From the NCBI GenBank assembly GCA_964555165.1, contig CAZKRN010000040.1, positions 1-30,916 of the forward strand: a stretch of DNA of 30,916 bases. The letters are read 5' to 3'. The position numbers were made by a program, and so were the translations under genes. Numbering within the stretch: position 1 is the stretch's first letter; the number at the start of each line of letters is the position of its first letter. The DNA comes from an uncultured Methyloversatilis sp. (GTDB lineage: Bacteria > Pseudomonadota > Gammaproteobacteria > Burkholderiales > Rhodocyclaceae). Of this stretch, positions 1 through 30,916 are shown one piece after another. The notes below the pieces were generated by a model, which saw nothing but the letters and a program-made list of their open reading frames with translations, was not told where the DNA came from and made no database searches.

Positions 1-36
1 GCCCTGCCGGCGCATCACCTCGTAGAAGGTTTCCAT
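1..36 (-). CDS. 5' end of a minus-strand CDS running out of the window (N-terminus METFYEVMRRQG...)
   Basis: ATG at 36..34 on the minus strand is preceded by GGAGAGAGA, a strong Shine-Dalgarno at correct spacing (plus-strand 'ggtctctctcc' then 'cat'). The reading frame continues to the window edge. Product unknown. Confidence 0.4.
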   Translation of the reverse strand, partial: METFYEVMRRQG

Positions 37-355
37 CCTGGTCTCTCTCCTGTGCTTCTTGTTGTCTGGGGCCCCTCGCCGGTGCCGCGCGCCATGCTTC
101 CGGCGAGCCGTGGACACTCGGGCCTCGAAACACCACGGACGAACCCTGGATTCGCACGGGTGGTGGTGACTACTAACAATTAGCGGGCCAGTCGGATTTG
201 CCGCACTGCGGCATGAATATTGATTCAGATCAAGGCTTTGATCTGCATTGAAAAATGCTTTGCGGAACGGTGGACGGCGTGCTGCCTGTCGTCAAGGCGC
301 AATGGAAGCGGTGCTTGCGATTTCTGTTTGCAGGTGGAAGCCAGGCTTGCAAAGT

Positions 356-388
356 AAAAAGGCCGCGAGGGGTACTCGCGGCCTTTTT
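356..388. terminator. Rho-independent terminator, bidirectional in form (A5-GGCCGCGAG-gggta-CTCGCGGCC-T5)
   Basis: Perfect 9-bp GC-rich stem with a 5-nt loop, flanked by an A-tract on the left and a T-tract on the right. No convincing CDS ends just upstream on either strand. Confidence 0.6.
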
Positions 389-881
389 CAGATGAGTGTG
401 GCTGCAACTCATGAGGTGTGCGACGCGCCATGACCCGCGCATCGTCCGGCTCAGCTACTCAGGCGGAAGTTTCGGAATGTGTACGCGGGTCGCCTTGTAT
501 TGCGCGGCAATCTCCTGCTTACTCCGCCTCAGCAGTCCGATTTCGGACGGTGTCAGCGTCCGCGGTTTGCTCGAGGTACCGAGATTCTGATTCAGTAAGG
601 CAGTCGAAGTCGTGACCGAATCGCGTCTTCCACCAGACTTCAAGTTCGTTTCCATGCTTTGCTCTTCGAGGCATCGACCTCAAACCCCGTCCTCCCGGAC
701 AATTCGCTCGCGAGCGCCTCGGCAACGGAAACCCGAAATACCGGCAAGCGCCCGCGGTGGATTAGAATCCCGACCCTTCGTGCTGCACAGCGGTACGGAA
801 ACACCCGCAGGTTCTGTCCAGCCGCCGCCACAAGCGGGGGTGCAAATCTGTCGTCTACCCCACTGAAACGGAGAGATCACC

Positions 882-2012
882 GTGCCCGGCCTTCTGCCCA
901 ATGTCGATCCCGAAGGACTGCTCGAATATTCGGTCGTCTATACCGACCGTGCGCTGAACCACATGTCCGCCGCCTTCCAGGGCGTCATGAAGGACATTTC
1001 GCGCGTGCTGAAGCAGGTCTACAACGCCAGGTCGGCCGTCGTCGTGCCCGGCAGCGGCACCTTCGGCATGGAAGCCGTGGCGCGACAGTTCGCCACCGAC
1101 AAGAAGGCGATGGTGATACGCAACGGCTGGTTCAGCTTCCGCTGGACGCAGATTTTCGAGATGGGCCGCATCCCGTCCGAACAGATCGTGCTGAAGGCGC
1201 GCCAGCCGGAGCCGGGTTCGCAGAAGGCGTTCGCGCCGGCGCCGGTCAAGGAAGTCGTCGCCGCCATCCTCGAACAGAAGCCCGCTGTAGTGTTCGCGCC
1301 GCAGGTCGAAACCTCGGCCGGCATGCTCCTGCCGGACGACTACCTGCGCGAGGTCGCCGCCGCCGTGCGCGAGGTCGATGGCCTGTTCGTGGTCGATGCC
1401 ATCGCCGCCGGCACCCTGTGGGTGGACATGGCCGCGCTCGGTATCGACGTGGTGGTGAGCGCGCCGCAGAAAGGCTGGAGCGGTTCGCCCTGCGCCGGTC
1501 TGGTCATGCTGGGCGAACGTGCCCGCGCGCGCATCGACGAAACGACCAGCACCAGCTACGCCTGCGACCTGAAGAAGTGGCTGCAGATCATGGAAGCGTA
1601 CGAGAACGGCGGCCACGCCTATCACGCCACCATGCCGACCGACGGCCTGGTGCAGTTGCGCAAGGTGATGCTGGAAACCGAGCAGTACGGTTTCGACCGG
1701 GTGAAGGCCAACCAGATCGAACTGGGTCGCCAGATACGCGCGCTGCTGGAAGCGAAGGGCTTCGCCAGCGTGGCGGCCGAAGGCTTCCAGGCGCCGTGCG
1801 TCGTGGTGAGTTACACCAGCGACCCGGACATCCAGAACGGCAAGAAGTTTGCCGCCCAGGGCATGCAGATCGCGGCCGGCGTGCCGCTGCAGGTCGACGA
1901 GCCGGCCGATTTCCGTTCCTTCCGCATCGGCCTGTTCGGTCTGGACAAGCTGCAGAACGTCGAACGCTCGGTCGCCAGCTTCAAGGCGACGCTGGACAAG
2001 GTCGCCGGCTGA
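882..2012 (+). CDS. Class-V (AGXT/SGAT-family) PLP aminotransferase; serine-glyoxylate / alanine-glyoxylate aminotransferase-like
   Basis: 376-aa ORF with GTG start at 882 preceded by GGAGAG at a 7-nt spacer. Contains the 'SAPQKGWSGSPCAG' block resembling the PLP-lysine region (S-x-QK) of class-V aminotransferases and an N-terminal 'GSGTFGMEA' motif. Codon usage matches the cbb genes. Confidence 0.75.
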   Translation: MPGLLPNVDPEGLLEYSVVYTDRALNHMSAAFQGVMKDISRVLKQVYNARSAVVVPGSGTFGMEAVARQFATDKKAMVIRNGWFSFRWTQIFEMGRIPSEQIVLKARQPEPGSQKAFAPAPVKEVVAAILEQKPAVVFAPQVETSAGMLLPDDYLREVAAAVREVDGLFVVDAIAAGTLWVDMAALGIDVVVSAPQKGWSGSPCAGLVMLGERARARIDETTSTSYACDLKKWLQIMEAYENGGHAYHATMPTDGLVQLRKVMLETEQYGFDRVKANQIELGRQIRALLEAKGFASVAAEGFQAPCVVVSYTSDPDIQNGKKFAAQGMQIAAGVPLQVDEPADFRSFRIGLFGLDKLQNVERSVASFKATLDKVAG

Positions 2013-2019
2013 CGCGGCA

Positions 2020-2065
2020 GGCGGCGGTCGCGCCGCCCGTTCCCGCCCGCGTCGTCGCGGGCGGG
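2020..2065. terminator. Two GC-rich hairpins between convergent genes (GGCGGCG-gtcg-CGCCGCC and CCCGCCCGCG-tcgt-CGCGGGCGGG)
   Basis: Perfect 10-bp stem and 7-bp stem seen in sequence between the aminotransferase stop (2012) and the cbbR stop (2101). No clear U-tract, so the terminator function is only inferred. Confidence 0.35.
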
Positions 2066-2100
2066 CTCCTTGCCCGGGAGGCCGCGGTGGAACGCCGCCG

Positions 2101-3096
2101 TCACGCGGCGCTCTGGCGCCGGCCGGGTGCCGCCTCCTCCTGCCCGGCGCCGCACACCTGCATGCTCAAGCCGGTCGCCCGGCTGAGTTGATCCTGCACA
2201 TGCTTCTGGCCGTGCTCGATCAGGAAGCCCTGGAAGTCGGCCGCTACGCGGGTGAGCTGGCGCGATGCGAGCCGGATCACATACCACTCCCGTTCTATCG
2301 GATTGCCGGCTACCGGCAACAGGGTCAGTTCGCCGGATTCGATCTCGTGCCGGCAGATGTGCTGCGACATGAACGCAAGGCCGAAGCCGGCAGCGCACAT
2401 CTGCTTGATCGCCTCATTGCTGGACAGTTCGGAGCCGATGCGCAGATTCAGCCCGGCTTCGCGGAAAAGCTGTTCCAGCGTGGTGCGCGTGCCCGAACCG
2501 CGTTCGCGCACCAGCAGGTCTTCGCGCGCGATATCGCCCAGCGTCAGGCGCTTGCGCGCCATCAGCGGATGCGACGGTGCGGCGACGAAAGCCATGGTGT
2601 GGCGCGCAAACGGCGTGGCCACGGTTTTCAGGTCCTTGGGCGGGCGTCCCATGATGACCAGATCGACTTCCTGCGTGGTGAGCAGGCGCACGATTTCATC
2701 GCGGTTGCCGACCTTGAGTTTCACCTCGACGTTCGGCTGTTCGCGCGCAAACACCACGAGCATGCGCGGCACCAGGTACTCGGCGGTGGTCACCACACCG
2801 ATGCGCAGCCGGCGCGAGACGACGCCGCGATAGGCCGCCATTTCGTCCCCCGCCTCGCGCCACAGGTCGAGAATGCGCGCCGCGTAGTCGGCCATCAGCT
2901 GGCCGGCACCGGTCAGCCGTATGCCCCGCCCCTCGCGCTCGATCAGCGGCGTGCCGGCGGATTCCTCCAGCAGCTTGAGCTGTATCGACACCGCCGGCTG
3001 GGTCAGGTGGATTTCCTGCGCCGCACGCGAAACACTGCCCAGGCGGGCGACGGCGTGCAGTGCGGACAACTGGCGCAAGGTGGCGTTCTTCAGCAT
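2101..3096 (-). CDS. cbbR: LysR-type transcriptional regulator CbbR (RuBisCO operon activator)
   Basis: N-terminal 'MLKNATLRQLSALHAVARLGSVSRAAQEIHLTQPAVSIQLKLLEE' is a canonical LysR wHTH. The gene is divergent from cbbL with about 370 bp between them. Start chosen at ATG 3096 (the ORF track extends to 3159). C-terminal LysR substrate-binding domain of expected length (331 aa). Confidence 0.85.
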   Translation of the reverse strand: MLKNATLRQLSALHAVARLGSVSRAAQEIHLTQPAVSIQLKLLEESAGTPLIEREGRGIRLTGAGQLMADYAARILDLWREAGDEMAAYRGVVSRRLRIGVVTTAEYLVPRMLVVFAREQPNVEVKLKVGNRDEIVRLLTTQEVDLVIMGRPPKDLKTVATPFARHTMAFVAAPSHPLMARKRLTLGDIAREDLLVRERGSGTRTTLEQLFREAGLNLRIGSELSSNEAIKQMCAAGFGLAFMSQHICRHEIESGELTLLPVAGNPIEREWYVIRLASRQLTRVAADFQGFLIEHGQKHVQDQLSRATGLSMQVCGAGQEEAAPGRRQSAA

Positions 3097-4933
<1,837 letters not shown>

Positions 4934-4958
4934 CCCGACCTGCGAAGACGTTGCGCTC

Positions 4959-5084
4959 GACGCCCTTCTCCCCTCGCCCGCATCGGCGGGAGAGGGGCCG
5001 GAGGTAAGGGAACGCGGCCGCGGCCCTCACCCGGCGCTGCGCGCCACCCTCTCCCGCCGATGCGGGCGAGGGATTGAAGAAACC
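4959..5084. repeat. GC-rich composite palindromic intergenic element (REP-like), copy A, between cbbL and cbbS
   Basis: The two arms are reverse complements of each other (CCCCTCGCCCGCATCGGCGGGAGAGGGG ... CCCTCTCCCGCCGATGCGGGCGAGGG). Each arm is itself a 12-bp hairpin. The element shares about 85% identity over about 70 nt, including the flanking 'GACGCCCTTCTCCCCTC' and 'TTGAAGAA', with a second copy at 9873-9978. Confidence 0.7.
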
Positions 5085-5102
5085 CGATTCAGGAGAACCA
5101 CC

Positions 5103-5522
5103 ATGCGCATCACCCAAGGCACCTTCTCTTTCCTGCCCGAACTGAGCGACACACAGATCCGCGCCCAGATCGAATACTGTCTGGCCAGGGGCTGGGCGGT
5201 CGGCATCGAGTACACGGACGACCCTCACCCGCGCAACACCTTCTGGGACATGTACGGCAACCCCATGTTCGACCTGCGCGACCCGGCGGCCATCATGCTG
5301 GAGGTGCAGGCCTGCCGCGACACTTTCCCGCAGCACTACATCCGCGTCACCGCTTTCGACTCGACGCACGGCACCGAATCGGTGGTGCTGTCCTTCATCG
5401 TGAACCGGCCCGATGCCGAGCCGGGATTCCGCCTCGTCCGCACCGAAGAGCCGGGCCGCACGGTGCGCTACGCGATCGAGAGCTACGCGGTGCAGTCGCG
5501 CCCCGAGGGCGCGCGCTACTGA
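5103..5522 (+). CDS. cbbS: RuBisCO small subunit (red-type)
   Basis: 139 aa starting '[57 protein letters not shown]', typical form IC/ID small subunit. RBS AGGAGAA 7 nt upstream of ATG 5103. Confidence 0.95.
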
Positions 5523-5532
5523 GCCGGCCGGA

Positions 5533-6465
5533 ATGAACGCCGCCACCCTGATCCCGACCGCGCCGGCAGCCGCCGACGAGGCGATGTCGCCGCGCGCGAT
5601 GGCTGCCGCATCCGGCGTGCAGGCGCTGCTCGATCGGCTCGACGCCGAACTGGTCGGGCTGGCGCCGGTCAAGGGCCGCATCCGCGACATCGCGGCGCTG
5701 CTGCTGATCGACCGGCTGCGCGCGCAGCAGGGCCTGCAGTCGCAGCCGCCCTCGCTGCACATGTGCTTCACCGGCAACCCCGGCACCGGCAAGACCACGG
5801 TGGCGCTGCGCATGGCCGAGGTGCTGCGCCAGCTCGGCTATGTGCGCAAGGGGCATCTGGTGGCGGTCACCCGCGACGACCTGGTGGGGCAGTTCATCGG
5901 CCACACCGCGCCCAAGACCAAGGAAGTGATCAAGAAGGCCATGGGCGGCGTGCTGTTCATCGACGAGGCCTACTACCTGTACCGGCCGGAAAACGAGCGC
6001 GACTACGGCCAGGAAGCCATCGAAATCCTGCTGCAGGTGATGGAGAACCACCGCGACGATCTGGTGGTGATCCTCGCCGGCTACGGGGACCGCATGGATA
6101 CCTTTTTCTCCAGCAACCCCGGCATGGCCTCGCGCATCGCGCACCACATCGACTTCCCGGACTACGGCGAGGACGAACTGATGCGCATTGCCGAGCTGAT
6201 GCTGGCCGGCCTGAACTACCACTTCGACCGTGCCGCGCACGAGGCCTTCGCGCGCTACATCGCGCTGCGCCGCCGGCTGCCGCATTTCGCCAACGCGCGT
6301 TCGGTGCGCAATGCGCTGGACCGCATCCGGCTGCGCCACGCCACCCGGCTGTTCGCGGCGGACAGCGCGCCCAGCCGCGACGCGCTGTGCGAACTCCGGG
6401 CGCCGGACGTGCTGGCCAGCCGTGTGTTCGACGCCGCCGGGATCGAGGACGGACATGCGCACTGA
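5533..6465 (+). CDS. cbbX: CbbX AAA+ RuBisCO activase (red-type)
   Basis: Walker A '[11 protein letters not shown]', Walker B '[11 protein letters not shown]', sensor 'ILAGY'. Sits in the expected position after cbbS. Start at ATG 5533 ('MNAATLIP...') rather than ORF-track 5413. Confidence 0.9.
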
Positions 6466-7222
6466 TGCCCTGGTTTTCGACGTCGACGGCACGCTGGCCG
6501 ACACCGAAGAGGCGCACCGCGTCGCCTTCAACCTGGCGTTCGAACAGGCCGGCCTGGGCTGGAAGTGGACCCGAGCCGACTACCGCCGGCTGCTCGCCAC
6601 CACAGGCGGCAAGGAGCGCATCGCGCGTCACATCGCGGCACTCGACCTGAGCGAGGCCGAGCGTGCCGAGCTGGTCGCGCGCATCCCGCATATCCACGCA
6701 AGCAAGACCCGTCTTTACAGTGCCGTGGTGCGCGACGGCGCGGTGCCGCTGCGCACCGGCATCGCCCGCCTGCTGGACGAAGCGGCTGCCGCCGGCTGCC
6801 GCCTGGCCATCGCCAGCACCACCACCGCAGCGAATATCGACGCACTGCTGCACGCCACGCTGGGCGCGCGCGCGCTCGACCTGTTCGGCGTCATCGCCTG
6901 CGGCGACCAGGTCGCGGCGAAGAAACCGGCGCCCGACATCTATCGCCTCGCGCTGCGCCACCTCGGTGTGCGCCCCGAACGCGCGATCGCCTTCGAGGAT
7001 TCCGCCAACGGCCTGCGCGCCGCCCGTGCCGCCGGACTGTGGACCGTGGTCACGCCCACCTACTGGAGCGAGGACCATGACTTCCCGGACGCCAGCCTGC
7101 GTCTTCCGCATCTGGGCGACCCGGCCACGCCGCTGACCGGCGAACCGGGCAACCGGCTGCGCGAACAGGCTTGGCTCACCTTCGCCGAACTGAACAGCCT
7201 GCGCGAGGCGGCGCTGTCATGA
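6455..7222 (+). CDS. cbbY: HAD-family phosphatase CbbY (xylulose-1,5-bisphosphate phosphatase-like)
   Basis: '[26 protein letters not shown]' HAD motif I (DxDGT). Motif III 'K' and motif IV 'FEDSANG' present. Overlaps cbbX by 11 nt and cbbE by 4 nt (ATGA). Position matches cbbY of characterised cbb operons. Confidence 0.8.
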
Positions 7223-8004
7223 GCGTGCGCATCGCCCCCAGCCTGCTGTCGGCCGACTTCGCTCGCCTCGGCGCGGAAGTGAGCGCGGTGATCGAGGCCG
7301 GCGCCGACCTCATCCACTTCGATGTCATGGACAACCACTACGTGCCCAATCTGACCGTGGGGCCACAGGTATGTCAGGCGATCAGGCCCTACGCGGTGCG
7401 GACCCCCGGCAGCGGCGGGCCGCTGCCGCCCCCCGAGGGGGCCGCCGACGGTCTCCGGAACGGCCGGGCGCCCGCCCGCACAGCGGTGCCGATCGACGTG
7501 CATCTGATGGTGAAGCCGGTCGATGCGCTGATCCCGATGTTCGCGAACGCCGGTGCCGACATCGTGTCCTTCCATCCGGAAGCGAGCGAGCACATCGACC
7601 GCACGCTCCAGCTCATCCACTCGCACGGCCTGAAAGCCGGGCTGGTGCTGAACCCGGCCACACCGCTCAATGTGCTGGACCACGTGCTGGACCGGCTCGA
7701 CCTTGTACTGCTCATGTCGGTGAACCCGGGCTTCGGCGGTCAGCGCTTCATCGAATCGGTACTGCCCAAGATCGAGGCGGTACGCCGTCGCATAACCGCC
7801 AGCGGCCGCGACATCTGGCTGGAAGTCGATGGCGGCGTGAATGCCGACAACGCCGGTCGCGTCGCCGCCGCCGGCGCCGACACCCTGGTCGCCGGGTCGG
7901 CCGTATTCACCGGCGGCCGTTATGCCGAATCCATCCGCACCCTGCGCGAACGCGCACTGGCCGGCCGAGCGCCGAGCCCCGAACCCGAGGCCCACCATGT
8001 CTGA
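7219..8004 (+). CDS. cbbE: Ribulose-phosphate 3-epimerase carrying an in-frame insertion of about 28 aa
   Basis: '[18 protein letters not shown]...[17 protein letters not shown]...[11 protein letters not shown]...[13 protein letters not shown]...VDGGV' are canonical Rpe motifs. Between 'CQAIR' and 'IDVHLMV' there are 35 residues where E. coli and Cupriavidus Rpe have about 7. Confidence 0.9.
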
Positions 8005-8710
8005 GCTGCAGCGCGCACTGAGCCGCATCCACGCCATCGCCTTCGACCTCGACGGCACCCTGGTCGACAGTGCCGCCGACATCTGGCACGCGCTGAACGC
8101 GGGCCTGAGCGAAGCCCGTCTGCCCGCCATCGATCTGCCCACGGTGCGCGGCTGGATAGGCGGCGGGCCGGACAAGCTCATCGCGCGCGCGCTCGACCAC
8201 CTGGGCAGACCGGGCGACGGCCCGCTGGCCGCGCGCCTGCGCGCCGACTTCGACCGCGCCACGCTGGCCGCGCCGCTCGATCGCGGCATGGTCTATGACG
8301 GCATCGACGAAATGGTCGAAGGGCTTTACGCACTGTGCCCGCTGGTGGTGGTGACCAACAAGCCGACTCTGCTGGCCCGCGCAGTGCTGGGCGCAGCCGG
8401 CCTGCTGCCCTTCATGTCGGCCGTGCATGGCGGCGACCGGAGCGAACTGCTCAAGCCCTCGCCGACCCTGCTCATCGAGGCCGCCGGTCGCCTGGCTGTC
8501 CAGGCGCGACAGATGCTGATGGTGGGCGACAGCGAGGCCGATCTGCAGGCGGCCCGGGCCGCCGGCTGCCCGGTCGCGCTGGTCGGCTGGGGATACGGGA
8601 CGGCCGGTGGCGCGCACGCCTCTGCCGCCGGCATCGCACCCTGCTTGCTGACGCGCCCGGGCGAGCTGCTGGCCGCGATGAGCGCGCGTTTCGAGGAAGA
8701 GACCGGGTAG
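7997..8710 (+). CDS. cbbZ: Phosphoglycolate phosphatase (HAD superfamily)
   Basis: '[29 protein letters not shown]' (DxDGT motif I), 'VVVTNKP' (motif II-like), '[14 protein letters not shown]' (motif IV). Start overlaps the cbbE stop by 8 nt. Confidence 0.8.
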
Positions 8711-8788
8711 CGCCCGAGACCCCAAACGGCGCAGCGCCACACAGAGGGCACGCGCATCAGGACATTCACATCGACGGAGGAGAGAATC

Positions 8789-9874
8789 ATGCCCACAGGC
8801 GGACGCACCACGCTGGTCCAGTACCTGATCGAAGAACGCCGTCGCCACCCGGAGGCGACCGGTGACCTCAACGCGCTGATCACCGACGTCGCACTCGCCT
8901 GCAAGGCGATCGCGCGCAAGGTGGCGTTCGGCGCCCTGGCCGGCGTCCTCGGCGTGAACGCTGTCGAGGCAGGCCGCATCAATGTGCAGGGCGAAGAACA
9001 GAAGACGCTGGACGTGCTCAGCAACGGCATCTTCCTGCGCGCCAACGAATGGGGCGGCCACCTCGCGGCGATGGCCTCGGAAGAGCTGGACGACATATCG
9101 CTGCCGCCGGCGCAGTACCCGCGCGGCAAATACCTGCTGGCTTTCGATCCACTGGACGGCTCGTCCAACATCGACGTTAACGTGTCGGTCGGCAGCATTT
9201 TCTCGATCACCCGCGCGCCCGATCCGGCACGCGACGCCACCGCGACCGACTTCCTGCAGCCGGGCCGCGAACAGGTGTGCGCCGGCTACGCGATCTACGG
9301 CCCCTCCACCATGCTGGTGATCACGCTGGGTCGCGGCACGCACGGCTTCACGCTGGACCCGGTGCTGGGCGAATGGGTGCTCAGCCACCCGGCGCTCAAG
9401 GTGCCAGCGGCCACCCGCGAGTTCGCGATCAACGCGTCGAACAGCCGTTTCTGGGAGCCGGCGGTGCGCCGCTACGTCGACGAATGCCTGGCCGGACGTA
9501 CCGGCCCCCGCTGCGCCGATTTCAATATGCGCTGGATCGCCTCGCTGGTCGCCGAAACCCACCGCATCCTGATGCGCGGCGGCGTCTTCCTCTACCCGAA
9601 AGACAACAAGGATCCGGCAAAGCCCGGCCGCCTGCGCCTGCTGTACGAAGCCAGCCCGATTTCCTTCCTGATCGAACAGGCGGGCGGCCGCGCCAGCACC
9701 GGTCGCAAGCGGCTCATGGACGTGCAGCCGGAAGCGCTGCACCAGCGCATCGGCTTCGTGTTCGGCTCGGCCGATGAGGTCGAGCGCATCGAGGCCTACC
9801 ACCGCGAGCCGCCCGCCGACACCTTCCAGTCGCCGCTGTTCGGCAAGCGCGGCCTGTTCGCCGATGCGCTCTGA
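8789..9874 (+). CDS. cbbF: Fructose-1,6-bisphosphatase class 1 (also likely sedoheptulose bisphosphatase)
   Basis: 'LVQYLIEE...[18 protein letters not shown]', '[11 protein letters not shown]', '[26 protein letters not shown]', '[10 protein letters not shown]' are FBPase-I signatures. RBS GGAGGAGAG. Confidence 0.9.
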
Positions 9875-9978
9875 CGCCCTTCTCCCCTCTCCCGCATCGG
9901 CGGGAGAGGGGCCGGGGGTGAGGGCACGGCGCTGCGCGCCACGCTCCCGCGCTGACGCAGGCGAGGGTTTGAAGAATC
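9873..9978. repeat. GC-rich composite palindromic intergenic element (REP-like), copy B, between cbbF and cbbP
   Basis: Starts at the cbbF stop codon (cTGAcgccc). Left arm 'CCCCTCTCCCGCATCGGCGGGAGAGGGG' is a perfect 12-bp hairpin. Right arm is degenerate relative to copy A. Same flanks (GACGCCCTTCTCCCCTC ... GGCGCTGCGCGCCAC ... GGCGAGGG(T/A)TTGAAGAA). Confidence 0.65.
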
Positions 9979-10003
9979 GCATCAAGATCGAAAGGATTGT
10001 TCC

Positions 10004-10882
10004 ATGTCCGTGAAACACCCCATCGTCGCCATCACCGGTTCGTCCGGTGCCGGCACCTCATCGGTCACACGCACCTTCGAGAACATCTTCCGCCGGGAAG
10101 GCGTGTCCGCCGCCGTCATCGAGGGCGACAGCTACCACCGCTACGACCGCACCGAAATGAAGAAGGCGATGGCGGACGCCGAGGCCGGCGGACGCCCGCA
10201 CTTCAGCCACTTCGGCGAAGACGCCAACCTGTTCGCGGAGCTGGAACAGCTCTTTCGCGACTACTCGGAAAGCGGCACCGGGCGCAGCCGCAAATACCTG
10301 CACAACGACGAGGAAGCCGCGCCCTTCCAGCAGCCGGCCGGCACCTTCACGCCCTGGGCGCAGCTGCCGGAAAGCGAACTGCTGTTCTACGAGGGACTGC
10401 ACGGCGGCGTGAAGACCGAACATGTTGATGTATCCCGGTACGCCGATCTGCTGATCGGCGTGGTGCCTGTCATCAACCTCGAGTGGATCCAGAAGATCCA
10501 CCGGGACCGCAGCACCCGCGGCTATTCCACCGAAGCCGTGACCGACGTCATCCTGCGCCGCATGCACGACTACGTGCACTACATCTGCCCGCAATTCACG
10601 CGCACTCACATCAACTTCCAGCGCGTGCCGGTGGTCGACACCAGCGACCCCTTCATCGCGCGCACGATTCCGACCGCCGACGAAAGTCTGGTGGTGATCC
10701 GCTTCGCCAATCCGCGCGGCTTCGACTTCCCCTATCTGCTCAGCATGCTGCACGACTCCTGGATGTCGCGCGCCAACACGCTGGTGGTGCCCGGCGGAAA
10801 GATGGAACTGGCGATGCAGCTCATCTTCACGCCGATGATCCTGCGTCTGGTCGAACGCCGCCGCCAGCAGCGGGCCGCCTGA
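10004..10882 (+). CDS. cbbP: Phosphoribulokinase
   Basis: 'MSVKHPIVAITGSSGAGTSSV' P-loop and overall PRK/URK family layout (292 aa). RBS AAAGGA. Confidence 0.95.
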   Translation: MSVKHPIVAITGSSGAGTSSVTRTFENIFRREGVSAAVIEGDSYHRYDRTEMKKAMADAEAGGRPHFSHFGEDANLFAELEQLFRDYSESGTGRSRKYLHNDEEAAPFQQPAGTFTPWAQLPESELLFYEGLHGGVKTEHVDVSRYADLLIGVVPVINLEWIQKIHRDRSTRGYSTEAVTDVILRRMHDYVHYICPQFTRTHINFQRVPVVDTSDPFIARTIPTADESLVVIRFANPRGFDFPYLLSMLHDSWMSRANTLVVPGGKMELAMQLIFTPMILRLVERRRQQRAA

Positions 10883-10892
10883 GGAGAGCGCG

Positions 10893-12932
10893 ATGAACGA
10901 CATGAACGCTTCCCTGTTCCTGCGCACGCAGTGCGCCAACGCTCTGCGCGCGCTGTCGATGGACGCGGTGCAGGCCGCGAATTCCGGCCACCCGGGCATG
11001 CCGATGGGCATGGCCGACATCGCCGAGGCGCTGTGGCGCCACCACCTGAAGCACGACCCGGCCGACCCGCACTGGCCGGACCGCGACCGCTTCGTGCTGT
11101 CCAACGGTCACGGCTCGATGCTGCTGTATGCGCTGTTGCACCTGTCGGGCTACGACCTGCCGATGGACGAGCTGCGCCGCTTCCGGCAGCTGCATTCGCG
11201 CACGCCCGGCCACCCCGAGGTCGACGTCACGCCGGGTGTCGAAACCACCACCGGCCCGCTCGGTCAGGGTATCGCCAACGCGGTCGGCATGGCGCTGGCG
11301 GAAAAGCTGCTCGCCGCCGAATTCAACCGGCCGGGCCATACGGTGATCGACCACCGCACCTGGGCGTTCGTCGGCGACGGCTGCCTGATGGAGGGCATCA
11401 GCCACGAAGCGTGTTCGCTGGCCGGCACCTGGCAGCTTTCCAAACTGGTGGTGTTCTACGACGACAACGGCATTTCCATCGACGGCGATGTAGGCGGCTG
11501 GTTCACCGACGATACGCCTGCGCGCTTCGAAGCCTATGGCTGGGCCGTGGTGCGCCATGTCGACGGCCACGACCCGGTGGCGCTGGACGCCGCCATCGAC
11601 ACCGCGCTGACCAGCGACCGGCCGGTGCTGGTCTGCTGCAGGACGCGCATCGGCCAGGGTTCGCCGAACCGCGCCGGCACCGCCAGGGCGCACGGCGAGG
11701 CGCTGGGCGAGGCGGAGATCGCGCTCACCCGCGAAGCGCTGGGCTGGCGCGCCCCACCCTTCGACATACCGGATGCACTGCGCGACGCCTGGTCGGCAAG
11801 GGAAGGCGGAGCGAGCGCCCACCGCGCCTGGCAGCAGCGCTTCGACCACTACGCCAGGGCCTTTCCCGAGCTGGCCGCCGAACTGCGTCGCCGGCTGCGG
11901 CGCGACGCGCCGCTCGCTTCGGACGCACTGCGCGCGCTCGAAGCCGCCTGCGAAGCCGCCGAAGCGCGTGCCGCCGCGGTCGCCACACGCAAGGCCTCGC
12001 AGGACTGCCTGCACATCGTCGCGCCGTCGATGCCCGAACTGCTCGGCGGCTCGGCCGACCTCACCGGCTCCAACCTGACCGACTGGAAGGGCCACCGGCC
12101 GCTCAAGGGAGAGGGCACCGGCAACCACGTGCATTACGGCGTGCGCGAATTCGGCATGGCGGCGGTGATGAATGGCGTGGCACTGCACGGCGGCTACCGG
12201 CCCTTCGGCGGCACCTTCCTCACCTTCTCCGACTACGCGCGCAACGCCATCCGCATGTCGGCGCTGATGAAGCTGCCGGTCACCTATGTATTCACGCACG
12301 ACTCGATCGGCCTCGGCGAGGACGGCCCCACCCACCAGCCGGTCGAGCACGCGGCCAGCCTGCGGCTCATTCCGGGGGTAGACGTCTGGCGGCCGGCCGA
12401 CGCCACCGAAACCGCAGTGGCCTGGCGCGCGGCACTGCGCCGTGGCGCCAGTCCCGATCCCGGCCCGACCTGCCTGCTGCTGTCGCGCCAGGCGCTGCCG
12501 CACGCCGGCGACGGCACGCCGCGCATCGACGACATCGCGCGCGGCGGCTACGTGCTGCGCGCACCGCGCGACGAACAGGTGTGCCTGATCGCCACCGGCT
12601 CCGAAGTCGCGATCGCGCTGCGCGCCGCCGAAGAGCTGGCCGCCGAAGGCATCGCCGCGCGCGTGGTGTCCATGCCCTGCGTCGAGGTGTTCGAGCGGCA
12701 GGAGGAGGACTGGCGCAGGACGGTGATTCCGCGCCACCTGCCGCGGCTGGCCATCGAAGCCGGGCGCACCGCGATGTGGTGGAAGTACGTCGGCGAACGG
12801 GGCGATGTGGTGGGGCTGGACCGCTTCGGCGAATCGGCGCCCGCCGCCCGGCTGTTCGATCTGTTCGGCCTGACGCCGCCGGCAGTCGCCGCGCGGGCGC
12901 GCGCGCTGCTCGCTGCGGGCGAACGCGCATGA
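10893..12932 (+). CDS. cbbT: Transketolase
   Basis: 679 aa. 'GHPGMPMGMADIA', 'GDGCLMEGISHEA', 'THDSIGLGEDGPTHQPVEHAASLR' are TPP-binding and transketolase motifs. RBS GGAGAG. Confidence 0.95.
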   Translation: MNDMNASLFLRTQCANALRALSMDAVQAANSGHPGMPMGMADIAEALWRHHLKHDPADPHWPDRDRFVLSNGHGSMLLYALLHLSGYDLPMDELRRFRQLHSRTPGHPEVDVTPGVETTTGPLGQGIANAVGMALAEKLLAAEFNRPGHTVIDHRTWAFVGDGCLMEGISHEACSLAGTWQLSKLVVFYDDNGISIDGDVGGWFTDDTPARFEAYGWAVVRHVDGHDPVALDAAIDTALTSDRPVLVCCRTRIGQGSPNRAGTARAHGEALGEAEIALTREALGWRAPPFDIPDALRDAWSAREGGASAHRAWQQRFDHYARAFPELAAELRRRLRRDAPLASDALRALEAACEAAEARAAAVATRKASQDCLHIVAPSMPELLGGSADLTGSNLTDWKGHRPLKGEGTGNHVHYGVREFGMAAVMNGVALHGGYRPFGGTFLTFSDYARNAIRMSALMKLPVTYVFTHDSIGLGEDGPTHQPVEHAASLRLIPGVDVWRPADATETAVAWRAALRRGASPDPGPTCLLLSRQALPHAGDGTPRIDDIARGGYVLRAPRDEQVCLIATGSEVAIALRAAEELAAEGIAARVVSMPCVEVFERQEEDWRRTVIPRHLPRLAIEAGRTAMWWKYVGERGDVVGLDRFGESAPAARLFDLFGLTPPAVAARARALLAAGERA

Positions 12933-13804
12933 GGGCCGCACGCATTGCCATCGACGGCGACGGCCCGGTCGCCCGCAGCGTGCTGCGTGCGCTGGCCGGT
13001 CGCGACGACCTGCATCTGGTCGCCATGAACGCGACCGGACACCCGCACGAGGTCGACACCGGCGTGCCGCGGCTGCGCGTGCGCGACGCGCGACGCCTGC
13101 CCTGGAAGCGGCACGCGGTCGACATCGTGCTCGACTGCAGCGGCCGCGACGCACGCGACCACCTCCGGGCCGGTGCGCGCAAGGTATTGAGCTGCACGTC
13201 GTCCGGCGCGGCGGCCGATACAACCGTCGTGTATGGCATCAATCATCGAGCGCTGCGCGACAGCCATCTGCACGTGCACAGCGCATGCCGGGTGACACAC
13301 TGCATCGCGCCGGTCGCGCGTGTGCTGCACGACGCCCTCGGCATTTCGAATGCGATGCTCACCCGCGTGCACAGCCGGCCACACGATGCCGAGCCGGAGC
13401 CCGCCGCCACGGCGCGACCCGCCGGTGCGGCCGAACATCTGCACCGCGTGCTGCCTGAACTGGATCACTGCTTCGACGAAACCGAACCGATGCGCATCGC
13501 CGGCGCGTACGCATCGCTGGTCGGCATGGTGTTCATCGCTCGCCGCGCCAGCACGGCGGATGAGGTGAACGGACTGCTGCAGGCCGCAGCCGCCGGCGAC
13601 TGGTCCGACATCGTGCGCTACGGCGACACGCCCTTCACCACCGCACTGTGCGACCGCGATACGCGCTCCTGCATCTTCGAATCCGGCTGGACCCAGGTGT
13701 CCGGCCGCATCGTGAAGGTGTGCGCCGGCAACCATGGCGACCTCGGGTACGCCCACCGCGTGGTCGACACCGCCCGCGCCATGCACCGCCCTCCTAGCCC
13801 CTAG
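12929..13804 (+). CDS. Highly divergent, shortened GAPDH-like protein at the cbbG position (possible pseudo-enzyme or decaying gene)
   Basis: 292 aa, collinear with GAPDH over its full length: 'RIAIDGDGPVARSVLRAL' aligns with 'KVGINGFGRIGRNVFRAA', 'SACRVTHCIAPVARVLHDALGI' with '[21 protein letters not shown]', 'LTRVHS' with 'MTTVHA', 'VLPEL' is retained. The glycine-rich NAD loop is degraded. There is a 1-aa insertion at the catalytic Cys motif and deletions of about 25 and 10 aa. ATG overlaps the tkt stop. Confidence 0.6.
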   Translation: MRAARIAIDGDGPVARSVLRALAGRDDLHLVAMNATGHPHEVDTGVPRLRVRDARRLPWKRHAVDIVLDCSGRDARDHLRAGARKVLSCTSSGAAADTTVVYGINHRALRDSHLHVHSACRVTHCIAPVARVLHDALGISNAMLTRVHSRPHDAEPEPAATARPAGAAEHLHRVLPELDHCFDETEPMRIAGAYASLVGMVFIARRASTADEVNGLLQAAAAGDWSDIVRYGDTPFTTALCDRDTRSCIFESGWTQVSGRIVKVCAGNHGDLGYAHRVVDTARAMHRPPSP

Positions 13805-13830
13805 CCCCTAGCCCCTAGCCCCTAGCCCCC
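13791..13830. repeat. (CCCCTAG)x5 heptanucleotide tandem repeat
   Basis: TAG at 13795, 13802, 13809, 13816 and 13823, exactly 7 nt apart. The stop codon of the GAPDH-like ORF (13802-13804) lies inside the repeat. Because 7 is not a multiple of 3, the array places a TAG in every forward frame. The fba RBS GAGGA follows immediately. Confidence 0.8.
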
Positions 13831-13842
13831 GAGGATTTGACC

Positions 13843-14859
13843 ATGCCCATGATTTCCCTGCGCCAGCTGCTGGATCACGCCGCCGAACACGGCTACGGCG
13901 TACCGGCCTTCAACATCAACAACCTGGAACAGATACAGGCCATCATGCAGGCGGCGCAGAAGGTGAATGCACCGGTCATCCTGCAGGCGTCGGCCGGCGC
14001 GCGGAAGTATGCGGGCGAGCCCTTCCTGCGCCGCATGGTGGAAGCGGCGGCGGAAATGTATCCTGCGCTGCCCATCGTGCTGCACCAGGACCACGGCGCC
14101 AGCCCGGCGGTATGCGTGCAGGCCATCCGCTCGGGCTTCACCAGCGTCATGATGGATGGCTCGCTGATGGAGGACGCGAAGACGCCCGCCAGCTATGAGT
14201 ACAACGTGGACGTGACGCGCCGCGTGGTCGACATCGCGCACGCGGTCGGCGTGTCGGTGGAAGGCGAACTGGGCTGCCTCGGTTCGCTCGAATCCGGCAC
14301 CGCTGGCGAGGAGGACGGCGTCGGCGCAGCCGGCGTGCTCACCCATGACCAGATGCTGACCGACCCGGACCAGGCCGCCGACTTCGTCGCCGCCACCGGC
14401 GTCGATGCGCTGGCCATCGCCATCGGCACCAGTCACGGCGCCTACAAGTTCTCGCGCGAGCCGACCGGCGACATCCTCGCCATCGACCGCATCAAGGCCA
14501 TCCATGCGCGCATCCCGGACACCCATCTGGTCATGCACGGGTCGAGCAGCGTGCCGCAGGACTGGCTGGGCATCATCCGCGCGCACGGCGGCGACATCCG
14601 CGAAACGTACGGCGTGCCGGTCGAGGAAATCCAGGAAGGCATCCGCCACGGCGTGCGCAAGGTGAATATCGACACAGACATCCGCCTTGCCATGACCGGC
14701 GCAATGCGCCGCGCGATGGCGCGCGACCCGTCGGAATTCGACCCGCGCAAGTTCATGAAAGACGCCATGACCGCCGCCCGCGACCTCTGCATCGAGCGCT
14801 TCGAAGCCTTCGGCTGCGCCGGCATGGCCGGGCGCATCGTGCTGCGCAAGGCGGCCTGA
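13843..14859 (+). CDS. cbbA: Fructose/sedoheptulose-bisphosphate aldolase, class II (Calvin-cycle subtype)
   Basis: '[56 protein letters not shown]', '...LHQDHG', 'SVMMDGS' and '[11 protein letters not shown]' are class-II FBA signatures. RBS GAGGA 7 nt upstream. Confidence 0.92.
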
Positions 14860-14875
14860 GCATCGCGAAAACACA

Positions 14876-14974
14876 CCCTCGTGGGAGCGGTCCTCCGACC
14901 GCGACCGCGGCGCCCGACTGGCAGACAGCGCTTGATCACAGGCCGCGTCGGGGTCAGAAGACCCCTCCCACAGG
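14876..14974. repeat. Long imperfect inverted repeat (arms of about 35 bp, spacer about 30 bp) between convergent fba and helicase genes; candidate bidirectional terminator or REP-like element
   Basis: Left arm 'CCCTCGTGGGAGCGGTCCTCCGACCGCGACCGCGGC' pairs with the reverse complement of 'GCCGCGTCGGGGTCAGAAGACCCCTCCCACAGG', with about 80% complementarity including small indels. No U-tract. Confidence 0.45.
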
Positions 14975-15008
14975 CTCTCGCCCGGAGCAACCCGATGCAC
15001 GAACCGCA

Positions 15009-16871
15009 TCAAGCGGTTGCAGCGGTCCCGAGTATGGCCTTCAGCCGCGCCGCGAACCCGCGCTCGGCGGAAGCGGTCACCAGCAGGCGCTCGGTCGAAC
15101 GTGTCATCGCGACATAGAGCAGTTTGGCGTCAGCCGCCACGCGCTCCGTGTCATCCTCTGCTCGCGGCAGCGTGTGGGTGCCGCAAACGACCATGAAGGG
15201 AAACTCCAGCCCCTTGCTGCTGTGCATGGTCATCAGTTTCACTGTGTCTTCCGACGGGCTGAAGCGGCGCTTCGATTGCGAATCGGACAGCCAGTGCACC
15301 GGTATCGATGACGCCTTCAGATAGCGATGCAGGCGGTCGCCGATGTACCTGTCGGGGCAGGCGATACACATGTCGGCCCAGGCCACGCCGCGCTCCGCGT
15401 GCATCTTCTTCAGCGTGCGGGTGATGAGCGCCATTTCGTCGCGGTCGGATCCGACGATGCGCAGCACCGGTGGCGGGCCGCGACGCCCGCTCGACTGAGG
15501 CTCGATCAGTGGCACATGATCGTCGTCGGCATCTGCCGCGGTCAGGTAGACGCGAGCAAAGTCGTAGGCGAAACGAATCACATCCTCGGTGTTGCGATAG
15601 TTCAGCTTGAGTACCGTGCTGCGGCCACGTGCTTGTATGCCCACGCTGGACAGGCTGAAGTCCAGGCCACCACGTTTGCCGTAGATCGACTGCGCGTCGT
15701 CATACAGCATCAGGAAGGAACTGGTTTCCGGGTCGACCATGCCAACGATGAGGCGCAACCACTCCGGCGCGAAATCGTGCCCCTCGTCGATCATCACCGC
15801 ACCGTATTGAGCGCGCGGTATGAGGCCCTTGTCGACGGCGTCGATCACGGTGGATACGAGCTGCTCGAAATAGTCCTTTCCCGTTGCCGGGCGCTCGACG
15901 TGATAGGCCCGCAACTGTTCGCTGCACCAGTCGTGGAAGTGATAGACGCTCACCTTGTCAGCGATACCACGGCTGGCGATAAGGTCACGCAGCCGTGCGG
16001 CCAGCGCGATGTTGTAGCAGAGCACGAGAATGGGTTTCGCGAGCAGCTTGGCCAGATGCAGGCAACGGTAGCCAAGGATGAGCGTCTTGCCGGAGCCGGC
16101 CACGCCATGGATGACGCGGTGCCCGTCGCCCAGGCTGCGGGCCAGCAGTTCCTGCTGCATGTCCATCACCTTGACGAGATCCGGCAGCACGCTATCGGCC
16201 GAAGCTTCGTCATCGACCTCAGCAAACAGGTCCGCCTGCTGATGACCGATGCGCACCTCCGGAAACAGGTGCCAACGGATGCGGTCGATCTGCGGCAGCG
16301 TGAGACTTTGCGGAAAGCTCACGTCAAACATGCTCCACAGCCGCTGCTGAAACTCCTCGGCGTCGCTTGCCTCGCGCATTTCGTCGGCGCAGATGACGCG
16401 ATGTGGCGGCAGAACGTCGCCGAGGTCGGTACCGTCGAACTGCTTGCGCGTCATGCCGCTGAGCACTACGCCATAGCCCCAGGGCAGTACGAGCTTGCCG
16501 CGATATCGACCGTCCTGTTGAACCAGCTGGGGATCGCGCTCCAAGTCGCCGATGAGCTGATAGGCGCACTGCCTTACCTGTTCCAGCGGATTGCTCACCA
16601 CCCGCGGTCCCGCCTCGGTCAGTATCTGCGCCGATACGCGGTCGATGGACTGTATGGTGGCGAGCCGCCAGTCCTTCACTTCCAGCAGCAGCAGGCCACG
16701 GCGGGGGTGCAGGACGATGAAGTCCGAGTACCGCCGGCGGTCGCCGACCGGCATGTCATACCAGCACAGGTAGTCGTCTTCCAGCTTGTCTTCGAGCCGC
16801 TGCGCAAAACGTCGTTCGCCCGCCTGCATTCGGGACGTACACGCGCTGTATGAGGGAATGAGCGTAGCCAT
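15009..16871 (-). CDS. NERD-domain + UvrD/Rep-like superfamily-1 helicase
   Basis: N-terminal 'YLCWYDMPVGDRRRYSDFIVLHPRRGLLLLEVKDW' resembles NERD (nuclease-related domain). Walker A 'GVAGSGKTLILGY', 'AVMIDEGHDF' (Walker B / motif II), C-terminal 'MTMHSSKGLEFPFMVV' (UvrD motif V/VI-like). ATG at 16871, 620 aa. Confidence 0.75.
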   Translation of the reverse strand: MATLIPSYSACTSRMQAGERRFAQRLEDKLEDDYLCWYDMPVGDRRRYSDFIVLHPRRGLLLLEVKDWRLATIQSIDRVSAQILTEAGPRVVSNPLEQVRQCAYQLIGDLERDPQLVQQDGRYRGKLVLPWGYGVVLSGMTRKQFDGTDLGDVLPPHRVICADEMREASDAEEFQQRLWSMFDVSFPQSLTLPQIDRIRWHLFPEVRIGHQQADLFAEVDDEASADSVLPDLVKVMDMQQELLARSLGDGHRVIHGVAGSGKTLILGYRCLHLAKLLAKPILVLCYNIALAARLRDLIASRGIADKVSVYHFHDWCSEQLRAYHVERPATGKDYFEQLVSTVIDAVDKGLIPRAQYGAVMIDEGHDFAPEWLRLIVGMVDPETSSFLMLYDDAQSIYGKRGGLDFSLSSVGIQARGRSTVLKLNYRNTEDVIRFAYDFARVYLTAADADDDHVPLIEPQSSGRRGPPPVLRIVGSDRDEMALITRTLKKMHAERGVAWADMCIACPDRYIGDRLHRYLKASSIPVHWLSDSQSKRRFSPSEDTVKLMTMHSSKGLEFPFMVVCGTHTLPRAEDDTERVAADAKLLYVAMTRSTERLLVTASAERGFAARLKAILGTAATA

Positions 16872-17271
16872 GCCTGGAAGAGGAAGGCGCAAGACAGCCG
16901 GAATGATAGTGGATGTGTTCGAGAGGCTGCGTGGATGCCTAATTGGATGGCGGACCATCCGGTCCTGCGTCGCAAACCGTCCCGATACCGATCGGTGGAA
17001 CGGTGGTGCCGCTGGAGATCGTCCGCTGATCCAACTCGTCGACCCACTACCTTTAAACCTTGCGATCCAGAAACAACGAGACGCTGCAGACCCAGAGCAC
17101 GACCGAGGCCAGCATCGGCACTTGCATTCTGCTCTGGCTGCGCCTCGCTCCAATGCTTCGGCCGCTTCGCCGGACTACAACTTCATCGCCGGTACGATGG
17201 AAGTTCTGGGCCAAGCATGCAATCAACACCCGCCGTCTGTCGGACAATACTTTCGTAACAGAGGATCGCGC

Positions 17272-18633
17272 CTAGGTCGATGACGCAGCCGCCGGCAGTT
17301 CGAGCACGAATTCGGCGCCACCCTCCGGATGGTTGCGCGCGGTAAGTGTGCCGCCGTGCTGTTCGACAATGCCGTAGCTGATGGACAGGCCGAGGCCGGT
17401 GCCCTTGCCGACCGGCTTGGTGGTGAAGAACGGTTCGAAGATGCGCGACAGGTATTGCTCCGGGATACCCGGGCCGTTGTCGCGCAGCGTGAGCCGCATG
17501 CGCTCGCCGGACGCGGCACAGCCGAGCTGGAGCACGGCGTGACGGCCGTCCGCGGCCGCGGCGTCGCAGGCGTTCTGCAGCAGGTTCATCACCACCTGCT
17601 GCAGCTGGCCGGCGCTGCCCGTCACGACGCAGGGTTCGCCCGGTTCCCACGCGACTTCGATGTCGCAGGTGCTGCCTTTGCGTATCCAGTGGATGGCACG
17701 CGTGATGACGGTGTTCAGATCGACCGGTTCGCGGCTGCCGGAATCGACTGCGGAAAAGCGTTTCAGGCCGTTGACGATGTCGGCCGTGCGCTGCGCGCCT
17801 TCGACCGTGCCTTCGATCAACGAGGGCAGATCCTGCAGCAGATGTTCGATGCGCAGCTTCACGCGCAGGTCGGCGAGCGCTTCGTCGGACAAGCCGGCGT
17901 GCACCGCGTCGATGTAGCGGCCCATGCGCTCGCTGTACTTCTTCAGCGCATGCACATTGCCGAGGACGAAGCTGATCGGGTTGTTCAGTTCGTGCGCGAC
18001 GCCGGCGACCAGACGACCGAGCGAGGCCATCTTTTCCGAATGCAGCAGTTGCTGCTGCGCCAGCTTCAGCGCCTCGTGCGCTTCGCGCAGTTCGTGATAG
18101 GCGCGCTTCAGCTCTGCCGTCGGCCGGCCGACGAACACGGTGCCGGCGCGTTTGCCGTTGCGCGCGAAGCGTGGCGTCAGATTGGTGTCGACCGGCACCG
18201 GACTGCCTTCGCTGTCACGCAGATTGAGCTCGACCGCCTGACCGCGCCGCGACGGGTTGGCGTCGTCGAGCACGCCACGCATGCGCGCGCGGCTCTCCTC
18301 GTCGGCCAGCAGAGCGAGTACCGGCAGGCCGCGCAATTCGTCGTCGCTGCGCCCCACCAGTTCGCACAAGGCGGCGTTGGTCTCCTCGATTTCTCCGCGC
18401 TCGTTGCACACCAGCAGCACGTCCGACATCGCCGACATGACGCTGAAGATGAACTGCTGCGACTGCTCCAGTTCGACGTTCTTCTGTTCGAGCGCGATTT
18501 CGTCGCTCACCAGCTGCGAATACACCTCGTCCATGCGCTGGATCACGTCCAGCCAGGTCGACTCGTCCACGCCCTCGATGTGCGCGCGTGCGATCAGGGC
18601 TTCGGTGTCGGCGGGCTTGGGCAGGTCGGTCAT
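17272..18633 (-). CDS. Cytoplasmic PAS-domain sensor histidine kinase (HisKA + HATPase_c, no receiver, no TM segments)
   Basis: H-box '[19 protein letters not shown]', N-box '[13 protein letters not shown]', G-boxes 'RDNGPGIP' and '[18 protein letters not shown]'. PAS-like region '[33 protein letters not shown]'. Alternative upstream ATG at 18666. Confidence 0.8.
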
Positions 18634-18783
18634 CGCGGCGGCGGGCAGGTGTCGGAAACGGCGCATCGCAGCGCCGGCCGCGCGCCGCCAGAGACCGGGT
18701 GGAAGTCGAGCGCGTGCCCGGCCGGTTCGGCCGCGCAGCAGCGGGTAGCGACGTCGGGATCGGCAGCGTGCATGGCATGACTT

Positions 18784-19746
18784 TCAGCGACGCCGGCACA
18801 GTAGCACGCCACCCAGTGCCAGCGCGAAACCGGCCATCTGCAGCGGTGCCAGCCGCTCGCCGAACAGCAGCGCCGCCTGCGCGGCGGCCAGCGGCGGCGC
18901 CAGCAGCACGAGCACACTCACCTTCGCCGCCGAACCGCGGCGCACCATCCACACCAGCAGCGTGCTGCCGATGGCGGACAGGCCGAGCACCGCCCAGGCC
19001 AGCGCCGCCCACAGCGCCGGGCCCGGCACCCACAGCGACTCGCCGAGCGCCAGCGCGATCACCAGGCAGACCAGCGCACCGCCGGCATTCTGGATGGCGC
19101 TCGAACTGAACAGATCCGCAGCGGCAATCGAACTCTTCTGCACCAGCGTGCCGGCAGTGATGCCGGCCACTGCCACCAGCGCCACACCGACCACCAGCGG
19201 CGACAGCGCCTCCGGGCCGACGCTGGCCAGCCGTGGCGCCAGCACCAGCACGACGCCCAGCGCGCCGGCCAGCAGACCGCCCCAGAAATGGCGACCCAGC
19301 GGCTCGTCGAACAGGCGCTGCGCGATCAGCGCGGTGAACATCGGCTGCAGCGTGGCGAGCAGCGCCATCACGGCCGGCGACAGCCCGTGTGCCACCGCCC
19401 AGTAGCCGCCGCCCATGTACACACCCTGCAGCAGCGCCCCGGCCAACAGGTGTTTGGGCCACTGCGCGCGCGCCGGCCAGGCGACACGCAGCACGCCGGC
19501 AATGGCCGCGTACATCAGCGTGGTCAGCGTGAAGCGGGCGAGCAGGAACAGCGCCGGGTCGGCGACACCGTCAATGGCCCGCGCGACGATGAAGCCGGTG
19601 GACCAGACGAGGACGAACAGGGCGGGAGCGATGACGGCGAGCACGGGACGGGACAGGAAGCACGAGGGCTGCGAGTCTGCACCGGCGTCGCGGCGATGTC
19701 TTGTCCAGAACCGCAATCCGGGAACGCCGGTACTCGGCGCAGACAC
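18784..19746 (-). CDS. EamA/DMT-family transporter (two EamA repeats)
   Basis: Strongly hydrophobic, roughly 10 predicted TM helices, with duplicated 'LxxxxLxWGxxF'-type segments ('PALFVLVWSTGFIVAR', 'AGGALVCLVIALALGESL'). The ORF-track start is GTG 19746. The true start is probably an internal GTG near 19644 ('VLAVIAPALF...'). Start uncertain. Confidence 0.7.
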   Translation of the reverse strand: MSAPSTGVPGLRFWTRHRRDAGADSQPSCFLSRPVLAVIAPALFVLVWSTGFIVARAIDGVADPALFLLARFTLTTLMYAAIAGVLRVAWPARAQWPKHLLAGALLQGVYMGGGYWAVAHGLSPAVMALLATLQPMFTALIAQRLFDEPLGRHFWGGLLAGALGVVLVLAPRLASVGPEALSPLVVGVALVAVAGITAGTLVQKSSIAAADLFSSSAIQNAGGALVCLVIALALGESLWVPGPALWAALAWAVLGLSAIGSTLLVWMVRRGSAAKVSVLVLLAPPLAAAQAALLFGERLAPLQMAGFALALGGVLLCRRR

Positions 19747-19788
19747 CTTCCGCCCCCCCGCGTCGCGGCCAGACCAGCCGGATCGCCG

Positions 19789-20826
19789 TCAGCCGTCGCG
19801 GCGAGCCACGACCACCTCGGCCCCGGCCGCGGCTTCGTCCAGCGTGATGGAGAGCGGAAGGAAGGCCTCGATCACCTTCACCACGGTACGACAGTGCGAC
19901 GAAACCGTCGTGCACCGGAACCGCGAACCACCCGCCAGCGAGGCCGGGAGCATGATCTGGTCGGCAAGATGTTCACCCACGGGCGCCGTACCGGCCAGAT
20001 AGGCGCGTACCTGGCGCACCAGCGCGACCGCGACCAGCGCCGCCGGTCGGCCGCGTTCGCCGAAGGCCGAGAAGACCTCGGTGGTTGCGTCGCTCGCTAT
20101 CGTCATCTGCAGTACGTTTCCCGGTCCTTCGTTGGCTGGCAAGAGACGGATGTCGCTGCCGATGTCGGGCAATTGCCCGGCCAGGGCGCGGCTCACGGCC
20201 TCGATTTCGCGGCGTGCGACGTCGGCCGGTACGGCAGCGACGATGGACTCGACCCGGGCACCGCGCAGTGTTCCCCGCTCAAGCAGATGCAATGGATCCA
20301 GCCGGGCGACGGGCACCGTGCGGGCGACCAGCCGCCCGCCCCCGGCCGGGTAGAAACCGTGCCTGGGCACGTCGATATCCACGGACGCACCGATGGCACG
20401 CACGTGCGGCACCCAGGCGCGCAGAAGAAAGTCCGCCGTGGGCGCCGCACTGTTGTGCGTGCCACCGCTGATCTCGACCGTGGACGGCGCGTCGGCATGC
20501 CAGAGCGCAGGCAACAGGGTCTGCAGCACCAGCGTCGTACTGCCCGCCGAGCCGATGGCGAATCGATAGTCTCCGCCGCGCACCCGTCCGGGAACGAAGG
20601 TCAGCGCCTGCGACCCCGGCTCAAGCCCGCTGACGCGCGCGCCGCAGATTTCGGCCGACGCACCGACGGCCACCATATGCTGCCTGAGCAGTCCGGGGCG
20701 CGGGCGTCCGGCGCGGATGCGCGTCATGCGGAAGGGGCGTCCGGTGACCATGGACAGGGAAAGTGCGGTACGCAGAATCTGCCCACCCCCTTCGCCGACG
20801 GATCCATCGAGTTCCAGCATGTCCAT
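19789..20826 (-). CDS. rtcA: RNA 3'-terminal phosphate cyclase
   Basis: 'MDMLELDGSVGEGGGQILRTALSLSMVTGRPFRMTRIRAGRPRPGL', then 'EISGGTHNSAAPTADFL' containing the catalytic His of the RtcA family. One nt separates it from the rtcB stop. Confidence 0.9.
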   Translation of the reverse strand: MDMLELDGSVGEGGGQILRTALSLSMVTGRPFRMTRIRAGRPRPGLLRQHMVAVGASAEICGARVSGLEPGSQALTFVPGRVRGGDYRFAIGSAGSTTLVLQTLLPALWHADAPSTVEISGGTHNSAAPTADFLLRAWVPHVRAIGASVDIDVPRHGFYPAGGGRLVARTVPVARLDPLHLLERGTLRGARVESIVAAVPADVARREIEAVSRALAGQLPDIGSDIRLLPANEGPGNVLQMTIASDATTEVFSAFGERGRPAALVAVALVRQVRAYLAGTAPVGEHLADQIMLPASLAGGSRFRCTTVSSHCRTVVKVIEAFLPLSITLDEAAAGAEVVVARRDG

Positions 20827-20827
20827 G

Positions 20828-22039
20828 TCAGCCTTTCACACAGACGATCTGGCTGAGCGTATGGACGACTTCCACAAGCTCGCTCTGGGCCGCCATCACG
20901 GCATCGATGTTCTTGTACGCCATCGGAATCTCGTCGATCACATCGGCGTCCTTGCGGCATTCGACATGCGCCGTCGCCTTGATCTGGTCGTGCACCGAAT
21001 AGCGTCGCTTCGCCTCGTTGCGGCTCATGGTGCGCCCGGCACCGTGACTGCACGAACAGAACGACTGCTCGTTGCCCAGACCGCGGACAATGAAGCTGCG
21101 CGCACCCATGGAGCCGGGGATGATGCCGAGTTCGCCGCGCCTGGCCGATACCGCACCCTTGCGGGTGACCAGCAGGTCGACGCCGAAATGCTCTTCCCGC
21201 TGCACGTAGTTGTGATGGCAGTTCACGGCCTCCACGTCGGCGCGGAAGGGTTTTCCGATTACCGCGCGTGCGGCATCGACGACATGCGCCATCATCACGG
21301 CACGGTTGCGCCGCGCGAAATCCTGCGCCCAGCCGACCGCCTCGACGTAGTCATCGAAGTGCGCACTGCCTTCTTCGAAATAGGCCAGATCGCGGTCGGG
21401 CAGGTTTGCGATGTGTTGCCTCATGTCCTGCTGCGCCAGTTCGATGAAATGGCTTCCGATCGCATTGCCGACGCCACGGGACCCCGAGTGCAGCATGAAC
21501 CACACCTGCTGCGCCTCGTCGACACACACTTCGATGAAGTGATTGCCGGTACCCAGGGTACCCAGGTGCTTGCGGTTGTTCGTGTTGCGCAGACGGGGAT
21601 GCTTTTCGGCCAGACTGTCGAATCCCTGCGCAAGCGCGCCCCACATGGCATCGACTGCGGGAGGCGGCGTGTCCCACGCGCCCTTGTCGCGTCGACCGCG
21701 ACCGACCGTGCGGCCGTGCGGCACGGCGCGCTCGATCGCGCTGCGCAAGGCAAAGAGATTGTCCGGCAGGTCCGAAGCGGCGAGCGTGGTGCGCGCAGCC
21801 ATCATGCCGCAGCCGATATCCACGCCGACCGCGGCGGGAATGATGGCCCCCTGCGTCGGAATCACGCTGCCTATGGTCGATCCCTTGCCCAGATGCACGT
21901 CAGGCATCACCGCAAGATGACCGAATATGAAAGGCATGCGCGCAGTGTTCATGAGTTGGCGACGGGCTTCCTCTTCCACCGGCACACCTTCGGTCCACAT
22001 CTTGATCGGCTTTCCGCCGCTCACTTCGAGTATCTGCAT
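20828..22039 (-). CDS. rtcB: RNA-splicing ligase RtcB (3'-phosphate/5'-OH ligase)
   Basis: 'MPDVHLGKGSTIGSV', 'DIGCGM', 'NHAGRxxSR-like CSHGAGRTMSR' and 'HNYV' are RtcB metal and GMP-binding motifs. Start at ATG 22039 ('MQILEV...') with AAGGA RBS. The ORF-track start at 22126 is an upstream extension. Confidence 0.92.
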   Translation of the reverse strand: MQILEVSGGKPIKMWTEGVPVEEEARRQLMNTARMPFIFGHLAVMPDVHLGKGSTIGSVIPTQGAIIPAAVGVDIGCGMMAARTTLAASDLPDNLFALRSAIERAVPHGRTVGRGRRDKGAWDTPPPAVDAMWGALAQGFDSLAEKHPRLRNTNNRKHLGTLGTGNHFIEVCVDEAQQVWFMLHSGSRGVGNAIGSHFIELAQQDMRQHIANLPDRDLAYFEEGSAHFDDYVEAVGWAQDFARRNRAVMMAHVVDAARAVIGKPFRADVEAVNCHHNYVQREEHFGVDLLVTRKGAVSARRGELGIIPGSMGARSFIVRGLGNEQSFCSCSHGAGRTMSRNEAKRRYSVHDQIKATAHVECRKDADVIDEIPMAYKNIDAVMAAQSELVEVVHTLSQIVCVKG

Positions 22040-22122
22040 GATCCTGTCCTTTGTGCCGACCGAGGGCTTCGTGCCCCCGGCCCCGCTGCCCCATGCAGCG
22101 GGGCTCACTACGATCGCGGGCG

Positions 22123-23262
22123 TCAACCCGCCTTTATGGTCACCAGTCCGTCCAGCACCTGGTCGAGGCCACCGAACACGGATATCCGGTCGATACGCTC
22201 GGCCACCCGCTCCAGCGTCTCCAGCTCCTTCAGGCGCAAGGCGGTCGGGTTGTCCTCCATGACCTTGGCCGTGTTCAAGAGCGAACGGGTCGCGGCGGTT
22301 TCCTCGCGGCGCCGTATCACATTGGCCTGGGCCGACTTCTCGGCCTCGACCACCTGGGCCAGGATGGTCTTCATCTCGCCCGGCAGCACGATGTCCTTCA
22401 CGCCCGCGCTGTGCAGTTCGATGCCGAATCCGGCCATCCGCTTCAGCACATGTGCATTGACCACATCATCGATCAACTGCTTGTTCTCCAGCAGCTCGTC
22501 GAGCGTGCGGGTGCCCACGGCCTCGCGCAGTCCGAGCTGCAGTTCGCGGTACAGATGCTCTGCAGGACGGGCCAGCTTCTCGTGCGCCTGCAGCACGTCG
22601 GTGTAGCGCCAGGTCGCGGAAAGATTGATGCGCAGCCCGACCTTGTCGCGCGACAGGATTTCCTGCCCGCTCACCTCCATGCTCTGCAGGCGGGTATCCA
22701 CCAGTTCCACCTGCACATCGCGGTTGAAGCGCCAGAACGCCTCGACACCGGACGGCGTCAGTCGCTGGATGCAGCCGTCCTTCCGGAGCAGGCCCACGTG
22801 GTAGGGCGGAACCTGGACCACGAGGATGCCAGCGATGCCCAGCACGGGTCGACCACGCAAGGACGGCTGCAGAAGGTGGCTGGCAAGCGAAGCCGGCACC
22901 GCATCGGCTTCGCGCAGATCGACCCGTTCGAGTCGGTGGGTGGTCAGGCCCGACCACATCACGCGCCGCGAACCCGGCGGCAGCACCTCGACCAGCACAT
23001 CGTTCTCGTAGCGCAGACCCGCCTGATCCTCGCCCAGCACGAAATCGTGAAAGTGCATGCGGGCCTGTTCAGGTTCGCGGGCCAGCAGGTAGTCCACAAC
23101 CGCAAAGTCGACGTAAGGCTGTTCGGCCGACACGGTCTGTACCGAAAGGCGACGCAACGGATTCCAGAACACATAGCGGCCGGGTTCGAGCACGCGCTCG
23201 AAGTCTCCGTCGCGCAGCAACACGCCGCGTTCGTTCTTCTTCACCACATGACGCTTCAACAT
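22123..23262 (-). CDS. SPFH/band-7 (slipin-like) domain protein with a roughly 200-aa N-terminal region of unknown function; no N-terminal TM segment
   Basis: C-terminal half 'SRDKVGLRINLSATWRYTDVLQAHEKL...GTRTLDELLENKQLIDDVV...GIELHSAGVKDIVLPGEMKTILAQVVEAEKSAQANVIRRREETAATRS' is a typical SPFH core plus a coiled-coil tail. ATG 23262 is preceded by GGGGAGAAGAG. It is the first gene of the sigma54-promoted rtc operon. Confidence 0.75.
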   Translation of the reverse strand: MLKRHVVKKNERGVLLRDGDFERVLEPGRYVFWNPLRRLSVQTVSAEQPYVDFAVVDYLLAREPEQARMHFHDFVLGEDQAGLRYENDVLVEVLPPGSRRVMWSGLTTHRLERVDLREADAVPASLASHLLQPSLRGRPVLGIAGILVVQVPPYHVGLLRKDGCIQRLTPSGVEAFWRFNRDVQVELVDTRLQSMEVSGQEILSRDKVGLRINLSATWRYTDVLQAHEKLARPAEHLYRELQLGLREAVGTRTLDELLENKQLIDDVVNAHVLKRMAGFGIELHSAGVKDIVLPGEMKTILAQVVEAEKSAQANVIRRREETAATRSLLNTAKVMEDNPTALRLKELETLERVAERIDRISVFGGLDQVLDGLVTIKAG

Positions 23263-23492
23263 TTCTCTTCTCCCCAAGTGATACCGGTCATCACCGGCCC
23301 GGCGAACCCGCTGGCGACCCGCGCGGGGAGGCAGGCAACTGCAGACCGTGGCCCTAGGGCGTCGCGACGTGCGCGGCGATCGCGGACAGGTGCTGCCGGT
23401 CATCTGCCTTGCCGCATGGGCGGTCATGCTGGCTGGCCGGGCCGGCGTCGGCTGCTTGCGCGAGCCGCGACCGGCGGGTATTGCAACAACAG

Positions 23493-23640
23493 CTACAGGA
23501 GCAGGAGTCGAACCTGCGACACACCGCTTTCGCGGCTGCTCTACCTCTGAGCTATCCAGAAGGGCGTGCGGGGAATCGAACCCACGCGAACTCGCCAGAG
23601 CACGCATCCAGATCGCATTCACGGCTGCGGCATGCGCGCT
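23493..23640 (-). ncRNA. tRNA-like element(s) in the rtc operon leader (candidate Y-RNA / tRNA-mimic module)
   Basis: Minus-strand reading: '...GCGTGGGTTCGATTCCCCGCACGCCC | TTCTGGA-TA-GCTC-AGAGGTA-GAGC-A-GCCGCGAAAGCGG-TGTGTC-GCAGG-TTCGACT-CCTGC-TCCTGTAGC'. Perfect D-arm (GCTC/GAGC) with A14 and G18G19. Perfect T-arm (GCAGG/CCTGC) with a TTCGA loop. The anticodon arm is replaced by a CCGC-GAAA-GCGG tetraloop hairpin. A second, bulged T-arm-like hairpin (GGGTTCGATTCCCC) lies immediately 5'. No acceptor stem satisfying tRNA rules was found, so this is not a canonical tRNA gene. Confidence 0.4.
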
Positions 23641-23730
23641 GACAACAGGCACGAACCCGGTCATCGCGCACCAGAGGGCCTGAACACCCGTCTCGTGGGC
23701 ACTTGCAGTGAAGTGCGATCACAGCCTCTT

Positions 23731-23746
23731 CAGCCAGATGCGTGCC
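23731..23746 (-). promoter_or_regulatory. Sigma-54 (-24/-12) promoter of the SPFH-rtcB-rtcA operon
   Basis: Minus strand reads TGGCACG-catc-TGGCT, against the consensus TGGCACG-N4-TTGCW. GG and GC are at the correct 10-nt spacing, with a single mismatch at -14. Lies about 470 nt upstream of the SPFH start, opposite rtcR, whose product is a sigma54 activator. Confidence 0.55.
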
Positions 23747-23771
23747 AGGTCAAAATTTGCTGCGAAGAAGG

Positions 23772-23823
23772 GGGGCAACATATTGATTGGAAATGTGTTT
23801 ATCTCTTCATGTGGGTTGTTGCC
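23772..23823. promoter_or_regulatory. Inverted repeat GGGCAACA-N36-TGTTGCCC upstream of the sigma54 promoter; candidate RtcR upstream activating sequence
   Basis: 8-bp perfect arms, seen in sequence, about 30-90 bp upstream of the -24 element on the activator side. Classical enhancer position for bEBPs. A second dyad GCACTT-GCAGTG-AAGTGC at 23698-23715 lies in the transcribed leader. Confidence 0.35.
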
Positions 23824-23886
23824 CTGCGCATCCATGCCGACCATTGATAGAATTCAGTATCGCTACTTATATTTCTGGATAGCCTT

Positions 23887-25476
23887 GTGAAACGCATCGT
23901 GGTAATCGGCTTTCTCGGTACCCAGCTCGACTACGGCGGCCGGGGCAGTCAGCGTTGGGAGAAATGGAGACCCACCGTAAGCCTCTGCCAGCAACCGGAT
24001 CTGGTCGTGGGCCGGCTGGAGCTGCTGCACGATGCACGCAGCCGGGGCCTGGCCGAACGGGTGAAATCCGATATCGCATCGGTGTCGCCCGAAACCGACG
24101 TCAGGCGTGTCGAGCTCGAGTTGCGCGACCCGTGGGACTTCGAGGAGGTCTATACCGCCCTTCATGACTTCGCACGTGGCTACGCCTTCGACGGAGACAC
24201 GGAGGACTATCTGATTCACATCACCACCGGTACCCACGTTGCGCAGATCTGCTGGTTCCTTCTGGCGGAGTCGCGCTACATGCCGGCGCGCTTGTTGCAG
24301 ACCTCGCCGCCGCGCAAGAAGGACGGTGCCGACCCGGCCGGGCGTTACGAGGTGATCGATCTCGATCTGTCGCGCTACGACAAGATCGCCCAGCGCTTTC
24401 GTCGCGATCACGACGACAACCAGAGCTTTCTCAAGTCCGGTATCGCGACACGCAACAGCGACTTCAACGCGATGATCGAGCAGATCGAGCGCGTGGCGGG
24501 CGTATCACGTGCGCCGATGTTGCTGGTCGGCCCGACCGGCGCGGGCAAGTCCTTTCTTGCCCGACGCATTTACGAACTCAAGCGCTCTTGTCAGCAGCTC
24601 GCCGGTGCGTTCGTCGAAGTGAACTGCGCGACGCTGCGTGGCGATTCGGCAATGTCCGCGTTGTTCGGTCACGTCAAGGGCGCGTTCACCGGAGCCCAGG
24701 GCGATCGCGCCGGGCTGCTGCGCGCGGCCGACAAAGGCCTGCTGTTCCTGGACGAGATCGGAGAGCTTGGCGCGGACGAACAGGCCATGCTGCTCAAGGC
24801 CATCGAAGACAGGCGCTTCCTGCCCTTCGGCGGCGATCGCGAAACGAGCAGCGACTTCCAGTTGATCGCCGGCACGCACAGGGATCTTCGTCTGTGGGTG
24901 GAACAGGGACGCTTCCGCGAAGACCTCTACGCACGGATCAATATGTGGACCTTCGATCTCCCCGGCCTGTCGAGGCGTCGCGAAGACATCGAGCCCAACC
25001 TCGACTTCGAACTTGAGAAGTTCGCCCTGGAGCACGGGCGGCAGGTGCGATTCAACGCCGAGGCACGCCGTCGCTTTCTCGCCTGGGCCACCTCGGCCGA
25101 CGCGATCTGGCGTGGCAACTTTCGCGAACTCGGTGCCGCGGTCACCCGCATGGCAACGCTCGCCCGCAGCGGGCGCATCACGGAAGAACTTGTCGTCGAA
25201 GAGCTCGCGCGTTTGCGTACAAGCTGGGCGGCGCCGGCCGTGCAGGATCGTGTGGCCACCGTACTGGGCAGCGCCGCCGACAGACTCGACCTGTTCGATC
25301 GTTGCCAGCTTGATACCGTGCTGCGGGTCTGCAGCGACTCTGCCAGCCTGTCCGAAGCGGGGAGAAGGCTGTTCTCGGAATCGCGGCAGGCCAAGAAGCA
25401 GGCGAACGACGCCGACCGCCTGCGCAAGTATCTGGCGCGCTTCGGCCTCGACTGGGAGGCGGCCTCGCGCCGCTGA
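23887..25476 (+). CDS. rtcR: RtcR: CARF-domain, sigma54-dependent AAA+ transcriptional activator
   Basis: N-terminal 'MKRIVVIGFLGTQLDYGGRG' (CARF/Rossmann-like as in E. coli RtcR). Central 'LLVGPTGAGKSFLARRIY' Walker A, 'GAFTGA' sigma54-contact motif, 'LLFLDEIGEL' Walker B, 'RFREDLYARIN' R-finger region, C-terminal HTH. GTG start at 23887. Divergent from the sigma54 promoter. Confidence 0.9.
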   Translation: MKRIVVIGFLGTQLDYGGRGSQRWEKWRPTVSLCQQPDLVVGRLELLHDARSRGLAERVKSDIASVSPETDVRRVELELRDPWDFEEVYTALHDFARGYAFDGDTEDYLIHITTGTHVAQICWFLLAESRYMPARLLQTSPPRKKDGADPAGRYEVIDLDLSRYDKIAQRFRRDHDDNQSFLKSGIATRNSDFNAMIEQIERVAGVSRAPMLLVGPTGAGKSFLARRIYELKRSCQQLAGAFVEVNCATLRGDSAMSALFGHVKGAFTGAQGDRAGLLRAADKGLLFLDEIGELGADEQAMLLKAIEDRRFLPFGGDRETSSDFQLIAGTHRDLRLWVEQGRFREDLYARINMWTFDLPGLSRRREDIEPNLDFELEKFALEHGRQVRFNAEARRRFLAWATSADAIWRGNFRELGAAVTRMATLARSGRITEELVVEELARLRTSWAAPAVQDRVATVLGSAADRLDLFDRCQLDTVLRVCSDSASLSEAGRRLFSESRQAKKQANDADRLRKYLARFGLDWEAASRR

Positions 25477-25480
25477 CCGC

Positions 25481-25509
25481 GCGAGGCCGGGAGACGGTTC
25501 CTGCCTCGC
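25481..25509. terminator. Hairpin GCGAGGC-N15-GCCTCGC between convergent rtcR and the N-acetyltransferase gene
   Basis: 7-bp perfect stem located 5 nt after the rtcR stop. No strong U-tract. Confidence 0.35.
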
Positions 25510-25556
25510 ACCGCTCCGGCGTCGGCTTGTCGCGCGTCCCTTTCCAGGGTGCAGGT

Positions 25557-26378
25557 TCAGCCGGCGAACAGTGCGCGCAGCGGCTCGGCCAGGTCGGGCC
25601 GCTCGTCCAGCGGGAGCGAGAAGGTATCGCGCACAGCGGCGATCAGGGTATCGGCGCTGTCCAGCGTGCGGCGCGCGACGCTGCCATCGCTGCGGTACTC
25701 CGACAGTTCGCGGTTGAACAGCGTCCAGCGACGGTCGCGGCCGGCGCGTGCCAGCATCAGATTGCCGGTGAAGATGGACGCCGGGTGGGTGGACAGGAAG
25801 TAGCTGGAGGCGACGAAATCGCAGCCGTGCATTTCCTGCCGGCGCAGACGGTACAGCGCCTTCCAGTCCTCGCCCAGGCGCGCCGACAGCCACCAGTCTT
25901 CGCCACGCTGTTCGAGGCGGAAGGCGCCATGCGGCGTGTGCTGTTCGAGGCCGCTCTGCCAGCGCAGGCCAGCCGTGACGGTGAGACCGCCGAAGCCGAC
26001 ATCGACCAGACGCGAACCGTCCGGGGTGTCGACATCGAGCAGCATGTGGGACTGCGGCGTCAGCGCGTCGTCCGGCTGGTTCCACATGACGCGCGCGGCC
26101 AGTTCGCGTACCGGATAGCCGAGCGCGCGCAGCGCATCGGCGAACAGCCGCCCGTGCTCGAAACAGAAGCCGCCGCGCCGGGCGTCGATCAGCTTGGCGG
26201 CAACGCTTGCGCCGTCGACCTCGACCGCCCGGCTGCGGATCGGATCAAGGTTCTCGAAGGGAATGGCTATGGTGTGCGCGAGCACAAGCGCGTCCAGGAC
26301 GGTCGCCTCAGTGGAGGGCCGGGCTGCTGTCCAGCCTATGCGGCCAAGATAGGCATCAAGCGGAAAAAGGGCGGACAT
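25557..26378 (-). CDS. Arylamine N-acetyltransferase (NAT family)
   Basis: 'IPFENLD', 'RRGGFCFEHG' (catalytic Cys in the GG(F/Y)C(F/Y)E motif) and 'LLDVDTPDGSRLVDVGFGG' are NAT signatures. Start at ATG 26378 ('MSALFPLDAYL'); alternative at 26408. Confidence 0.85.
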   Translation of the reverse strand: MSALFPLDAYLGRIGWTAARPSTEATVLDALVLAHTIAIPFENLDPIRSRAVEVDGASVAAKLIDARRGGFCFEHGRLFADALRALGYPVRELAARVMWNQPDDALTPQSHMLLDVDTPDGSRLVDVGFGGLTVTAGLRWQSGLEQHTPHGAFRLEQRGEDWWLSARLGEDWKALYRLRRQEMHGCDFVASSYFLSTHPASIFTGNLMLARAGRDRRWTLFNRELSEYRSDGSVARRTLDSADTLIAAVRDTFSLPLDERPDLAEPLRALFAG

Positions 26379-26640
26379 GGTGCAGGGCGATGATCGACAG
26401 CCCGGCATGATGAGGCGACCCGGCCGGACCTCCTGCGCAACGCGTCACGAGTGCCGGATCGCCACCGGCAGGACTCTGCCGCAGCCCGCCTGCGCGAGAT
26501 TCCGCGCCTGACCGGCGCCCTCGGCCGGCGAGGCACGCTGTGGTGACTCGCCGCCGGAGCAAGGCGTGGGCGGACGCCCGCCTGCGCGAGGGCGCCCTGC
26601 TCCCGGCATCGACGCCACGGGTCTTCCCCCGCCAATGAGG

Positions 26641-26692
26641 AAAAAGCCCGCCGCCGCTTCGACCGCACCGAGACCACCGGCGCACCGCGGGC
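26641..26692 (-). terminator. Putative intrinsic terminator of phnA (minus strand)
   Basis: Minus strand reads GCCCGCGGTGCGCCGG...CGGCGGCGGGC followed by TTTTT (plus-strand AAAAA at 26641-26645), about 25 nt after the phnA stop. Confidence 0.4.
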
Positions 26693-26715
26693 CCGGCATC
26701 TGGCGCGACGGCCGA

Positions 26716-27054
26716 TCACACCTTCTTCACGAATTCCGACTTCAACTGCATCGAACCGAAACCATCGATGCGGCAATCGATGTCGTGGTCGCCCTCGACC
26801 AGGCGGATGTTCTTCACCTTGGTGCCCACTTTCAGCACCGAAGAACTGCCCTTCACCTTCAGGTCCTTGATCAGCGTGACGGTGTCGCCGTCCTGCAGCG
26901 CATTGCCGTGGGCGTCTTTCCACACCCGCTGTTCGTCGCTGGCGGCGGTCGCGGCGGGGCTCCATTCGTGGCCGCACTCGGGACAGACGAGCTGGGCGCC
27001 ATCCTGGTAAGCGAATCCGGAATTGCATTGCGGGCAGGGAGGAAGGGTGCTCAC
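26716..27054 (-). CDS. phnA: PhnA-family zinc-ribbon protein (YjdC/PhnA)
   Basis: '[31 protein letters not shown]' is a Cys4 zinc ribbon. The C-terminal '[55 protein letters not shown]' is PhnA-like. GTG start overlaps the upstream stop (GTGA). Confidence 0.85.
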
Positions 27055-27659
27055 GGGTGTCCTTGGAAAGAGGGGGTTGTGGTCTGTTGCGCTACCGCGT
27101 ACGGCAACAGCTTCTGCACGATAGCGAAGAACGTCAGTGTCGCCTGGTCGCTCTTGTCGGAGTCGACGCGCAAGGCAAACAGGTCGCGCACCTTCTGGTA
27201 GAAGCGCTGTTCCGAGGCACGGATGTCCCGGATGCGCGCCAGTATTTCATCGAAGTGGTCCGGCCGGCCATCCGGGTTCTTCAGGCGCTCGTCATCCAGC
27301 GCGAAGCCCTTGAGCAGGTATTCCTTGAGGACTGCGGGCGCCTAGCGGCGGAACTGCACGCCGCGCGGTGAGCGCACCTGATAGCCCACGGCGAGGATGG
27401 CGTCGAGGTTGTAGAGCGCGACCGGGCGCTTCACCTCGCGTGAACCTTCGATCTGAACTACCGAGGAATCCTCGGTAGTTGCCTCGCGACTCAACTCCGC
27501 ATCTTCAAAGATGTTCTTCATATGCAGGCCGACGTTGTCGGTCGTCACATCGAACAGCTCCGCCATTTCCCGCTGCGTGAGCCAGACGGTCTGATCCATG
27601 GCCCGCAACTTGATCTGGCTGCGCCCGTCTTCGGTCAAGTAGAGAATCAGTTCGCTCAT
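27054..27659 (-). pseudogene. RhuM-family (virulence protein RhuM / Fic-associated) gene interrupted by an in-frame amber codon and C-terminally short
   Basis: N-terminus 'MSELILYLTEDGRSQIKLRAMDQTVWLTQREMAELFDVTTDNVGLHMKNIFEDAEL...ALYNLDAILAVGYQVRSPRGVQFRR' then TAG (27344-27342). It continues in the same frame with '[57 protein letters not shown]...' to TGA at 27053-27051. RhuM proteins read '...SHRGTQFRQWATQRLREYLIKGF', so the amber replaces a conserved Trp (TGG to TAG). Total 201 codons, against about 330 in full-length RhuM. Confidence 0.6.
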
Positions 27660-27892
27660 GATGTTGTTTGCGGTACAGGTTCTGCTGCAATCACGGCGTG
27701 GGTTCGGCGGCGCGTCGCCGCCGCGATTGAAGCTGTTGCGTGCGTGCAGCCAAGCTCAGGCATGCGTTGTTCGACGGTCAGAATGCACTGAAACCTGTCG
27801 AGCAAATCGACACATGCGAAATTCGTGTTTAAAAACACGTCGAAAATCGACACGTCTTCCGGACGTGTCGATCACGTCGACGCGTTCCGCGC
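27660..27892. promoter_or_regulatory. Palindrome-dense intergenic region between fic (3' end) and the RhuM-like gene (5' end); putative promoter/operator
   Basis: CGTGTTTAAAAACACG perfect 16-bp palindrome (27826-27841). CGACACG-tcttccgga-CGTGTCG (27852-27874). Repeated AAATCGACAC half-sites (27807-27816, 27845-27854). Lower GC than flanks. Confidence 0.4.
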
Positions 27893-28969
27893 TCAACTGG
27901 CCAGTTCGTTGAACAGGGCTTCGTTGATGTAGTACTTCTCGCGGCCATGCTTCTGTTCGCGCAGAATGCCCAGCCCGGCAAGCGTCTGCAGGTAGGTCGA
28001 GGCGGTCTGCCGCTTGGCGATGCCTGCTTCGACGACGAACTGGATCTTGGTGTACGGGTGCCGGAAGATGACCTCGACCAGATCCTTGCTGTAGATCGCC
28101 GGCGCTTCGGTCTGCACCCGTGCGCGCACACTTTCCATCAGGGCACGGATCCGCTGCACCTGGTCGTGGGTCTGCTGCGCGGTCGATTCGATGGCGCGCA
28201 GCATGAACAGAATCCAGTTTTCCCAATCCTGCGACTCGGTGACGCGGCGCAAACCTTCGTAGTAGGCCGCACGGTTGGCGATGATGTAGCGCGACAGGAA
28301 CAGAACCGGAATGTCGAGCAGCCCCTTTTCGACCAGATAGAGCAGATTGATGATGCGCCCGGTACGGCCATTGCCATCCGGAAACGGGTGGATGGCCTCG
28401 AACTGGTAATGCATCACCGCCATCTTCACCAGCGGGTCTACACCGTCTTCGGCGTGGATGAACTGTTCGAGATTGCCCAGCTTGTCGCGGATGACGGCCT
28501 CGCCGACCGGCGGGGTATAGATCACCTGGCCCGCGTCGTTCTTCAGCGCAGTACCCGGAATCGCCCGGATGCCCAGTTCGGTCTGCTTGATCAGGCGGAC
28601 GATTTCGACGAACAGATTGGTCGTCAGCGGCCGTGCCTTCAGCGCCTGAAAGCCGTGATAAAGCGCTTCGCGGTAGCGCAGCACCTCATTCGTGTGCGGA
28701 TCGCTCTTGCCTTCGGGATCGGCATCGGCCCGATACAGCTCATCGTTGGTGGTAACGATGTTCTCGATCTCGGACGACAGACGGGCTTCCTGCAGCGCGA
28801 TGCTGCTGATCAGCATGCCCTGGTTCGGGATCTGTGCCGCCAGTCCGCGCAGGTTGGCCAGCACACGATTTGCGCTGATCGCCTGCTTCAGAACGGCCTT
28901 GGTTTCGAGTTCGACCGGCGGGGGAAGCGAGGGCAGGTCGTTGTAGGGCTGCGCGCGATCGAACGGCAT
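27893..28969 (-). CDS. Fic-family protein (AMPylase), class II with an N-terminal inhibitory helix
   Basis: Active-site motif 'HPFPDGNGRTGR' matches HPFx(D/E)GNGRxxR. N-terminal 'SSEIEN' matches the autoinhibitory (S/T)xxxE(G/N) motif. 358 aa with a C-terminal wHTH-like extension ('YLQTLAGLGIL'). Confidence 0.88.
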   Translation of the reverse strand: MPFDRAQPYNDLPSLPPPVELETKAVLKQAISANRVLANLRGLAAQIPNQGMLISSIALQEARLSSEIENIVTTNDELYRADADPEGKSDPHTNEVLRYREALYHGFQALKARPLTTNLFVEIVRLIKQTELGIRAIPGTALKNDAGQVIYTPPVGEAVIRDKLGNLEQFIHAEDGVDPLVKMAVMHYQFEAIHPFPDGNGRTGRIINLLYLVEKGLLDIPVLFLSRYIIANRAAYYEGLRRVTESQDWENWILFMLRAIESTAQQTHDQVQRIRALMESVRARVQTEAPAIYSKDLVEVIFRHPYTKIQFVVEAGIAKRQTASTYLQTLAGLGILREQKHGREKYYINEALFNELAS

Positions 28970-29168
28970 TCAGCGACCCTTGAACGAAGACGTGTCTAAA
29001 AATAGCTAACTTTTAGACATATGGCGAGTGATCTGTATAGAAATCGGCATTTTCTATACGTATGCACAGTGGCCATTGGCCTGCCACGGGTTCTGCCGTC
29101 TCGGCCAAACTTCACCAACGAGCCTCCGCAAAACCCGGGGCGATTCAGTCTGCGTCGTCAAGGGTTTG
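28970..29168. promoter_or_regulatory. fic upstream region with two dyads (GTCTAAAA-N9-TTTTAGAC at 28984-29008; TATAGAAA-N7-TTTCTATA at 29026-29048)
   Basis: Perfect 8-bp inverted repeats in an AT-rich context immediately upstream of the fic start codon. Candidate operator or promoter elements. Confidence 0.4.
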
Positions 29169-30101
29169 TCAGGCAACTCCGTTGTATGTCTCTGGGACAG
29201 CAATGATTGGGCCAGTGAGTGCTTTGGTCGGATATATCAAGAGCAACACGTTGTAGGGCGTTTTAAAGGCCTCGCCCAGACACTCATGGGTGTCTCCGTT
29301 GCGGTCGCTGTAAAGAAGCTGCGTTGGCCTGGTCATTTTCCTTCCGATCGGCAGTAGGTCGCCCAAGGCGTGCGAAACGTCGATACGCTCAGCTACTGGA
29401 ATACCAAATTGTTGTGCGAATGAAGGCGAAGCCTCAATGCGACGCACCTCTGCGTACGGCGGAAGACCCGGTAGCAACTGGATTGGCTCCAAGATGTAGA
29501 GGAGGCATGCTCGGTGATTAGTTCTCGCGAATTCTCGAGCCGACGCATATACCGAAGCACCAAATTTCTTGGAAAGCGCGATAGGTGTCTTTACGGCCAT
29601 CGGCATGTCCGAGGCCATCTCCTTATAGGCGGTCCCCTGAAACAGCGCGTAGCGTGCAAAATTGTTAGCCTCGCGCTCAAACTGGTCGGCGACGGTTGGG
29701 GCCAAGGTCTGCTCGCAGTCTTGGAAGAGCCGAAACACTTTCCGATGGGTCGGCAATTCATGGTGCCCCGTCTCATGCAGTTTTAGAAAAGTCTGCTTAG
29801 ACGCGCCGACGCTGTCATCGATGTGGATGATTTGCTCGTTCGCGTCATAGAGACCCAGAACCTTGGACAGGGCGGACTTGAGCGTCTGCGCCGCCTCGAC
29901 GGTTTTCCTTTTCACGAACGCTAGGAAGGCGGCAGCGTCAAACATCTCCTTGGGTGCCACACGCAGCTTCGCTGCACTGAGGATGTCCTCAACCGGCGTG
30001 GGAAAGCGCCCCCATGCTGATGCCCGATTAAGCAGATCCTGTGCCTGTCGTTCGACAGCGGCCAGTTCAAAGGATTGAAGACTGCTGTCGTCGGGCTTCA
30101 T
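29169..30101 (-). CDS. ImmA/IrrE-family (M78) zinc metallopeptidase
   Basis: 'FLKLHETGHHELPTH' contains HExxH. About 310 aa. Start overlaps the stop of the upstream XRE gene (ATGA), the typical HTH-ImmA / CapH-CapP-like arrangement. Confidence 0.8.
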   Translation of the reverse strand: MKPDDSSLQSFELAAVERQAQDLLNRASAWGRFPTPVEDILSAAKLRVAPKEMFDAAAFLAFVKRKTVEAAQTLKSALSKVLGLYDANEQIIHIDDSVGASKQTFLKLHETGHHELPTHRKVFRLFQDCEQTLAPTVADQFEREANNFARYALFQGTAYKEMASDMPMAVKTPIALSKKFGASVYASAREFARTNHRACLLYILEPIQLLPGLPPYAEVRRIEASPSFAQQFGIPVAERIDVSHALGDLLPIGRKMTRPTQLLYSDRNGDTHECLGEAFKTPYNVLLLIYPTKALTGPIIAVPETYNGVA

Positions 30102-30454
30102 CAGGTGCGTTTCCTCGAGCGGATATGCTTAAGAAAATCTAGGAGTTCAGCTTCCTCGTCAGGGCTCAGGTTGTGCTCGGCAAACGTCGCGATTCGGCCG
30201 TGCCGCTGCCCTTCACTGCGCGTGGCAGCGGCAGGCAGGTAGCCCGCGAGTTCCATCAGCGTGATGTACTCGATTCTGTAGATCTCAGCCAGCTTATTGA
30301 GGATGGTCGGACTTGGCTGCTGGATCTTCCCATTCTCAAGCTGACTAAGGTAGGCGTTCGAAACTTCCTTGCCACTGGCCTCTTCGACCTGCCTAAGCGA
30401 CATCTTCCGATCGTTACGGATAGAGGCGAGGTACTGCCCTAAGGTGACTTTCAC
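30101..30454 (-). CDS. XRE-family helix-turn-helix transcriptional regulator
   Basis: 'LGQYLASIRNDRKMSLRQVEEASGKEVSNAYLSQLENGK' is a Cro/CI-type HTH. 117 aa. Apparent GTG start at 30454. Translationally coupled to the ImmA-like gene. Confidence 0.8.
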   Translation of the reverse strand: MKVTLGQYLASIRNDRKMSLRQVEEASGKEVSNAYLSQLENGKIQQPSPTILNKLAEIYRIEYITLMELAGYLPAAATRSEGQRHGRIATFAEHNLSPDEEAELLDFLKHIRSRKRT

Positions 30455-30667
30455 TGCTTGCCCCGAGTAGCGACAGCACCCGTGACCTTCACGACTGCCC
30501 GCTTTTCACGAGTTTAGCTTCCGCCGCTAAATTTTCAACGCGCGCTTAGCATGCTTGACAAACTTAGCATGCGTTCTTAAAGTTGCACCAAGTGCTCAGC
30601 AGCATCCCGCAGAGAGAGCGCGAGACCCAAGTGCGCGGCTTGTCGCGCGATCGAATGGAAGAGATAT
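30455..30667. promoter_or_regulatory. Divergent promoter/operator region: tandem CTTAGCATGC repeats overlapping a plus-strand sigma70-like promoter (TTGACA-17-TAAAGT)
   Basis: CTTAGCATGC at 30544-30553 and 30563-30572, each containing the palindrome AGCATGC(T). TTGACA at 30555-30560, a 17-nt spacer, TAAAGT at 30578-30583, oriented toward the small ORF at 30668. The XRE gene is transcribed divergently from the same region. Confidence 0.45.
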
Positions 30668-30865
30668 ATGAGCGATCAATTTGAAGAAGACGTAGAGGAC
30701 GTCTACGCCGCTGTGTCGAGTGGGCGTCGCGTTCGTGAGCATGGGCCATTCGGTATCCGGATAGGCGATCAATCCATGCAGTTCGTACCGAAGGTTGTCG
30801 ATGATCCGGTGGTGACTGGCATCCAAATCTTGGCGGTCGCTAACGCACGTCCGGCGAACGATTGA
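30668..30865 (+). CDS. Small hypothetical protein (65 aa), acidic N-terminus
   Basis: ATG preceded by GGAAGAG about 7 nt upstream and by the promoter above. No recognisable motif. Another ATG with an open frame begins near 30907 and runs off the window. Confidence 0.3.
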   Translation: MSDQFEEDVEDVYAAVSSGRRVREHGPFGIRIGDQSMQFVPKVVDDPVVTGIQILAVANARPAND

Positions 30866-30916
30866 GCTTGCCCCCGAAAATCATATCCCTTGCTGAGTGA
30901 TTCACAATGCAGGCAA

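Follow-up and report, generated by a model that had tools for sequence, protein, structure and literature searches.

REP, BIME and REPIN sequences have been known since Stern in 1984, and later from Nunvar in 2010 and Bertels and Rainey in 2011, as short imperfect palindromes that are dispersed between genes and often form inverted doublets. The REPIN architecture was reportedly defined by Bertels and Rainey in 2011 as such an inverted doublet of short imperfect palindromes, and Di Nocera et al. are said to have described in 2013 a CGTC tag in some palindromic repeats. In E. coli, mRNA upstream of REP/BIME elements gains stability, and the RAYT (REP-associated tyrosine transposase) of this species is tied to the classical REP sequences, not to BoxC. 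The Correia elements of Neisseria and the ERIC/IRU sequences are 100–150 bp long, have terminal inverted repeats of about 26 nt and are inserted in transcribed spacers, where their RNA hairpins alter mRNA processing; in Neisseria, the Correia elements are RNase III substrates.

BoxC, also called PIT, is said to have its sources in Bachellier et al. and in Hoyne et al. from 2000. Under the later name TMECO, the element is defined by the pattern CCCTCNCCC, N3-6, GGGNGAGGG, N3, GGGNGAGGG (Holder et al., 2015, PMC4666352). A total of 3610 TMECO were counted in 262 proteobacterial genomes, those of E. coli K-12 are without exception intergenic, and transposase or integrase remnants were not found near the E. 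coli copies (Holder et al., PMC4666352). The 3-nt second loop is of type A (TTA) or type B (CCG), and at five E. coli K-12 sites one unit of each type is combined in an inverted pair (PMC4666352). The isolated TMECO strand forms a triplex in vitro, and its purine-motif third strand cannot form in RNA (PMC4666352). Moreover, strain variation is higher at TM loci than at control sites, palindromic pairs undergo small internal deletions, and the PIT elements of E. coli have neither terminator nor promoter activity (PMC4666352, citing Maher and co-workers). In addition, 100 palindromes of the form CCCTCTCCCXX(X)GGGAGAGGG are located at gene 3' ends in Enterobacter sp. 638, frequently as two or three copies (PMC2869309).

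Two related palindromes in a cbb operon

The DNA analysed here, referred to as the window, is a stretch of 30,916 nucleotides from an uncultured Methyloversatilis sp. It carries a cbb operon in the order cbbR (on the minus strand), cbbL, cbbS, cbbX, cbbY, cbbE, cbbZ, cbbF, cbbP, cbbT, cbbG and cbbA. The gene identities were taken from the gene calls and Pfam families on the same-species contig L001 and from the list of open reading frames of the window, and the gene calls on L001 also showed that a [NiFe] hydrogenase cluster adjoins the operon. Contigs 99.3–100% identical to the window, including the metagenome contigs L001 and L002, were treated as the same species, to which assembly GCA_041905755.1 also belongs. 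The closest plasmid-borne cbbLS was that of C. necator, with 84.7% identity. As shown in Table 1, one element (copy A) lies in the cbbL-cbbS spacer of 169 nt and the other (copy B) in the cbbF-cbbP spacer of 129 nt; the cbbS-cbbX spacer has 10 nt.

Table 1. Positions of the two elements, of their parts and of the neighbouring genes in the window
Feature	Positions	Strand	Sequence and remarks	Basis
Copy A	4959–5084		complete head-to-head doublet of BoxC/TMECO-like units, with the flanks common to copy B	repeat search, direct reading, DNA fold
Left flank of copy A	4959–4970	+	GACGCCCTTCTC, common to A and B	A/B alignment
A-left unit	4971–5010	+	CCCTCGCCC 4971–4979, GC-ATCG-GC, purine box GGGAGAGGG 4988–4996, loop GCCGG, decayed third box AGGTAAGGG 5002–5010	
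Doublet centre of copy A	5011–5023		AACGCGGCCGCGG, includes the palindrome CGCGGCCGCG	apical stem in RNA and DNA folds
A-right unit	5024–5072	-	minus-strand reading CCCTCGCCC-GCATCGGC-GGGAGAGGG, 14-nt second loop, GGGTGAGGG	box reading, DNA fold
A-right boxes, read as plus strand			CCCTCACCC 5024–5032, CCCTCTCCC 5047–5055, GGGCGAGGG 5064–5072, with GC-CGAT-GC between the last two	
Mini-hairpin of A-right	5033–5045	-	GGCGC-GCA-GCGCC, most of the second loop; GNA triloop, C-G closing pair	DNA fold
Right flank of copy A	5073–5081	+	(A/T)TTGAAGAA, common to A and B; ATTGAAGAA in copy A	A/B alignment
Copy B	9873–9978		same doublet with central deletion and decayed right unit	A/B alignment, comparison with L002
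B-left unit	9885–9924	+	fully intact; CCCTCTCCC 9885–9893, GC-ATCG-GC, GGGAGAGGG 9902–9910, GCCGG, GGGTGAGGG 9916–9924	
Mini-hairpin of B-right	9928–9940	-	surviving GGCGC-GCA-GCGCC	DNA fold, alignment
Decayed right hairpin of copy B	9942–9967		CGCTCCCGCGCTGACGCAGGCGAGGG, 3 mismatches to the motif	
cbbL	3467–4933	+	RuBisCO large subunit, 488 aa; stop TGA 4931–4933	gene calls with Pfam on L001, open reading frame list
cbbS	5103–5522	+	RuBisCO small subunit, 139 aa; ATG at 5103	gene calls on L001
cbbF	8789–9874	+	class 1 fructose-1,6-bisphosphatase, 361 aa; stop TGA 9872–9874	open reading frame list, L001 gene calls
cbbP	10004–10882	+	phosphoribulokinase, 292 aa; ATG at 10004	open reading frame list, L001 gene calls

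The original prediction placed two copies of one repeat family at 4959–5084 and 9873–9978, and these coordinates were correct. The ungapped similarity between the copies covered 64 nt at 89% (4959–5022 against 9873–9936) and 50 nt at 86% (5032–5081 against 9927–9976). Copy A was also described there as a large palindrome whose arms are themselves hairpins, and this was what we found. Its arms (4971–4996 and 5047–5072, 26 nt each) were 100% complementary, and each of them formed a hairpin CCCCTCNCCCGC-ATCG-GCGGGAGAGGGG. Its stem had 11 of 12 pairs, with one G.A mismatch, in copy A, and all 12 positions were paired in B-left. The right-hand hairpin of copy B (9942–9967) was decayed, and this copy is not intact. 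Both elements were further said to lie exactly after stop codons. That was true of copy B, in which the G and A of the cbbF TGA (9872–9874) are the opening two bases of the shared core, but copy A starts 25 nt past the cbbL TGA (4931–4933).

The window has a G+C content of 65.7% and contains many weak inverted repeats, which would favour palindromes arising by chance. This explanation was refuted. The motif CCCTCNCCCGCNNNNGCGGGNGAGGG (≤3 mismatches) was matched four times in the window and not once in 100 shuffles, the two 26-nt arms were perfectly complementary, and unrelated genomes carried near-identical units. The presence of two related GC-rich palindromic copies was thereby confirmed as real, far beyond chance. 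The predicted RNA folds had energies of −97.8 kcal/mol for the spacer with copy A (z = −5.9) and −67 kcal/mol for the spacer with copy B (z = −3.0), and the DNA fold of element A had −53.2 kcal/mol (z = −7.4). Rfam gave zero matches at gathering thresholds, and the sub-threshold matches of miRNA models at the element were meaningless. Integron attC sites were ruled out on reading the sequence, which has no GTTRRRY/RYYYAAC core sites.

Box structure and relationship to BoxC, PIT and TMECO

Each copy consists of two three-box units arranged head to head, and the order within a unit is CCCTCNCCC, loop, GGGAGAGGG, loop, GGGTGAGGG. The two units are read on opposite strands, plus for the left one and minus for the right one, and the third boxes of each doublet point inwards. 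The second loop had 5 nt (GCCGG) in the left units and 14 nt with a GNA mini-hairpin in the right units, and one doublet is a palindrome of about 120 bp that joins a short-second-loop unit to a mini-hairpin-second-loop unit. On the plus strand, the second loop of A-right reads GGCGC-TGC-GCGCC followed by A. A pyrimidine run, TTCTC, stands immediately 5' of the C-box, and it was also seen in the Cupriavidus and E. coli copies, as a TTCT run in the latter. In the DNA fold, B-left formed a perfect 12-bp hairpin with its third box free, as computed with ViennaRNA, which cannot model triplexes. The elements end in the tails ATTGAAGAAACC and TTTGAAGAATCG, which contain no T run.

The units were then set against the TMECO pattern. 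A pyrimidine box CCCTCNCCC followed by a complementary purine box GGGNGAGGG, with one mismatch allowed, was present at 4971–4996, at 5047–5072 on the minus strand and at 9885–9910. A second purine box GGGNGAGGG was present 3' of the first, and it was intact at 9916–9924 in B-left and at 5024–5032 on the minus strand in A-right. In most members of the family, the middle bases fit purine-motif triads (T or A over A). Both copies are intergenic, and both are pairs that mix two second-loop types. The loop lengths did not agree with the pattern. The first two boxes are separated by 8 nt (GCATCGGC) and not by 3-6 nt, because four of the 8 nt form two extra G-C pairs and leave a 4-nt loop, and the second loop has 5 or 14 nt in place of 3 nt. 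Since neither loop length fits the literal TMECO pattern, the sequences of the window elements are best read as a variant of the BoxC/PIT/TMECO kind, and not as members by the published definition.

The same layout was found in other genomes. The hrpB-mrcB pair of E. coli, which we read directly, starts 12 nt past the hrpB stop between co-directional genes, and it is arranged head to head with the third boxes inwards, as in the window copies. A copy in Cupriavidus sp. EM10 had the same layout and was located after a TAG stop. The commonest E. coli type, 'mm', has a G.A mismatch (CCCTCGCCC opposite GGGAGAGGG) that was also present in the window and in many other copies, and the (G,A,T) box combination, which bears this mismatch, was seen in 11 of the 33 units in the loci of the genome scan.

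In summary of their boxes, the window elements resemble BoxC/TMECO in the order CCCTCNCCC, GGGNGAGGG, GGGNGAGGG and in the frequent G.A mismatch. They are also alike in being strictly intergenic, in occurring as single units or as head-to-head pairs with two second-loop types, in showing internal deletions between strains, and in having no mobility gene nearby. They differ in the Watson-Crick stem, which is two G-C pairs longer in the window (11–12 bp with a 4-nt loop), and in the second loop, which is GCCGG or a 14-nt GNA mini-hairpin here and 3 nt (TTA or CCG) in TMECO. Furthermore, their host is a high-GC betaproteobacterium, and the triplex of this variant is putative. The palindromes of Enterobacter sp. 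638 have the same hairpin boxes as the window elements, but their loops have 2–3 nt, and they were described solely as hairpins and presumed terminators, with the third box not discussed (PMC2869309).

The elements had also been proposed to be REP- or MITE-like sequences in intergenic spacers. In kind this fits, as they belong to a dispersed intergenic palindromic repeat family known from many genomes and have no counterpart in the orthologous spacers of the other lineages sampled, but the family is that of BoxC/PIT/TMECO and not classical REP. Like REP, BIME and REPIN sequences, they are short imperfect palindromes, dispersed and intergenic, with inverted doublets that make long hairpins; unlike REP, they belong to another sequence family, have no GTAG tag and carry a third purine box. 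With the Correia and ERIC/IRU elements they share the size range, the inverted repeats of about 26 nt and the location in transcribed spacers. However, the Correia and ERIC/IRU elements are unrelated in sequence and come with defined target duplications, whereas no duplication was visible here and the modules are separable and also found singly. When examined as a MITE, the element showed a perfect 26-nt inverted repeat; no direct repeat was visible at the edges of either copy, and the empty sites of the closest other species (L067), which would have fixed these edges, were too diverged to align.

The generic hairpin occurred in 34 viral or prophage contigs. In a scan of the genome collection, the hairpin with the ATCG loop of the window was present in 26 genome contigs from several phyla, none of them from the source species. 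Seven of the 26 contigs belonged to one Betaproteobacteria MAG, JBKCXU01, in which the third box and the second loop were near-identical to those of the window; single units near-identical to A-right were found in its contigs L047, L054 and L062. The two unit types occurred in JBKCXU01 both singly and as tail-to-tail pairs, and a gammaproteobacterial MAG contained a tandem array with an 87-nt period. Given these singles, tail-to-tail pairs and tandem arrays, the unit is the module, and the doublet of the window is one arrangement among several. A BLAST search against plasmids matched half of the element in only 12 records, from Azospirillum and Cupriavidus, and the Cupriavidus record carries no annotation. 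The readable part of the source genome, about 40 kb (the window and about 9 kb upstream), contained just copies A and B, and the 9 kb upstream added none; the gene on the downstream side turned up solely on short contigs. These results indicate that close relatives of BoxC/TMECO, which was described mainly from enterobacteria, exist in high-GC Betaproteobacteria and elsewhere, and that they escape the pattern of the literature with its loops of 3-6 and 3 nt.

Units with a long second loop (10–24 nt) were gathered from viral contigs regardless of the content of the loop. A GNA triloop on a stem of 3 bp or more was found in 44 of the 91 unique long second loops that follow the C-box, compared to 1.9 ± 1.3 such hairpins in shuffled second loops (maximum 6 in 500 shuffles). 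The mini-hairpins comprised 41 distinct stem/loop combinations, most of them C-G closed and the GGCGC-GCA-GCGCC of the window among them. On these counts, the GNA mini-hairpin is conserved with covariation across many contigs, and it marks a sizeable subclass that is absent from the published pattern and offers a concrete handle on the old question of the nature and spread of BoxC-type repeats. The third box was retained in contigs from alpha-, beta- and gammaproteobacteria and from other groups. In DNA, hairpins of the C-GNA-G type, GCGAAGC for example, have exceptional stability. This stability, the conserved third box and the inability of RNA to form the third strand, described above for TMECO, suggest a constraint on the DNA fold rather than on RNA.

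Going further, the three-box unit might be a selected folded structure of single-stranded DNA, with the triplex and the mini-hairpin recognised by a single-strand-specific enzyme that copies or moves the units, and the cbb copies would be its recent products. If true, BoxC-type elements would be a class of structured-ssDNA mobile elements with a putative mobilising protein. The conserved third box and the mini-hairpins of the long second loops, whose stems covary freely, would point to such recognition; we know of no mobilising enzyme for BoxC, and we regard this proposal as quite unlikely.

Distribution among cbb operons and variation between strains

A set of 80 related cbb loci was fetched with a CbbF query, and both spacers were measured. 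The elements were present only in contigs 99.3–100% identical to the window, and they were kept in all the same-species contigs seen. No three-box unit was found in the 661 kb of the 80 related cbb loci. In L067, whose CbbF and CbbL are 94% identical to those of the window, the cbbF-cbbP spacer had 38 nt without the element, and the cbbL-cbbS spacer had 135 nt of unrelated sequence with a conserved ribosome-binding region by cbbS. The cbbS ribosome-binding site of the window, AGGAGAA, sits 3' of copy A and is the part conserved in L067. The element was also absent from pHG1 of C. necator, where the cbbL-cbbS and cbbF-cbbP spacers have 57 and 11 nt.

Short spacers were common in the related loci. 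The cbbL-cbbS spacer had 11–65 nt in 21 of the 25 related loci outside the source species, and the cbbF-cbbP spacer was shorter than 70 nt in about 50 of the 69 related loci listed. It exceeded 100 nt in 11 of the related loci listed, where it was filled with other palindromic repeats. Because they were found in one species only, the elements are not a conserved control element of the cbb operon; their confinement to the lineage of the window and their absence from related loci indicate recent arrival in one lineage.

The window was then compared with L001 and L002, from which it differs by a background divergence of about 0.4–0.55%. The differences within the elements were at 5002, 5005, 5035 and 9916–9926, together with a 20-nt indel; they affected the third boxes and the centres, and the hairpin arms were almost untouched. 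The third box of A-left is decayed to AGGTAAGGG in the window, compared to GGGAAAGGG in L001 and L002. The allele of the B spacer in L002 has 149 nt and retains the centre and the third box of B-right (CCCTCACCC), while copy B of the window is without 20 nt of the centre and has this box deleted. The centres of the elements thus change faster between strains than the background, a pattern that matches the small internal deletions of palindromic TM pairs (Holder et al., PMC4666352).

The similarity between A and B possibly extends 7 nt further left (TGCGCTC), to 9865, and in copy B these nucleotides form the last two codons of cbbF. The tail of CbbF reads ...ADAL in the window and ...ADIV in L067. 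Because of this leftward similarity and the difference in the CbbF tail, the insertion may have supplied the last two cbbF codons and the stop, although the evidence is thin.

Origin of the elements and possible effects on the mRNA

Both elements are probably lineage-specific insertions of a dispersed repeat of the BoxC/TMECO type that are tolerated because of no more than their place 5' of the ribosome-binding site that follows, and we put the probability of this reading at about 0.7. In each unit, the pyrimidine box CCCTCNCCC and the purine box GGGAGAGGG would form a hairpin, onto which GGGTGAGGG would fold back as a third strand to give a purine-motif triplex in single-stranded DNA. The elements would have arrived in an ancestor of the species of the window and been tolerated in two intercistronic spacers, where they would be transcribed as part of the operon mRNA and form very stable hairpins that lack a U-tract. 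If the mRNA is affected at all, the effect would be a by-product, most likely a barrier to 3'-to-5' exonucleases or a target for double-strand RNases, and it would uncouple the stability of the cbbL or cbbF segment from that of the downstream segments. At the DNA level, the elements would behave as unstable palindromes. Judged from the predicted folds, an incidental effect of the hairpins on mRNA decay or processing is plausible.

The hairpins could also have been exapted, that is, they may now be kept for differential stability or processing of the operon segments, which does not exclude their origin by insertion. The 3' ends of cbbL and cbbF could be protected from exonucleases, for example, or the 26-bp perfect duplex of copy A could be an RNase III site. 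Consistent with this, the predicted RNA structures are very stable, both copies have the same orientation with an unpaired ribosome-binding site 3' of each, both are kept in every same-species contig seen, long cbbF-cbbP spacers full of other palindromic repeats occur in the 11 related loci mentioned above, and the REP/BIME and Correia elements provide precedents. However, neither the closest other species nor C. necator has the element, copy B is decaying, with its third box and right hairpin lost and its centre variable between strains, and a strong hairpin between cbbL and cbbS is oddly placed for uncoupling two subunits that are required 1:1. In E. coli, moreover, PIT elements did not measurably change transcription (PMC4666352). 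Exaptation appears unlikely, though it carries a real minor share of the probability.

In the original prediction, the hairpins were offered as partial terminators or RNase-protective structures that set differential mRNA levels, and as an evolved function this is not supported. Partial terminators, as intrinsic (Rho-independent) sites, would attenuate transcription after cbbL and cbbF. The hairpins are GC-rich and directly follow coding regions, and premature termination after cbbS in the C. necator cbb operon, reportedly described by Schaeferjohann et al. in 1996, would be a precedent. Against this, a T-tract is absent 3' of both elements, a sequence scan found no terminator-like site at either copy, and the small subunit would run short if transcription ended between cbbL and cbbS. 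Terminator activity was also not seen for PIT elements (PMC4666352). Because the T-tract is absent and the element is conserved within one species only, a role as partial terminator is highly improbable. A promoter reading was rejected, as the scan showed no promoter-like site in 3000–16000.

The elements might instead be REPINs, REP doublets moved by a RAYT that acts in trans and has its gene at another site of the genome. Their architecture is that of an inverted doublet of short imperfect palindromes forming a long hairpin, GACG, the complement of the CGTC tag, begins both copies, and the GNA mini-hairpin, being of a DNA type, gives a hint that the element is recognised in the form of folded single-stranded DNA. 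But the RAYT of E. coli goes with classical REP and not with BoxC, for which we know of no RAYT link. Neither a RAYT nor another transposase was found in the about 40 kb readable around the copies, GACG stands at the left end only and has no counterpart at the right end, GTAG is absent, and REPs have nothing that corresponds to the conserved third box. Transposase or integrase remnants were likewise not found near TMECO sites (Holder et al., PMC4666352). Mobilisation as a REPIN is distinctly unlikely.

With tolerated insertion as the preferred reading, the two conspicuous structures of the cbb operon call for caution, as they would be recent passengers and not a conserved control of CO2 fixation. 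Their annotation as terminators or attenuators would be unwarranted without transcript data.

Repeats seem to have settled more than once in the spacers that follow cbbL and cbbF, and the repeat family differs from lineage to lineage. Such occupation of the same spacers fits permissive landing sites; another possible meaning is that structure is favoured in these spacers. The two copies in one operon, together with the repeated occupation elsewhere, could reflect selection for structured spacers, which would speak against simple tolerance. C. necator pHG1 also has a long structured spacer within a cbbLSXYEFPT-type operon, namely the cbbS-cbbX spacer of 156 nt, but it lies after cbbS, is unrelated in sequence and contains no three-box units. 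In other lineages, palindromic repeat families unrelated to the element were found in the same two spacers as in the window, and one such family was present both in the cbbL-cbbS spacer of L071 and in the cbbF-cbbP spacer of L128.

Repeat families in cbb spacers of related lineages

In the spacer comparison of the related cbb loci, 11 loci in all carried a cbbF-cbbP spacer longer than 100 nt. A single palindromic repeat family, rich in GC and with no relation to the three-box (BoxC/PIT/TMECO-type) units, was common to the cbbL-cbbS spacer of one related locus (L071:2298-2413) and the cbbF-cbbP spacer of another (L128:7075-7185), two lineages whose CbbF proteins are 78-79% identical to that of the window. 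This family occupies the same two spacers as the palindromic copies in the window, one per lineage. More distant lineages had two more recurrent repeat families in their cbbF-cbbP spacers. The repeat found in L077, L084, L107, and L131 contains ...CCCCCTCAAGGGGGG...CGGCCCGGC...GCCGGTTCCGCGGTG..., and the one found in L094, L106, L109, L134, and L136 is AT-richer and includes AATAGCTG...GGGCTAGAGCC.

The cbbS-cbbX spacer was compared with that of Cupriavidus necator pHG1 as well. It is 10 nt long in the window (5523-5532) and 156 nt long in pHG1 (L275:3572-3727), which indicates that long structured spacers are differently placed in the two operons. The C. necator spacer has reportedly been tied to premature termination.

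Related hairpins in other genomes

In the gammaproteobacterial MAG locus L043 (2300-2560), three or more 87-nt units follow one another as direct tandem repeats. Each of them holds a three-box unit whose ATCG-loop hairpin is identical to that of the window. Moreover, a related hairpin, CCCTCCCCCGC-NNNN-GCGGGGGAGGG, was present in ten viral contigs (L009, L013, L019, L021, L022, L026, L031, L035, L037, and L039). It lay repeatedly immediately upstream of a conserved ORF starting ATGTCGCTGACCGC(A/C/G)CTCGCGCTCTG... (MSLTALALC...), and this recurrence suggests that the hairpin holds a fixed position within one prophage family.

Strain-variable sites in the window

A 5.9-kb block at 19648-25553 is missing from the same-species assembly GCA_041905755.1, where the site consists of the EamA gene, about 100 nt, and then the N-acetyltransferase gene. 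The features of this block are listed in the table. They include a tRNA-like sequence for which the Rfam tRNA model gave a score of 40.3 bits and ARAGORN gave no anticodon ("tRNA-???"). This sequence lies in the interval separating the Band7 gene from rtcR, where the mechanical Band7 ORF overlaps it with its 5' end.

Features of the 5.9-kb strain-variable block
Feature	Position	Strand
rtcA	19789-20826	minus
432-aa ORF	20828-22126	minus
Band7/SPFH gene	22123-23664	minus
tRNA-like sequence	23492-23561	minus
rtcR	23887-25476	plus

A smaller difference was found in the last codons of cbbG, where the CCTAGCC at 13793-13799 is missing from the same-species contigs L001 and L002. As a result of this 7-nt indel, the C-terminus and the stop of cbbG vary between strains.

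Candidate ubiquitin-like gene set

The end of the window (27893-30916) carries a Fic/SoFic gene, an M78-peptidase gene, and an HTH gene. In the short contigs extending the window (L147:545-2917), the next genes are Multi_ubiq, ThiF(E1)/DUF6791, and BubE, a gene set that resembles a bacterial ubiquitin-like system.

Follow-up and report, generated by a model that had tools for sequence, protein, structure and literature searches.

The 30.9-kb stretch of DNA analysed here, which we call the window, comes from an uncultured Methyloversatilis sp. and carries rpe (cbbE) within a cbb operon. The ATG of rpe overlaps the stop codon of the cbbY-like HAD gene upstream (ATGA), and at its 3' end rpe runs into the start of gph. 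The product matches PF00834 with E = 7.5e-84, in two stretches with an insert lying between them, and matches the Rpe entries of the PDB with E = 2.8e-86. Within the query, residues from about 63 to 89 have no counterpart in solved Rpe structures. On either side of the insert the motifs HFDVMD, DVHLMV and EVDGG are intact and occupy invariant alignment columns; these we take to be the catalytic and metal-binding motifs of Rpe, the metal ligands being known from Rpe structures. Pfam reported no domain besides Rpe in the insert-bearing protein.

We set the limits of the insert by alignment to the nearest insert-free orthologues, which are Methyloversatilis proteins of 232 aa that read PYA-TVPIDVH across the site. 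Relative to these the window gene contains 29 extra codons, so that the GC-rich in-frame insertion described in a first-pass annotation is confirmed, as is the presence of the two palindromes quoted there, GGCAGCGGCGGGCCGCTGCC and CCCCCGAGGGGG. Its coordinates required adjustment, since the interval proposed (7387-7473) starts 9 nt upstream of the aligned insert and leaves out the last 9 nt at its 3' end. The insert has a G+C content of 86.9%, compared with 67.1% for the remainder of rpe. The inserted sequence has all six reading frames open and a length divisible by three, and the host gene is therefore left unbroken by the insertion.

Table 1. Positions of rpe, its insert and the associated sequence features within the window
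Feature	Position	Strand	Description	Basis
rpe (cbbE) CDS	7219-8004	+	261 aa	ORF list and sequence, PF00834, PDB matches, operon context
In-frame insert, 29 codons (V60-T88)	7396-7482	+	87 nt, 87% G+C; edges ± about one codon	
Direct repeat GCGGTGC, left copy	7393-7399	+	7 nt, flanks the insert in the window allele	
Direct repeat GCGGTGC, right copy	7483-7489	+	7 nt, flanks the insert in the window allele	
Shared element core	7399-7482	+	ribF-only model matches 7403-7474	Profile HMMs
Hairpin 1	7408-7427	+	8-bp stem, 4-nt loop; corresponds to GGCAGCGGCGGGCCGCTGCC; compensatory double changes in 4 of 8 pairs	
Hairpin 2	7428-7442	+	GCCCCCC-GAG-GGGGGC; 94% of cells paired; contains CCCCCGAGGGGG (7430-7441)	
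Hairpin 3	7443-7480	+	Up to 15 pairs plus a bulge	Alignment of copies

The same insert is found in independent data. A protein identical to the window Rpe is encoded on four independent Logan assemblies, a variant differing by one residue on two further assemblies, and the RefSeq protein WP_374336064.1 (Methyloversatilis sp.) is a member of the insert-bearing Rpe protein cluster. With the allele recovered from six or more independent assemblies and from RefSeq, the assembly artefact that the first-pass annotation had raised as a concern is ruled out. The filled proteins P0290 and P0293 are 99.0% identical to the empty protein P0015 outside the loop. Since proteins this similar exist in both forms, the segment is an insertion, as first supposed, and not a loop common to the whole lineage. 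In a tree of Rpe the filled and empty forms are interspersed, with an ATV junction common to every empty form, and most close relatives with the same operon have no insert in rpe. The insert is polymorphic, with filled and empty alleles coexisting among very close Methyloversatilis relatives.

Two rpe lineages with only 80% identity to each other carry the insert at the same site, in the same frame and orientation, and share a core peptide motif. To account for this, insertion would have to be site-specific or a short patch would have to have recombined; both are candidate routes. Comparison of filled L001 with empty L004 revealed 6 differences in the 45 nt beside the insert, where the mean is about 2.5; as a recombination footprint this is unconvincing.

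In an AlphaFold2 model of Rpe the insert lies between α2 (residues 44-58) and β3 (92-96). The pLDDT falls below 50 for residues 69-83, and there is no secondary structure across residues 62-87. Outside the insert, superposition of the model on solved Rpe structures gives TM scores of 0.90-0.92 (0.92 for 7sbj). The insert is thus predicted to form a disordered, Pro/Gly-rich surface loop, in keeping with the first-pass annotation; the location suggested there, between β1 and α1, is not that of the model, which puts the loop at the α2-to-β3 turn. This turn belongs to the N-terminal ('bottom') face of the TIM barrel; the catalytic face lies on the other side. The length of the α2-β3 loop varies among betaproteobacterial Rpe proteins (YATV, YAVRGAEPV, YAVRGPSHEPV and YCHRLTRDGEKTAV). 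We considered whether the 239-aa forms that carry YAVRGPSHEPV might be remnants left by deletion within the insert, but by eye, in a codon alignment, only about 10 of the first 18 or so nt are alike. The insert resembles the surface-loop indels of TIM barrels, being placed in an α-to-β turn on the non-catalytic face where loop length in Rpe is already variable, and it probably affects the protein no differently from other tolerated loop indels. Ordinary loop indels differ in having neither an opposite-strand homologue in another gene nor a conserved nucleic-acid structure.

Scanning 185,579 species genomes with a degenerate motif produced a single match, on the opposite strand of ribF in a Burkholderiaceae MAG, and none in rpe. 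The RibF of this MAG is about 30 residues longer than the solved RibF structures. In a Burkholderiales clade, ribF contains the same DNA, around 80 nt, as its reverse complement and in frame. When profile HMMs were built from one gene only and run with nhmmer, the rpe-only model found the ribF inserts (E = 7.6e-13, 1.1e-10 and 6.5e-7) and the ribF-only model found the rpe inserts (E = 1.5e-11 to 1.6e-6). Beyond the inserts themselves, these models gave matches only at E of about 0.25 in 146 kb of GC-rich DNA. The Smith-Waterman score of the rpe insert against the ribF element is 48, compared with 17.7 ± 2.6 for shuffled sequences. The rpe copy of L002 shares 90% identity with the ribF copy of L011, 85% with that of L013 and 78% with the window rpe copy. 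All this shows that the rpe and ribF inserts are homologous at the level of DNA. With the same ~80 nt present in frame in ribF of other Betaproteobacteria, the rpe insert is a copy of an element found elsewhere.

Filled and empty forms exist for ribF too, L013 and L014 being a syntenic pair, and the ribF insert also occurs as internally deleted, in-frame derivatives. Carriers of the element in the two genes amount to dozens of protein clusters, and assemblies with it include GCA_046348365.1, GCA_015075165.1 and the MAG JBGAMU01 as well as the Methyloversatilis sp. that encodes WP_374336064.1. Every copy and length variant in the two genes keeps the frame and is free of stop codons. An AlphaFold2 model of RibF places the insert in a disordered loop between two helices of the FAD-synthetase domain, with pLDDT below 50 for insert residues 67-101. 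The main hosts of the rpe copy are Methyloversatilis and those of the ribF copy Burkholderiales, which are different lineages.

The copies share a secondary structure of three consecutive hairpins. In the three-hairpin consensus of nine copies 89% of cells are paired, compared with 42-52% in slid controls; there are double-sided changes at 8-9 pairs, and covariation scores 0.26, with the controls no higher than 0.08. These values come from nine sequences at two loci. The structure was derived from eight of them, and the pairing pattern holds after addition of the ninth copy, which had not been used in deriving it. Hairpin 2 is the best conserved part of the element. Hairpin 3 is degenerate in the window copy, where 4 of its 15 pairs are broken; its outer arms GGCGACGGGC and GCCCGTCGCC are perfectly complementary in the L002 and L011 copies. 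The compensatory changes in the stems are partly non-synonymous. Folded as a single sequence, the insert is no more stable than composition-matched shuffles (z = -0.44), and consequently the evidence for structure derives entirely from the comparison of copies. That comparison indicates that the hairpins of the element are conserved with compensatory changes. A search of the insert against Rfam gave nothing above noise.

Between the window and L002, dN/dS is about 1 (0.285/0.29) for the insert, compared with 0.19 for the remainder of rpe. The total divergence of the two parts is about equal (24% and 25%, respectively). In ribF the insert has a dN/dS of 0.5-0.9. The pattern in rpe fits constraint at the level of DNA or structure, or a younger insert, rather than selection acting on its peptide.

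The direct repeat GCGGTGC could be a target-site duplication or could have arisen by chance. It flanks the window copy only, with L001 matching at 5 of 7 positions, L002 weakly and the ribF site not at all. The element ends GGNCCCCCGG and CCGGGCGCCC are imperfectly complementary, and the comparative fold prefers local hairpins. Neither terminal inverted repeats nor a target-site duplication could be made out convincingly at the rpe and ribF copies, and in the annotated loci we found no transposase linked to the element and no IS200/IS605-like gene. Filled and empty alleles differ by 87 nt in rpe and by 84 nt in ribF, and none of the junction models tried gives an exact YATVP empty site. GTG codons are present at both edges of the insert in the window allele, and matching edge codons are absent from L001 and L002.

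We also searched for further copies. The first-pass annotation had likened the insert to the intergenic palindromic elements of the window (4959-5081 and 9873-9976). Smith-Waterman scores against these are 11-20, with shuffles at 15 ± 2.6; three of the four comparisons do not exceed the shuffles, and the score of the fourth (20) is reached by 31 of 500 shuffles. Nor does the element HMM match in either interval (nhmmer). By these measures the insert is unrelated to the intergenic repeats, and the proposed likeness is not supported. With nhmmer no second copy was found in the 30.9-kb window plus about 115 kb of related loci. The suggestion of a miniature repeat thus survives in that the same DNA element is present in ribF, and lacks support, in the DNA covered, as regards a multi-copy family. 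The first-pass annotation also called rpe essential, which is a presumption, since a second rpe paralogue may exist outside the window.

Wider searches were narrow in scope or insensitive for a low-complexity segment of 30 residues. Two exact-pattern scans of a metagenome collection gave no matches, but they carry little weight, as the known JGI contig L001 is apparently absent from that collection. A word-indexed protein search with 42 aa centred on the insert gave no candidate with three words in common. The 30-aa insert peptide matched none of 1.84 billion cluster representatives with phmmer. This null result is uninformative, since a variant with the insert seldom becomes the representative when clusters are formed at 50% identity. 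Two element variants gave only chance-level matches by blastn in 7.3 Gb of plasmid sequence (E of at least 6e-3), mostly in actinomycetes. The best betaproteobacterial plasmid match, in Cupriavidus (L017), was rejected as there is no element-HMM match at that position and only one at E = 6.7 elsewhere in the locus. The single viral contig that matched the 19-nt core shares only the short hairpin CCCCCCGAGGGGG in an unrelated context of lower G+C, and we judged this to be chance. From all the searches, rpe and ribF are the only two host genes found for the element.

We consider the most probable explanation, and one that we hold with somewhat better than even confidence, to be that the rpe segment is a laterally derived and tolerated 'coding palindromic' element, comparable to the Rickettsia palindromic elements (RPEs) or to intragenic REPs. 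A small, extremely GC-rich element of about 80-87 nt, comprising three consecutive hairpins, would have entered rpe from outside, and an opposite-orientation, in-frame copy of it would reside in ribF of a Burkholderiales clade. It is the occurrence in frame and flipped in ribF as well as in rpe that places the element in the protein-coding palindromic class. Read-through would add about 28 Pro/Gly/Ala/Arg-rich residues as a disordered loop, and the Rpe that carries it presumably still works; we infer that the insert is translated and tolerated. The element may have moved by non-autonomous transposition or by templated copying, and spread among rpe alleles may have occurred by homologous recombination or by repeated targeting of one site.

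In-frame fusions with conserved genes are known for RPEs (Ogata et al. 2000, 2002) and for other MITEs, and RPEs are translated as extra peptide that is considered compatible with fold and function (PMC2229807, PMC10969869). The present element is like an RPE in being a short hairpin-forming repeat that lies in frame in conserved housekeeping genes, and in more than one unrelated gene. It is absent from close orthologues and lies in a predicted surface loop off the active site. For R. conorii guanylate kinase, forms with and without the extra residues have reportedly been expressed and compared. The genomes that carry RPEs are AT-rich, and relatedness in sequence between the present element and RPEs is very unlikely. 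There are further differences. RPEs are 105-146 bp in length and are found in tens of copies per genome, both genic and intergenic, in obligate intracellular Alphaproteobacteria, whereas the present element has about 84 nt with 87% G+C, forms three separate hairpins instead of one long stem, and has been seen in two genes, in both orientations, in free-living Betaproteobacteria. Its copy number is one in the 30.9-kb window, with none further in 146 kb of loci.

Thauera is a relative of Methyloversatilis and also carries intragenic palindromes. Intragenic REPs encode 20-82 residues, including in this betaproteobacterium, and have been argued to be neutral insertions in loops and linkers (PMC3733652); REPINs are mobilised by RAYT transposases (PMC3116915). 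Like GTAG- and CGTC-tagged REPs and their dimers and clusters, the element consists of grouped GC-rich stem-loops, and REPs too sometimes lie wholly inside ORFs. A tagged REP is recognised by an unpaired GTAG or CGTC tetranucleotide at the end of the stem-loop (PMC3733652). No copy of the element contains GTAG or CTAC, and CGTC is present only within stem 3, where it is paired with GACG. The element therefore differs from REPs in having no unpaired tag, and neither high copy number nor a link to RAYT was found in the loci examined. The Thauera intragenic REP peptides that have been listed are unrelated to the present insert peptide. Bacterial MITEs with ORFs (the 107-bp Correia element, ERIC and YPAL; PMC2229807) are likewise small, structured, non-autonomous and able to fuse in frame with an ORF. 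They have defined terminal inverted repeats and target-site duplications (often TA), span 100-200 bp and are multi-copy, whereas the repeats and duplication of the present element are unconvincing. Programmed bypass, as in T4 gene 60 and the mitochondrial byps, requires matched take-off and landing codons around a gap that may be out of frame and usually contains stops. We rejected this for rpe, as all copies are in frame and stop-free and the matching GTG codons are confined to the window allele.

The most serious alternative is a single copying event, in which a patch of ~84 nt passed between ribF and rpe in a genome carrying both genes, for instance during templated repair of a double-strand break or through template switching at the hairpins; filled rpe would then have spread to other lineages by homologous recombination through its highly conserved flanks. 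Although we think this rather unlikely, it would account for the restriction to two host genes across all searches, for the nesting of the L002 rpe copy beside the ribF copies of L011 and L013, for the interspersion of filled and empty rpe among near-identical sequences, as would be expected of a recombining indel, and for the lack of clear terminal inverted repeats, target-site duplication or transposase. Against this, the hosts of the ribF and main rpe copies differ in lineage, so that a single copying event requires an additional transfer between lineages. The compensatory upkeep of hairpins at both loci suggests that the element has its own structural properties, and the searches that failed to find further copies were insensitive.

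A second alternative is that the structure or the peptide has a function, for example the mRNA hairpins modulating transit of the ribosome or RNA polymerase or RNA processing along the long cbb transcript, or the Pro-rich loop (PPPEGAxDGLRxGRAP) serving in an interaction. The stems held in place by compensatory and partly non-synonymous changes, and the core peptide motif kept between the diverged rpe lineages, are in accord with this. So is the slower change of the insert relative to the synonymous sites of rpe (pS of 0.24 and 0.53, respectively, window vs L002). We nevertheless consider a function improbable: the insert is missing from most close relatives with the same operon, the ribF copy decays by internal in-frame deletion, the dN/dS is about 1 in rpe and 0.5-0.9 in ribF, and the encoded peptide is predicted to be disordered. 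Since both orientations occur in unrelated genes, no single function of an RNA or peptide fits. Such a function is itself compatible with origin as an inserted element.

Extension of the loop in place, by slippage or duplication, with the likeness to ribF a coincidence of composition, would be in keeping with the variable length of the α2-β3 loop and the unexceptional single-sequence fold, yet it is very improbable, being contradicted by the reciprocal single-gene HMM matches that fall exactly on both inserted segments and nowhere else, by identity of up to 90% over 80 nt on opposite strands of unrelated genes, and by a sequence that contains no tandem or internal duplication. Finally, extreme G+C and hairpins can cause misassembly, and the GTG codons at the edges of the window allele might suggest a segment that is not translated, but we give almost no credence to an artefact, programmed bypass, intron or intein in view of the recurrence of the allele in independent assemblies and RefSeq, the in-frame and stop-free state of all copies and length variants, the lack of matching edge codons in L001 and L002, the negative Rfam and Pfam results and a length of 87 nt that is far below that of an intein or a group I or group II intron.

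The tolerated coding palindromic element that we favour may belong to a betaproteobacterial family not previously described, of about 84-nt, three-hairpin, roughly 87% G+C in-frame coding insertions, with a possible site preference, given that one rpe codon is occupied in two lineages at 80% identity, and with stems that selection or a repair bias directed by the hairpins would keep despite changes of amino acid. We regard this more specific proposal as doubtful; if true, it would point to a function at the nucleic-acid level, or a mechanism of maintenance, inside essential genes.

Palindromic insertions that keep the frame of housekeeping genes are textbook knowledge for Rickettsia, and REPs supply scattered cases. 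In free-living high-GC bacteria they have rarely been documented, and rarely with filled and empty alleles that retain 99% identity. The rpe alleles of Methyloversatilis provide a natural experiment, in which one enzyme exists with and without a 29-residue loop in a single genus, and they could reveal how such an insert originates, spreads and decays, and what it costs the enzyme and the operon transcript. In practical terms, inserts of this kind can mislead orthologue length filters, phylogenetic markers based on indels, and structure-based annotation. If confirmed with more copies, the upkeep of the stems within two coding regions would indicate selection, or biased repair, acting on intragenic nucleic-acid structure.

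The window holds the cbb (Calvin-cycle) operon of a Methyloversatilis sp., and the exact sequences of its RuBisCO large subunit, phosphoribulokinase and FBPase are present as Methyloversatilis sp. RefSeq proteins. The Rpe encoded here is 261 aa in length, and an insert splits its PF00834 match (Pfam) in two. Compared with the closest insert-free orthologues, 232-aa Methyloversatilis proteins with the junction PYA-TVPIDVH, there are 29 additional codons, V60-T88 (7396-7482), and in phmmer alignments residues ~63-89 have no counterpart in solved Rpe structures. The insert is 86.9% G+C, against 67.1% in the remaining rpe. The first-pass annotation had described in-frame extra codons, extreme GC-richness and two internal palindromes (present at 7408-7427 and 7430-7441), and all of these are borne out.

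The window Rpe was found identical on four independent Logan assemblies and as a one-residue variant on two more, and RefSeq WP_374336064.1, on a 429-kb contig, belongs to the insert-bearing cluster. An assembly artefact is effectively excluded by these occurrences. The small size of the segment, the frame kept in every copy and length variant, and the lack of stop codons rule out an intein, an intron or ribosomal bypass.

The rpe start codon shares ATGA (7219-7222) with the stop of the upstream cbbY-like gene, and rpe overlaps gph by 8 nt (7997-8004), again with overlapping stop and start codons. The overlaps suggest translational coupling of cbbY, rpe and gph across the gene carrying the hairpin-rich insert. 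A second small loop-length polymorphism lies in fbp, where residues ~56-60 differ by a 4-residue in-frame indel from GVLG----SAGSGNVQ in other Methyloversatilis FBPases (93% identical).

Positions of genes, repeats, hairpins and ribF elements
Feature	Sequence	Position	Strand	Location or source
cbbR	window	2101-3159	minus	Pfam
cbbL	window	3467-4933		Pfam
cbbY-like HAD phosphatase	window	6455-7222		Pfam
rpe	window	7219-8004		Pfam
gph	window	7997-8710		Pfam
fbp	window	8789-9874		Pfam
cbbX, prk, tkt, fba	window			Pfam
REP-like repeat copy 1	window	4959-5081		cbbL-cbbS spacer
REP-like repeat copy 2	window	9873-9976		cbbF-cbbP spacer
Hairpin 1	window	7408-7427		RNAalifold
Hairpin 2	window	7428-7442		RNAalifold
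Hairpin 3	window	7443-7480		RNAalifold
ribF element	L011	2345-2427	minus
ribF element	L013	10205-10288
ribF element	L015	10205-10285
ribF element	L016	1611-1694
ribF element	L018	~882-971

The same DNA occurs in a second gene. When a genome collection was scanned with the back-translated conserved peptide core PPPEGAxDGLRxGR, the sole match (locus L011, a Burkholderiaceae MAG) lay on the opposite strand of ribF, not in rpe. The RibF encoded there has ~30 residues without counterpart in solved RibF structures, and the insert ATGARPLRSPSPAPSGGGPGTPGPGAVM and its variants recur across many RibF proteins of Burkholderiales (75-96% identity). In this clade the element is reverse-complemented and in frame, adding ~28 residues. 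Shorter RibF versions (P0124, P0126, P0148, P0151) resemble internal in-frame deletions. Insert-free RibFs also exist (P0138-P0143, with P0138 at 85% identity) and are closer to filled, that is insert-bearing, RibFs than certain filled RibFs are to one another; a filled ribF locus (L013) and an empty one (L014) are syntenic. In an Ideonella sp. MAG (L015 11197-15473) four additional genes, one LtrA-like (PF06772), separate ribF from ileS, genes that directly or almost directly neighbor each other in the remaining loci.

Homology was assessed with nhmmer models each built from the copies of one gene only, avoiding circularity, and run against 146 kb of GC-rich loci. The rpe-only model matched the ribF inserts with E=7.6e-13, 1.1e-10 and 6.5e-7; these matches are on the minus strand and coincide exactly with the inserted segment. 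The ribF-only model matched the rpe inserts with E=1.5e-11 to 1.6e-6. Only two further matches were found, at E about 0.25, one being a palindromic self-match. Compared across the 80 element columns, L002 from rpe shares 90% identity with L011 from ribF, against only 78% with the rpe copy of the window. Because the single-gene models cross-match and L002 is nearer to ribF than to the window rpe, the rpe insert has a source outside rpe.

Insert-bearing Rpe proteins form three groups: that of the window (P0241, P0242, P0001), a Methyloversatilis group (P0002, P0289-P0293), and a single, distant Rpe of metagenomic origin (P0033, 265 aa), which shares 80% identity with the window Rpe when the loop is left out. 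Close relatives differ in its presence: with the loop excluded, empty P0015 has 99.0% identity to both P0290 and P0293, which are filled, and the pair of filled P0002 and empty P0012 reaches 97.6%. In a neighbor-joining tree made with the loop removed, the two kinds are intermingled, and all empty forms, outgroups included, have a common [YWH]ATV junction. The empty state is therefore ancestral, and the filled allele derived and patchily distributed. The peptide-core motif was found in rpe of 0/185,579 species-representative genomes in a back-translated scan, which fits a minority allele. Short loops vary widely at this position in betaproteobacterial cbb-type Rpe (YATV, YAVRGAEPV, YAVRGPSHEPV, YCHRLTRDGEKTAV, YCISAPNSASGSGTI), and the site is a general indel hotspot. 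Some relatives have loops of intermediate length (YAVRGPSHEPV and similar), which may be either leftovers or precursors of the insert, and certain of the short loops may likewise be leftovers.

Folded singly, the insert is no more stable than dinucleotide-preserving shuffles (z = -0.44). RNAalifold applied to eight copies gives three hairpins, one directly after another. Pair counting finds standard pairs in 89% of cells, against 41-52% with the partners slid by 1-3 columns, and double-sided changes at nine pairs (slid controls, 1-6). Covariation scores 0.257, compared with ≤0.074 for slid controls and ≤0.113 for shuffles, and 0/500 shuffles reached the observed value. Adding a ninth copy, ribF L018, unused in deriving the structure, left the figures unchanged (89.1% paired). 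Several of the compensatory changes replace the encoded residue in both arms of a stem, as with P..G, R..R and A..A in RibF. With nine sequences from two loci the covariation is suggestive. The window copy is partly decayed, with 4/15 pairs of stem 3 broken. On either side it has the direct repeat GCGGTGC (7 nt; 7393-7399 and 7483-7489), which is degenerate or absent in other copies, so no target-site duplication can be claimed. An Rfam search of the element gave no family match. Unlike the REP superfamilies (PMC3733652), it has no unpaired GTAG or CGTC tag, its sole CGTC being base-paired inside stem 3.

The window also contains two REP-like composite repeats of the CCCTCTCCCGC...GCGGGAGAGGG type, ~105-123 nt and 86-89% identical, that could form intra-operon hairpins; the arms of copy 1 (4971-4996 and 5047-5072) are 26 nt and perfectly complementary. 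The proposed kinship of the insert with these intergenic elements was rejected. Local alignment scores were 11-20 against 15 ± 2.6 for shuffles, the top score of 20 was equaled or beaten by 31/500 shuffles while the ribF element scores 48, and the element HMMs found no match in either repeat.

An AlphaFold2 model of Rpe (54-sequence alignment, mean pLDDT 82.5) comprises beta1 (4-8), alpha1 (14-26), beta2 (32-36), alpha2 (44-58), an unstructured gap with pLDDT < 50 at residues 69-83, and beta3 (92-96). Without the insert region it superposes on solved Rpe structures with TM 0.90-0.92, normalized to target. The insert is thus predicted to be a disordered loop that makes up the turn from alpha2 to beta3 on the barrel's N-terminal face, and not between beta1 and alpha1 as had been proposed. 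In TIM barrels this face lies opposite the catalytic one, where the strands have their C-terminal ends. In alignments the catalytic motifs either side of the insert are invariant. In RibF, insert residues 67-101 are likewise predicted to be disordered (pLDDT < 50), between two helices.

A comparison of the window with L002 gives dN 0.285 and dS 0.29 for the insert, unlike the remaining rpe (0.17 and 0.92); total nucleotide divergence is similar, at 24% and 25%, respectively. The insert peptide thus lies outside the purifying selection acting on the enzyme, yet its DNA diverges more slowly than neutral sites. The slow divergence fits either structural constraint on DNA or RNA, or a common origin more recent than that of the genes. 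The ribF insert resembles the remaining ribF in dS and shows dN/dS of 0.5-0.9, the pattern expected of a weakly constrained loop passed on vertically.

The best-supported reading, which we consider reasonably probable, is that a hairpin-rich coding palindromic element of lateral origin entered rpe and has been tolerated as a disordered surface loop. The ribF homology supports the core of the original proposal, an inserted, repeat-derived and tolerated element, shorn of its intergenic kinship and structural position. The main rival, a single ectopic copying between ribF and rpe after which homologous recombination would have spread the filled allele, is rather unlikely. It stays alive because only two host genes were found, and element HMM searches gave no further copy in the window or in ~115 kb of related loci. 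Metagenome, viral-contig, plasmid and peptide searches were also negative, but are too narrow to weigh against the existence of a family. That the structure or the peptide serves a selected function, an idea compatible with either origin, is improbable, and growth of the loop in place is effectively ruled out.

What is proposed for rpe and ribF is the same phenomenon as in MITEs that carry ORFs, Rickettsia palindromic elements among them (PMC2229807, PMC10969869), and in intragenic REPs, whose hosts include Thauera (PMC3733652). The finding would gain in interest if a genome-wide family were revealed, or if the covariation in place were upheld.

Follow-up and report, generated by a model that had tools for sequence, protein, structure and literature searches.

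In the cbb operons of Cupriavidus necator (cbbLSXYEFPTZGKA) and Rhodobacter sphaeroides (cbbFPTGA) the G stands for canonical CbbG, a type I glyceraldehyde-3-phosphate dehydrogenase (GAPDH). A GAPDH-like gene is found in the same slot, 3′ of cbbP and cbbT and 5′ of cbbA, in the window analyzed here, a stretch of 30,916 nucleotides from an uncultured Methyloversatilis sp. An initial annotation of this DNA described the gene as degenerate and shortened, and proposed that it is either on its way to becoming a pseudogene or repurposed for a non-catalytic role, for instance as a scaffold. The question is then what kind of protein this gene encodes, and whether it is kept or decaying.

The operon starts with cbbL, encoding the large subunit of RuBisCO (3467-4933). 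It is followed by cbbX, two HAD-family genes, and rpe (ORFs spanning 5413 to 8710, with unrefined starts), and then by cbbF (fructose-1,6-bisphosphatase, 8789-9874), cbbP (phosphoribulokinase, PRK, 10004-10882), cbbT (transketolase, tkt, 10893-12932), the GAPDH-like gene (12929-13804), and finally cbbA, which encodes a class II fructose-bisphosphate aldolase (FBA, 13843-14859) and whose ATG at 13843 fits the orthologue N-terminus MPMISL. cbbL and the genes from cbbF to cbbA are all on the forward strand, while the divergent gene cbbR, encoding a LysR-type regulator, is on the reverse strand (2101-3159). The GAPDH-like ORF is intact and encodes 291 amino acids plus the stop codon. Its start codon overlaps the stop codon of cbbT in the sequence ATGA (12929-12932), which agrees with the coupling to tkt and the retained operon position claimed earlier. 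The absence of pgk from the operon was likewise confirmed, as no PGK domain was found in the window's cbb operon. The GC3 of the ORF (0.85) is similar to that of its neighbors, and a scan for sigma-70 promoters and for terminators gave no promoter-like or plus-strand terminator-like site from cbbP to the end of cbbA. No decayed second GAPDH-like copy was detected by tblastn 3′ of cbbA in the window or in the related locus L084. In a genome of 68% G+C the length of an open frame alone is weak evidence for a gene. Long spurious ORFs are present in every frame of the window.

The encoded protein can be aligned over its whole length with type I GAPDH, as had been stated, and also with erythrose-4-phosphate dehydrogenase (E4PDH), and its best PDB sequence match has E = 4e-41. 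Its score is well above the Pfam gathering threshold for Gp_dh_C (52.9 bits vs 24.4) and marginally above that for Gp_dh_N (32.9 vs 31.7). The AF2 model is of moderate confidence (pLDDT 74, pTM 0.76, with pLDDT < 50 at residues 152-162), and Foldseek comparison with GAPDH and E4PDH structures gave TMq 0.77-0.83 (TM ~0.8), indicating that the two-domain GAPDH fold is retained in the predicted structure. When it comes to the curated equivalog models of NCBIfam, the scores are 3-5 times below all cut-offs. The model TIGR01534 for type I phosphorylating GAPDH of EC 1.2.1.12-13 gave 104.4 bits (cut-off 367.2), the remaining GAPDH equivalogs 41-128 bits (cut-offs 431-662), and the E4PDH models TIGR01532 and PRK13535 gave 123.2 (530.55) and 138.1 (539), respectively; the catalytic cysteine of E4PDH is absent as well.

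Among 89 canonical homologues, 76 alignment columns are at least 90% conserved. The window protein keeps 26 of these 76 near-invariant positions and has lost 50, including S148, C149, T150, N152, Q182, R195, W310, D312, N313, E314, N6, R10, and G12. The features described in the following are all on the forward strand. The former active-site motif SACRVTHC (13280-13303) corresponds to canonical NASCTTNC in a gapless alignment, and the extra residue previously suggested in this motif is thus not there. The differences are substitutions: Cys149 is replaced by arginine (Arg121), Ser148 by cysteine, Thr150 by valine, and Asn152 by histidine. The equivalent of the catalytic His176 is kept as His148 (13370-13372). 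The dinucleotide-binding loop, IDGDGPVAR (12950-12976; canonical INGFGRIGR), is degraded, with canonical Asn6, Arg10, and Gly12 altered, but it retains G10, G12, and A15 in a GxGxxA pattern and is therefore not lost outright, as had been claimed. The canonical ND motif at the Asp32 position reads NA, and AWYDNEWGY has become AGNHGDLGY (13724-13750), with loss of the nicotinamide-positioning Asn313 and Glu314.

Altogether 41 alignment columns are deleted. About 35 residues had been reported as missing from the catalytic domain; 14 columns are indeed deleted there, in the S-loop and including Arg195, but the other 27 (22 + 5) belong to the NAD-binding domain. The 22-column deletion is found at 13037-13066 (canonical residues ~40-70), and the deletion of five residues follows the canonical CTG motif at a junction of CSG with R (13136-13147) that is common to the whole family described below. 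In what remains of the S-loop (13373-13414) Thr179 is replaced by proline, while Arg231 is retained in the window protein. Neither the NAD(P) site of type I GAPDH, as defined by the loop, the Asp32 equivalent, and Asn313/Glu314, nor the S-loop (178-201) together with the phosphate site (Thr179, Arg195, Arg231) would thus seem to be preserved as a set. Judged from its sequence, the protein has lost the catalytic and cofactor-binding determinants.

The same three deletions are found in relatives of 273-301 amino acids that form ~27 clusters at 90% identity, and they recur in over 100 member sequences; these come from assemblies of NCBI, JGI, ENA, and Logan, among which is the complete genome CP016448. 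Seven contigs encode the exact window protein, whose cluster at 90% identity comprises 11 members. Since identical deletions occur in ~27 clusters and many independent assemblies, the features of the gene are evidently not due to chance or assembly error. That a canonical cbbG was truncated by an assembly or sequencing error, for which nothing but the unusual length speaks, is thereby refuted. All named family members are from Methyloversatilis, only two representatives of the family were found among 1.84 billion proteins, and the family is restricted to this one genus. Loci L001-L080, which are 31-37% identical, were excluded from it, and the results of a contig profile search with the family alignment were dominated by genes for canonical GAPDH and E4PDH. 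Nor was the pattern Dx[TM]V[VI][YF]G[VI]NH specific for the family. Representatives of 280-294 amino acids labeled GAPDH in a 50% library were considered as further dead GAPDHs, and proved to be canonical sequences, either chimeric or fragmentary, in which SCTTNC is preserved.

The shared deletions span at least four clades with a mutual identity of just 45-57%, and the loss of function would therefore be old. Across the whole family 55 columns are invariant, the reading frame is kept in all copies, every indel among the ~27 clusters is in frame, and the C-terminus is conserved. The former catalytic positions vary by clade. R, S, G, or C is found at position 149, with cysteine in only 8% of the family, and C or N at position 148, where 83% have the cysteine, one residue before the canonical site. 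Position 231 has R, T, S, or H, with arginine in just 46% of the family. The His176 equivalent is kept in 75% of the members and is Pro, Arg, or Tyr in the others. The histidine replacing Asn152 is invariant. In type A, to which the window protein belongs, Arg at the Cys149 position and Cys at 148 are found in 13 of 13 sequences. The family has also conserved residues of its own near the old active-site helix, H117 (96%), A122 (96%), H124 (100%), and R131 (100%), as well as a specific FDETxP motif (E184, T185, P187). The window lineage departs at eight otherwise conserved positions (P91S, R114L, A122V, P191A, E211D, F222A, Y268N, and R269H), a count confounded by the window copy being a singleton branch in the alignment; these departures could reflect extra relaxation in this lineage. 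A faster decay of the window copy than of its orthologues was considered and rejected, as its terminal-branch omega of ~0.25, worked out by hand from three-taxon distances, is no higher than theirs.

A dN/dS analysis against orthologues had been proposed as a check, and gave 0.27-0.36 for the GAPDH-like gene (NG86, pairwise, few DNA sequences), with a bootstrap 95% upper limit of 0.52 and a highest value of 0.66 in 1000 replicates. The corresponding values are 0.11-0.18 for PRK, 0.075-0.10 for FBA, and 0.21-0.24 for tkt, while the omega of the GAPDH-like gene equals that of a neighboring EamA transporter gene (0.29 vs 0.27). Constraint on the GAPDH-like gene is weak, since its omega exceeds that of PRK and FBA by a factor of 2-4. 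It is also unevenly distributed: codons 1-50, which encode the dinucleotide-binding unit, are near neutral (0.70-0.86), while codons 51-170 have values of 0.11-0.39. Purifying selection on the gene is thus real but relaxed, and the relaxation suspected in the initial annotation was borne out. Frameshifts or stop codons, an omega near 1, and a lack of conservation among orthologues, which would mark a pseudogene, are not found. The hallmarks of a pseudoenzyme, i.e., homology to an enzyme, loss of catalytic residues, and purifying selection, are present, and the protein is predicted to be inactive.

The setting in a cbb operon is common to the window and nine independent genomic contexts; the 15 loci fetched for comparison (L081-L095) include repeat assemblies of identical arrangements. 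In type A loci the gene overlaps the stop codon of tkt, as in the cbbF-cbbP-cbbT-[GAPDH-like gene]-cbbA order of the window, while in type B loci it is found immediately 3′ of the PRK gene. Type A includes METUNv1_750054 of M. universalis, and type B includes BSY238_1878 of Methyloversatilis sp. RAC08. The junction between the tkt stop and the start of the GAPDH-like gene is TGATG in L087, L094, and L095, while in L084 the two are separated by 2 nt. L087 contains both paralogues in one operon. At every locus recovered a PRK gene is present in the same operon as the GAPDH-like gene. L092 has lost everything from cbbR to within the 5′ part of cbbF, and with it the RuBisCO genes. What is left of cbbF can be followed only by switching among three reading frames and is interrupted by stop codons, with 49 gap positions over 564 nt, but PRK (omega 0.07) and the GAPDH-like gene (branch omega 0.35) are both intact. 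The link to PRK is based on gene order and on this single metagenomic contig.

These observations bear on the possibility that the gene is an unprocessed pseudogene, a relic in neutral decay that is open only because stop codons are rare in high-GC DNA. Its omega above that of all the neighboring enzymes, the lost catalytic residues, the spurious ORFs mentioned above, and the eight departures in the window lineage could all be taken as signs of this. However, omega is 0.27-0.36 with a bootstrap maximum of 0.66, the indels are all in frame, the C-terminus and the 55 invariant columns have been kept, and two paralogues are maintained within one operon. What neutral decay looks like at equal divergence is seen in the cbbF remnant of L092. 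The gene is therefore very unlikely to be such a relic, and the proposal that it is on its way to becoming a pseudogene is not supported, in view of deletions that are old and shared, the preserved frames, and the measured omega.

A working but unusual dehydrogenase of the GAPDH/E4PDH type is also improbable, although slightly less so. Such an enzyme would use the shifted Cys120, His148, and a GxGxxA loop of the NADP type. The gene occupies the cbbG slot of other cbb operons, most of the family has the upstream cysteine and the His176 equivalent, and type A members have the GxGxxA loop, Arg231, and a TGAA-like motif. On the other hand, conservation of Cys148 and of His176 does not extend to every clade, N313, E314, and the Asp32 position are lost, the 14 S-loop residues including R195 are deleted and T179 is a proline, the first 50 codons are almost neutral, every curated equivalog cut-off is missed by a wide margin, and a canonical Gapdh is encoded elsewhere in the genus (PMC5023235). 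Somewhat less doubtful, though still unlikely, is that the protein has been neo-functionalized, with a rebuilt basic site that binds or acts on a phosphorylated metabolite of the Calvin-Benson-Bassham (CBB) cycle, making it a sensor or a different catalyst and not a scaffold. The putative site would comprise Arg121 (Cys149), the invariant His124 (Asn152), His117, Cys120, His148, Arg150, and Arg189 (canonical Arg231). The clustering of H117, A122, H124, and R131 at the old active-site helix, the new FDETxP motif, the constant Arg at 149 and Cys at 148 in type A, and the low omega of codons 51-170, which contain this region, compared with the N-terminus are in line with this. Against it, His124 is the only proposed residue conserved in all four clades, 148, 149, 176, and 231 being variable, and no known family has a comparable site.

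The gene is best read as encoding a lineage-restricted, GAPDH-derived pseudoenzyme under relaxed yet real purifying selection, and not as a dying gene. That the product is a retained protein without dehydrogenase function is highly probable, and that it is an accessory protein linked to the CBB cycle, distinct from GAPDH, is somewhat favored. A regulatory or scaffolding role tied specifically to PRK is conceivable but rather doubtful. The repurposed non-catalytic role proposed initially is thus the reading favored by the evidence, while a scaffold function and any specificity for PRK are inferred. In the proposed course of events, a type I GAPDH copy of a cbb operon would have lost its dehydrogenase chemistry in a Methyloversatilis ancestor, through loss of the catalytic cysteine, the phosphate-binding Thr179 and Arg195, most of the S-loop, the nicotinamide-positioning residues, and part of the Rossmann domain. 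The gene would afterwards have been kept as an intact ORF, co-transcribed and, as the ATGA overlap suggests, translationally coupled. Its product would no longer turn over glyceraldehyde-3-phosphate and may instead serve the CBB cycle as a non-catalytic accessory, most likely using the conserved core of the catalytic domain and the C-terminal strands for oligomerization and partner binding. Candidate partners are PRK or a genuine GAPDH encoded elsewhere.

If PRK is the partner, this would explain why PRK and the GAPDH-like gene survived as a pair after deletion of the RuBisCO genes in L092. In plastids and cyanobacteria, GAPDH and PRK are joined by CP12, there is a regulatory GapB subunit, and the GAPDH bound in the CP12 complex is an active enzyme. 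The PRK of proteobacteria is of class I and octameric. By analogy, the protein could be dedicated to the PRK of its operon as a regulator or scaffold, a proteobacterial counterpart of the CP12/GAPDH/PRK switch made from a GAPDH subunit devoid of catalysis, but this is an improbable elaboration. The likeness would consist in a GAPDH-family protein tied to PRK, here through a shared operon and a pairing that outlasted the loss of RuBisCO. In contrast to the CP12 system, the window protein has no CP12-like sequence or C-terminal extension, the PRK is of another class, and of a CP12-type GAPDH/PRK assembly only the conserved gene linkage with PRK is observed.

Compared with canonical CbbG, the window protein has the same operon slot, superfamily, and fold, but CbbG keeps SCTTNC, His176, the S-loop, and the NAD(P) site in ~335 amino acids. 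The E4PDH Epd (TIGR01532; PDB 2x5j and 2xf8) gives the best match both in NCBIfam (138 bits) and by Foldseek (TMq 0.82), and is also a GAPDH paralogue adjoining tkt, pgk, and fba genes; it is, however, a genuine dehydrogenase, in which Cys149, His176, and the complete S-loop are present, and the window protein scores only 123-138 bits where 530-539 are needed. RuBisCO-like proteins (form IV RuBisCO) are similar in being homologues of a CBB enzyme that lack key catalytic residues and are conserved for another role. These proteins occur widely, are ancient, and catalyze reactions of other pathways, whereas the GAPDH-like family is confined to one genus and is not known to have an activity. Vertebrate ALDH16 is a pseudoenzyme that has lost its catalytic residues and is proposed to act via protein-protein interaction (PMC12041015). 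It shares an aldehyde-dehydrogenase-type fold without catalytic residues, but its superfamily (ALDH, not GAPDH-like) is unrelated, it is found in eukaryotes, and it lacks an operon context.

The family is currently labeled as GAPDH or CbbG (JGI and the literature on M. universalis FAM5) or as aldehyde dehydrogenase (NCBI). A search of the literature on the catalytic cysteine of cbbG, GAPDH-like pseudoenzymes, Cys-less GAPDH homologues, and Methyloversatilis autotrophy gave no description of it. In FAM5, a relative and not the source of the window, the gene is annotated as CbbG, and its operon is barely expressed on methanol or methylamine (CbbG 17-20 units), while a second, highly expressed Fbp3-Prk-Tk-Gapdh-Pgk-Pyk-Fba cluster is present, in agreement with a functional gap and pgk being found elsewhere in the genome (PMC5023235). 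Metabolic reconstructions that count the GAPDH-like gene as the Calvin-cycle GAPDH are probably wrong, and if it is not this enzyme, the second gap-pgk cluster must supply the reductive step. As far as the literature search showed, this would be the first GAPDH-derived pseudoenzyme in a CO2-fixation operon. Its two paralogues, always sharing an operon with PRK, make it a testable candidate for an unknown layer of CBB/PRK control in facultative autotrophs and methylotrophs. The young, one-genus family would capture the step from enzyme to pseudoenzyme, with the true pseudogene beside a family member in L092 as an internal control.

The 3′ end of the gene overlaps a perfect tandem repeat of the heptamer CCTAGCC (5.3 copies, 13793-13829, forward strand), which takes in the final codons with the stop codon as well as the spacer preceding cbbA. 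Absent from L087 and L094, this repeat has ~14 copies at the equivalent position of L084.

The window contains a complete form I cbb operon. The LysR regulator gene cbbR (2101-3159, minus strand) is divergent from it, while the operon genes are on the plus strand: cbbL (3467-4933) is followed by genes encoding a CbbX-type AAA ATPase, a HAD phosphatase, a ribulose-phosphate epimerase and a second HAD phosphatase, in that order, and then by cbbF (8789-9874), cbbP (10004-10882), cbbT (10893-12932), the GAPDH-like gene (12929-13804, 291 codons plus stop) and finally cbbA (13843-14859), which encodes a class II aldolase. As stated in the initial annotation, pgk is missing (no PGK domain was found in the operon), and the GAPDH-like gene has kept both its operon position and its coupling to tkt, its ATG sharing the sequence ATGA with the tkt stop codon. 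Its GC3 of 0.85, from codon-position G+C, is like that of its neighbours, and a promoter and terminator scan found no promoter-like or plus-strand terminator-like sites between it and cbbP, cbbT or cbbA.

The encoded protein is homologous to GAPDH from end to end, as had been proposed. It matches solved betaproteobacterial GAPDHs and E. coli E4PDH with E-values of about 1e-41 to 1e-32 and about 30% identity, and scores 52.9 bits against Pfam Gp_dh_C, while Gp_dh_N is marginal (32.9 bits against a cut-off of 31.7). The NCBIfam equivalog models give only 104-138 bits, compared to cut-offs of 367-616 bits. An AlphaFold2 model built from the family alignment (pLDDT 74, pTM 0.76) has a TM-score of about 0.8 to GAPDH and E4PDH structures.

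Degradation was scored on an alignment of 24 family members and 89 canonical homologues. Of 76 columns with at least 90% conservation in the canonical enzymes, the family keeps only 26. The losses include Ser148, Cys149, Thr150, Asn152, Gln182 and the deleted Arg195 of the active and phosphate sites, Trp310, Asp312, Asn313, Glu314 and Trp315 of the nicotinamide-positioning motif, and Asn6, Arg10, Gly12 and Arg13 of the glycine loop. The loop, earlier described as lost, is thus degraded, but GxGxxA remains. When it comes to the active-site motif, an extra residue had been suggested; SACRVTHC and NASCTTNC align without gaps, and the catalytic Cys has therefore been replaced by Arg, with a Cys one position earlier. 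The missing residues were likewise wrongly placed in the catalytic domain, since two thirds belong to the cofactor domain: of 41 deleted columns, 22 are in the NAD-binding domain (canonical positions around 40-70), five directly follow the CTG motif and 14 are in the S-loop.

Searching 5.8 billion protein clusters turned up 27 with relatives (223-301 aa, 45-99% identity), after which identity falls sharply, to at most 35% for canonical GAPDH/E4PDH of 330-345 aa. Similarly, when 1.84 billion representatives at 50% identity were searched with a profile, just two belonged to the family (409 and 473 bits); the match after them had 222 bits, and canonical enzymes at most 197 bits. This third-best match, P0123, is a protein of 2089 aa with four GAPDH-like stretches. 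Six GAPDH representatives of 280-294 aa (P0141, P0157, P0169, P0174, P0189 and P0207) were rejected as relatives; they are canonical sequences, internally duplicated or spliced, that still have SCTTNC, and they probably entered the public collection as chimeras of assembly or gene calling. All organism-named members are from Methyloversatilis (M. discipulorum, strains NSM2 and RAC08, and several MAGs), and the others are from unclassified proteobacterial MAGs.

The family forms about four clades with 45-57% mutual identity. The type A clade, which includes the window protein, has about 291-301 aa, and the other three consist of the shorter type B. The post-CSG and S-loop deletions are common to all members and hence older than the diversification of the family. 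Asn152 is His in every member, while no single catalytic constellation is conserved among the clades: position 149 is R, S, G or C, position 148 C or N, position 176 H, P, R or Y, and position 231 R, T, S, H or Q. Such variation is expected of a protein that has given up GAPDH chemistry.

The gene is found obligately in cbb operons, downstream of PRK. Type A copies always lie after tkt and before fba. At four of the five loci a stop/start overlap is seen (ATGA or TGATG); the fifth has a 2-nt spacer. In type B, the gene comes straight after PRK and closes a shorter operon that has neither tkt nor fba, cbbLSX-HAD-cbbF-cbbP-[gene], as in the complete RAC08 genome. Both paralogues are found at locus L087 (MAG GCA_043821905.1, 302-6371), arranged PRK-tkt-[type A]-fba-[type B]. 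Between L087 and RAC08 dS is 0.22 for the type B gene and 0.61 for PRK; this suggests that the 3' part of the locus may have been recombined or transferred between lineages.

The most informative locus is L092 (JGI 3300044603). Relative to RAC08, this locus has lost everything from cbbR to within the 5' part of cbbF, the deletion adjoining NiFe hydrogenase genes. The cbbF 3' remnant (L092 7490-8115) is a true pseudogene. Its nucleotide sequence is 70% identical to cbbF of RAC08, with 49 gap positions in 564 nt; three reading frames are needed to cover the homology, and there are stops in frame. Directly 3' of it both PRK (92% amino acid identity) and the GAPDH-like gene (73%) are intact. The retention of PRK without a local RuBisCO is odd in itself.

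Nei-Gojobori dN/dS values were calculated for the window against two type A orthologues. The GAPDH-like gene gave 0.27-0.36 (bootstrap 95% upper limit 0.52, maximum of 1000 replicates 0.66), compared to 0.21-0.24 for tkt, 0.11-0.18 for PRK, 0.14 for cbbF, 0.10 for the RuBisCO large subunit and 0.075-0.10 for FBA. Selection is thus relaxed relative to the neighbouring enzymes, as had been suspected, yet not neutral. The constraint is uneven: omega is 0.70-0.86 for codons 1-50, the dinucleotide-binding unit, 0.11-0.29 for codons 51-125 and 0.28-0.36 for the C-terminal domain. Type B pairs gave 0.19-0.52. Between RAC08 and L092 the GAPDH-like gene has 0.29, on a par with the EamA transporter gene next to it (0.27), and on the L092 branch alone omega is 0.35 for the GAPDH-like gene and 0.08 for PRK. 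The window lineage differs at eight positions conserved elsewhere in the family, which may be a singleton-branch effect or reflect some additional relaxation.

The gene is accordingly a genus-restricted GAPDH paralogue under moderate purifying selection, with its fold intact and its dehydrogenase machinery gone. The best-supported reading is that of a repurposed pseudoenzyme, non-catalytic or at least not a GAPDH, and of the fates initially proposed it is this one that is favoured. The other, a pseudogene in the making, does not fit the clearly non-neutral selection; the ruined cbbF of L092 shows how a gene without constraint ends up in this lineage, and neutral decay is very improbable despite the elevated omega. 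Residual dehydrogenase activity is only slightly less improbable. An assembly error can be practically dismissed, the exact protein being present in the protein collection with WP_374336074.1 (Methyloversatilis sp.) in its 90% cluster. The same matches make it very probable that the window is a Methyloversatilis contig.

Conservation is highest in two helices, one after the former active site (H/C-IAPVARVLH-ALGI) and the other with the sequence VEEVNALxQCAxFG, in the C-terminal strands (TQVSGRxVKVCAGYR) and in FDETxP, a new motif. Judging from GAPDH architecture, we take these segments to be the core of the catalytic domain, the part that forms the dimer interface. The protein might thus be a partner-binding accessory of the CBB cycle, a mechanism preferred because of this conservation pattern and the co-retention with PRK; a role linked to PRK itself is put forward tentatively. 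The main rival, a remodelled basic pocket binding a phosphorylated metabolite, could be formed by Arg121, His124, His148, Arg150 and Arg189 in type A, and is considered somewhat less likely still.

In M. universalis FAM5 the whole cbb operon, "CbbG" included, is expressed at very low levels on methanol/methylamine, and a second cluster, Fbp3-Prk-Tk-Gapdh-Pgk-Pyk-Fba, is highly expressed (PMC5023235). The assumption that working gap and pgk genes are found elsewhere is thus supported, at least for M. universalis. No description of the dead-GAPDH family was found in the searchable literature. Pseudoenzymes are a known category, as are GAPDH paralogues of altered function (Epd); what is new is that a dead GAPDH has become fixed in an operon for CO2 fixation. 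Its interest is only moderate due to the narrow distribution and weak constraint, but it gives a sharp, testable hypothesis on PRK/CBB regulation. The practical consequence concerns annotation, the family being labelled "aldehyde dehydrogenase" by NCBI and "glyceraldehyde 3-phosphate dehydrogenase" by JGI.

A perfect heptamer tandem repeat (CCTAGCC, 5.3 copies, 13793-13829) extends over the last codons of the GAPDH-like gene, its stop and the spacer to cbbA. It has TAG in each of the three frames and, translated, gives the C-terminal P(P/L)SP. At the orthologous spot of locus L084 (10868-10975) the heptamer is repeated about 14 times, as CCCTCAG and CCCTAGC variants, and in L087 and L094 it is absent, so the copy number varies between lineages. 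Convergent to the operon end is a NERD-UvrD helicase gene (15009-17153, minus strand), found at the same position in RAC08, L087 and L094 and missing from L084. Further downstream is an RNA-repair cluster (19789-25476), where RtcA (19789-20826), RtcB (20828-22126) and a Band-7/SPFH protein (22123-23664) are encoded on the minus strand and the sigma-54 activator RtcR (23887-25476, plus strand) divergently. A Fic/DOC-family gene with a SoFic-like C-terminal domain is located at 27893-28969 (minus strand), and in RAC08 a Fic gene is also found near the cbb locus, at the end of locus L081.

Follow-up and report, generated by a model that had tools for sequence, protein, structure and literature searches.

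What is a tRNA-like element doing in the leader of an RNA-repair operon? The question is raised by a 30,916-nt stretch of DNA from an uncultured Methyloversatilis sp. (assembly GCA_964555165.1, contig CAZKRN010000040.1, positions 1 to 30,916), referred to here as the window. An initial annotation had placed a tRNA mimic inside an rtc leader driven by RtcR and sigma54, and our analysis supported this placement.

The slipin-rtc operon

ORFs and Pfam matches gave the order leader, Band_7, RtcB and RtcA, with RtcR divergent. The genes and promoters were as follows.

23887 to 25476, plus strand: RtcR, CARF-domain sigma54 activator, divergent (Pfam PF06956, E=2.7e-88, and PF00158)
23844 to 23873, plus strand: sigma70-like promoter ahead of RtcR
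23733 to 23746, minus strand: predicted sigma54-type promoter TGGCACGCATCTGGC (-24 GG at 23746-23745, -12 GC at 23734-23733)
22123 to 23262, minus strand: Band-7/SPFH protein (slipin) of 379 aa, the operon's first coding gene (Pfam PF01145, E=6.5e-31)
20828 to 22039, minus strand: RtcB RNA ligase (Pfam PF01139, E=1.8e-129; ORF 20828-22126)
19789 to 20826, minus strand: RtcA RNA 3'-phosphate cyclase (Pfam PF01137, E=1.2e-73, and PF05189)

The slipin start was chosen from the sequence as the ATG at 23262, behind the ribosome-binding site GGGGAGAAG. This start agrees with the length of almost all homologues (7901 were detected, nearly all of ~379 aa). The long slipin ORF 22123-23664 was dismissed as an artefact that runs across the RNA, since the start of nearly all homologues corresponds to 23262. 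Coding potential upstream of 23262 was also rejected: the region evolves by compensatory base-pair changes and its alignments are gapped. RtcB probably starts with the ATG at 22039, which an AAGGA ribosome-binding site precedes. Transcription from the sigma54-type promoter would start near 23721. From the promoter at 23746-23733 and the slipin ATG at 23262, we infer a transcript with a leader of ~460 nt that contains the tRNA-like element. No terminator or attenuator was found in this leader.

Pfam scans of the ORFs from ~13.8 to 30.4 kb detected Band_7, RtcB, RtcA, RtcR, EamA, histidine kinase, N-acetyltransferase, Fic and other domains, and no TROVE/Ro60 domain. The lack of a Ro60/Rsr gene reported in the initial annotation was thus confirmed for the surrounding ORFs; the Band-7 gene directly downstream of the element had been overlooked there. 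The surroundings of the operon resemble a variable island, with a NERD-UvrD helicase, Fic and an HTH/ImmA pair.

The slipin family profile matched stomatin structures at E ~1e-23. The AlphaFold model of the slipin (mean pLDDT 69.5) displayed three parts, namely a confident beta-rich N-terminal region of ~190 aa built from three similar units, the SPFH domain, and long C-terminal helices. The best Foldseek matches of this model were the stomatin 16-mer and the HflK/C, prohibitin, erlin and flotillin cages. No hydrophobic membrane segment was seen when the sequence was read by eye. From the model, a soluble ring- or cage-forming scaffold is plausible for this slipin and is consistent with an analogy to the Ro60 ring; its RNA binding is putative. 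A phage origin was rejected, as a viral contig collection held only one slipin relative.

Module 2 and its relation to tRNAs and tRNA mimics

The tRNA-like element itself, termed module 2, occupies the following positions.

23493 to 23561, minus strand: module 2, tRNA-like element (Rfam tRNA, 40.3 bits; ARAGORN; our own covariance model R1, 71.0 bits)

The initial annotation had proposed a scan with Rfam models. RF00005 (tRNA) was the only Rfam family above threshold in the window, and it matched 23561-23493 over model positions 1 to 71 with 40.3 bits (gathering score 29; E=2.2e-05 for the whole window). ARAGORN reported a single tRNA-like gene in the whole window, at 23492-23561, as tRNA-??? 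with an undefinable anticodon. On its minus strand, the window reads ...GCGUGGGUUCGAUUCCCCGCACGCCC-UUCUGGAUAGCUCAGAGGUAGAGCAGCCGCGAAAGCGGUGUGUCGCAGGUUCGACUCCUGCUCCUGUAG.... The D arm (UA-GCUC-AGAGGUA-GAGC), the hairpin CCGC-GAAA-GCGG and the T arm (GCAGG-UUCGACU-CCUGC) were present within 23554-23500 on the minus strand, exactly as had been claimed.

Two other parts of that description had to be corrected. The acceptor stem, which was said to be missing, is formed by UUCUGGA (23561-23555) and UCCUGUA (23500-23494), with 5/7 pairs and two mismatches. The anticodon arm was not replaced: its 5-bp stem, GCCGC/GCGGU, is kept, and only the 7-nt loop has been shortened to a GAAA tetraloop cap. Module 2 has GUGUC as its variable region and G as discriminator, and CCA is not encoded. 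U8, A14, G18G19, G46, U54U55C56 and A58 are all present. Module 2 ends at 23493, and the slipin start at 23262 follows on the same strand.

Module 2 was analyzed across 80 orthologous slipin loci of Beta- and Gammaproteobacteria (60-73% protein identity), taken from the slipin homologue alignment. In most of these loci ARAGORN found a tRNA-like gene ~250-340 nt upstream of slipin, and the "anticodons" differed between loci. Fifty-six module 2 sequences were aligned (alignment A2) and compared with 500 shuffles and with slid controls. The covariance model R1, which was built on A2, found module 2 at the same position in 78/80 orthologous loci and in the window at 71.0 bits. Family members scored 54.6-90.8 bits and genuine tRNAs of the same loci scored up to 66.5 bits, so that the two ranges overlap.

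The cloverleaf was conserved as a structure. In A2, 90.3% of cells were paired compared to 75.4% in the shuffles, and the covariation score was 0.430 compared to 0.146; none of the 500 shuffles reached either value. The slid controls showed 32-44% of cells paired. The anticodon stem was paired in 99.3% of cells, with compensatory changes in all five pairs, and three pairs of the T stem also displayed such changes. The inner four acceptor pairs were kept with compensatory GC/CG/UA swaps (one pair is GC in 35 sequences, CG in 18 and UA in 2), and the outer three positions were unpaired in most orthologues. The D stem GCUC/GAGC was invariant in all 56 sequences. U8-A14 occurred in 51/56, and G18G19, G46, U54U55C56 and A58 were at or near 100%. 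Loss of the D- and T-arm pairing in orthologous leaders had been named in the initial annotation as one outcome that would refute a tRNA-like module; this pairing was kept across A2.

The loop behaved differently from this core. Loop lengths in the 56 orthologues spanned 2-8 nt with unrelated sequences. Thirty of them carried a loop of 7 nt, usually CU-NNN-AA with varying NNN, and 24 carried one of 4-6 nt, often UUCG, GAAA or GCAA. An (N)CCA behind the module 2 stem was found in 4 of 70 distinct loci. Module 2 thus shares with canonical tRNA genes a cloverleaf above the Rfam tRNA threshold and, in about half of the orthologues, the 7-nt CU-NNN-AA loop. It differs from them in the 4-nt loop of the window, the unconserved "anticodon" of the orthologues, the outer acceptor pairs that are usually missing and the unencoded CCA. 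Judged from these sequences, module 2 is not a decoding tRNA: its loop is free to vary, its outer acceptor is mostly unpaired and CCA is not encoded. The conserved cloverleaf and core nucleotides, set against the variable "anticodon", indicate that the L shape with its elbow is under selection and decoding is not.

The same data bear on the suggestion that the element is a decayed tRNA gene or integration-site remnant with no function of its own. The truncated anticodon loop, the imperfect acceptor, the lack of an encoded CCA and an environment like a variable island would all fit such a remnant. However, the element occupies the same position in 78/80 orthologous loci of two proteobacterial classes, every stem has been kept, with compensatory changes, and the element is embedded in a larger covarying RNA (see below). 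Furthermore, the ORFs scanned around the operon included no integrase, and inspection by eye showed no att-like duplication. The conservation and covariation therefore refute the pseudogene or att-remnant idea, to which we attach scarcely any probability.

A predicted ncRNA with the same surroundings has been named b7a-tRNA (band 7-associated tRNA). According to a preprint that credits Burroughs and Aravind (Nucleic Acids Res 2016;44:8525), it is strongly tRNA-like, is encoded beside a Band-7 protein and RtcB, and was proposed as the Band-7 counterpart of the Y RNA/Ro60 pair (bioRxiv 10.1101/312249). The same preprint described it as experimentally unvalidated as of 2018 and stated that b7a-tRNA and YrlA occasionally exchange protein partners. 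The window displays exactly the arrangement given there, a tRNA-like RNA beside a Band-7 gene and RtcB, and nothing contradicts membership. With the family as defined through this citing preprint, module 2 is identified with high confidence as a b7a-tRNA by its Band-7 adjacency, its RtcB-operon context and its resemblance to tRNA. In our literature search, neither b7a-tRNA nor slipin-rtc RNAs appeared in a later experimental study; two papers on Pseudomonas aeruginosa only note that the SPFH gene PA4582 (PaFlo8) lies in an rtc locus.

The initial annotation had compared the element to YrlA, the bacterial Y RNA of rsr-yrlBA-rtcBA operons (Chen et al., RNA 2014; PDB 6CU1). The two RNAs mimic tRNA with complete D and T arms and have conserved nucleotides at the tertiary contacts, the D- and T-stem sequences of both are conserved beyond the needs of the fold, and both lie in RtcR-controlled RtcB operons beside a ring- or cage-forming scaffold protein. 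However, the tRNA fold is permuted in YrlA: the acceptor-like stem is closed as a hairpin, and both RNA ends leave the anticodon-equivalent stem to enter the Ro60-binding helix. Module 2 has the normal tRNA topology, with an open acceptor and a closed, GAAA-capped anticodon stem. In addition, a YrlA gene would be expected within ~4 kb of a Ro60/TROVE gene on the same strand, whereas such a gene is absent among the window ORFs scanned, and the GNCGAA(N)G motif of YrlA was not found by eye in the window. Module 2 is thus supported as a putative functional analogue of YrlA, yet it is not a YrlA.

The remaining leader and its coupling to slipin

The full-length leader alignment displayed conserved blocks all the way between promoter and start codon. 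Folding the leader as a single sequence gave z = -1.46, which is uninformative alone, and the leader structure was derived from comparative analysis only. Three further parts were delimited.

23629 to 23693, minus strand: 5' domain, with hairpin Ha (23693-23686 with 23679-23673) and long hairpin Hb (23672-23656 with 23649-23629); alignment A3
23562 to 23607, minus strand: module 1, with an acceptor-like stem, the linker CUCUGGCGAGUUCGC and a T arm; module 2 follows immediately
23283 to 23475, minus strand: 3' domain of ~190 nt, closed by long-range helices; alignment A4

A second T-arm-like hairpin had been reported upstream of the element. It was confirmed as the T-loop hairpin GGGUUCGAUUCCCC at 23583-23570 on the minus strand and proved to be part of the conserved module 1. 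The acceptor-like stem of module 1 joins AUGCGUG (23607-23601) with CACGCCC (23568-23562) through the inner 5 bp, and its T arm, GUGGG-UUCGAUU-CCCCG at 23585-23569, has 3/5 good pairs in the window. The window module 1 is a weakened copy, with five acceptor pairs, three T-stem pairs and no CCA tail.

Two GTTCGAnTC T-loop motifs, 54-83 nt apart, were found in 70/80 loci and in the window. Across loci, module 1 consists of a 7-nt acceptor-like strand, a linker of 10-30 nt, the T arm and the complementary acceptor strand. The linker carries a YNGGYG motif and sometimes a GNRA hairpin. The best acceptor complementarity averaged 6.33/7, compared to 5.29 +/- 0.085 in 300 permutations (maximum 5.54). 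Of 68 distinct loci, 30 have an (N)CCA behind the module 1 stem. In Pseudomonas, module 1 forms a second, full cloverleaf immediately next to module 2. On this comparative basis, module 1 is a conserved acceptor-plus-T-arm minihelix that is often CCA-tailed.

Module 1 resembles the tRNA-like domain of tmRNA in that it combines an acceptor stem with a T arm, frequently ends in CCA, lacks the D stem and the anticodon arm, and has a GG-containing linker in place of the D loop. It differs in lacking an mRNA-like part and pseudoknots, and the window copy lacks CCA; the resemblance is one of shape only. When tmRNA models were searched against module 1, only a 13-nt T-arm match to beta_tmRNA was obtained (9 bits; gathering score 84, E=3.4).

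The 5' domain holds the invariant motifs GGUG and AUGCCGC. In A3 (48 sequences, 22 pairs), 92.9% of cells were paired compared to 76.2% in shuffles (0/500 reached this value) and 40-52% in slid controls. Compensatory changes were displayed by 17 pairs, and the window RNA forms 21/22 pairs of the model. An alternative pairing of CAC(R)GG with CC(G)GUG was dropped because it conflicts with hairpin Hb, and the RNAalifold model was preferred.

The 3' domain is closed by an outer helix (23475-23469 with 23289-23283) and a second helix (23447-23436 with 23303-23292), with inner helices reaching 23408 and 23330. In A4 (30 sequences, 36 pairs), 91.8% of cells were paired compared to 75.0% in shuffles (0/500) and 31-46% in slid controls; 32 pairs were compensatory, and the window RNA forms 35/36 pairs. 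The 3' hairpin CCGGUGAUGACCGG was rejected as a local stem-loop, as the comparative model places it in the long-range closing helices. Neither the 5' nor the 3' domain had an Rfam 15 match in the window or in 15 orthologous loci, where only RF00005 hits were obtained. In a permissive Rfam search of 22800-24100, non-tRNA matches were far below the gathering scores (E of 1.9-9).

The 3' domain ends ~7 nt ahead of the slipin ribosome-binding site. This site and the start codon lie outside the predicted conserved helices, and no alternative pairing was seen. With its covarying domains, no terminator and the ribosome-binding site outside the helices, the leader is, as far as sequence comparison indicates, a structured RNA rather than an expression switch.

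These features bear on the possibility that the RNA is a cis-acting leader whose modules and domains act only on their own mRNA. It might serve as RNase P/RNase E "punctuation" that gives a stable, defined 5' end, or as a 5' UTR that binds RtcB, RtcA or a tRNA-binding factor for translational feedback. A role in cis would fit several features: slipin always follows the RNA directly and on the same strand, at a spacing that hardly varies (the 3' region measures 214-343 nt, mostly 240-290 nt), no terminator precedes the coding region, and the 3' domain closes just ahead of the ribosome-binding site. Against it stand the ribosome-binding site and start codon outside the conserved helices, the size of the RNA (~460 nt in four independently covarying domains far exceeds the needs of a processing signal), and the invariant D stem and elbow, which point to a specific trans-acting partner. 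The partner swaps between b7a-tRNA and YrlA, as stated in the preprint cited above (bioRxiv 10.1101/312249), also argue for a trans-acting cofactor. We therefore regard an exclusively cis-acting role as unlikely.

The neighbors of slipin were compared across the 80 orthologous loci. RtcB lay downstream of slipin in 64, RtcR was divergent in 55 and RtcA was present in 25. Strains of Burkholderia, Azoarcus and Pseudomonas are among the carriers of the operon. The sigma54 motif TGGCAYG-N4-NNGC was found in 39 of the 55 RtcR-encoding loci, and in most of them the invariant GGUG of the 5' domain follows at 54-65 nt. This distance was 43-46 nt in the window and in two orthologous loci (L013 and L019), and one locus (L075) was an outlier. 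The motif was absent from Comamonadaceae-type loci without RtcR, and the three hits among loci scored as RtcR-less were all in other lineages. Loci without an adjacent RtcR or sigma54 promoter still have the four leader domains upstream of slipin. Since RtcR-less loci keep the complete leader ahead of slipin, the RNA goes with slipin and not with the RtcR sensor.

This coupling also weighs on the proposal, made in the initial annotation, of a decoy or self-priming inducer. The mimic could draw anticodon nucleases or other toxins that target tRNA away from real tRNAs, or it could yield 2',3'-cyclic-phosphate fragments that bind the CARF domain of RtcR and amplify induction. Anticodon nucleases recognise anticodon-loop sequences, and the loop of module 2 is unconstrained and often a 4-nt tetraloop, which disfavours a decoy. 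In Salmonella, the operon was induced when tRNA halves appeared that were ascribed to such a nuclease, and YrlA itself was not cleaved by the inducing nuclease. It also speaks against both roles that lineages lacking a neighbouring RtcR and sigma54 promoter conserve the complete RNA together with slipin. In favour of an inducer, tRNA fragments with a cyclic-phosphate end activate RtcR, and in the window the element would itself be made from a predicted RtcR-dependent promoter. A decoy or inducer is thus quite improbable.

Proposed role of the RNA

The reading that we prefer, with a probability of roughly 0.55, is that module 2 and its leader are the RNA partner of a slipin-RtcB repair complex, a non-decoding tRNA mimic that heads Band-7/slipin-RtcB(-RtcA) operons. 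For the mechanism, a partner that acts in trans, the odds are about even. RtcR and sigma54 would transcribe the leader together with slipin, rtcB and rtcA once RNA damage is sensed, and the tRNA-like modules would fold into the L shape. The modules would then probably be cut from the leader by tRNA-processing enzymes, with RNase P acting at the module junctions. They may serve the slipin oligomer, a putative soluble stomatin-like ring or cage, as its bound RNA partner, comparable to a Y RNA on the Ro60 ring. Through the invariant elbow and D stem, RtcB or a different factor that binds tRNA could be recruited to damaged tRNA-like substrates, or positioned on them, for ligation. Against this explanation stand the degenerate module 1 of the window (T stem with 3/5 pairs, CCA absent) and the short acceptor stem of module 2, with which RNase P may process the module poorly.

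A wider proposal is offered tentatively and is rather doubtful. The ~460-nt multi-domain ncRNA, with its 5' two-hairpin domain, CCA-tailed minihelix, cloverleaf and ~190-nt 3' domain, could be the dedicated RNA of a soluble slipin cage and RtcB, that is, a second, independently evolved ribonucleoprotein like Ro60/Y RNA. The tandem module 1, the frequent tetraloop and the covarying 5' and 3' domains have no Rfam 15 family, and for the 2016 prediction the comparison was with its summary in the citing preprint. The extended leader architecture, for which there is no Rfam family, may never have been described before.

The kind of element flagged in the window had already been predicted. What is added here is the family-wide architecture, with tandem modules and two covarying domains that have no Rfam entry. 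The results also concern genome annotation, where some elements of this family are listed as normal tRNA genes with arbitrary anticodons and the annotated slipin genes occasionally run through the RNA. In RNA repair, the locus bears on the questions of how substrates are located by bacterial RtcB and why its operons pair ring or cage proteins with tRNA-like RNAs. The Methyloversatilis locus adds a clean sigma54/RtcR-controlled example of the Band-7 arrangement. Furthermore, the comparative data provide RNA domains that can be tested: the D stem and elbow, which do not vary, the anticodon loop, which is dispensable, the minihelix with its CCA tail, and the two other covarying domains.

Variants of the leader RNA

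The region between the sigma54 -12 element and the invariant GGUG of the leader's 5' domain was compared between the window and the orthologous slipin loci L013 and L019.

Window 23721-23673: site of the comparison with L013 and L019

In these three sequences the two motifs were 43-46 nt apart, against 54-65 nt in the other loci, with one outlier (L075). The CUGUCC...GGACAG hairpin, which lies 3' of module 2 (the tRNA-like element) elsewhere, was absent from the same three. The window, L013 and L019 represent a compact sub-variant of the leader.

Module 1 formed a complete second cloverleaf in the Pseudomonas loci (L048, L049, L052, L055, L057, L059, L061-L063, L070 and L072). There, two tRNA-like genes were arranged head to tail with an overlap of 1-3 nt. 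In Betaproteobacteria, the first of them was cut down to an acceptor/T-arm minihelix.

L048 3607-3680 and 3678-3749: example of the tandem tRNA-like genes

The gap between slipin and rtcB was approximately 300-500 nt in some relatives, and a further RNA-like element of about 220 nt was located inside it in locus L001.

L001 5173-5393: further RNA-like element
L011 5582-5598 and L015 5344-5360: T-arm matches as in the L001 element

The L001 element ends in GCCA; its acceptor stem is GGGCGUG/CACGUCC and its T arm is GCGGG-UUCGAGU-CCCGC. Its shape resembled tmRNA, but its scores were far below tmRNA thresholds. In the window, where the gap is only about 85 nt, this element was absent.

Annotation of the leader and the slipin protein

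Window 22123-23664, minus strand: ORF in frame with slipin, extending upstream past its start
Window 22126-23262: slipin protein, whose residues 1-190 form the N-terminal half

The longer ORF crosses the leader's 3' domain and its two tRNA-like modules, and it covers part of the 5' domain as well. N-terminal extensions of this kind were present in some database slipin entries (P0002, 525 aa; P0006, 475 aa), where they probably hide the leader RNA. Many of the orthologous tRNA-like elements are likely mis-annotated as tRNA genes, because ARAGORN gave them the identities of ordinary tRNAs (Met, Ile, Thr, Val and others).

The N-terminal half of slipin consisted of three similar beta-rich units, predicted with pLDDT 80-90, with the recurring pattern G-x-L-x-R-D-G...L-x-P-G...W. 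These units resemble repeated first strands of the SPFH domain. No membrane segment was seen when the slipin sequence was inspected by eye; the lack of one would be uncommon in the stomatin family.

Genomic neighbourhood and tRNA arrays

Window 15009-17153, 27893-28969 and 29169-30454: NERD-UvrD helicase, Fic/SoFic-like protein, and HTH-XRE plus ImmA/IrrE (M78) pair
L078 1295-1634, minus strand: bacterial RNase P RNA gene (RF00010, 205 bits), directly adjoining rtcR

Variable or defence-type islands typically carry genes like these window neighbours of the operon. No integrase was seen. The RNase P RNA gene beside rtcR in L078, the Acidovorax benzenivorans locus, may be a coincidence.

High-scoring tRNA gene arrays, with several genes each (up to 9), were observed on the same strand upstream of the leader-slipin-RtcB unit in L030, L037, L039, L042, L043, L044, L047, L050, L053, L056 and L071. 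These loci were of the Comamonadaceae/Burkholderiales type and contained neither RtcR nor a sigma54 promoter.

L037 2145-2705 and 2890-3483, same strand as the leader-slipin-RtcB unit: example of a tRNA array

An HNH-endonuclease-like ORF was also observed between the array and the leader in L037. The array tRNA genes are apparently genuine, and together with the leader-slipin-RtcB unit they could constitute a tRNA-supply plus tRNA-repair island.

Follow-up and report, generated by a model that had tools for sequence, protein, structure and literature searches.

A low-GC patchwork defence island built of known parts beside phnA in an uncultured Methyloversatilis sp.

At the right end of the window (the whole 30,916-nucleotide stretch analysed, from an uncultured Methyloversatilis sp.), genes for an XRE regulator, an ImmA-like metallopeptidase, a Fic protein and a RhuM-family protein adjoin phnA, and the question raised by this locus is whether they form a single protease-gated, abortive-infection-like module, as the initial annotation proposed, or several modules lying side by side. 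Anatomy, homology, synteny statistics and breakpoints, all read directly from the sequences, lead us to regard the region as probably the left-hand portion of a mosaic defence island with three independent adjoining modules, not one operon. Its features are as follows.

26716-27054, minus strand: phnA/YjdM, 112 aa, GTG start (Pfam YjdM 5.4e-35, Zn_Ribbon_YjdM 4.9e-16)
27055-27080, minus strand: native phnA upstream remnant, 26 nt, with an AAGGA ribosome-binding site; the alignment to related contig L012 (12725-13088) begins here
27081-27659, minus strand: RhuM-family pseudogene (Pfam RhuM; PADLOC candidate PDC-S05, 4e-41)
27759-27892, minus strand: 3' flank of the SoFic cassette, conserved, with three hairpins/palindromes in a row that are rich in TCGACA/TGTCGA
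27893-28969, minus strand: SoFic (358 aa), intact class II Fic AMP-transferase carrying a winged-helix domain at its C-terminus
28970-29116, minus strand: SoFic 5' flank, 147 nt, two perfect 9-bp inverted repeats
29169-30101, minus strand: CapP-like (IrrE/ImmA, M78) metallopeptidase, 310 aa (Pfam Peptidase_M78 5e-6; PADLOC capP 1e-11)
30101-30454, minus strand: CapH-like XRE repressor, 117 aa (Pfam HTH_3 9.1e-11; PADLOC capH 1.1e-7)
30511-30583, divergent: back-to-back sigma-70-like promoters from a promoter scan, in a conserved block
30668-30862, plus strand: bubA', the 5'-terminal 65 codons of a Type II Bub operon's ubiquitin-like protein gene (weak Pfam Multi_ubiq, 5.5e-4)
30863-30916, plus strand: left terminal repeat of an IS3-family element, TGAGCTTGCCCCCGAAAA..., inside which the window (contig) ends

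Compositionally, GC content is 0.669 over positions 1-27054 vs. 0.577 over 27081-30863 (z ~ -4.5) and never falls below 0.632 in equal-length stretches elsewhere in the window (mean 0.672, sd 0.021), which bears out the lower GC first claimed for the right side. The companion claim, that codons there do not end in G or C, applied to ImmA, XRE and bubA', the only three genes of atypical GC3 (0.63, 0.69 and 0.59, respectively), but not to SoFic and RhuM (both 0.81), which are host-like (0.80-0.83 in the flanking phnA, NAT and RtcR). Similarly, phnA and the RhuM-family, Fic, ImmA and XRE genes do all lie on the minus strand, as noted at the outset, but bubA' and the IS3-family repeat lie on the plus strand. 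In relatives (Methyloversatilis-like genomes) the island is located between gyrB and phnA (phnA/NAT), and the same flanks enclose differing cargo, as expected from the original reading of acquired, defence-type cargo in a variable region; the suggested comparison with defence-system models, on its PADLOC side, matched SoFic (4e-122), RhuM (as candidate PDC-S05) and the capP/capH-like proteins. The low-GC stretch is a genuine patchwork defence island built of known parts, and phnA/YjdM is the flanking gene at its left edge, not cargo. Both gyrB and the far side of the IS lie beyond the contig end, and for the right boundary and the remainder of the Bub operon we rely on relatives.

To which effector genes do XRE and ImmA belong? 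We surveyed the neighbourhoods of ImmA homologues in 80 metagenome loci, and wherever sequence is available among them, an XRE gene is directly upstream. All three Bub genes lie divergently upstream of ImmA in 12 of the 13 informative loci (ImmA at least 65% identical, enough flank), and at least one Bub match occurs in 18 of the 27 loci with ImmA at 59-64% identity; five sampled loci with no Bub match have ThiF, JAB or Multi_ubiq genes, and genes for E1, JAB or multiubiquitin occur in the more distant ImmA loci examined. In nearly all informative loci, then, the relatives of this ImmA adjoin a divergent Bub or E1 ubiquitin-like operon. By contrast, SoFic is the next gene after ImmA in one of 43 loci, itself of the same lineage, and the genes downstream of ImmA in other loci are unrelated, about half of them on the opposite strand. 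Judged by this synteny, the XRE/ImmA pair belongs with the divergent ubiquitin-like (Bub) operon and not with SoFic, and the corresponding module would consist of bubA-bubBD-bubE and divergently transcribed CapH/CapP-type regulators.

Only the beginning of that operon is within the window. The bubA' reading frame runs over 30668-30865, its closing TGA coming from the IS; its product is identical to the N-terminus of a 249-aa BubA (L013), and its DNA is 100% identical to two contigs (L001, L002) up to 30863. Contigs 100% identical to the window over 29015-30863 continue into intact bubA (249 aa in relatives), bubBD (E2-E1 fusion, DUF6791+ThiF, 395 aa) and bubE (PF20137, 154 aa). Relatives identical across the regulators carry the Type II Bub set (formerly 6E.2/DUF6527; Corbett laboratory preprint, PMC11601596) of BubA (Multi_ubiq), BubBD, BubE and CapH+CapP, whereas the window keeps only 65 bubA codons before the IS, the remainder lying beyond the contig. 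CapH+CapP accompany 168 of 544 Bub operons (31%), and no anti-phage phenotype of any Bub operon has been published (PMC11601596). The terminal repeat has 83-90% matches in 48 Burkholderiales-type plasmids, and in both plasmids inspected an annotated IS3-family transposase gene lies 12 to ~40 nt from the end of the match. We read the junction against intact sequence (L012 and L013); contigs obtained independently from other samples likewise break ~30 nt into this terminal repeat. In this genome an IS3-family element has inserted after bubA codon 65, which leaves the effector operon insertionally disrupted and the regulator pair functionally orphaned.

Both regulators are intact and of full length for their families (310 and 117 aa), and their Pfam matches agree with the first description of a phage-repressor-like HTH protein paired with an ImmA metallopeptidase. 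They resemble CapH + CapP (Lau et al., 2022; homologous to DdrO/IrrE(PprI) and ImmR/ImmA) in that a small XRE HTH gene precedes an M78 HExxH peptidase gene (here overlapping by ATGA), that the pair lies upstream of a defence-type operon, on the opposite strand and with a common promoter region, that a putative operator is conserved at the -35 boxes, and that ImmA ends in a GAF/PAS-like domain and has a Cys that is a candidate cysteine switch. They differ in their weak similarity to the PADLOC models (capP 1e-11, capH 1e-7, although the capH match spans nearly the whole profile) and in being tied to a Bub operon, IS-interrupted, and not to CBASS. CapH/CapP are known upstream of and on the opposite strand to their operon, ubiquitin-like operons included (bioRxiv 10.1101/2022.04.27.489752). 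Within ImmA, HExxH occupies residues 109-113, E142 (29 residues past the second His) is likely the third Zn ligand, and C129 (16 residues past that His, invariant in the alignment) is a candidate cysteine switch. The structural model is confident for the C-terminal half (pLDDT ~90) and poor for residues 1-153, the peptidase domain (pLDDT < 50); Foldseek matched it to PprI/IrrE (2.7e-5) and Thauera CapP (7T5T, 8.2e-4), and a sequence profile search returned no solved structure for ImmA.

Between XRE and bubA, a plus-strand promoter faces bubA (TTGACA-17-TAAAGT, 30555-30583) and a minus-strand one faces XRE (TTGAAA-16-TAAACT, 30538-30511), from a scan that gave 3 sites vs. 1.2 expected. A conserved operator-like core, GCTAAGTTTGTCAAGC (30553-30568), and a direct repeat, CTTAGCATGC twice, both overlap the -35 boxes, and the whole promoter/operator block is invariant in 12 loci with ImmA 65-100% identical. 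We infer that the CapH-like XRE would bind this operator, overlapping both promoters, and that the CapP-like peptidase may gate the regulation. The core occurs a single time in the window, at these promoters, and was not found near SoFic or RhuM, which argues against the proposal that XRE-ImmA controls Fic and RhuM.

Turning to Fic, the motifs S65xxxE69N70 and H194PFPDGNGRTGR205 are both present, as initially reported, and the intact inhibitory helix motif together with the catalytic motif makes this a class II Fic. The protein shares the Fic_N, Fic, SoFic-like_C architecture (Pfam) of the SoFic system (EcSofic, PDB 9VJC; S. oneidensis SoFic, PDB 3EQX/3ZCN), with intact HxFx(D/E)GNGRxxR and SxxxE(G/N) motifs, a length equal to that of EcSofic (358 aa) and PDB matches of 4.5e-116 to 9VJC (52.9% identity) and 7.9e-108 to 3EQX; its NCBIfam NF046030 score is slightly below the equivalog cut-off (502.8 vs. 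550 bits). Homologues number more than 8000, mostly of 358 aa. SoFic by itself constitutes a known anti-phage system (Millman et al., 2022), and published homologues confer phage protection, are toxic on overexpression, AMPylate EF-Tu and bind their own promoter via the C-terminal winged helix (for promoter binding, bioRxiv 10.64898/2026.07.09.737422).

The SoFic flanks suggest a self-contained cassette, in which the gene lies between a palindromic 5' flank and a 3' flank rich in hairpins. The 147-nt 5' flank contains TGTCTAAAA-N9-TTTTAGACA (28993-29019) and GTATAGAAA-N7-TTTCTATAC (29035-29059), and it is matched at 91% in a contig whose SoFic has other neighbours (L100); analogous palindromes precede other SoFic homologues. 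It is likely a SoFic promoter plus auto-operator, by analogy with the reported promoter binding, and SoFic would be auto-repressed at these two palindromes, at most 100 nt from its start codon. A further precedent is CccR of Yersinia pseudotuberculosis, a Fic-wHTH toxin/auto-repressor likewise combining a Fic domain with a C-terminal DNA-binding domain, which binds its own promoter at inverted 10-bp repeats; the operator sequences are unrelated, the relationship is distant (29% identity to SO_4266 over 45% coverage), and unlike SoFic, CccR is T6SS-secreted and targets FtsZ (PMC9755527). On the other side, TCGACA/TGTCGA sites cluster in the 3' flank more densely than anywhere else in the window (4 within 110 nt), and it contains, among others, a perfect 11-bp inverted repeat (27846-27872); L100 and L104 keep this flank behind SoFic, L105 and L106 have related motifs, and a flank of this type also follows an unrelated 1497-aa gene in L010. 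It probably represents the SoFic terminator and the upstream region of the next gene. Unlike in the SoFic system, no AS1-like small ORF is conserved after the gene, the ORF that begins in the 3' flank having 65, 55, 22 or 16 codons in related cassettes.

SoFic homologues at 80-83% identity are found inside type I R-M operons that have no XRE or ImmA. In the L100 contig an HTH-M78 fusion gene adjoins SoFic downstream, which hints that such neighbours may recur. Homology of the ImmA module to L021 stops at 29164, just beyond the ImmA stop codon, and the module boundaries between ImmA and SoFic are 29164 and 29116.

The RhuM-family gene of the initial annotation survives as a remnant. Its N-terminal 190 residues are clearly of the RhuM family (Pfam PF13310; PADLOC PDC-S05), but an in-frame TAG (27342-27344), at a codon that reads Trp in relatives, and a 3' deletion make this copy a pseudogene; Pfam matches model positions 1-46 and 50-135 of 252, two pieces parted by the stop. 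Global alignment and blastn breakpoints end the full-length homology (333 aa in L012) at 27081, a deletion of ~1.98 kb, measured against L012, having removed ~140 codons (the 3' 40%). L012 and L015 have a full-length RhuM after SoFic, and remnants adjoin intact SoFic also in L100 and L013/L020. The gene decayed by way of the nonsense codon and the roughly 2-kb deletion, the latter also taking the phnA promoter and whatever separated RhuM from phnA. Base-by-base reading of the junction leaves 26 nt as all the native upstream sequence kept, the phnA promoter region being lost. The island boundary had been placed at the phnA start with a GTGA overlap; that overlap is present, but the boundary is the deletion junction 27080/27081, which precedes the phnA GTG by 26 nt, and the GTGA is an out-of-context tail of the truncated RhuM reading frame (first listed as 27051-27659, minus strand). 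Among related loci, phnA is beside the island in L012 and L015 and missing from L013, L020 and L010.

Could the regulators nonetheless have been recruited to SoFic in this lineage? L012, L013, L015-L018 and L020 all carry the Bub/XRE-ImmA/SoFic block without interruption and at 95-97% identity, so SoFic and the regulators have been inherited together within the lineage. Since XRE-ImmA and SoFic point the same way, 200 nt apart, and a scan of both strands of 26900-30916 detected no terminator-like site (spacer hairpins have no U-tracts), transcription from the CapH-repressed promoter may, despite the separate origins of the modules, read through capH-capP into SoFic. SoFic levels would in that case rise upon DNA damage or in response to phage-derived ssDNA, and after Bub loss SoFic would be the sole remaining output of the regulators. 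Retention of the block in at least seven related contigs, and of intact regulators beside a broken operon, fits such co-option. We nevertheless consider it improbable: SoFic is preceded by a conserved 5' flank of its own that contains operator-like palindromes, and its homologues bind their own promoter; the CapH operator is absent near it; the adjacency is absent outside the lineage, the one locus in 43 that shows it being of this lineage; and recent common ancestry (95-100% identity) accounts for the conservation of the block.

A dedicated operon, in which cleavage of XRE by ImmA frees expression of Fic (and RhuM), is very unlikely. Four co-oriented, closely spaced reading frames, all of families that are defence-associated in PADLOC, and the tight control that a SoFic toxin requires would suit it, but the ImmA/XRE clade is linked with Bub or E1 operons, SoFic occurs in R-M operons that lack both regulators, module boundaries separate ImmA from SoFic, RhuM is dead, and the operator is solely at the bubA/XRE promoters; these data do not support the proposed XRE-ImmA to Fic to RhuM module. 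Least plausible of all, and barely credible, is a prophage/ICE remnant with XRE-ImmA as ImmR/ImmA-type immunity module and Fic and RhuM as moron cargo: ImmR/ImmA pairs are classical controllers of prophages and ICEs, prophages commonly carry RhuM and Fic genes and an IS lies at the island edge, but the window tail and the longer related loci (L012, L013, L020) contain no integrase, tRNA attachment site or phage structural/replication genes, only 13 SoFic relatives were found among 2.9 million viral contigs, and the conserved neighbour of the ImmA clade is a Ubl-conjugation operon.

Overall, the mosaic reading stands, and the island represents a new instance of already known systems.

The distal part of the window (27081-30863) has a GC content of 0.577 against 0.669 at positions 1-27054, and because this value falls outside the range of all equal-length stretches elsewhere in the window (none below 0.632; mean 0.672, sd 0.021), the drop is real and the lower-GC island proposed in the initial annotation is borne out. 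Its gene list and Fic motifs also hold, with the ORF list, Pfam scan and translation in agreement (genes below from ORF list and Pfam scan; the tRNA-like element, from Rfam, is added to that list):

23493-23561, minus strand: tRNA-like element (Rfam tRNA, 40.3 bits; gathering threshold 29)
26716-27054, minus strand: phnA/YjdM
27342-27659, minus strand: RhuM-family reading frame
27893-28969, minus strand: Fic protein with Fic_N, Fic and SoFic-like_C domains
29169-30101, minus strand: M78/ImmA peptidase
30101-30454, minus strand: XRE HTH protein

The island genes do not all lie on the minus strand as had been stated, since a 65-codon plus-strand ORF (30668-30865) had been missed. Atypical codon usage, claimed for the island as a whole, is seen for ImmA (GC3 0.63), XRE (0.69) and this plus-strand ORF (0.59), a fragment of bubA, which together make up the Bub/CapHP module (a bacterial ubiquitination-like operon and its CapH/CapP-like regulators), but not for SoFic, as the Fic gene is called here, or RhuM, whose GC3 (0.81) is that of the flanking genes (0.80-0.83).

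The plus-strand ORF carries a weak Multiubiquitin Pfam match, and searching for exact copies of the ImmA and XRE proteins led to contigs 100% identical to window positions 29015-30863 that run on into 249-aa Multi_ubiq, 395-aa DUF6791+ThiF and 154-aa PF20137 (BubE) proteins; BubA, a BubBD E2-E1 fusion and BubE define the Type II Bub operon (PMC11601596). The window diverges from these contigs at 30863 and continues TGAGCTTGCCCCCGAAAA..., the start of a sequence with 83-90% matches in 48 Burkholderiales-type plasmids; two of these plasmids, on inspection, have an annotated IS3-family transposase gene 12 to ~40 nt from the end of the match. Given these neighbours and the departure at 30863, an IS3-family element therefore splits bubA after codon 65; it supplies the stop codon of the bubA fragment, and the contig terminates within the repeat. 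The interrupted allele is real, since contigs of several other samples share the junction, each breaking ~30 nt into the IS. Of the Type II set (BubA, BubBD and BubE/DUF6527/PF20137, no JAB) the window thus holds bubA codons 1-65, then IS, i.e., a disrupted Bub remnant rather than a complete operon on the contig. The full set is present in L001 and L002 (contigs identical to the window up to 30863) and in the related contigs L012, L013 and L020, with a regulator region 95-100% identical to that of the window. Repeated independent Bub inactivation in the lineage was suspected from the L012 gene calls (BubA 213 aa, BubE absent) and ruled out, as tblastn finds BubA, BubBD and BubE all full length there.

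The XRE and M78 genes overlap by ATGA and form adjacent repressor and peptidase genes in one operon. We aligned 22 ImmA homologues and fetched 80 metagenome loci for neighbourhood comparison. Where ImmA is ≥65% identical and the sequence extends 3.2 kb or more past XRE, BubA, BubBD and BubE lie divergently upstream in 12 of 13 loci, and more distant loci (ImmA 59-64% identity) have at least one Bub match by tblastn in 18 of 27 cases; five sampled loci lacking such a match nevertheless have ThiF, JAB or Multi_ubiq genes at that position according to Pfam. SoFic directly follows ImmA in a single locus out of 43 with enough downstream sequence (L020, from the same lineage); the genes found next to ImmA elsewhere are heterogeneous (integrase, BrxL, HsdR, HipA, AbiEii, PIN and others), about half of them on the opposite strand. 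This agrees with the literature, in which a CapH/CapP pair is located upstream of its operon and on the other strand, ubiquitin-like operons being among those reported (bioRxiv 10.1101/2022.04.27.489752), and CapH and CapP accompany 31% of Bub operons (PMC11601596). In the window, 213 nt separate XRE from the start of bubA on the opposite strand, giving the CapH/CapP layout (upstream, divergent, shared promoter region), and promoter-like sites sit back to back in this spacer. Their -35 boxes are overlapped by a block with GCTAAGTTTGTCAAGC that does not vary among 12 loci and occurs once in the window; no second copy of this putative CapH operator was found near SoFic or RhuM. The proposed protease-gated module of XRE-ImmA, Fic and RhuM is thus unsupported: the regulators go with the Bub operon, their adjacency to SoFic is confined to the one locus in 43, and RhuM is a pseudogene.

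The PADLOC comparison suggested in the initial annotation matched capH (1.1e-7) and capP (1e-11), both weakly, as well as SoFic (4e-122 over positions 8-357 of 361). In ImmA, H109-E110-x-x-H113, E142 and C129 are invariant among the 22 homologues; Thauera CapP likewise has a Glu 29 residues after the second His (H100/E129; E142 in the window) and a similar zinc-ligand/cysteine-switch spacing, and the peptidase domain of the AlphaFold model is unreliable (pLDDT below 50), which makes the zinc site and the cysteine-switch loop candidate features of the window protein. The C-terminal domain (pLDDT ~90) matches PprI, IrrE, CapP and GAF/PAS/LOV folds, the top Foldseek matches being PprI/IrrE (2.7e-5) and CapP 7T5T (8.2e-4); by sequence, an ImmA profile had no match among solved structures at E ≤ 0.01. 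Repressor cleavage by the peptidase upon stimulation with ssDNA is a property of CapH/CapP (bioRxiv 10.1101/2022.04.27.489752). In the metagenome loci L028/L029, where ImmA is 79% identical to that of the window, a Fic-domain gene with 28% identity to SoFic lies ~2.9 kb beyond bubE; its position and orientation differ from those in the window, so that it probably reflects coincidental defence-island clustering.

SoFic, a known single-gene anti-phage system, is recognized by all three Pfam domains (Fic_N, Fic and SoFic-like C-terminal winged helix). Its core motif H194-P-F-P-D-G-N-G-R-T-G-R205 fits HxFx(D/E)GNGRxxR and is invariant in the alignment covering it (A2), and the inhibitory helix motif S65-S-E-I-E69-N70 fits (S/T)xxxE(G/N), ~125 residues before the catalytic His on the same polypeptide. 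The protein matches EcSofic (PDB 9VJC) at 4.5e-116 with 52.9% identity, and scores 502.8 against the NCBIfam equivalog NF046030, below the cut-off of 550 and therefore outside strict equivalog membership. The family is very large (>8000 matches) and conserved, members from Azotobacter and several betaproteobacterial genera being ~80% identical. SoFic homologues AMPylate EF-Tu and, in dimeric form, bind the 100 bp of DNA immediately before their own gene (bioRxiv 10.64898/2026.07.09.737422); for EcSofic, both toxicity and defence against T5 are reported (PMC12249575). Both phage protection and EF-Tu AMPylation, known only for homologues, are hence putative for the window protein. An AS1-like antitoxin ORF downstream of SoFic (27853-27656, 65 aa) was rejected as a conserved gene: it shrinks to 55, 22 and 16 codons in L013, L100 (a Methyloversatilis sp. 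contig, GCA_030695445.1) and L104 (a locus with another SoFic copy), and the enterobacterial cassettes L119 and L120 have no homologous small ORF.

Several lines of evidence set SoFic apart from its neighbours. Neither XRE nor ImmA accompanies homologues with 81-83% identity, which lie in hsdM-hsdS-SoFic-hsdR arrangements or have a helicase gene on one side and hsdR on the other, and the 95% identical copy in L100 is next to gyrB with different neighbours. The segment common to L100 and the window comprises SoFic with exactly 147 nt before it and 134 nt after it (window 29116-27759, 91%), and homology of the ImmA module to locus L021 stops at 29164, which together place a module boundary between ImmA and SoFic. 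Two 9-bp inverted repeats, both perfect, lie in the 5′ flank no more than 100 nt from the start codon, palindromes of this kind are also seen upstream of other SoFic homologues, and the related CccR represses itself via inverted repeats (PMC9755527). Taken with the promoter binding of SoFic homologues, this makes auto-repression through its own flank, which would serve as a predicted operator, the most likely control.

Within ~100 nt of the SoFic stop codon (27793-27890) lie three consecutive hairpins of TCGACA/TGTCGA half-sites. This element recurs downstream of SoFic in L104 and L105, and at L100 9078-9211 and L106 5086-5230 (L105 and L106 being further loci with SoFic copies), in unrelated contexts that include the position before hsdR; enterobacterial SoFic plasmids instead have arrays of ATATGTCGATAAAAT upstream. 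In the Methyloversatilis MAG L010, the same hairpin element (4536-4640) comes after an unrelated gene of 1497 aa. An operator half-site recurring on both SoFic flanks is a visual impression only, statistically unsupported: across 17 cassettes, the 7-mers common to the two 170-nt flanks of the gene did not significantly exceed within-locus controls (window 5 vs. 2.55 ± 2.0; L106 11 vs. 6.4 ± 3.3). No known RNA family was found in the SoFic/RhuM spacers, an Rfam E-value search of 23000-30916 returning the tRNA-like match at 23493 alone.

RhuM, in turn, is a pseudogene. The frame running from 27659 to 27051 is broken by an in-frame TAG at 27342-27344, where relatives have Trp, so that its two pieces match Pfam PF13310 at model positions 1-46 and 50-135 of 252 with the TAG between them, and the C-terminal ~140 residues are deleted; it is therefore neither the full length nor the uninterrupted ORF of the RhuM family/PDC-S05. 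Compared with L012, where RhuM is full length (333 aa), homology extends from 30863 down to ~27080 and resumes 1.98 kb further along L012, 25 nt upstream of phnA, the junction read base by base being 27080/27081. The left island edge is thus the scar of a deletion that took the RhuM 3′ end, a 90-aa ORF and a NERD-domain gene, all present in L012. The initial annotation was right that a GTGA overlap occurs at phnA, as the tail of the truncated frame enters the phnA ribosome-binding region, but the edge itself is the deletion junction. The 26 nt of native upstream DNA left to phnA (27055-27080) hold a ribosome-binding site only; phnA must now be transcribed from the RhuM pseudogene/SoFic side, or be silent.

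Among named genomes, Methyloversatilis spp. come closest (NAT protein 76% identical, conserved segments 85-92% identical at the DNA level), and a contig scan with the NAT protein returned two Methyloversatilis loci and no genome with this exact locus. L012 reads gyrB 3′ end (89% identical to L100), deaminase, IS, Bub, CapHP, SoFic, RhuM, 90-aa ORF, NERD, phnA, FmdA and NAT. Between gyrB and phnA/NAT, L013 carries Bub, CapHP and SoFic, then PHO4; L015 (another related contig) RhuM and a nucleotidyltransferase pair; L100 three unknown genes, SoFic and an HTH-M78 fusion; and L010 the 1497-aa gene and RhuM. The island with defence-type cargo is accordingly real, being atypical in composition and variable in cargo between conserved flanks, and lies downstream of dnaA-dnaN-gyrB as an apparent defence hotspot of the recombination type. 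No tRNA was found at island borders in related loci or in the window tail, and no integrase was called in L012, L013 or L020; the segment looks like a recombination hotspot, not an integrative element. Its right border in this genome is off the contig, and inferred from relatives.

Several features of these loci deserve separate mention. At L100 8001-11620, the three unknown genes after gyrB are on the minus strand, the inserted HTH_3+Peptidase_M78 fusion (347 aa) follows SoFic, and a RhuM remnant is fused directly to a phnA 3′ fragment (reading DIDCRIDGF), which suggests that this locus may derive from a window-like arrangement of SoFic, RhuM remnant and phnA by further deletion. In L010, the 1497-aa ORF (42-4535) has no Pfam match and occupies the position of SoFic directly upstream of a full-length RhuM, and is a candidate uncharacterised defence gene. 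A ~98-nt sequence at window 14876-14973 matches four tandem/inverted copies (79-94% identity) at L010 9451-9817, just upstream of NAT, with one copy each in L009, L013 and L020, and looks like a dispersed REP/MITE-like repeat.

Between NAT and EamA the window carries an rtcR/Band_7-rtcB-rtcA block (19600-25500), where L013 has a GGDEF/EAL gene and other relatives (L010 compared) nothing comparable; the whole region downstream of gyrB is therefore plastic, beyond the flagged 3.8 kb. The tRNA-like element lies here, in the GC-poor gap that separates rtcR (23887-25476, plus strand) from the divergently oriented Band_7-rtcB-rtcA operon, ~230 nt before Band_7 begins. It has canonical D and T arms, a 4-nt anticodon loop and acceptor stem mismatches, and ARAGORN could assign no anticodon. 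YrlA RNAs of rsr-rtcBA operons are tRNA-like, and by analogy this element may be a tRNA mimic tied to the RtcR/RtcB RNA-repair system.

Overall, the best model is one of three juxtaposed modules: a Type II Bub operon disrupted by an IS and retaining CapH/CapP-like regulators, an autonomous SoFic cassette, and a decayed RhuM. A search for a terminator in the 200 nt between ImmA and SoFic found none, so that read-through from the CapH-controlled promoter could reach SoFic in this lineage, a possibility we regard as unlikely. Similarly doubtful is a broader reading in which SoFic would move as a compact, self-regulating ~1.36-kb cassette (27759-29116) with palindrome arrays on both sides, to which CapH/CapP read-through was added in this lineage. 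The 5′ pair would then be an auto-operator and the 3′ TGTCGA/TCGACA array comparable to the upstream operator arrays of enterobacterial SoFic, through which SoFic would control or insulate the gene it lands before (RhuM here, hsdR in type I R-M); read-through would make SoFic DNA-damage inducible, the orphaned regulators being re-used after the IS destroyed Bub.

Under the three-module model all components belong to known systems, and the locus is therefore a new instance of these. An XRE-ImmA pair co-oriented with a toxin gene invites a protease-gated-toxin reading, yet the pair belongs with the divergent operon at its other flank, a caution that is general for annotating CapH/CapP-type pairs in defence islands. 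The analysis also maps a gyrB-phnA defence hotspot in Methyloversatilis-like bacteria, and defines candidate operators for the CapH-like repressor and for SoFic. Finally, the locus is a natural IS knockout of Type II Bub with intact regulators, while sister lineages keep Bub intact, a comparison that is useful because Bub is without a demonstrated phenotype.

What the first reader, a model, noticed from the sequence alone, without database searches (positions are those of the whole stretch)
29169..30865. CapH/CapP-like HTH-metallopeptidase pair with operator-like CTTAGCATGC repeats and a divergently promoted small ORF heading out of the window
XRE-HTH (117 aa) and ImmA/IrrE (HExxH) genes are translationally coupled (ATGA). 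Their upstream region holds two copies of CTTAGCATGC, palindromic core AGCATGCT, flanking a plus-strand TTGACA-17-TAAAGT promoter that drives a 65-aa ORF and whatever lies beyond 30907. HTH + ImmA-like pairs are known signal-responsive regulators of phage-defence operons, where DNA-damage or ssDNA triggers protease cleavage of the repressor. The regulated cargo may start at the window's right edge.
Basis: partly seen in the sequence, partly recalled or inferred. Interest (0 to 1): 0.6.

Follow-up and report, generated by a model that had tools for sequence, protein, structure and literature searches.

The report
Defence-operon switch whose cargo is broken
This is a known type of DNA-damage-responsive repressor/protease pair (CapH/CapP) that normally controls a bacterial ubiquitin-like "Bub" operon, but in this window an insertion sequence has cut the operon's first gene after codon 65, so the "small ORF" is a gene stump; the find is ordinary.

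Summary
There is a 117-aa XRE repressor (30101-30454, minus strand) and a 310-aa M78 metallopeptidase with an HExxH motif (29169-30101, minus strand). Their stop and start codons overlap. An exact 10-mer occurs twice around a TTGACA-17-TAAAGT promoter, and a 65-aa ORF runs rightward.

The pair matches the PADLOC capH and capP profiles. An AlphaFold2 model of the peptidase hits IrrE/PprI and CapP structures first.

Public contigs carry the identical regulators next to an intact divergent operon: a 249-aa multi-ubiquitin protein, an E2-E1 fusion and a DUF6527 protein. That is a Type II Bub operon, a published CapH+CapP association. The window matches this allele only up to base 30863. From T30863 onward the sequence aligns with the terminal repeat of IS3-family insertion sequences. 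So the 65-aa ORF is a truncated bubA, its stop codon comes from the IS, and the window ends inside the IS.

Comparison of about 90 related loci shows a conserved pair of back-to-back promoters with mirrored operator-like sites. The first repeat is not conserved.

Verdict: a new member of a known kind, decayed in this window. Interest is low.

The parts
29169..30101 (-). capP-like gene. It encodes a 310-aa ImmA/IrrE (M78) zinc metallopeptidase with H109-E110-x-x-H113, E142 and invariant C129, plus a confidently modelled C-terminal alpha/beta (GAF/PAS-like) domain at about residues 160-295.
   Evidence: Pfam Peptidase_M78 E = 5e-6. PADLOC capP E = 1e-11. Best PDB sequence hit is 7T5T 'CapP toxin', E = 0.08. 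Invariant residues come from 38 homologues. AF2 model: mean pLDDT 68, C-terminal half 85-93. The top five Foldseek PDB hits are PprI/IrrE and Thauera CapP, probability 1.0.
30101..30454 (-). capH-like gene. It encodes a 117-aa XRE-family HTH repressor with a C-terminal extension. Its stop overlaps the capP start by one base (TGATG).
   Evidence: Pfam HTH_3 E = 9e-11. PADLOC capH E = 1e-7 covering residues 4-112 and profile positions 6-99 of 103. PDB hits include CapH NTD 7T5U and DdrO. It lies directly upstream of capP in 79 of 80 species-representative genome (GTDB) loci.
30511..30538 (-). Promoter of capH-capP: TTGAAA (30538-30533), 16 nt, TAAACT (30516-30511). The family consensus is TTGACA-17-TAAAAT.
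   Evidence: Promoter scan, 9 of 12 matches. Both hexamers are conserved at fixed positions in 71-81 related loci.
30526..30545 (.). Left operator-like site: GCT-N7-CAACGC-GCGC (family consensus GCT-N7-TCAAGCRYGC). It mirrors the right site and overlaps the -35 and spacer of the capH promoter.
   Evidence: Position-specific counts after re-anchoring on TCAAGC: GCT in 50-62 of 71, TCAAGC..GC near-invariant.
30545..30554 (+). It is specific to this allele, filling the normally variable spacer between the two -35 elements.
   Evidence: Relatives read TTGATTTGC, TTGATGTGC, TTCCAATGC or TCATAATGC here. Information content is near zero at these positions.
30552..30572 (+). Right operator-like site TGCTTGACAAACTTAGCATGC.
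   Evidence: Found in 93 of 97 loci at 14 or more of 21 matches. TGCTTG, AGC and GC are 80-81 of 81 invariant. It is the only TGCT-N10-AGCA in the window.
30578..30583 (+). -10 hexamer TAAAGT of the bubA promoter.
   Evidence: Promoter scan, 10 of 12 matches with the -35 at 30555 and a 17-nt spacer. An A at hexamer position 2 is conserved in relatives.
30592..30648 (+). bubA 5' leader with two predicted hairpins (30592-30621 and 30633-30648).
   Evidence: RNAalifold on six close relatives gives 16 pairs kept, with no compensatory changes. Support is weak.
30668..30862 (+). bubA' pseudogene: the first 65 codons of a 249-aa multi-ubiquitin (Ubl) gene.
   Evidence: 100% identical to residues 1-65 of the 249-aa BubA in L001 and L002. 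Weak Pfam Multi_ubiq hit, E = 5.5e-4, covering profile positions 9-31 of 69 only. DNA identity with the intact allele stops at 30863.
30863..30916 (+). Left terminal 54 nt of an IS3-family insertion sequence (TGAGCTTGCCCCCGAAAATC...). Its first bases supply the TGA stop of the 65-aa ORF. The window ends inside it.
   Evidence: blastn matches in 69 Burkholderiales/Pseudomonas plasmid records, often several per record, mostly 80-95% identity. An annotated 'IS3 family transposase' starts 12 nt after the match in Polaromonas and is adjacent in pTB30. Homology begins exactly at T30863. Independent contigs stop at 30891/30892.

Best explanation
Window 29169-30667 is the regulatory module of a mobile five-gene cassette, bubE<-bubBD<-bubA | capH->capP. 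[quoted passage not shown]

**Shown**
- Contigs with identical CapH and CapP proteins (their shared DNA is 99.9-100% identical to the window) carry the intact operon.
- In this window bubA is interrupted after codon 65 by an IS3-family element, whose end forms the last 54 bases of the window.
- The control region holds two back-to-back sigma-70-type promoters, each overlapped by one arm of a mirrored, phylogenetically conserved site: GCT-N7-TCAAGC on the left and GCTTGA-N7-AGC on the right.

**Inferred from characterised CapH/CapP and DdrO/IrrE**
- CapH dimers (possibly a tetramer) bind the two sites and repress both promoters.
- DNA damage or phage replication produces single-stranded DNA. 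This binds CapP between its peptidase and C-terminal domains, releases the C129 'cysteine switch' from the zinc, and lets CapP cut CapH in its C-terminal dimerisation region.
- CapH then loses DNA binding and both promoters fire.

**Consequence here**
Derepression can only yield a 65-residue BubA stump and transcription into the IS. The defence cargo is inactivated while the sensor/repressor pair is still intact. The event is recent and polymorphic, because both alleles occur in public read sets with near-identical flanking DNA.
For: - **Regulator identity:**
- **Intact allele:** L001 and L002 carry Multi_ubiq (249 aa), DUF6791+ThiF (395 aa) and BubE (154 aa).
- **Bub catalytic residues:** in the intact allele's E2-E1 fusion, S106, K108, R219 and Y342 are invariant across 20 homologues. 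S106, R219 and Y342 are the residues mutated in E. coli BubBD (PMC11601596).
- **Same gene order in relatives:** all relatives with 69-86% identical CapP, in Rhizobacter, Roseateles, Variovorax and metagenomes, in unrelated flanking contexts.
- **Wider family:** of the 79 GTDB loci that have CapH, 52 have a divergent BubA-like gene by tblastn. Of 10 others scanned, 4 have Multi_ubiq and 2 have Prok-E2_E (3 of these 6 hits are below Pfam's curated cut-off).
- **Published link:** 168 of 544 Bub operons have CapH+CapP (PMC11601596).
- **Breakpoint and IS identity:**
- **Promoters and operator conservation:**
- **CapH oligomers needed for DNA binding:** bioRxiv 10.1101/2022.04.27.489752.
- **ssDNA / cysteine-switch mechanism:** PMC13228613.
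Against: - This CapP clade is remote in sequence from the characterised CapP. 7T5T scores only E = 0.08 by phmmer, the family profile does not hit it at all, and identity in the fold alignment is 14% at TM 0.44-0.48.
- The N-terminal peptidase half of the model has low confidence.
- The PADLOC capP match covers only profile positions 9-160 of 242.
- No binding, cleavage or induction was or can be tested here.
- Which conserved bases are operator and which are merely the -35 hexamers cannot be separated by sequence alone.
- No anti-phage activity has yet been shown for any Bub operon (PMC11601596).
- Whether the rest of bubA, bubBD and bubE survive beyond the IS is unknown. No contig crosses the IS.
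Confidence: 0.82

Rival explanations
1. The pair is an ImmR/ImmA-type switch of a prophage or integrative element, or a toxin-antitoxin pair, and is unrelated to the neighbouring ubiquitin-like gene.
For: - The Pfam families are the same as for ImmR/ImmA (HTH_3 + Peptidase_M78).
- PDB entry 7T5T is labelled 'CapP toxin'.
- The best PDB hit of the HTH protein is an 'Immunity repressor protein' (8BNY).
- The region has low GC (0.55 against 0.66) and lies among mobile or defence genes.
Against: - The pair keeps the same divergent partner, a Ubl/E2/E1 operon, across many phyla while everything else around it changes.
- The shared control region is conserved as one unit.
- None of the ORFs scanned in the window has an integrase, excisionase or phage-structural domain.
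Confidence: 0.05
2. After losing its cargo, the pair is retained because it now controls something else: the downstream SoFic gene by read-through from the capH promoter, or the IS3 transposase by read-through from the bubA promoter.
For: - capH, capP and SoFic are co-oriented with only a 199-nt gap, and no intrinsic terminator was predicted in 28950-30916.
- The IS end is the left end, which is followed by a same-strand transposase in Polaromonas. The bubA promoter therefore points into the transposase genes.
- CapH and CapP are undamaged.
Against: - SoFic is not next to capP in any relative.
- Contigs with the intact allele break between capP and SoFic.
- The insertion looks too recent for selection to have acted: identical regulator proteins and 99.9-100% identical DNA between alleles.
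- There are no expression data.
Confidence: 0.1
3. The junction at 30863 is an assembly chimera, or a deletion end-point rather than an IS insertion, and the 65-aa ORF is an artefact of that.
For: The window ends 54 nt after the junction, so the other side is not seen. The tail gave no exact 24-mer hit in the genome, metagenome or viral collections.
Against: - Six independent Logan contigs from several sequencing runs carry exactly the same junction.
- Three stop 28-29 nt past it and the window stops 54 nt past it. That is what k = 31 and k = 55 assemblers do at the edge of a multi-copy repeat (inference).
- The tail aligns from its first base with annotated IS3 ends.
- An IS-mediated adjacent deletion of the rest of the operon is still possible and would not change the main reading.
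Confidence: 0.03

Closest known systems
CapH/CapP of the E. coli MS115-1 Type III CBASS operon, with the Thauera sp. K11 CapP structure 7T5T (Lau et al. 2022, bioRxiv 10.1101/2022.04.27.489752; PMC13228613)
   Same: - XRE HTH repressor followed by an HExxH metallopeptidase, with the gene pair divergent from the controlled operon and sharing its promoter region.
- PADLOC capH and capP profile matches.
- A cysteine in the loop after HExxH, and a Glu third zinc ligand, align with the Thauera residues.
- Full-length fold match to CapP and IrrE.
   Different: - Only about 14% identity in the fold alignment; phmmer E = 0.08.
- The cargo is a ubiquitin-like conjugation operon, not CBASS.
- The conserved operator overlaps the -35 and spacer of both promoters, rather than being a 22-bp site upstream of the -35.
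- The window protein has Y35 where E. coli CapH has W35, by residue number (no alignment was made).
- Nothing has been tested biochemically.
Type II Bub operon (BubA, BubBD, BubE) of E. coli ZDHYS365; 168 of 544 Bub operons carry CapH+CapP (PMC11601596, PMC11601603)
   Same: The intact allele (L001, L002) has the same three genes in the same order. These are a multi-ubiquitin Ubl; a DUF6791+ThiF E2-E1 fusion with invariant S106, K108, R219 and Y342; and a DUF6527 BubE. The divergent CapH+CapP matches the published association.
   Different: In this window only codons 1-65 of bubA remain before an IS3 element, and bubBD and bubE are not in the window. BubA of this clade ends in ...TPTDKS rather than Gly.
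DdrO/IrrE (PprI) of Deinococcus
   Same: The best structural matches of the peptidase model are PprI 8SLN and IrrE 3DTE. DdrO is among the HTH hits. The logic is the same: an ssDNA-activated protease cleaves a dimeric XRE repressor.
   Different: DdrO/IrrE controls a chromosomal DNA-repair regulon through many dispersed operators, and its genes are not a divergent cassette. IrrE lacks the cysteine switch.
IS3-family insertion sequences of Burkholderiales (for example those annotated in Polaromonas sp. P1-6 CP087967 and pTB30 NC_016968)
   Same: The terminal repeat starts with TG and is 82-92% identical over 36-55 nt in the listed hits. It is multi-copy, and a transposase gene follows 12 nt after the matched end.
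   Different: Only 54 nt are in the window. The transposase, the other end and the target duplication are not visible. No exact copy was found in the collections searched.

Membership tests
CapP (ImmA/IrrE-type, ssDNA-activated metallopeptidase) | HExxH zinc site with a downstream Glu ligand | tested here: met
   H109, E110, H113 and E142 are invariant in 38 homologues. E142 aligns with the Glu of 'IEAQAD' in 7T5T. Pfam Peptidase_M78 scores above its cut-off.
CapP (ImmA/IrrE-type, ssDNA-activated metallopeptidase) | Cysteine-switch loop after the HExxH helix (present in many but not all CapPs) | tested here: inconclusive
   C129 is invariant and falls within one residue of the Thauera 'FQCSD' cysteine in the phmmer alignment. 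However, this loop (residues 111-133) has pLDDT below 50 in the model.
CapP (ImmA/IrrE-type, ssDNA-activated metallopeptidase) | Three-domain build: peptidase, helical linker, C-terminal GAF domain | tested here: met
   The five best Foldseek PDB hits are PprI/IrrE and CapP, aligned over 252-322 columns at probability 1.0. The next hits to the C-terminal part are PAS/LOV/GAF domains. The C-terminal half is confident. TM is only 0.35-0.48.
CapP (ImmA/IrrE-type, ssDNA-activated metallopeptidase) | Cleaves its partner repressor only when bound to single-stranded DNA | not testable with these tools
   Needs purified proteins, poly-T ssDNA and a cleavage assay.
CapH (XRE repressor cleaved by CapP) | N-terminal XRE HTH plus a C-terminal oligomerisation region | tested here: met
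   HTH_3 covers residues 9-62. The PADLOC capH profile is matched over positions 6-99 of 103, protein residues 4-112. The fold of the C-terminal part was not modelled.
CapH (XRE repressor cleaved by CapP) | Encoded with capP upstream of, and divergent from, the controlled operon; binds the shared promoter region | tested here: inconclusive
   The gene arrangement is met in the window and in all relatives examined. A conserved operator-like site overlaps both promoters. Binding itself was not tested.
Type II Bub operon | [quoted passage not shown] | tested here: not met
   The window has only codons 1-65, and the Multi_ubiq hit is below the cut-off. In the intact allele L001 the 249-aa protein carries PF14452.
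Type II Bub operon | BubBD: an E2-E1 fusion with a catalytic Ser (plus Lys/His), an adenylation Arg and a crossover-loop Tyr | tested here: not met
   Absent from the window. Present in the intact allele, with DUF6791+ThiF and invariant S106, K108, R219 and Y342.
Type II Bub operon | BubE: a DUF6527/PF20137 protein | tested here: not met
   Absent from the window. Present in L001 and L002 and in all 69-86% relatives.
IS3-family insertion sequence | Terminal inverted repeat starting 5'-TG and similar to known IS3 ends | tested here: met
   Homology with ends that flank annotated IS3 transposases starts at T30863 G30864.
IS3-family insertion sequence | orfA/orfB transposase with programmed frameshift, and a 3-4 bp target duplication | not testable with these tools
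   These lie beyond the window's end, and no public contig crosses the junction.
ImmR/ImmA switch of phages and ICEs | Located in, and controlling, an integrative element with adjacent integrase/excisionase or lysogeny genes | tested here: not met
   No such domains were found among the ORFs scanned in the window. The conserved neighbour is a Ubl operon.

The most novel reading that the evidence does not exclude
The IS3 element sits in the same orientation as bubA, directly downstream of a strong promoter that CapH/CapP would open on DNA damage. Transcription into the transposase genes, and hence transposition, could then have become DNA-damage- or phage-inducible. Alternatively, IS insertion and loss at bubA could act as a population-level on/off switch for a costly Bub system, since both alleles coexist in public data.
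Probability: 0.1. Interest if true: 0.45.

Novelty: new member of a known kind. Interest (0 to 1): 0.22.

Why it matters
It matters little for new biology. CapH/CapP regulation of ubiquitin-like (Bub) operons has been in the literature since 2022-2024.

Three modest points are useful:
- **Annotation trap.** A 'small ORF' next to a defence regulator can be the stump of the cargo gene. Here the IS itself supplies the stop codon, and the contig ends in the IS.
- **Operator prediction.** About 90 loci from many phyla share one mirrored two-promoter, two-operator design (GCT-N7-TCAAGC ... GCTTGA-N7-AGC). This gives a concrete, testable operator prediction for the Bub-associated CapH clade.
- **Natural comparison.** Intact and IS-disrupted alleles with identical regulators coexist in nature. 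That offers a natural pair for asking what a Bub operon costs or provides, which is still unknown.

Tried and rejected
- **Exact search for the tail.** A 24-mer from the 53-nt tail (a second, 28-mer pattern in viral contigs) gave no hit in species-representative genomes, JGI metagenomes or viral contigs. The whole tail gave none by megablast in plasmids. Only the more sensitive blastn mode identified it.
- **What lies beyond the IS.** Looking up the 65-aa product returned only short contigs that all stop in the IS.
- **Tail as downstream flank.** I checked whether the tail is the far flank of the operon, which would mean a simple deletion. It is absent from L001 and L002, which extend about 520-545 nt past bubE.
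- **Same element at the window's left end.** I checked whether the tail sequence recurs anywhere else in the window, its left end included. It does not.
- **Family profile against the PDB.** A profile of the CapP clade found nothing relevant. The single-sequence hit to 7T5T is weak, so family placement rests on the PADLOC profile and on fold.
- **Leader hairpins.** They showed no compensatory changes, so I make no claim about them.
- **Other fragments.** No other bubA, bubBD or bubE fragments were found in the window.
- **Bub paper supplement.** The supplementary table of the Bub paper is not held.
Full report
**1. Observation**

The stated features are all present.
- A 117-aa ORF (30101-30454, minus strand, GTG start) is an XRE-type HTH protein. 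Pfam HTH_3 scores E = 9e-11.
- It is followed by a 310-aa ORF (29169-30101, minus strand) with HETGH at residues 109-113. Pfam Peptidase_M78 scores E = 5e-6, above the curated cut-off.
- The two genes overlap by one base: TGATG, with the stop at 30103-30101 and the start at 30101-30099. This is not a four-base ATGA overlap, a small correction.
- CTTAGCATGC occurs exactly twice in the window, at 30545-30554 and 30563-30572.
- TTGACA (30555), 17 nt, TAAAGT (30583) is the best promoter-like site in the region, 10 of 12 matches.
- The 65-aa ORF 30668-30865 exists.

**2. The regulators**

- Against PADLOC, the HTH protein matches capH (E = 1e-7) over nearly the whole profile. The peptidase matches capP (E = 1e-11) over the peptidase and linker part.
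- By sequence alone the peptidase is remote from solved structures. The best hit is 7T5T 'CapP toxin' at E = 0.08, and a profile of the clade finds nothing.
- In the 7T5T alignment, the HExxH motif, a Cys in the following loop and a Glu ligand line up with the Thauera CapP residues described in the literature. H109, E110, H113, C129 and E142 are invariant in 38 homologues.
- An AlphaFold2 model is mediocre overall: pLDDT 68, with a poor N-terminal half and a C-terminal half at 85-93. Its five best PDB matches are nevertheless PprI/IrrE (8SLN, 3DTE, 3DTI, 8SLM) and CapP (7T5T). They align over the full length at probability 1.0 and TM 0.35-0.48.
- I therefore place the pair in the CapH/CapP-DdrO/IrrE class as a distant branch.

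**3. The cargo**

An exact-sequence look-up of the peptidase found 13 public contigs.
- Two of those shown (L001, L002) have, divergent from capH, a 249-aa Multi_ubiq protein, a 395-aa DUF6791+ThiF protein and a 154-aa BubE/DUF6527 protein.
- That is the published Type II Bub operon (BubA, BubBD, BubE; PMC11601596).
- In the intact allele's fusion protein, S106, K108, R219 and Y342 are invariant across 20 homologues. S106, R219 and Y342 are the residue numbers whose mutation abolishes conjugation in E. coli BubBD.
- Relatives with 69-86% identical peptidase, in Rhizobacter, Roseateles, Variovorax and metagenomes, all show the same five-gene arrangement in otherwise unrelated surroundings. These include a Tn7-like element, a ParB/ArdC/RadC region and housekeeping genes.
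- Relatives at 62-64% identity control a different Multi_ubiq...ThiF operon.
- Of 80 species-representative genome loci (52-87% identity, many phyla), 79 have capH directly upstream of capP, and 52 of those have a divergent BubA-like gene by tblastn.
- Of 10 further first divergent ORFs scanned, 4 are Multi_ubiq and 2 are Prok-E2_E, though 3 of these 6 hits fall below Pfam's curated cut-off.
- The link is already published. The 2022 CapH/CapP paper mentions ubiquitin-related operons, and the Bub paper counts CapH+CapP at 168 of 544 Bub operons.

**4. What happened in this window**

- The window is 99.9-100% identical to L001 and L002 from 29015 to 30863 and then diverges.
- The intact gene continues ...AND-FLVFQ... 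whereas the window reads ...AND-stop. So the 65-aa ORF is bubA codons 1-65.
- The tail gave no exact hits in four collections. With sensitive blastn it matches 69 Burkholderiales and Pseudomonas plasmid records, often several places per record, mostly at 80-95% identity.
- In Polaromonas the match is followed 12 nt later by an annotated IS3-family transposase on the same strand. In pTB30 it abuts one as well.
- The multiple alignment shows homology starting exactly at T30863 (TGAGCTTGCCCCC...), with unrelated flanks.
- The IS end therefore supplies the TGA stop of the ORF.
- Three independent Logan contigs of this allele stop at 30891 or 30892, and the window stops at 30916. I read this (inference) as k = 31 and k = 55 assemblies breaking at the edge of a multi-copy repeat that begins at 30862-30863.
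- No contig crosses the IS. Whether the remainder of the operon survives beyond it is unknown.
- No other Bub fragment is present in the window.

**5. The control region**

I aligned the window with five relatives, then anchored 93 of 97 available loci (81 unique sequences) on the core. This gives a family design: two back-to-back promoters.
- The bubA promoter has a consensus -35 of TTGACA, a 17-nt spacer and an A/T-rich -10. The window has TTGACA-17-TAAAGT.
- The capH promoter has consensus TTGACA-17-TAAAAT. The window has TTGAAA-16-TAAACT at 30538-30511.

Conservation goes beyond the hexamers.
- On the right, TGCTTGACAtACTTAGCAyGC has TGCTTG, AGC and GC at 80-81 of 81, even though AGC..GC lies in the spacer, where promoters are normally free to vary.
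- On the left, GCT-N7-TCAAGCryGC is its mirror image (GCT 50-62 of 71; TCAAGC..GC near-invariant).
- The TCAAGC-to-TGCTTGA offset is 18 nt in 57 of 81 sequences.
- Anchoring on a reference pattern inflates the counts somewhat. Still, a random 300-nt stretch would rarely reach 14 of 21 matches, let alone near-invariance.
- Each arm is a TGCT-N10-AGCA-type pseudo-palindrome. The only such site in the window is 30552-30569.

Characterised CapH binds DNA only as a dimer, and a tetramer binds more tightly. I therefore infer one dimer per arm, blocking both promoters.

The first (30545-30554) occupies the variable spacer between the two -35 elements and is absent even from the relative whose peptidase is 87% identical. 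The conserved left site in the window is 30536-30545 (CAACGCGCGC).

**6. Mechanism (inferred, not tested)**

- By analogy with CapH/CapP and DdrO/IrrE, single-stranded DNA made during DNA damage or phage replication binds CapP.
- This opens the cysteine switch (candidate C129) and allows cleavage of CapH in its C-terminal region. The repressor then falls off and both promoters fire.
- In the intact allele this would induce the Ubl conjugation machinery. Its biological target is unknown, and no anti-phage activity has yet been shown for it.
- In this window the output is a stump plus transcription into the IS.

**7. Context**

- The window is chromosomal and probably from a Burkholderiales bacterium. 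This is an inference from the nearest named homologues (Rhizobacter, Roseateles, Variovorax) and from the hosts of the IS-end matches.
- The genes scanned include a cbb (Calvin cycle) cluster, a NERD-UvrD helicase, a histidine kinase and the RtcR/RtcB/RtcA operon.
- GC content falls from about 0.66 overall to 0.55-0.61 after 27 kb. That stretch holds a RhuM fragment, a full-length SoFic (PADLOC E = 4e-122) and the CapP-CapH-bubA' remnant, a small decaying defence island.

**8. Rivals**

- An ImmR/ImmA or toxin-antitoxin reading is disfavoured by the constant Ubl-operon partner and by the absence of integrase or phage domains among the ORFs scanned.
- An assembly artefact is disfavoured by six independent contigs with the same junction and by the base-exact start of IS homology.
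- A re-purposed regulator, acting on SoFic or on the IS transposase by read-through, cannot be excluded and is the only mildly novel possibility.

**9. Verdict**

The regulator class and the idea of a defence cargo are right. The 'small ORF' and 'cargo beyond the edge' are wrong: it is a truncated bubA followed by an IS3 end. This is a new (and broken) member of a known kind, and interest is low.

Noticed in passing
window 27893-28969 (-): Full-length SoFic-type Fic/DOC protein (HPFPDGNGRTGR motif). Pfam Fic_N, Fic and SoFic-like_C; PADLOC SoFic E = 4e-122. It lies 199 nt downstream of capP on the same strand. It is not a neighbour of capP in any relative.
   Followed up: partly
window 27342-27755 (-): Only the N-terminal about 46 of 252 profile positions of a RhuM-family protein are present. 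This is probably a gene remnant at the left edge of the low-GC island.
   Followed up: no
window 28993-29018, between SoFic and capP: An AT-rich inverted repeat, GTCTAAAA-ATAGCTAAC-TTTTAGAC. The two contigs carrying the intact Bub allele both end inside it, at window 29015/29016. It may mark the boundary of the mobile five-gene cassette.
   Followed up: no
window 30880-30907 (-): A promoter-like site, TTGTGA-16-TATGAT, inside the IS3 end faces outward toward bubA' and capH (9 of 12 matches). It could add IS-driven transcription of capH-capP.
   Followed up: no
window 30592-30621 and 30633-30648 (+): Two predicted hairpins in the bubA 5' leader are conserved in five close relatives, without compensatory changes.
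   Followed up: partly
L001 2168-2917 (-), and relatives: BubA of this clade ends in ...TPTDKS. Related Ubls end in GGSS, GASS or NRS rather than a C-terminal Gly. This hints that C-terminal processing may be needed before adenylation.
   Followed up: no
L014-L017 and L028: CapH/CapP relatives at 62-64% identity sit next to a different operon: Multi_ubiq, then two or three small unannotated ORFs, then a short ThiF-only E1, with no BubE. The same regulator clade serves more than one kind of ubiquitin-like system.
   Followed up: partly
window 2101-14859: A Calvin-cycle (cbb) cluster. It includes a LysR regulator (divergent), RuBisCO large subunit 3467-4933, a CbbX-like AAA protein, two HAD phosphatases, FBPase, phosphoribulokinase, transketolase and class II aldolase. 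The host is likely a facultative autotroph.
   Followed up: no
window 15009-17153 (-) and 19789-25476: A NERD nuclease domain fused to a UvrD-like helicase. Separately, an RtcR / SPFH (Band 7) / RtcB / RtcA RNA-repair cluster, with the SPFH gene between rtcR and rtcB.
   Followed up: no
L009 7982-14294; L011 8656-13618: The same capP-capH-bub cassette lies next to a Tn7-like TniQ/TniB/rve module in Variovorax. In metagenomic contigs it lies next to RadC/ParB/ArdC-type conjugative-element genes. The cassette rides on different mobile elements.
   Followed up: no
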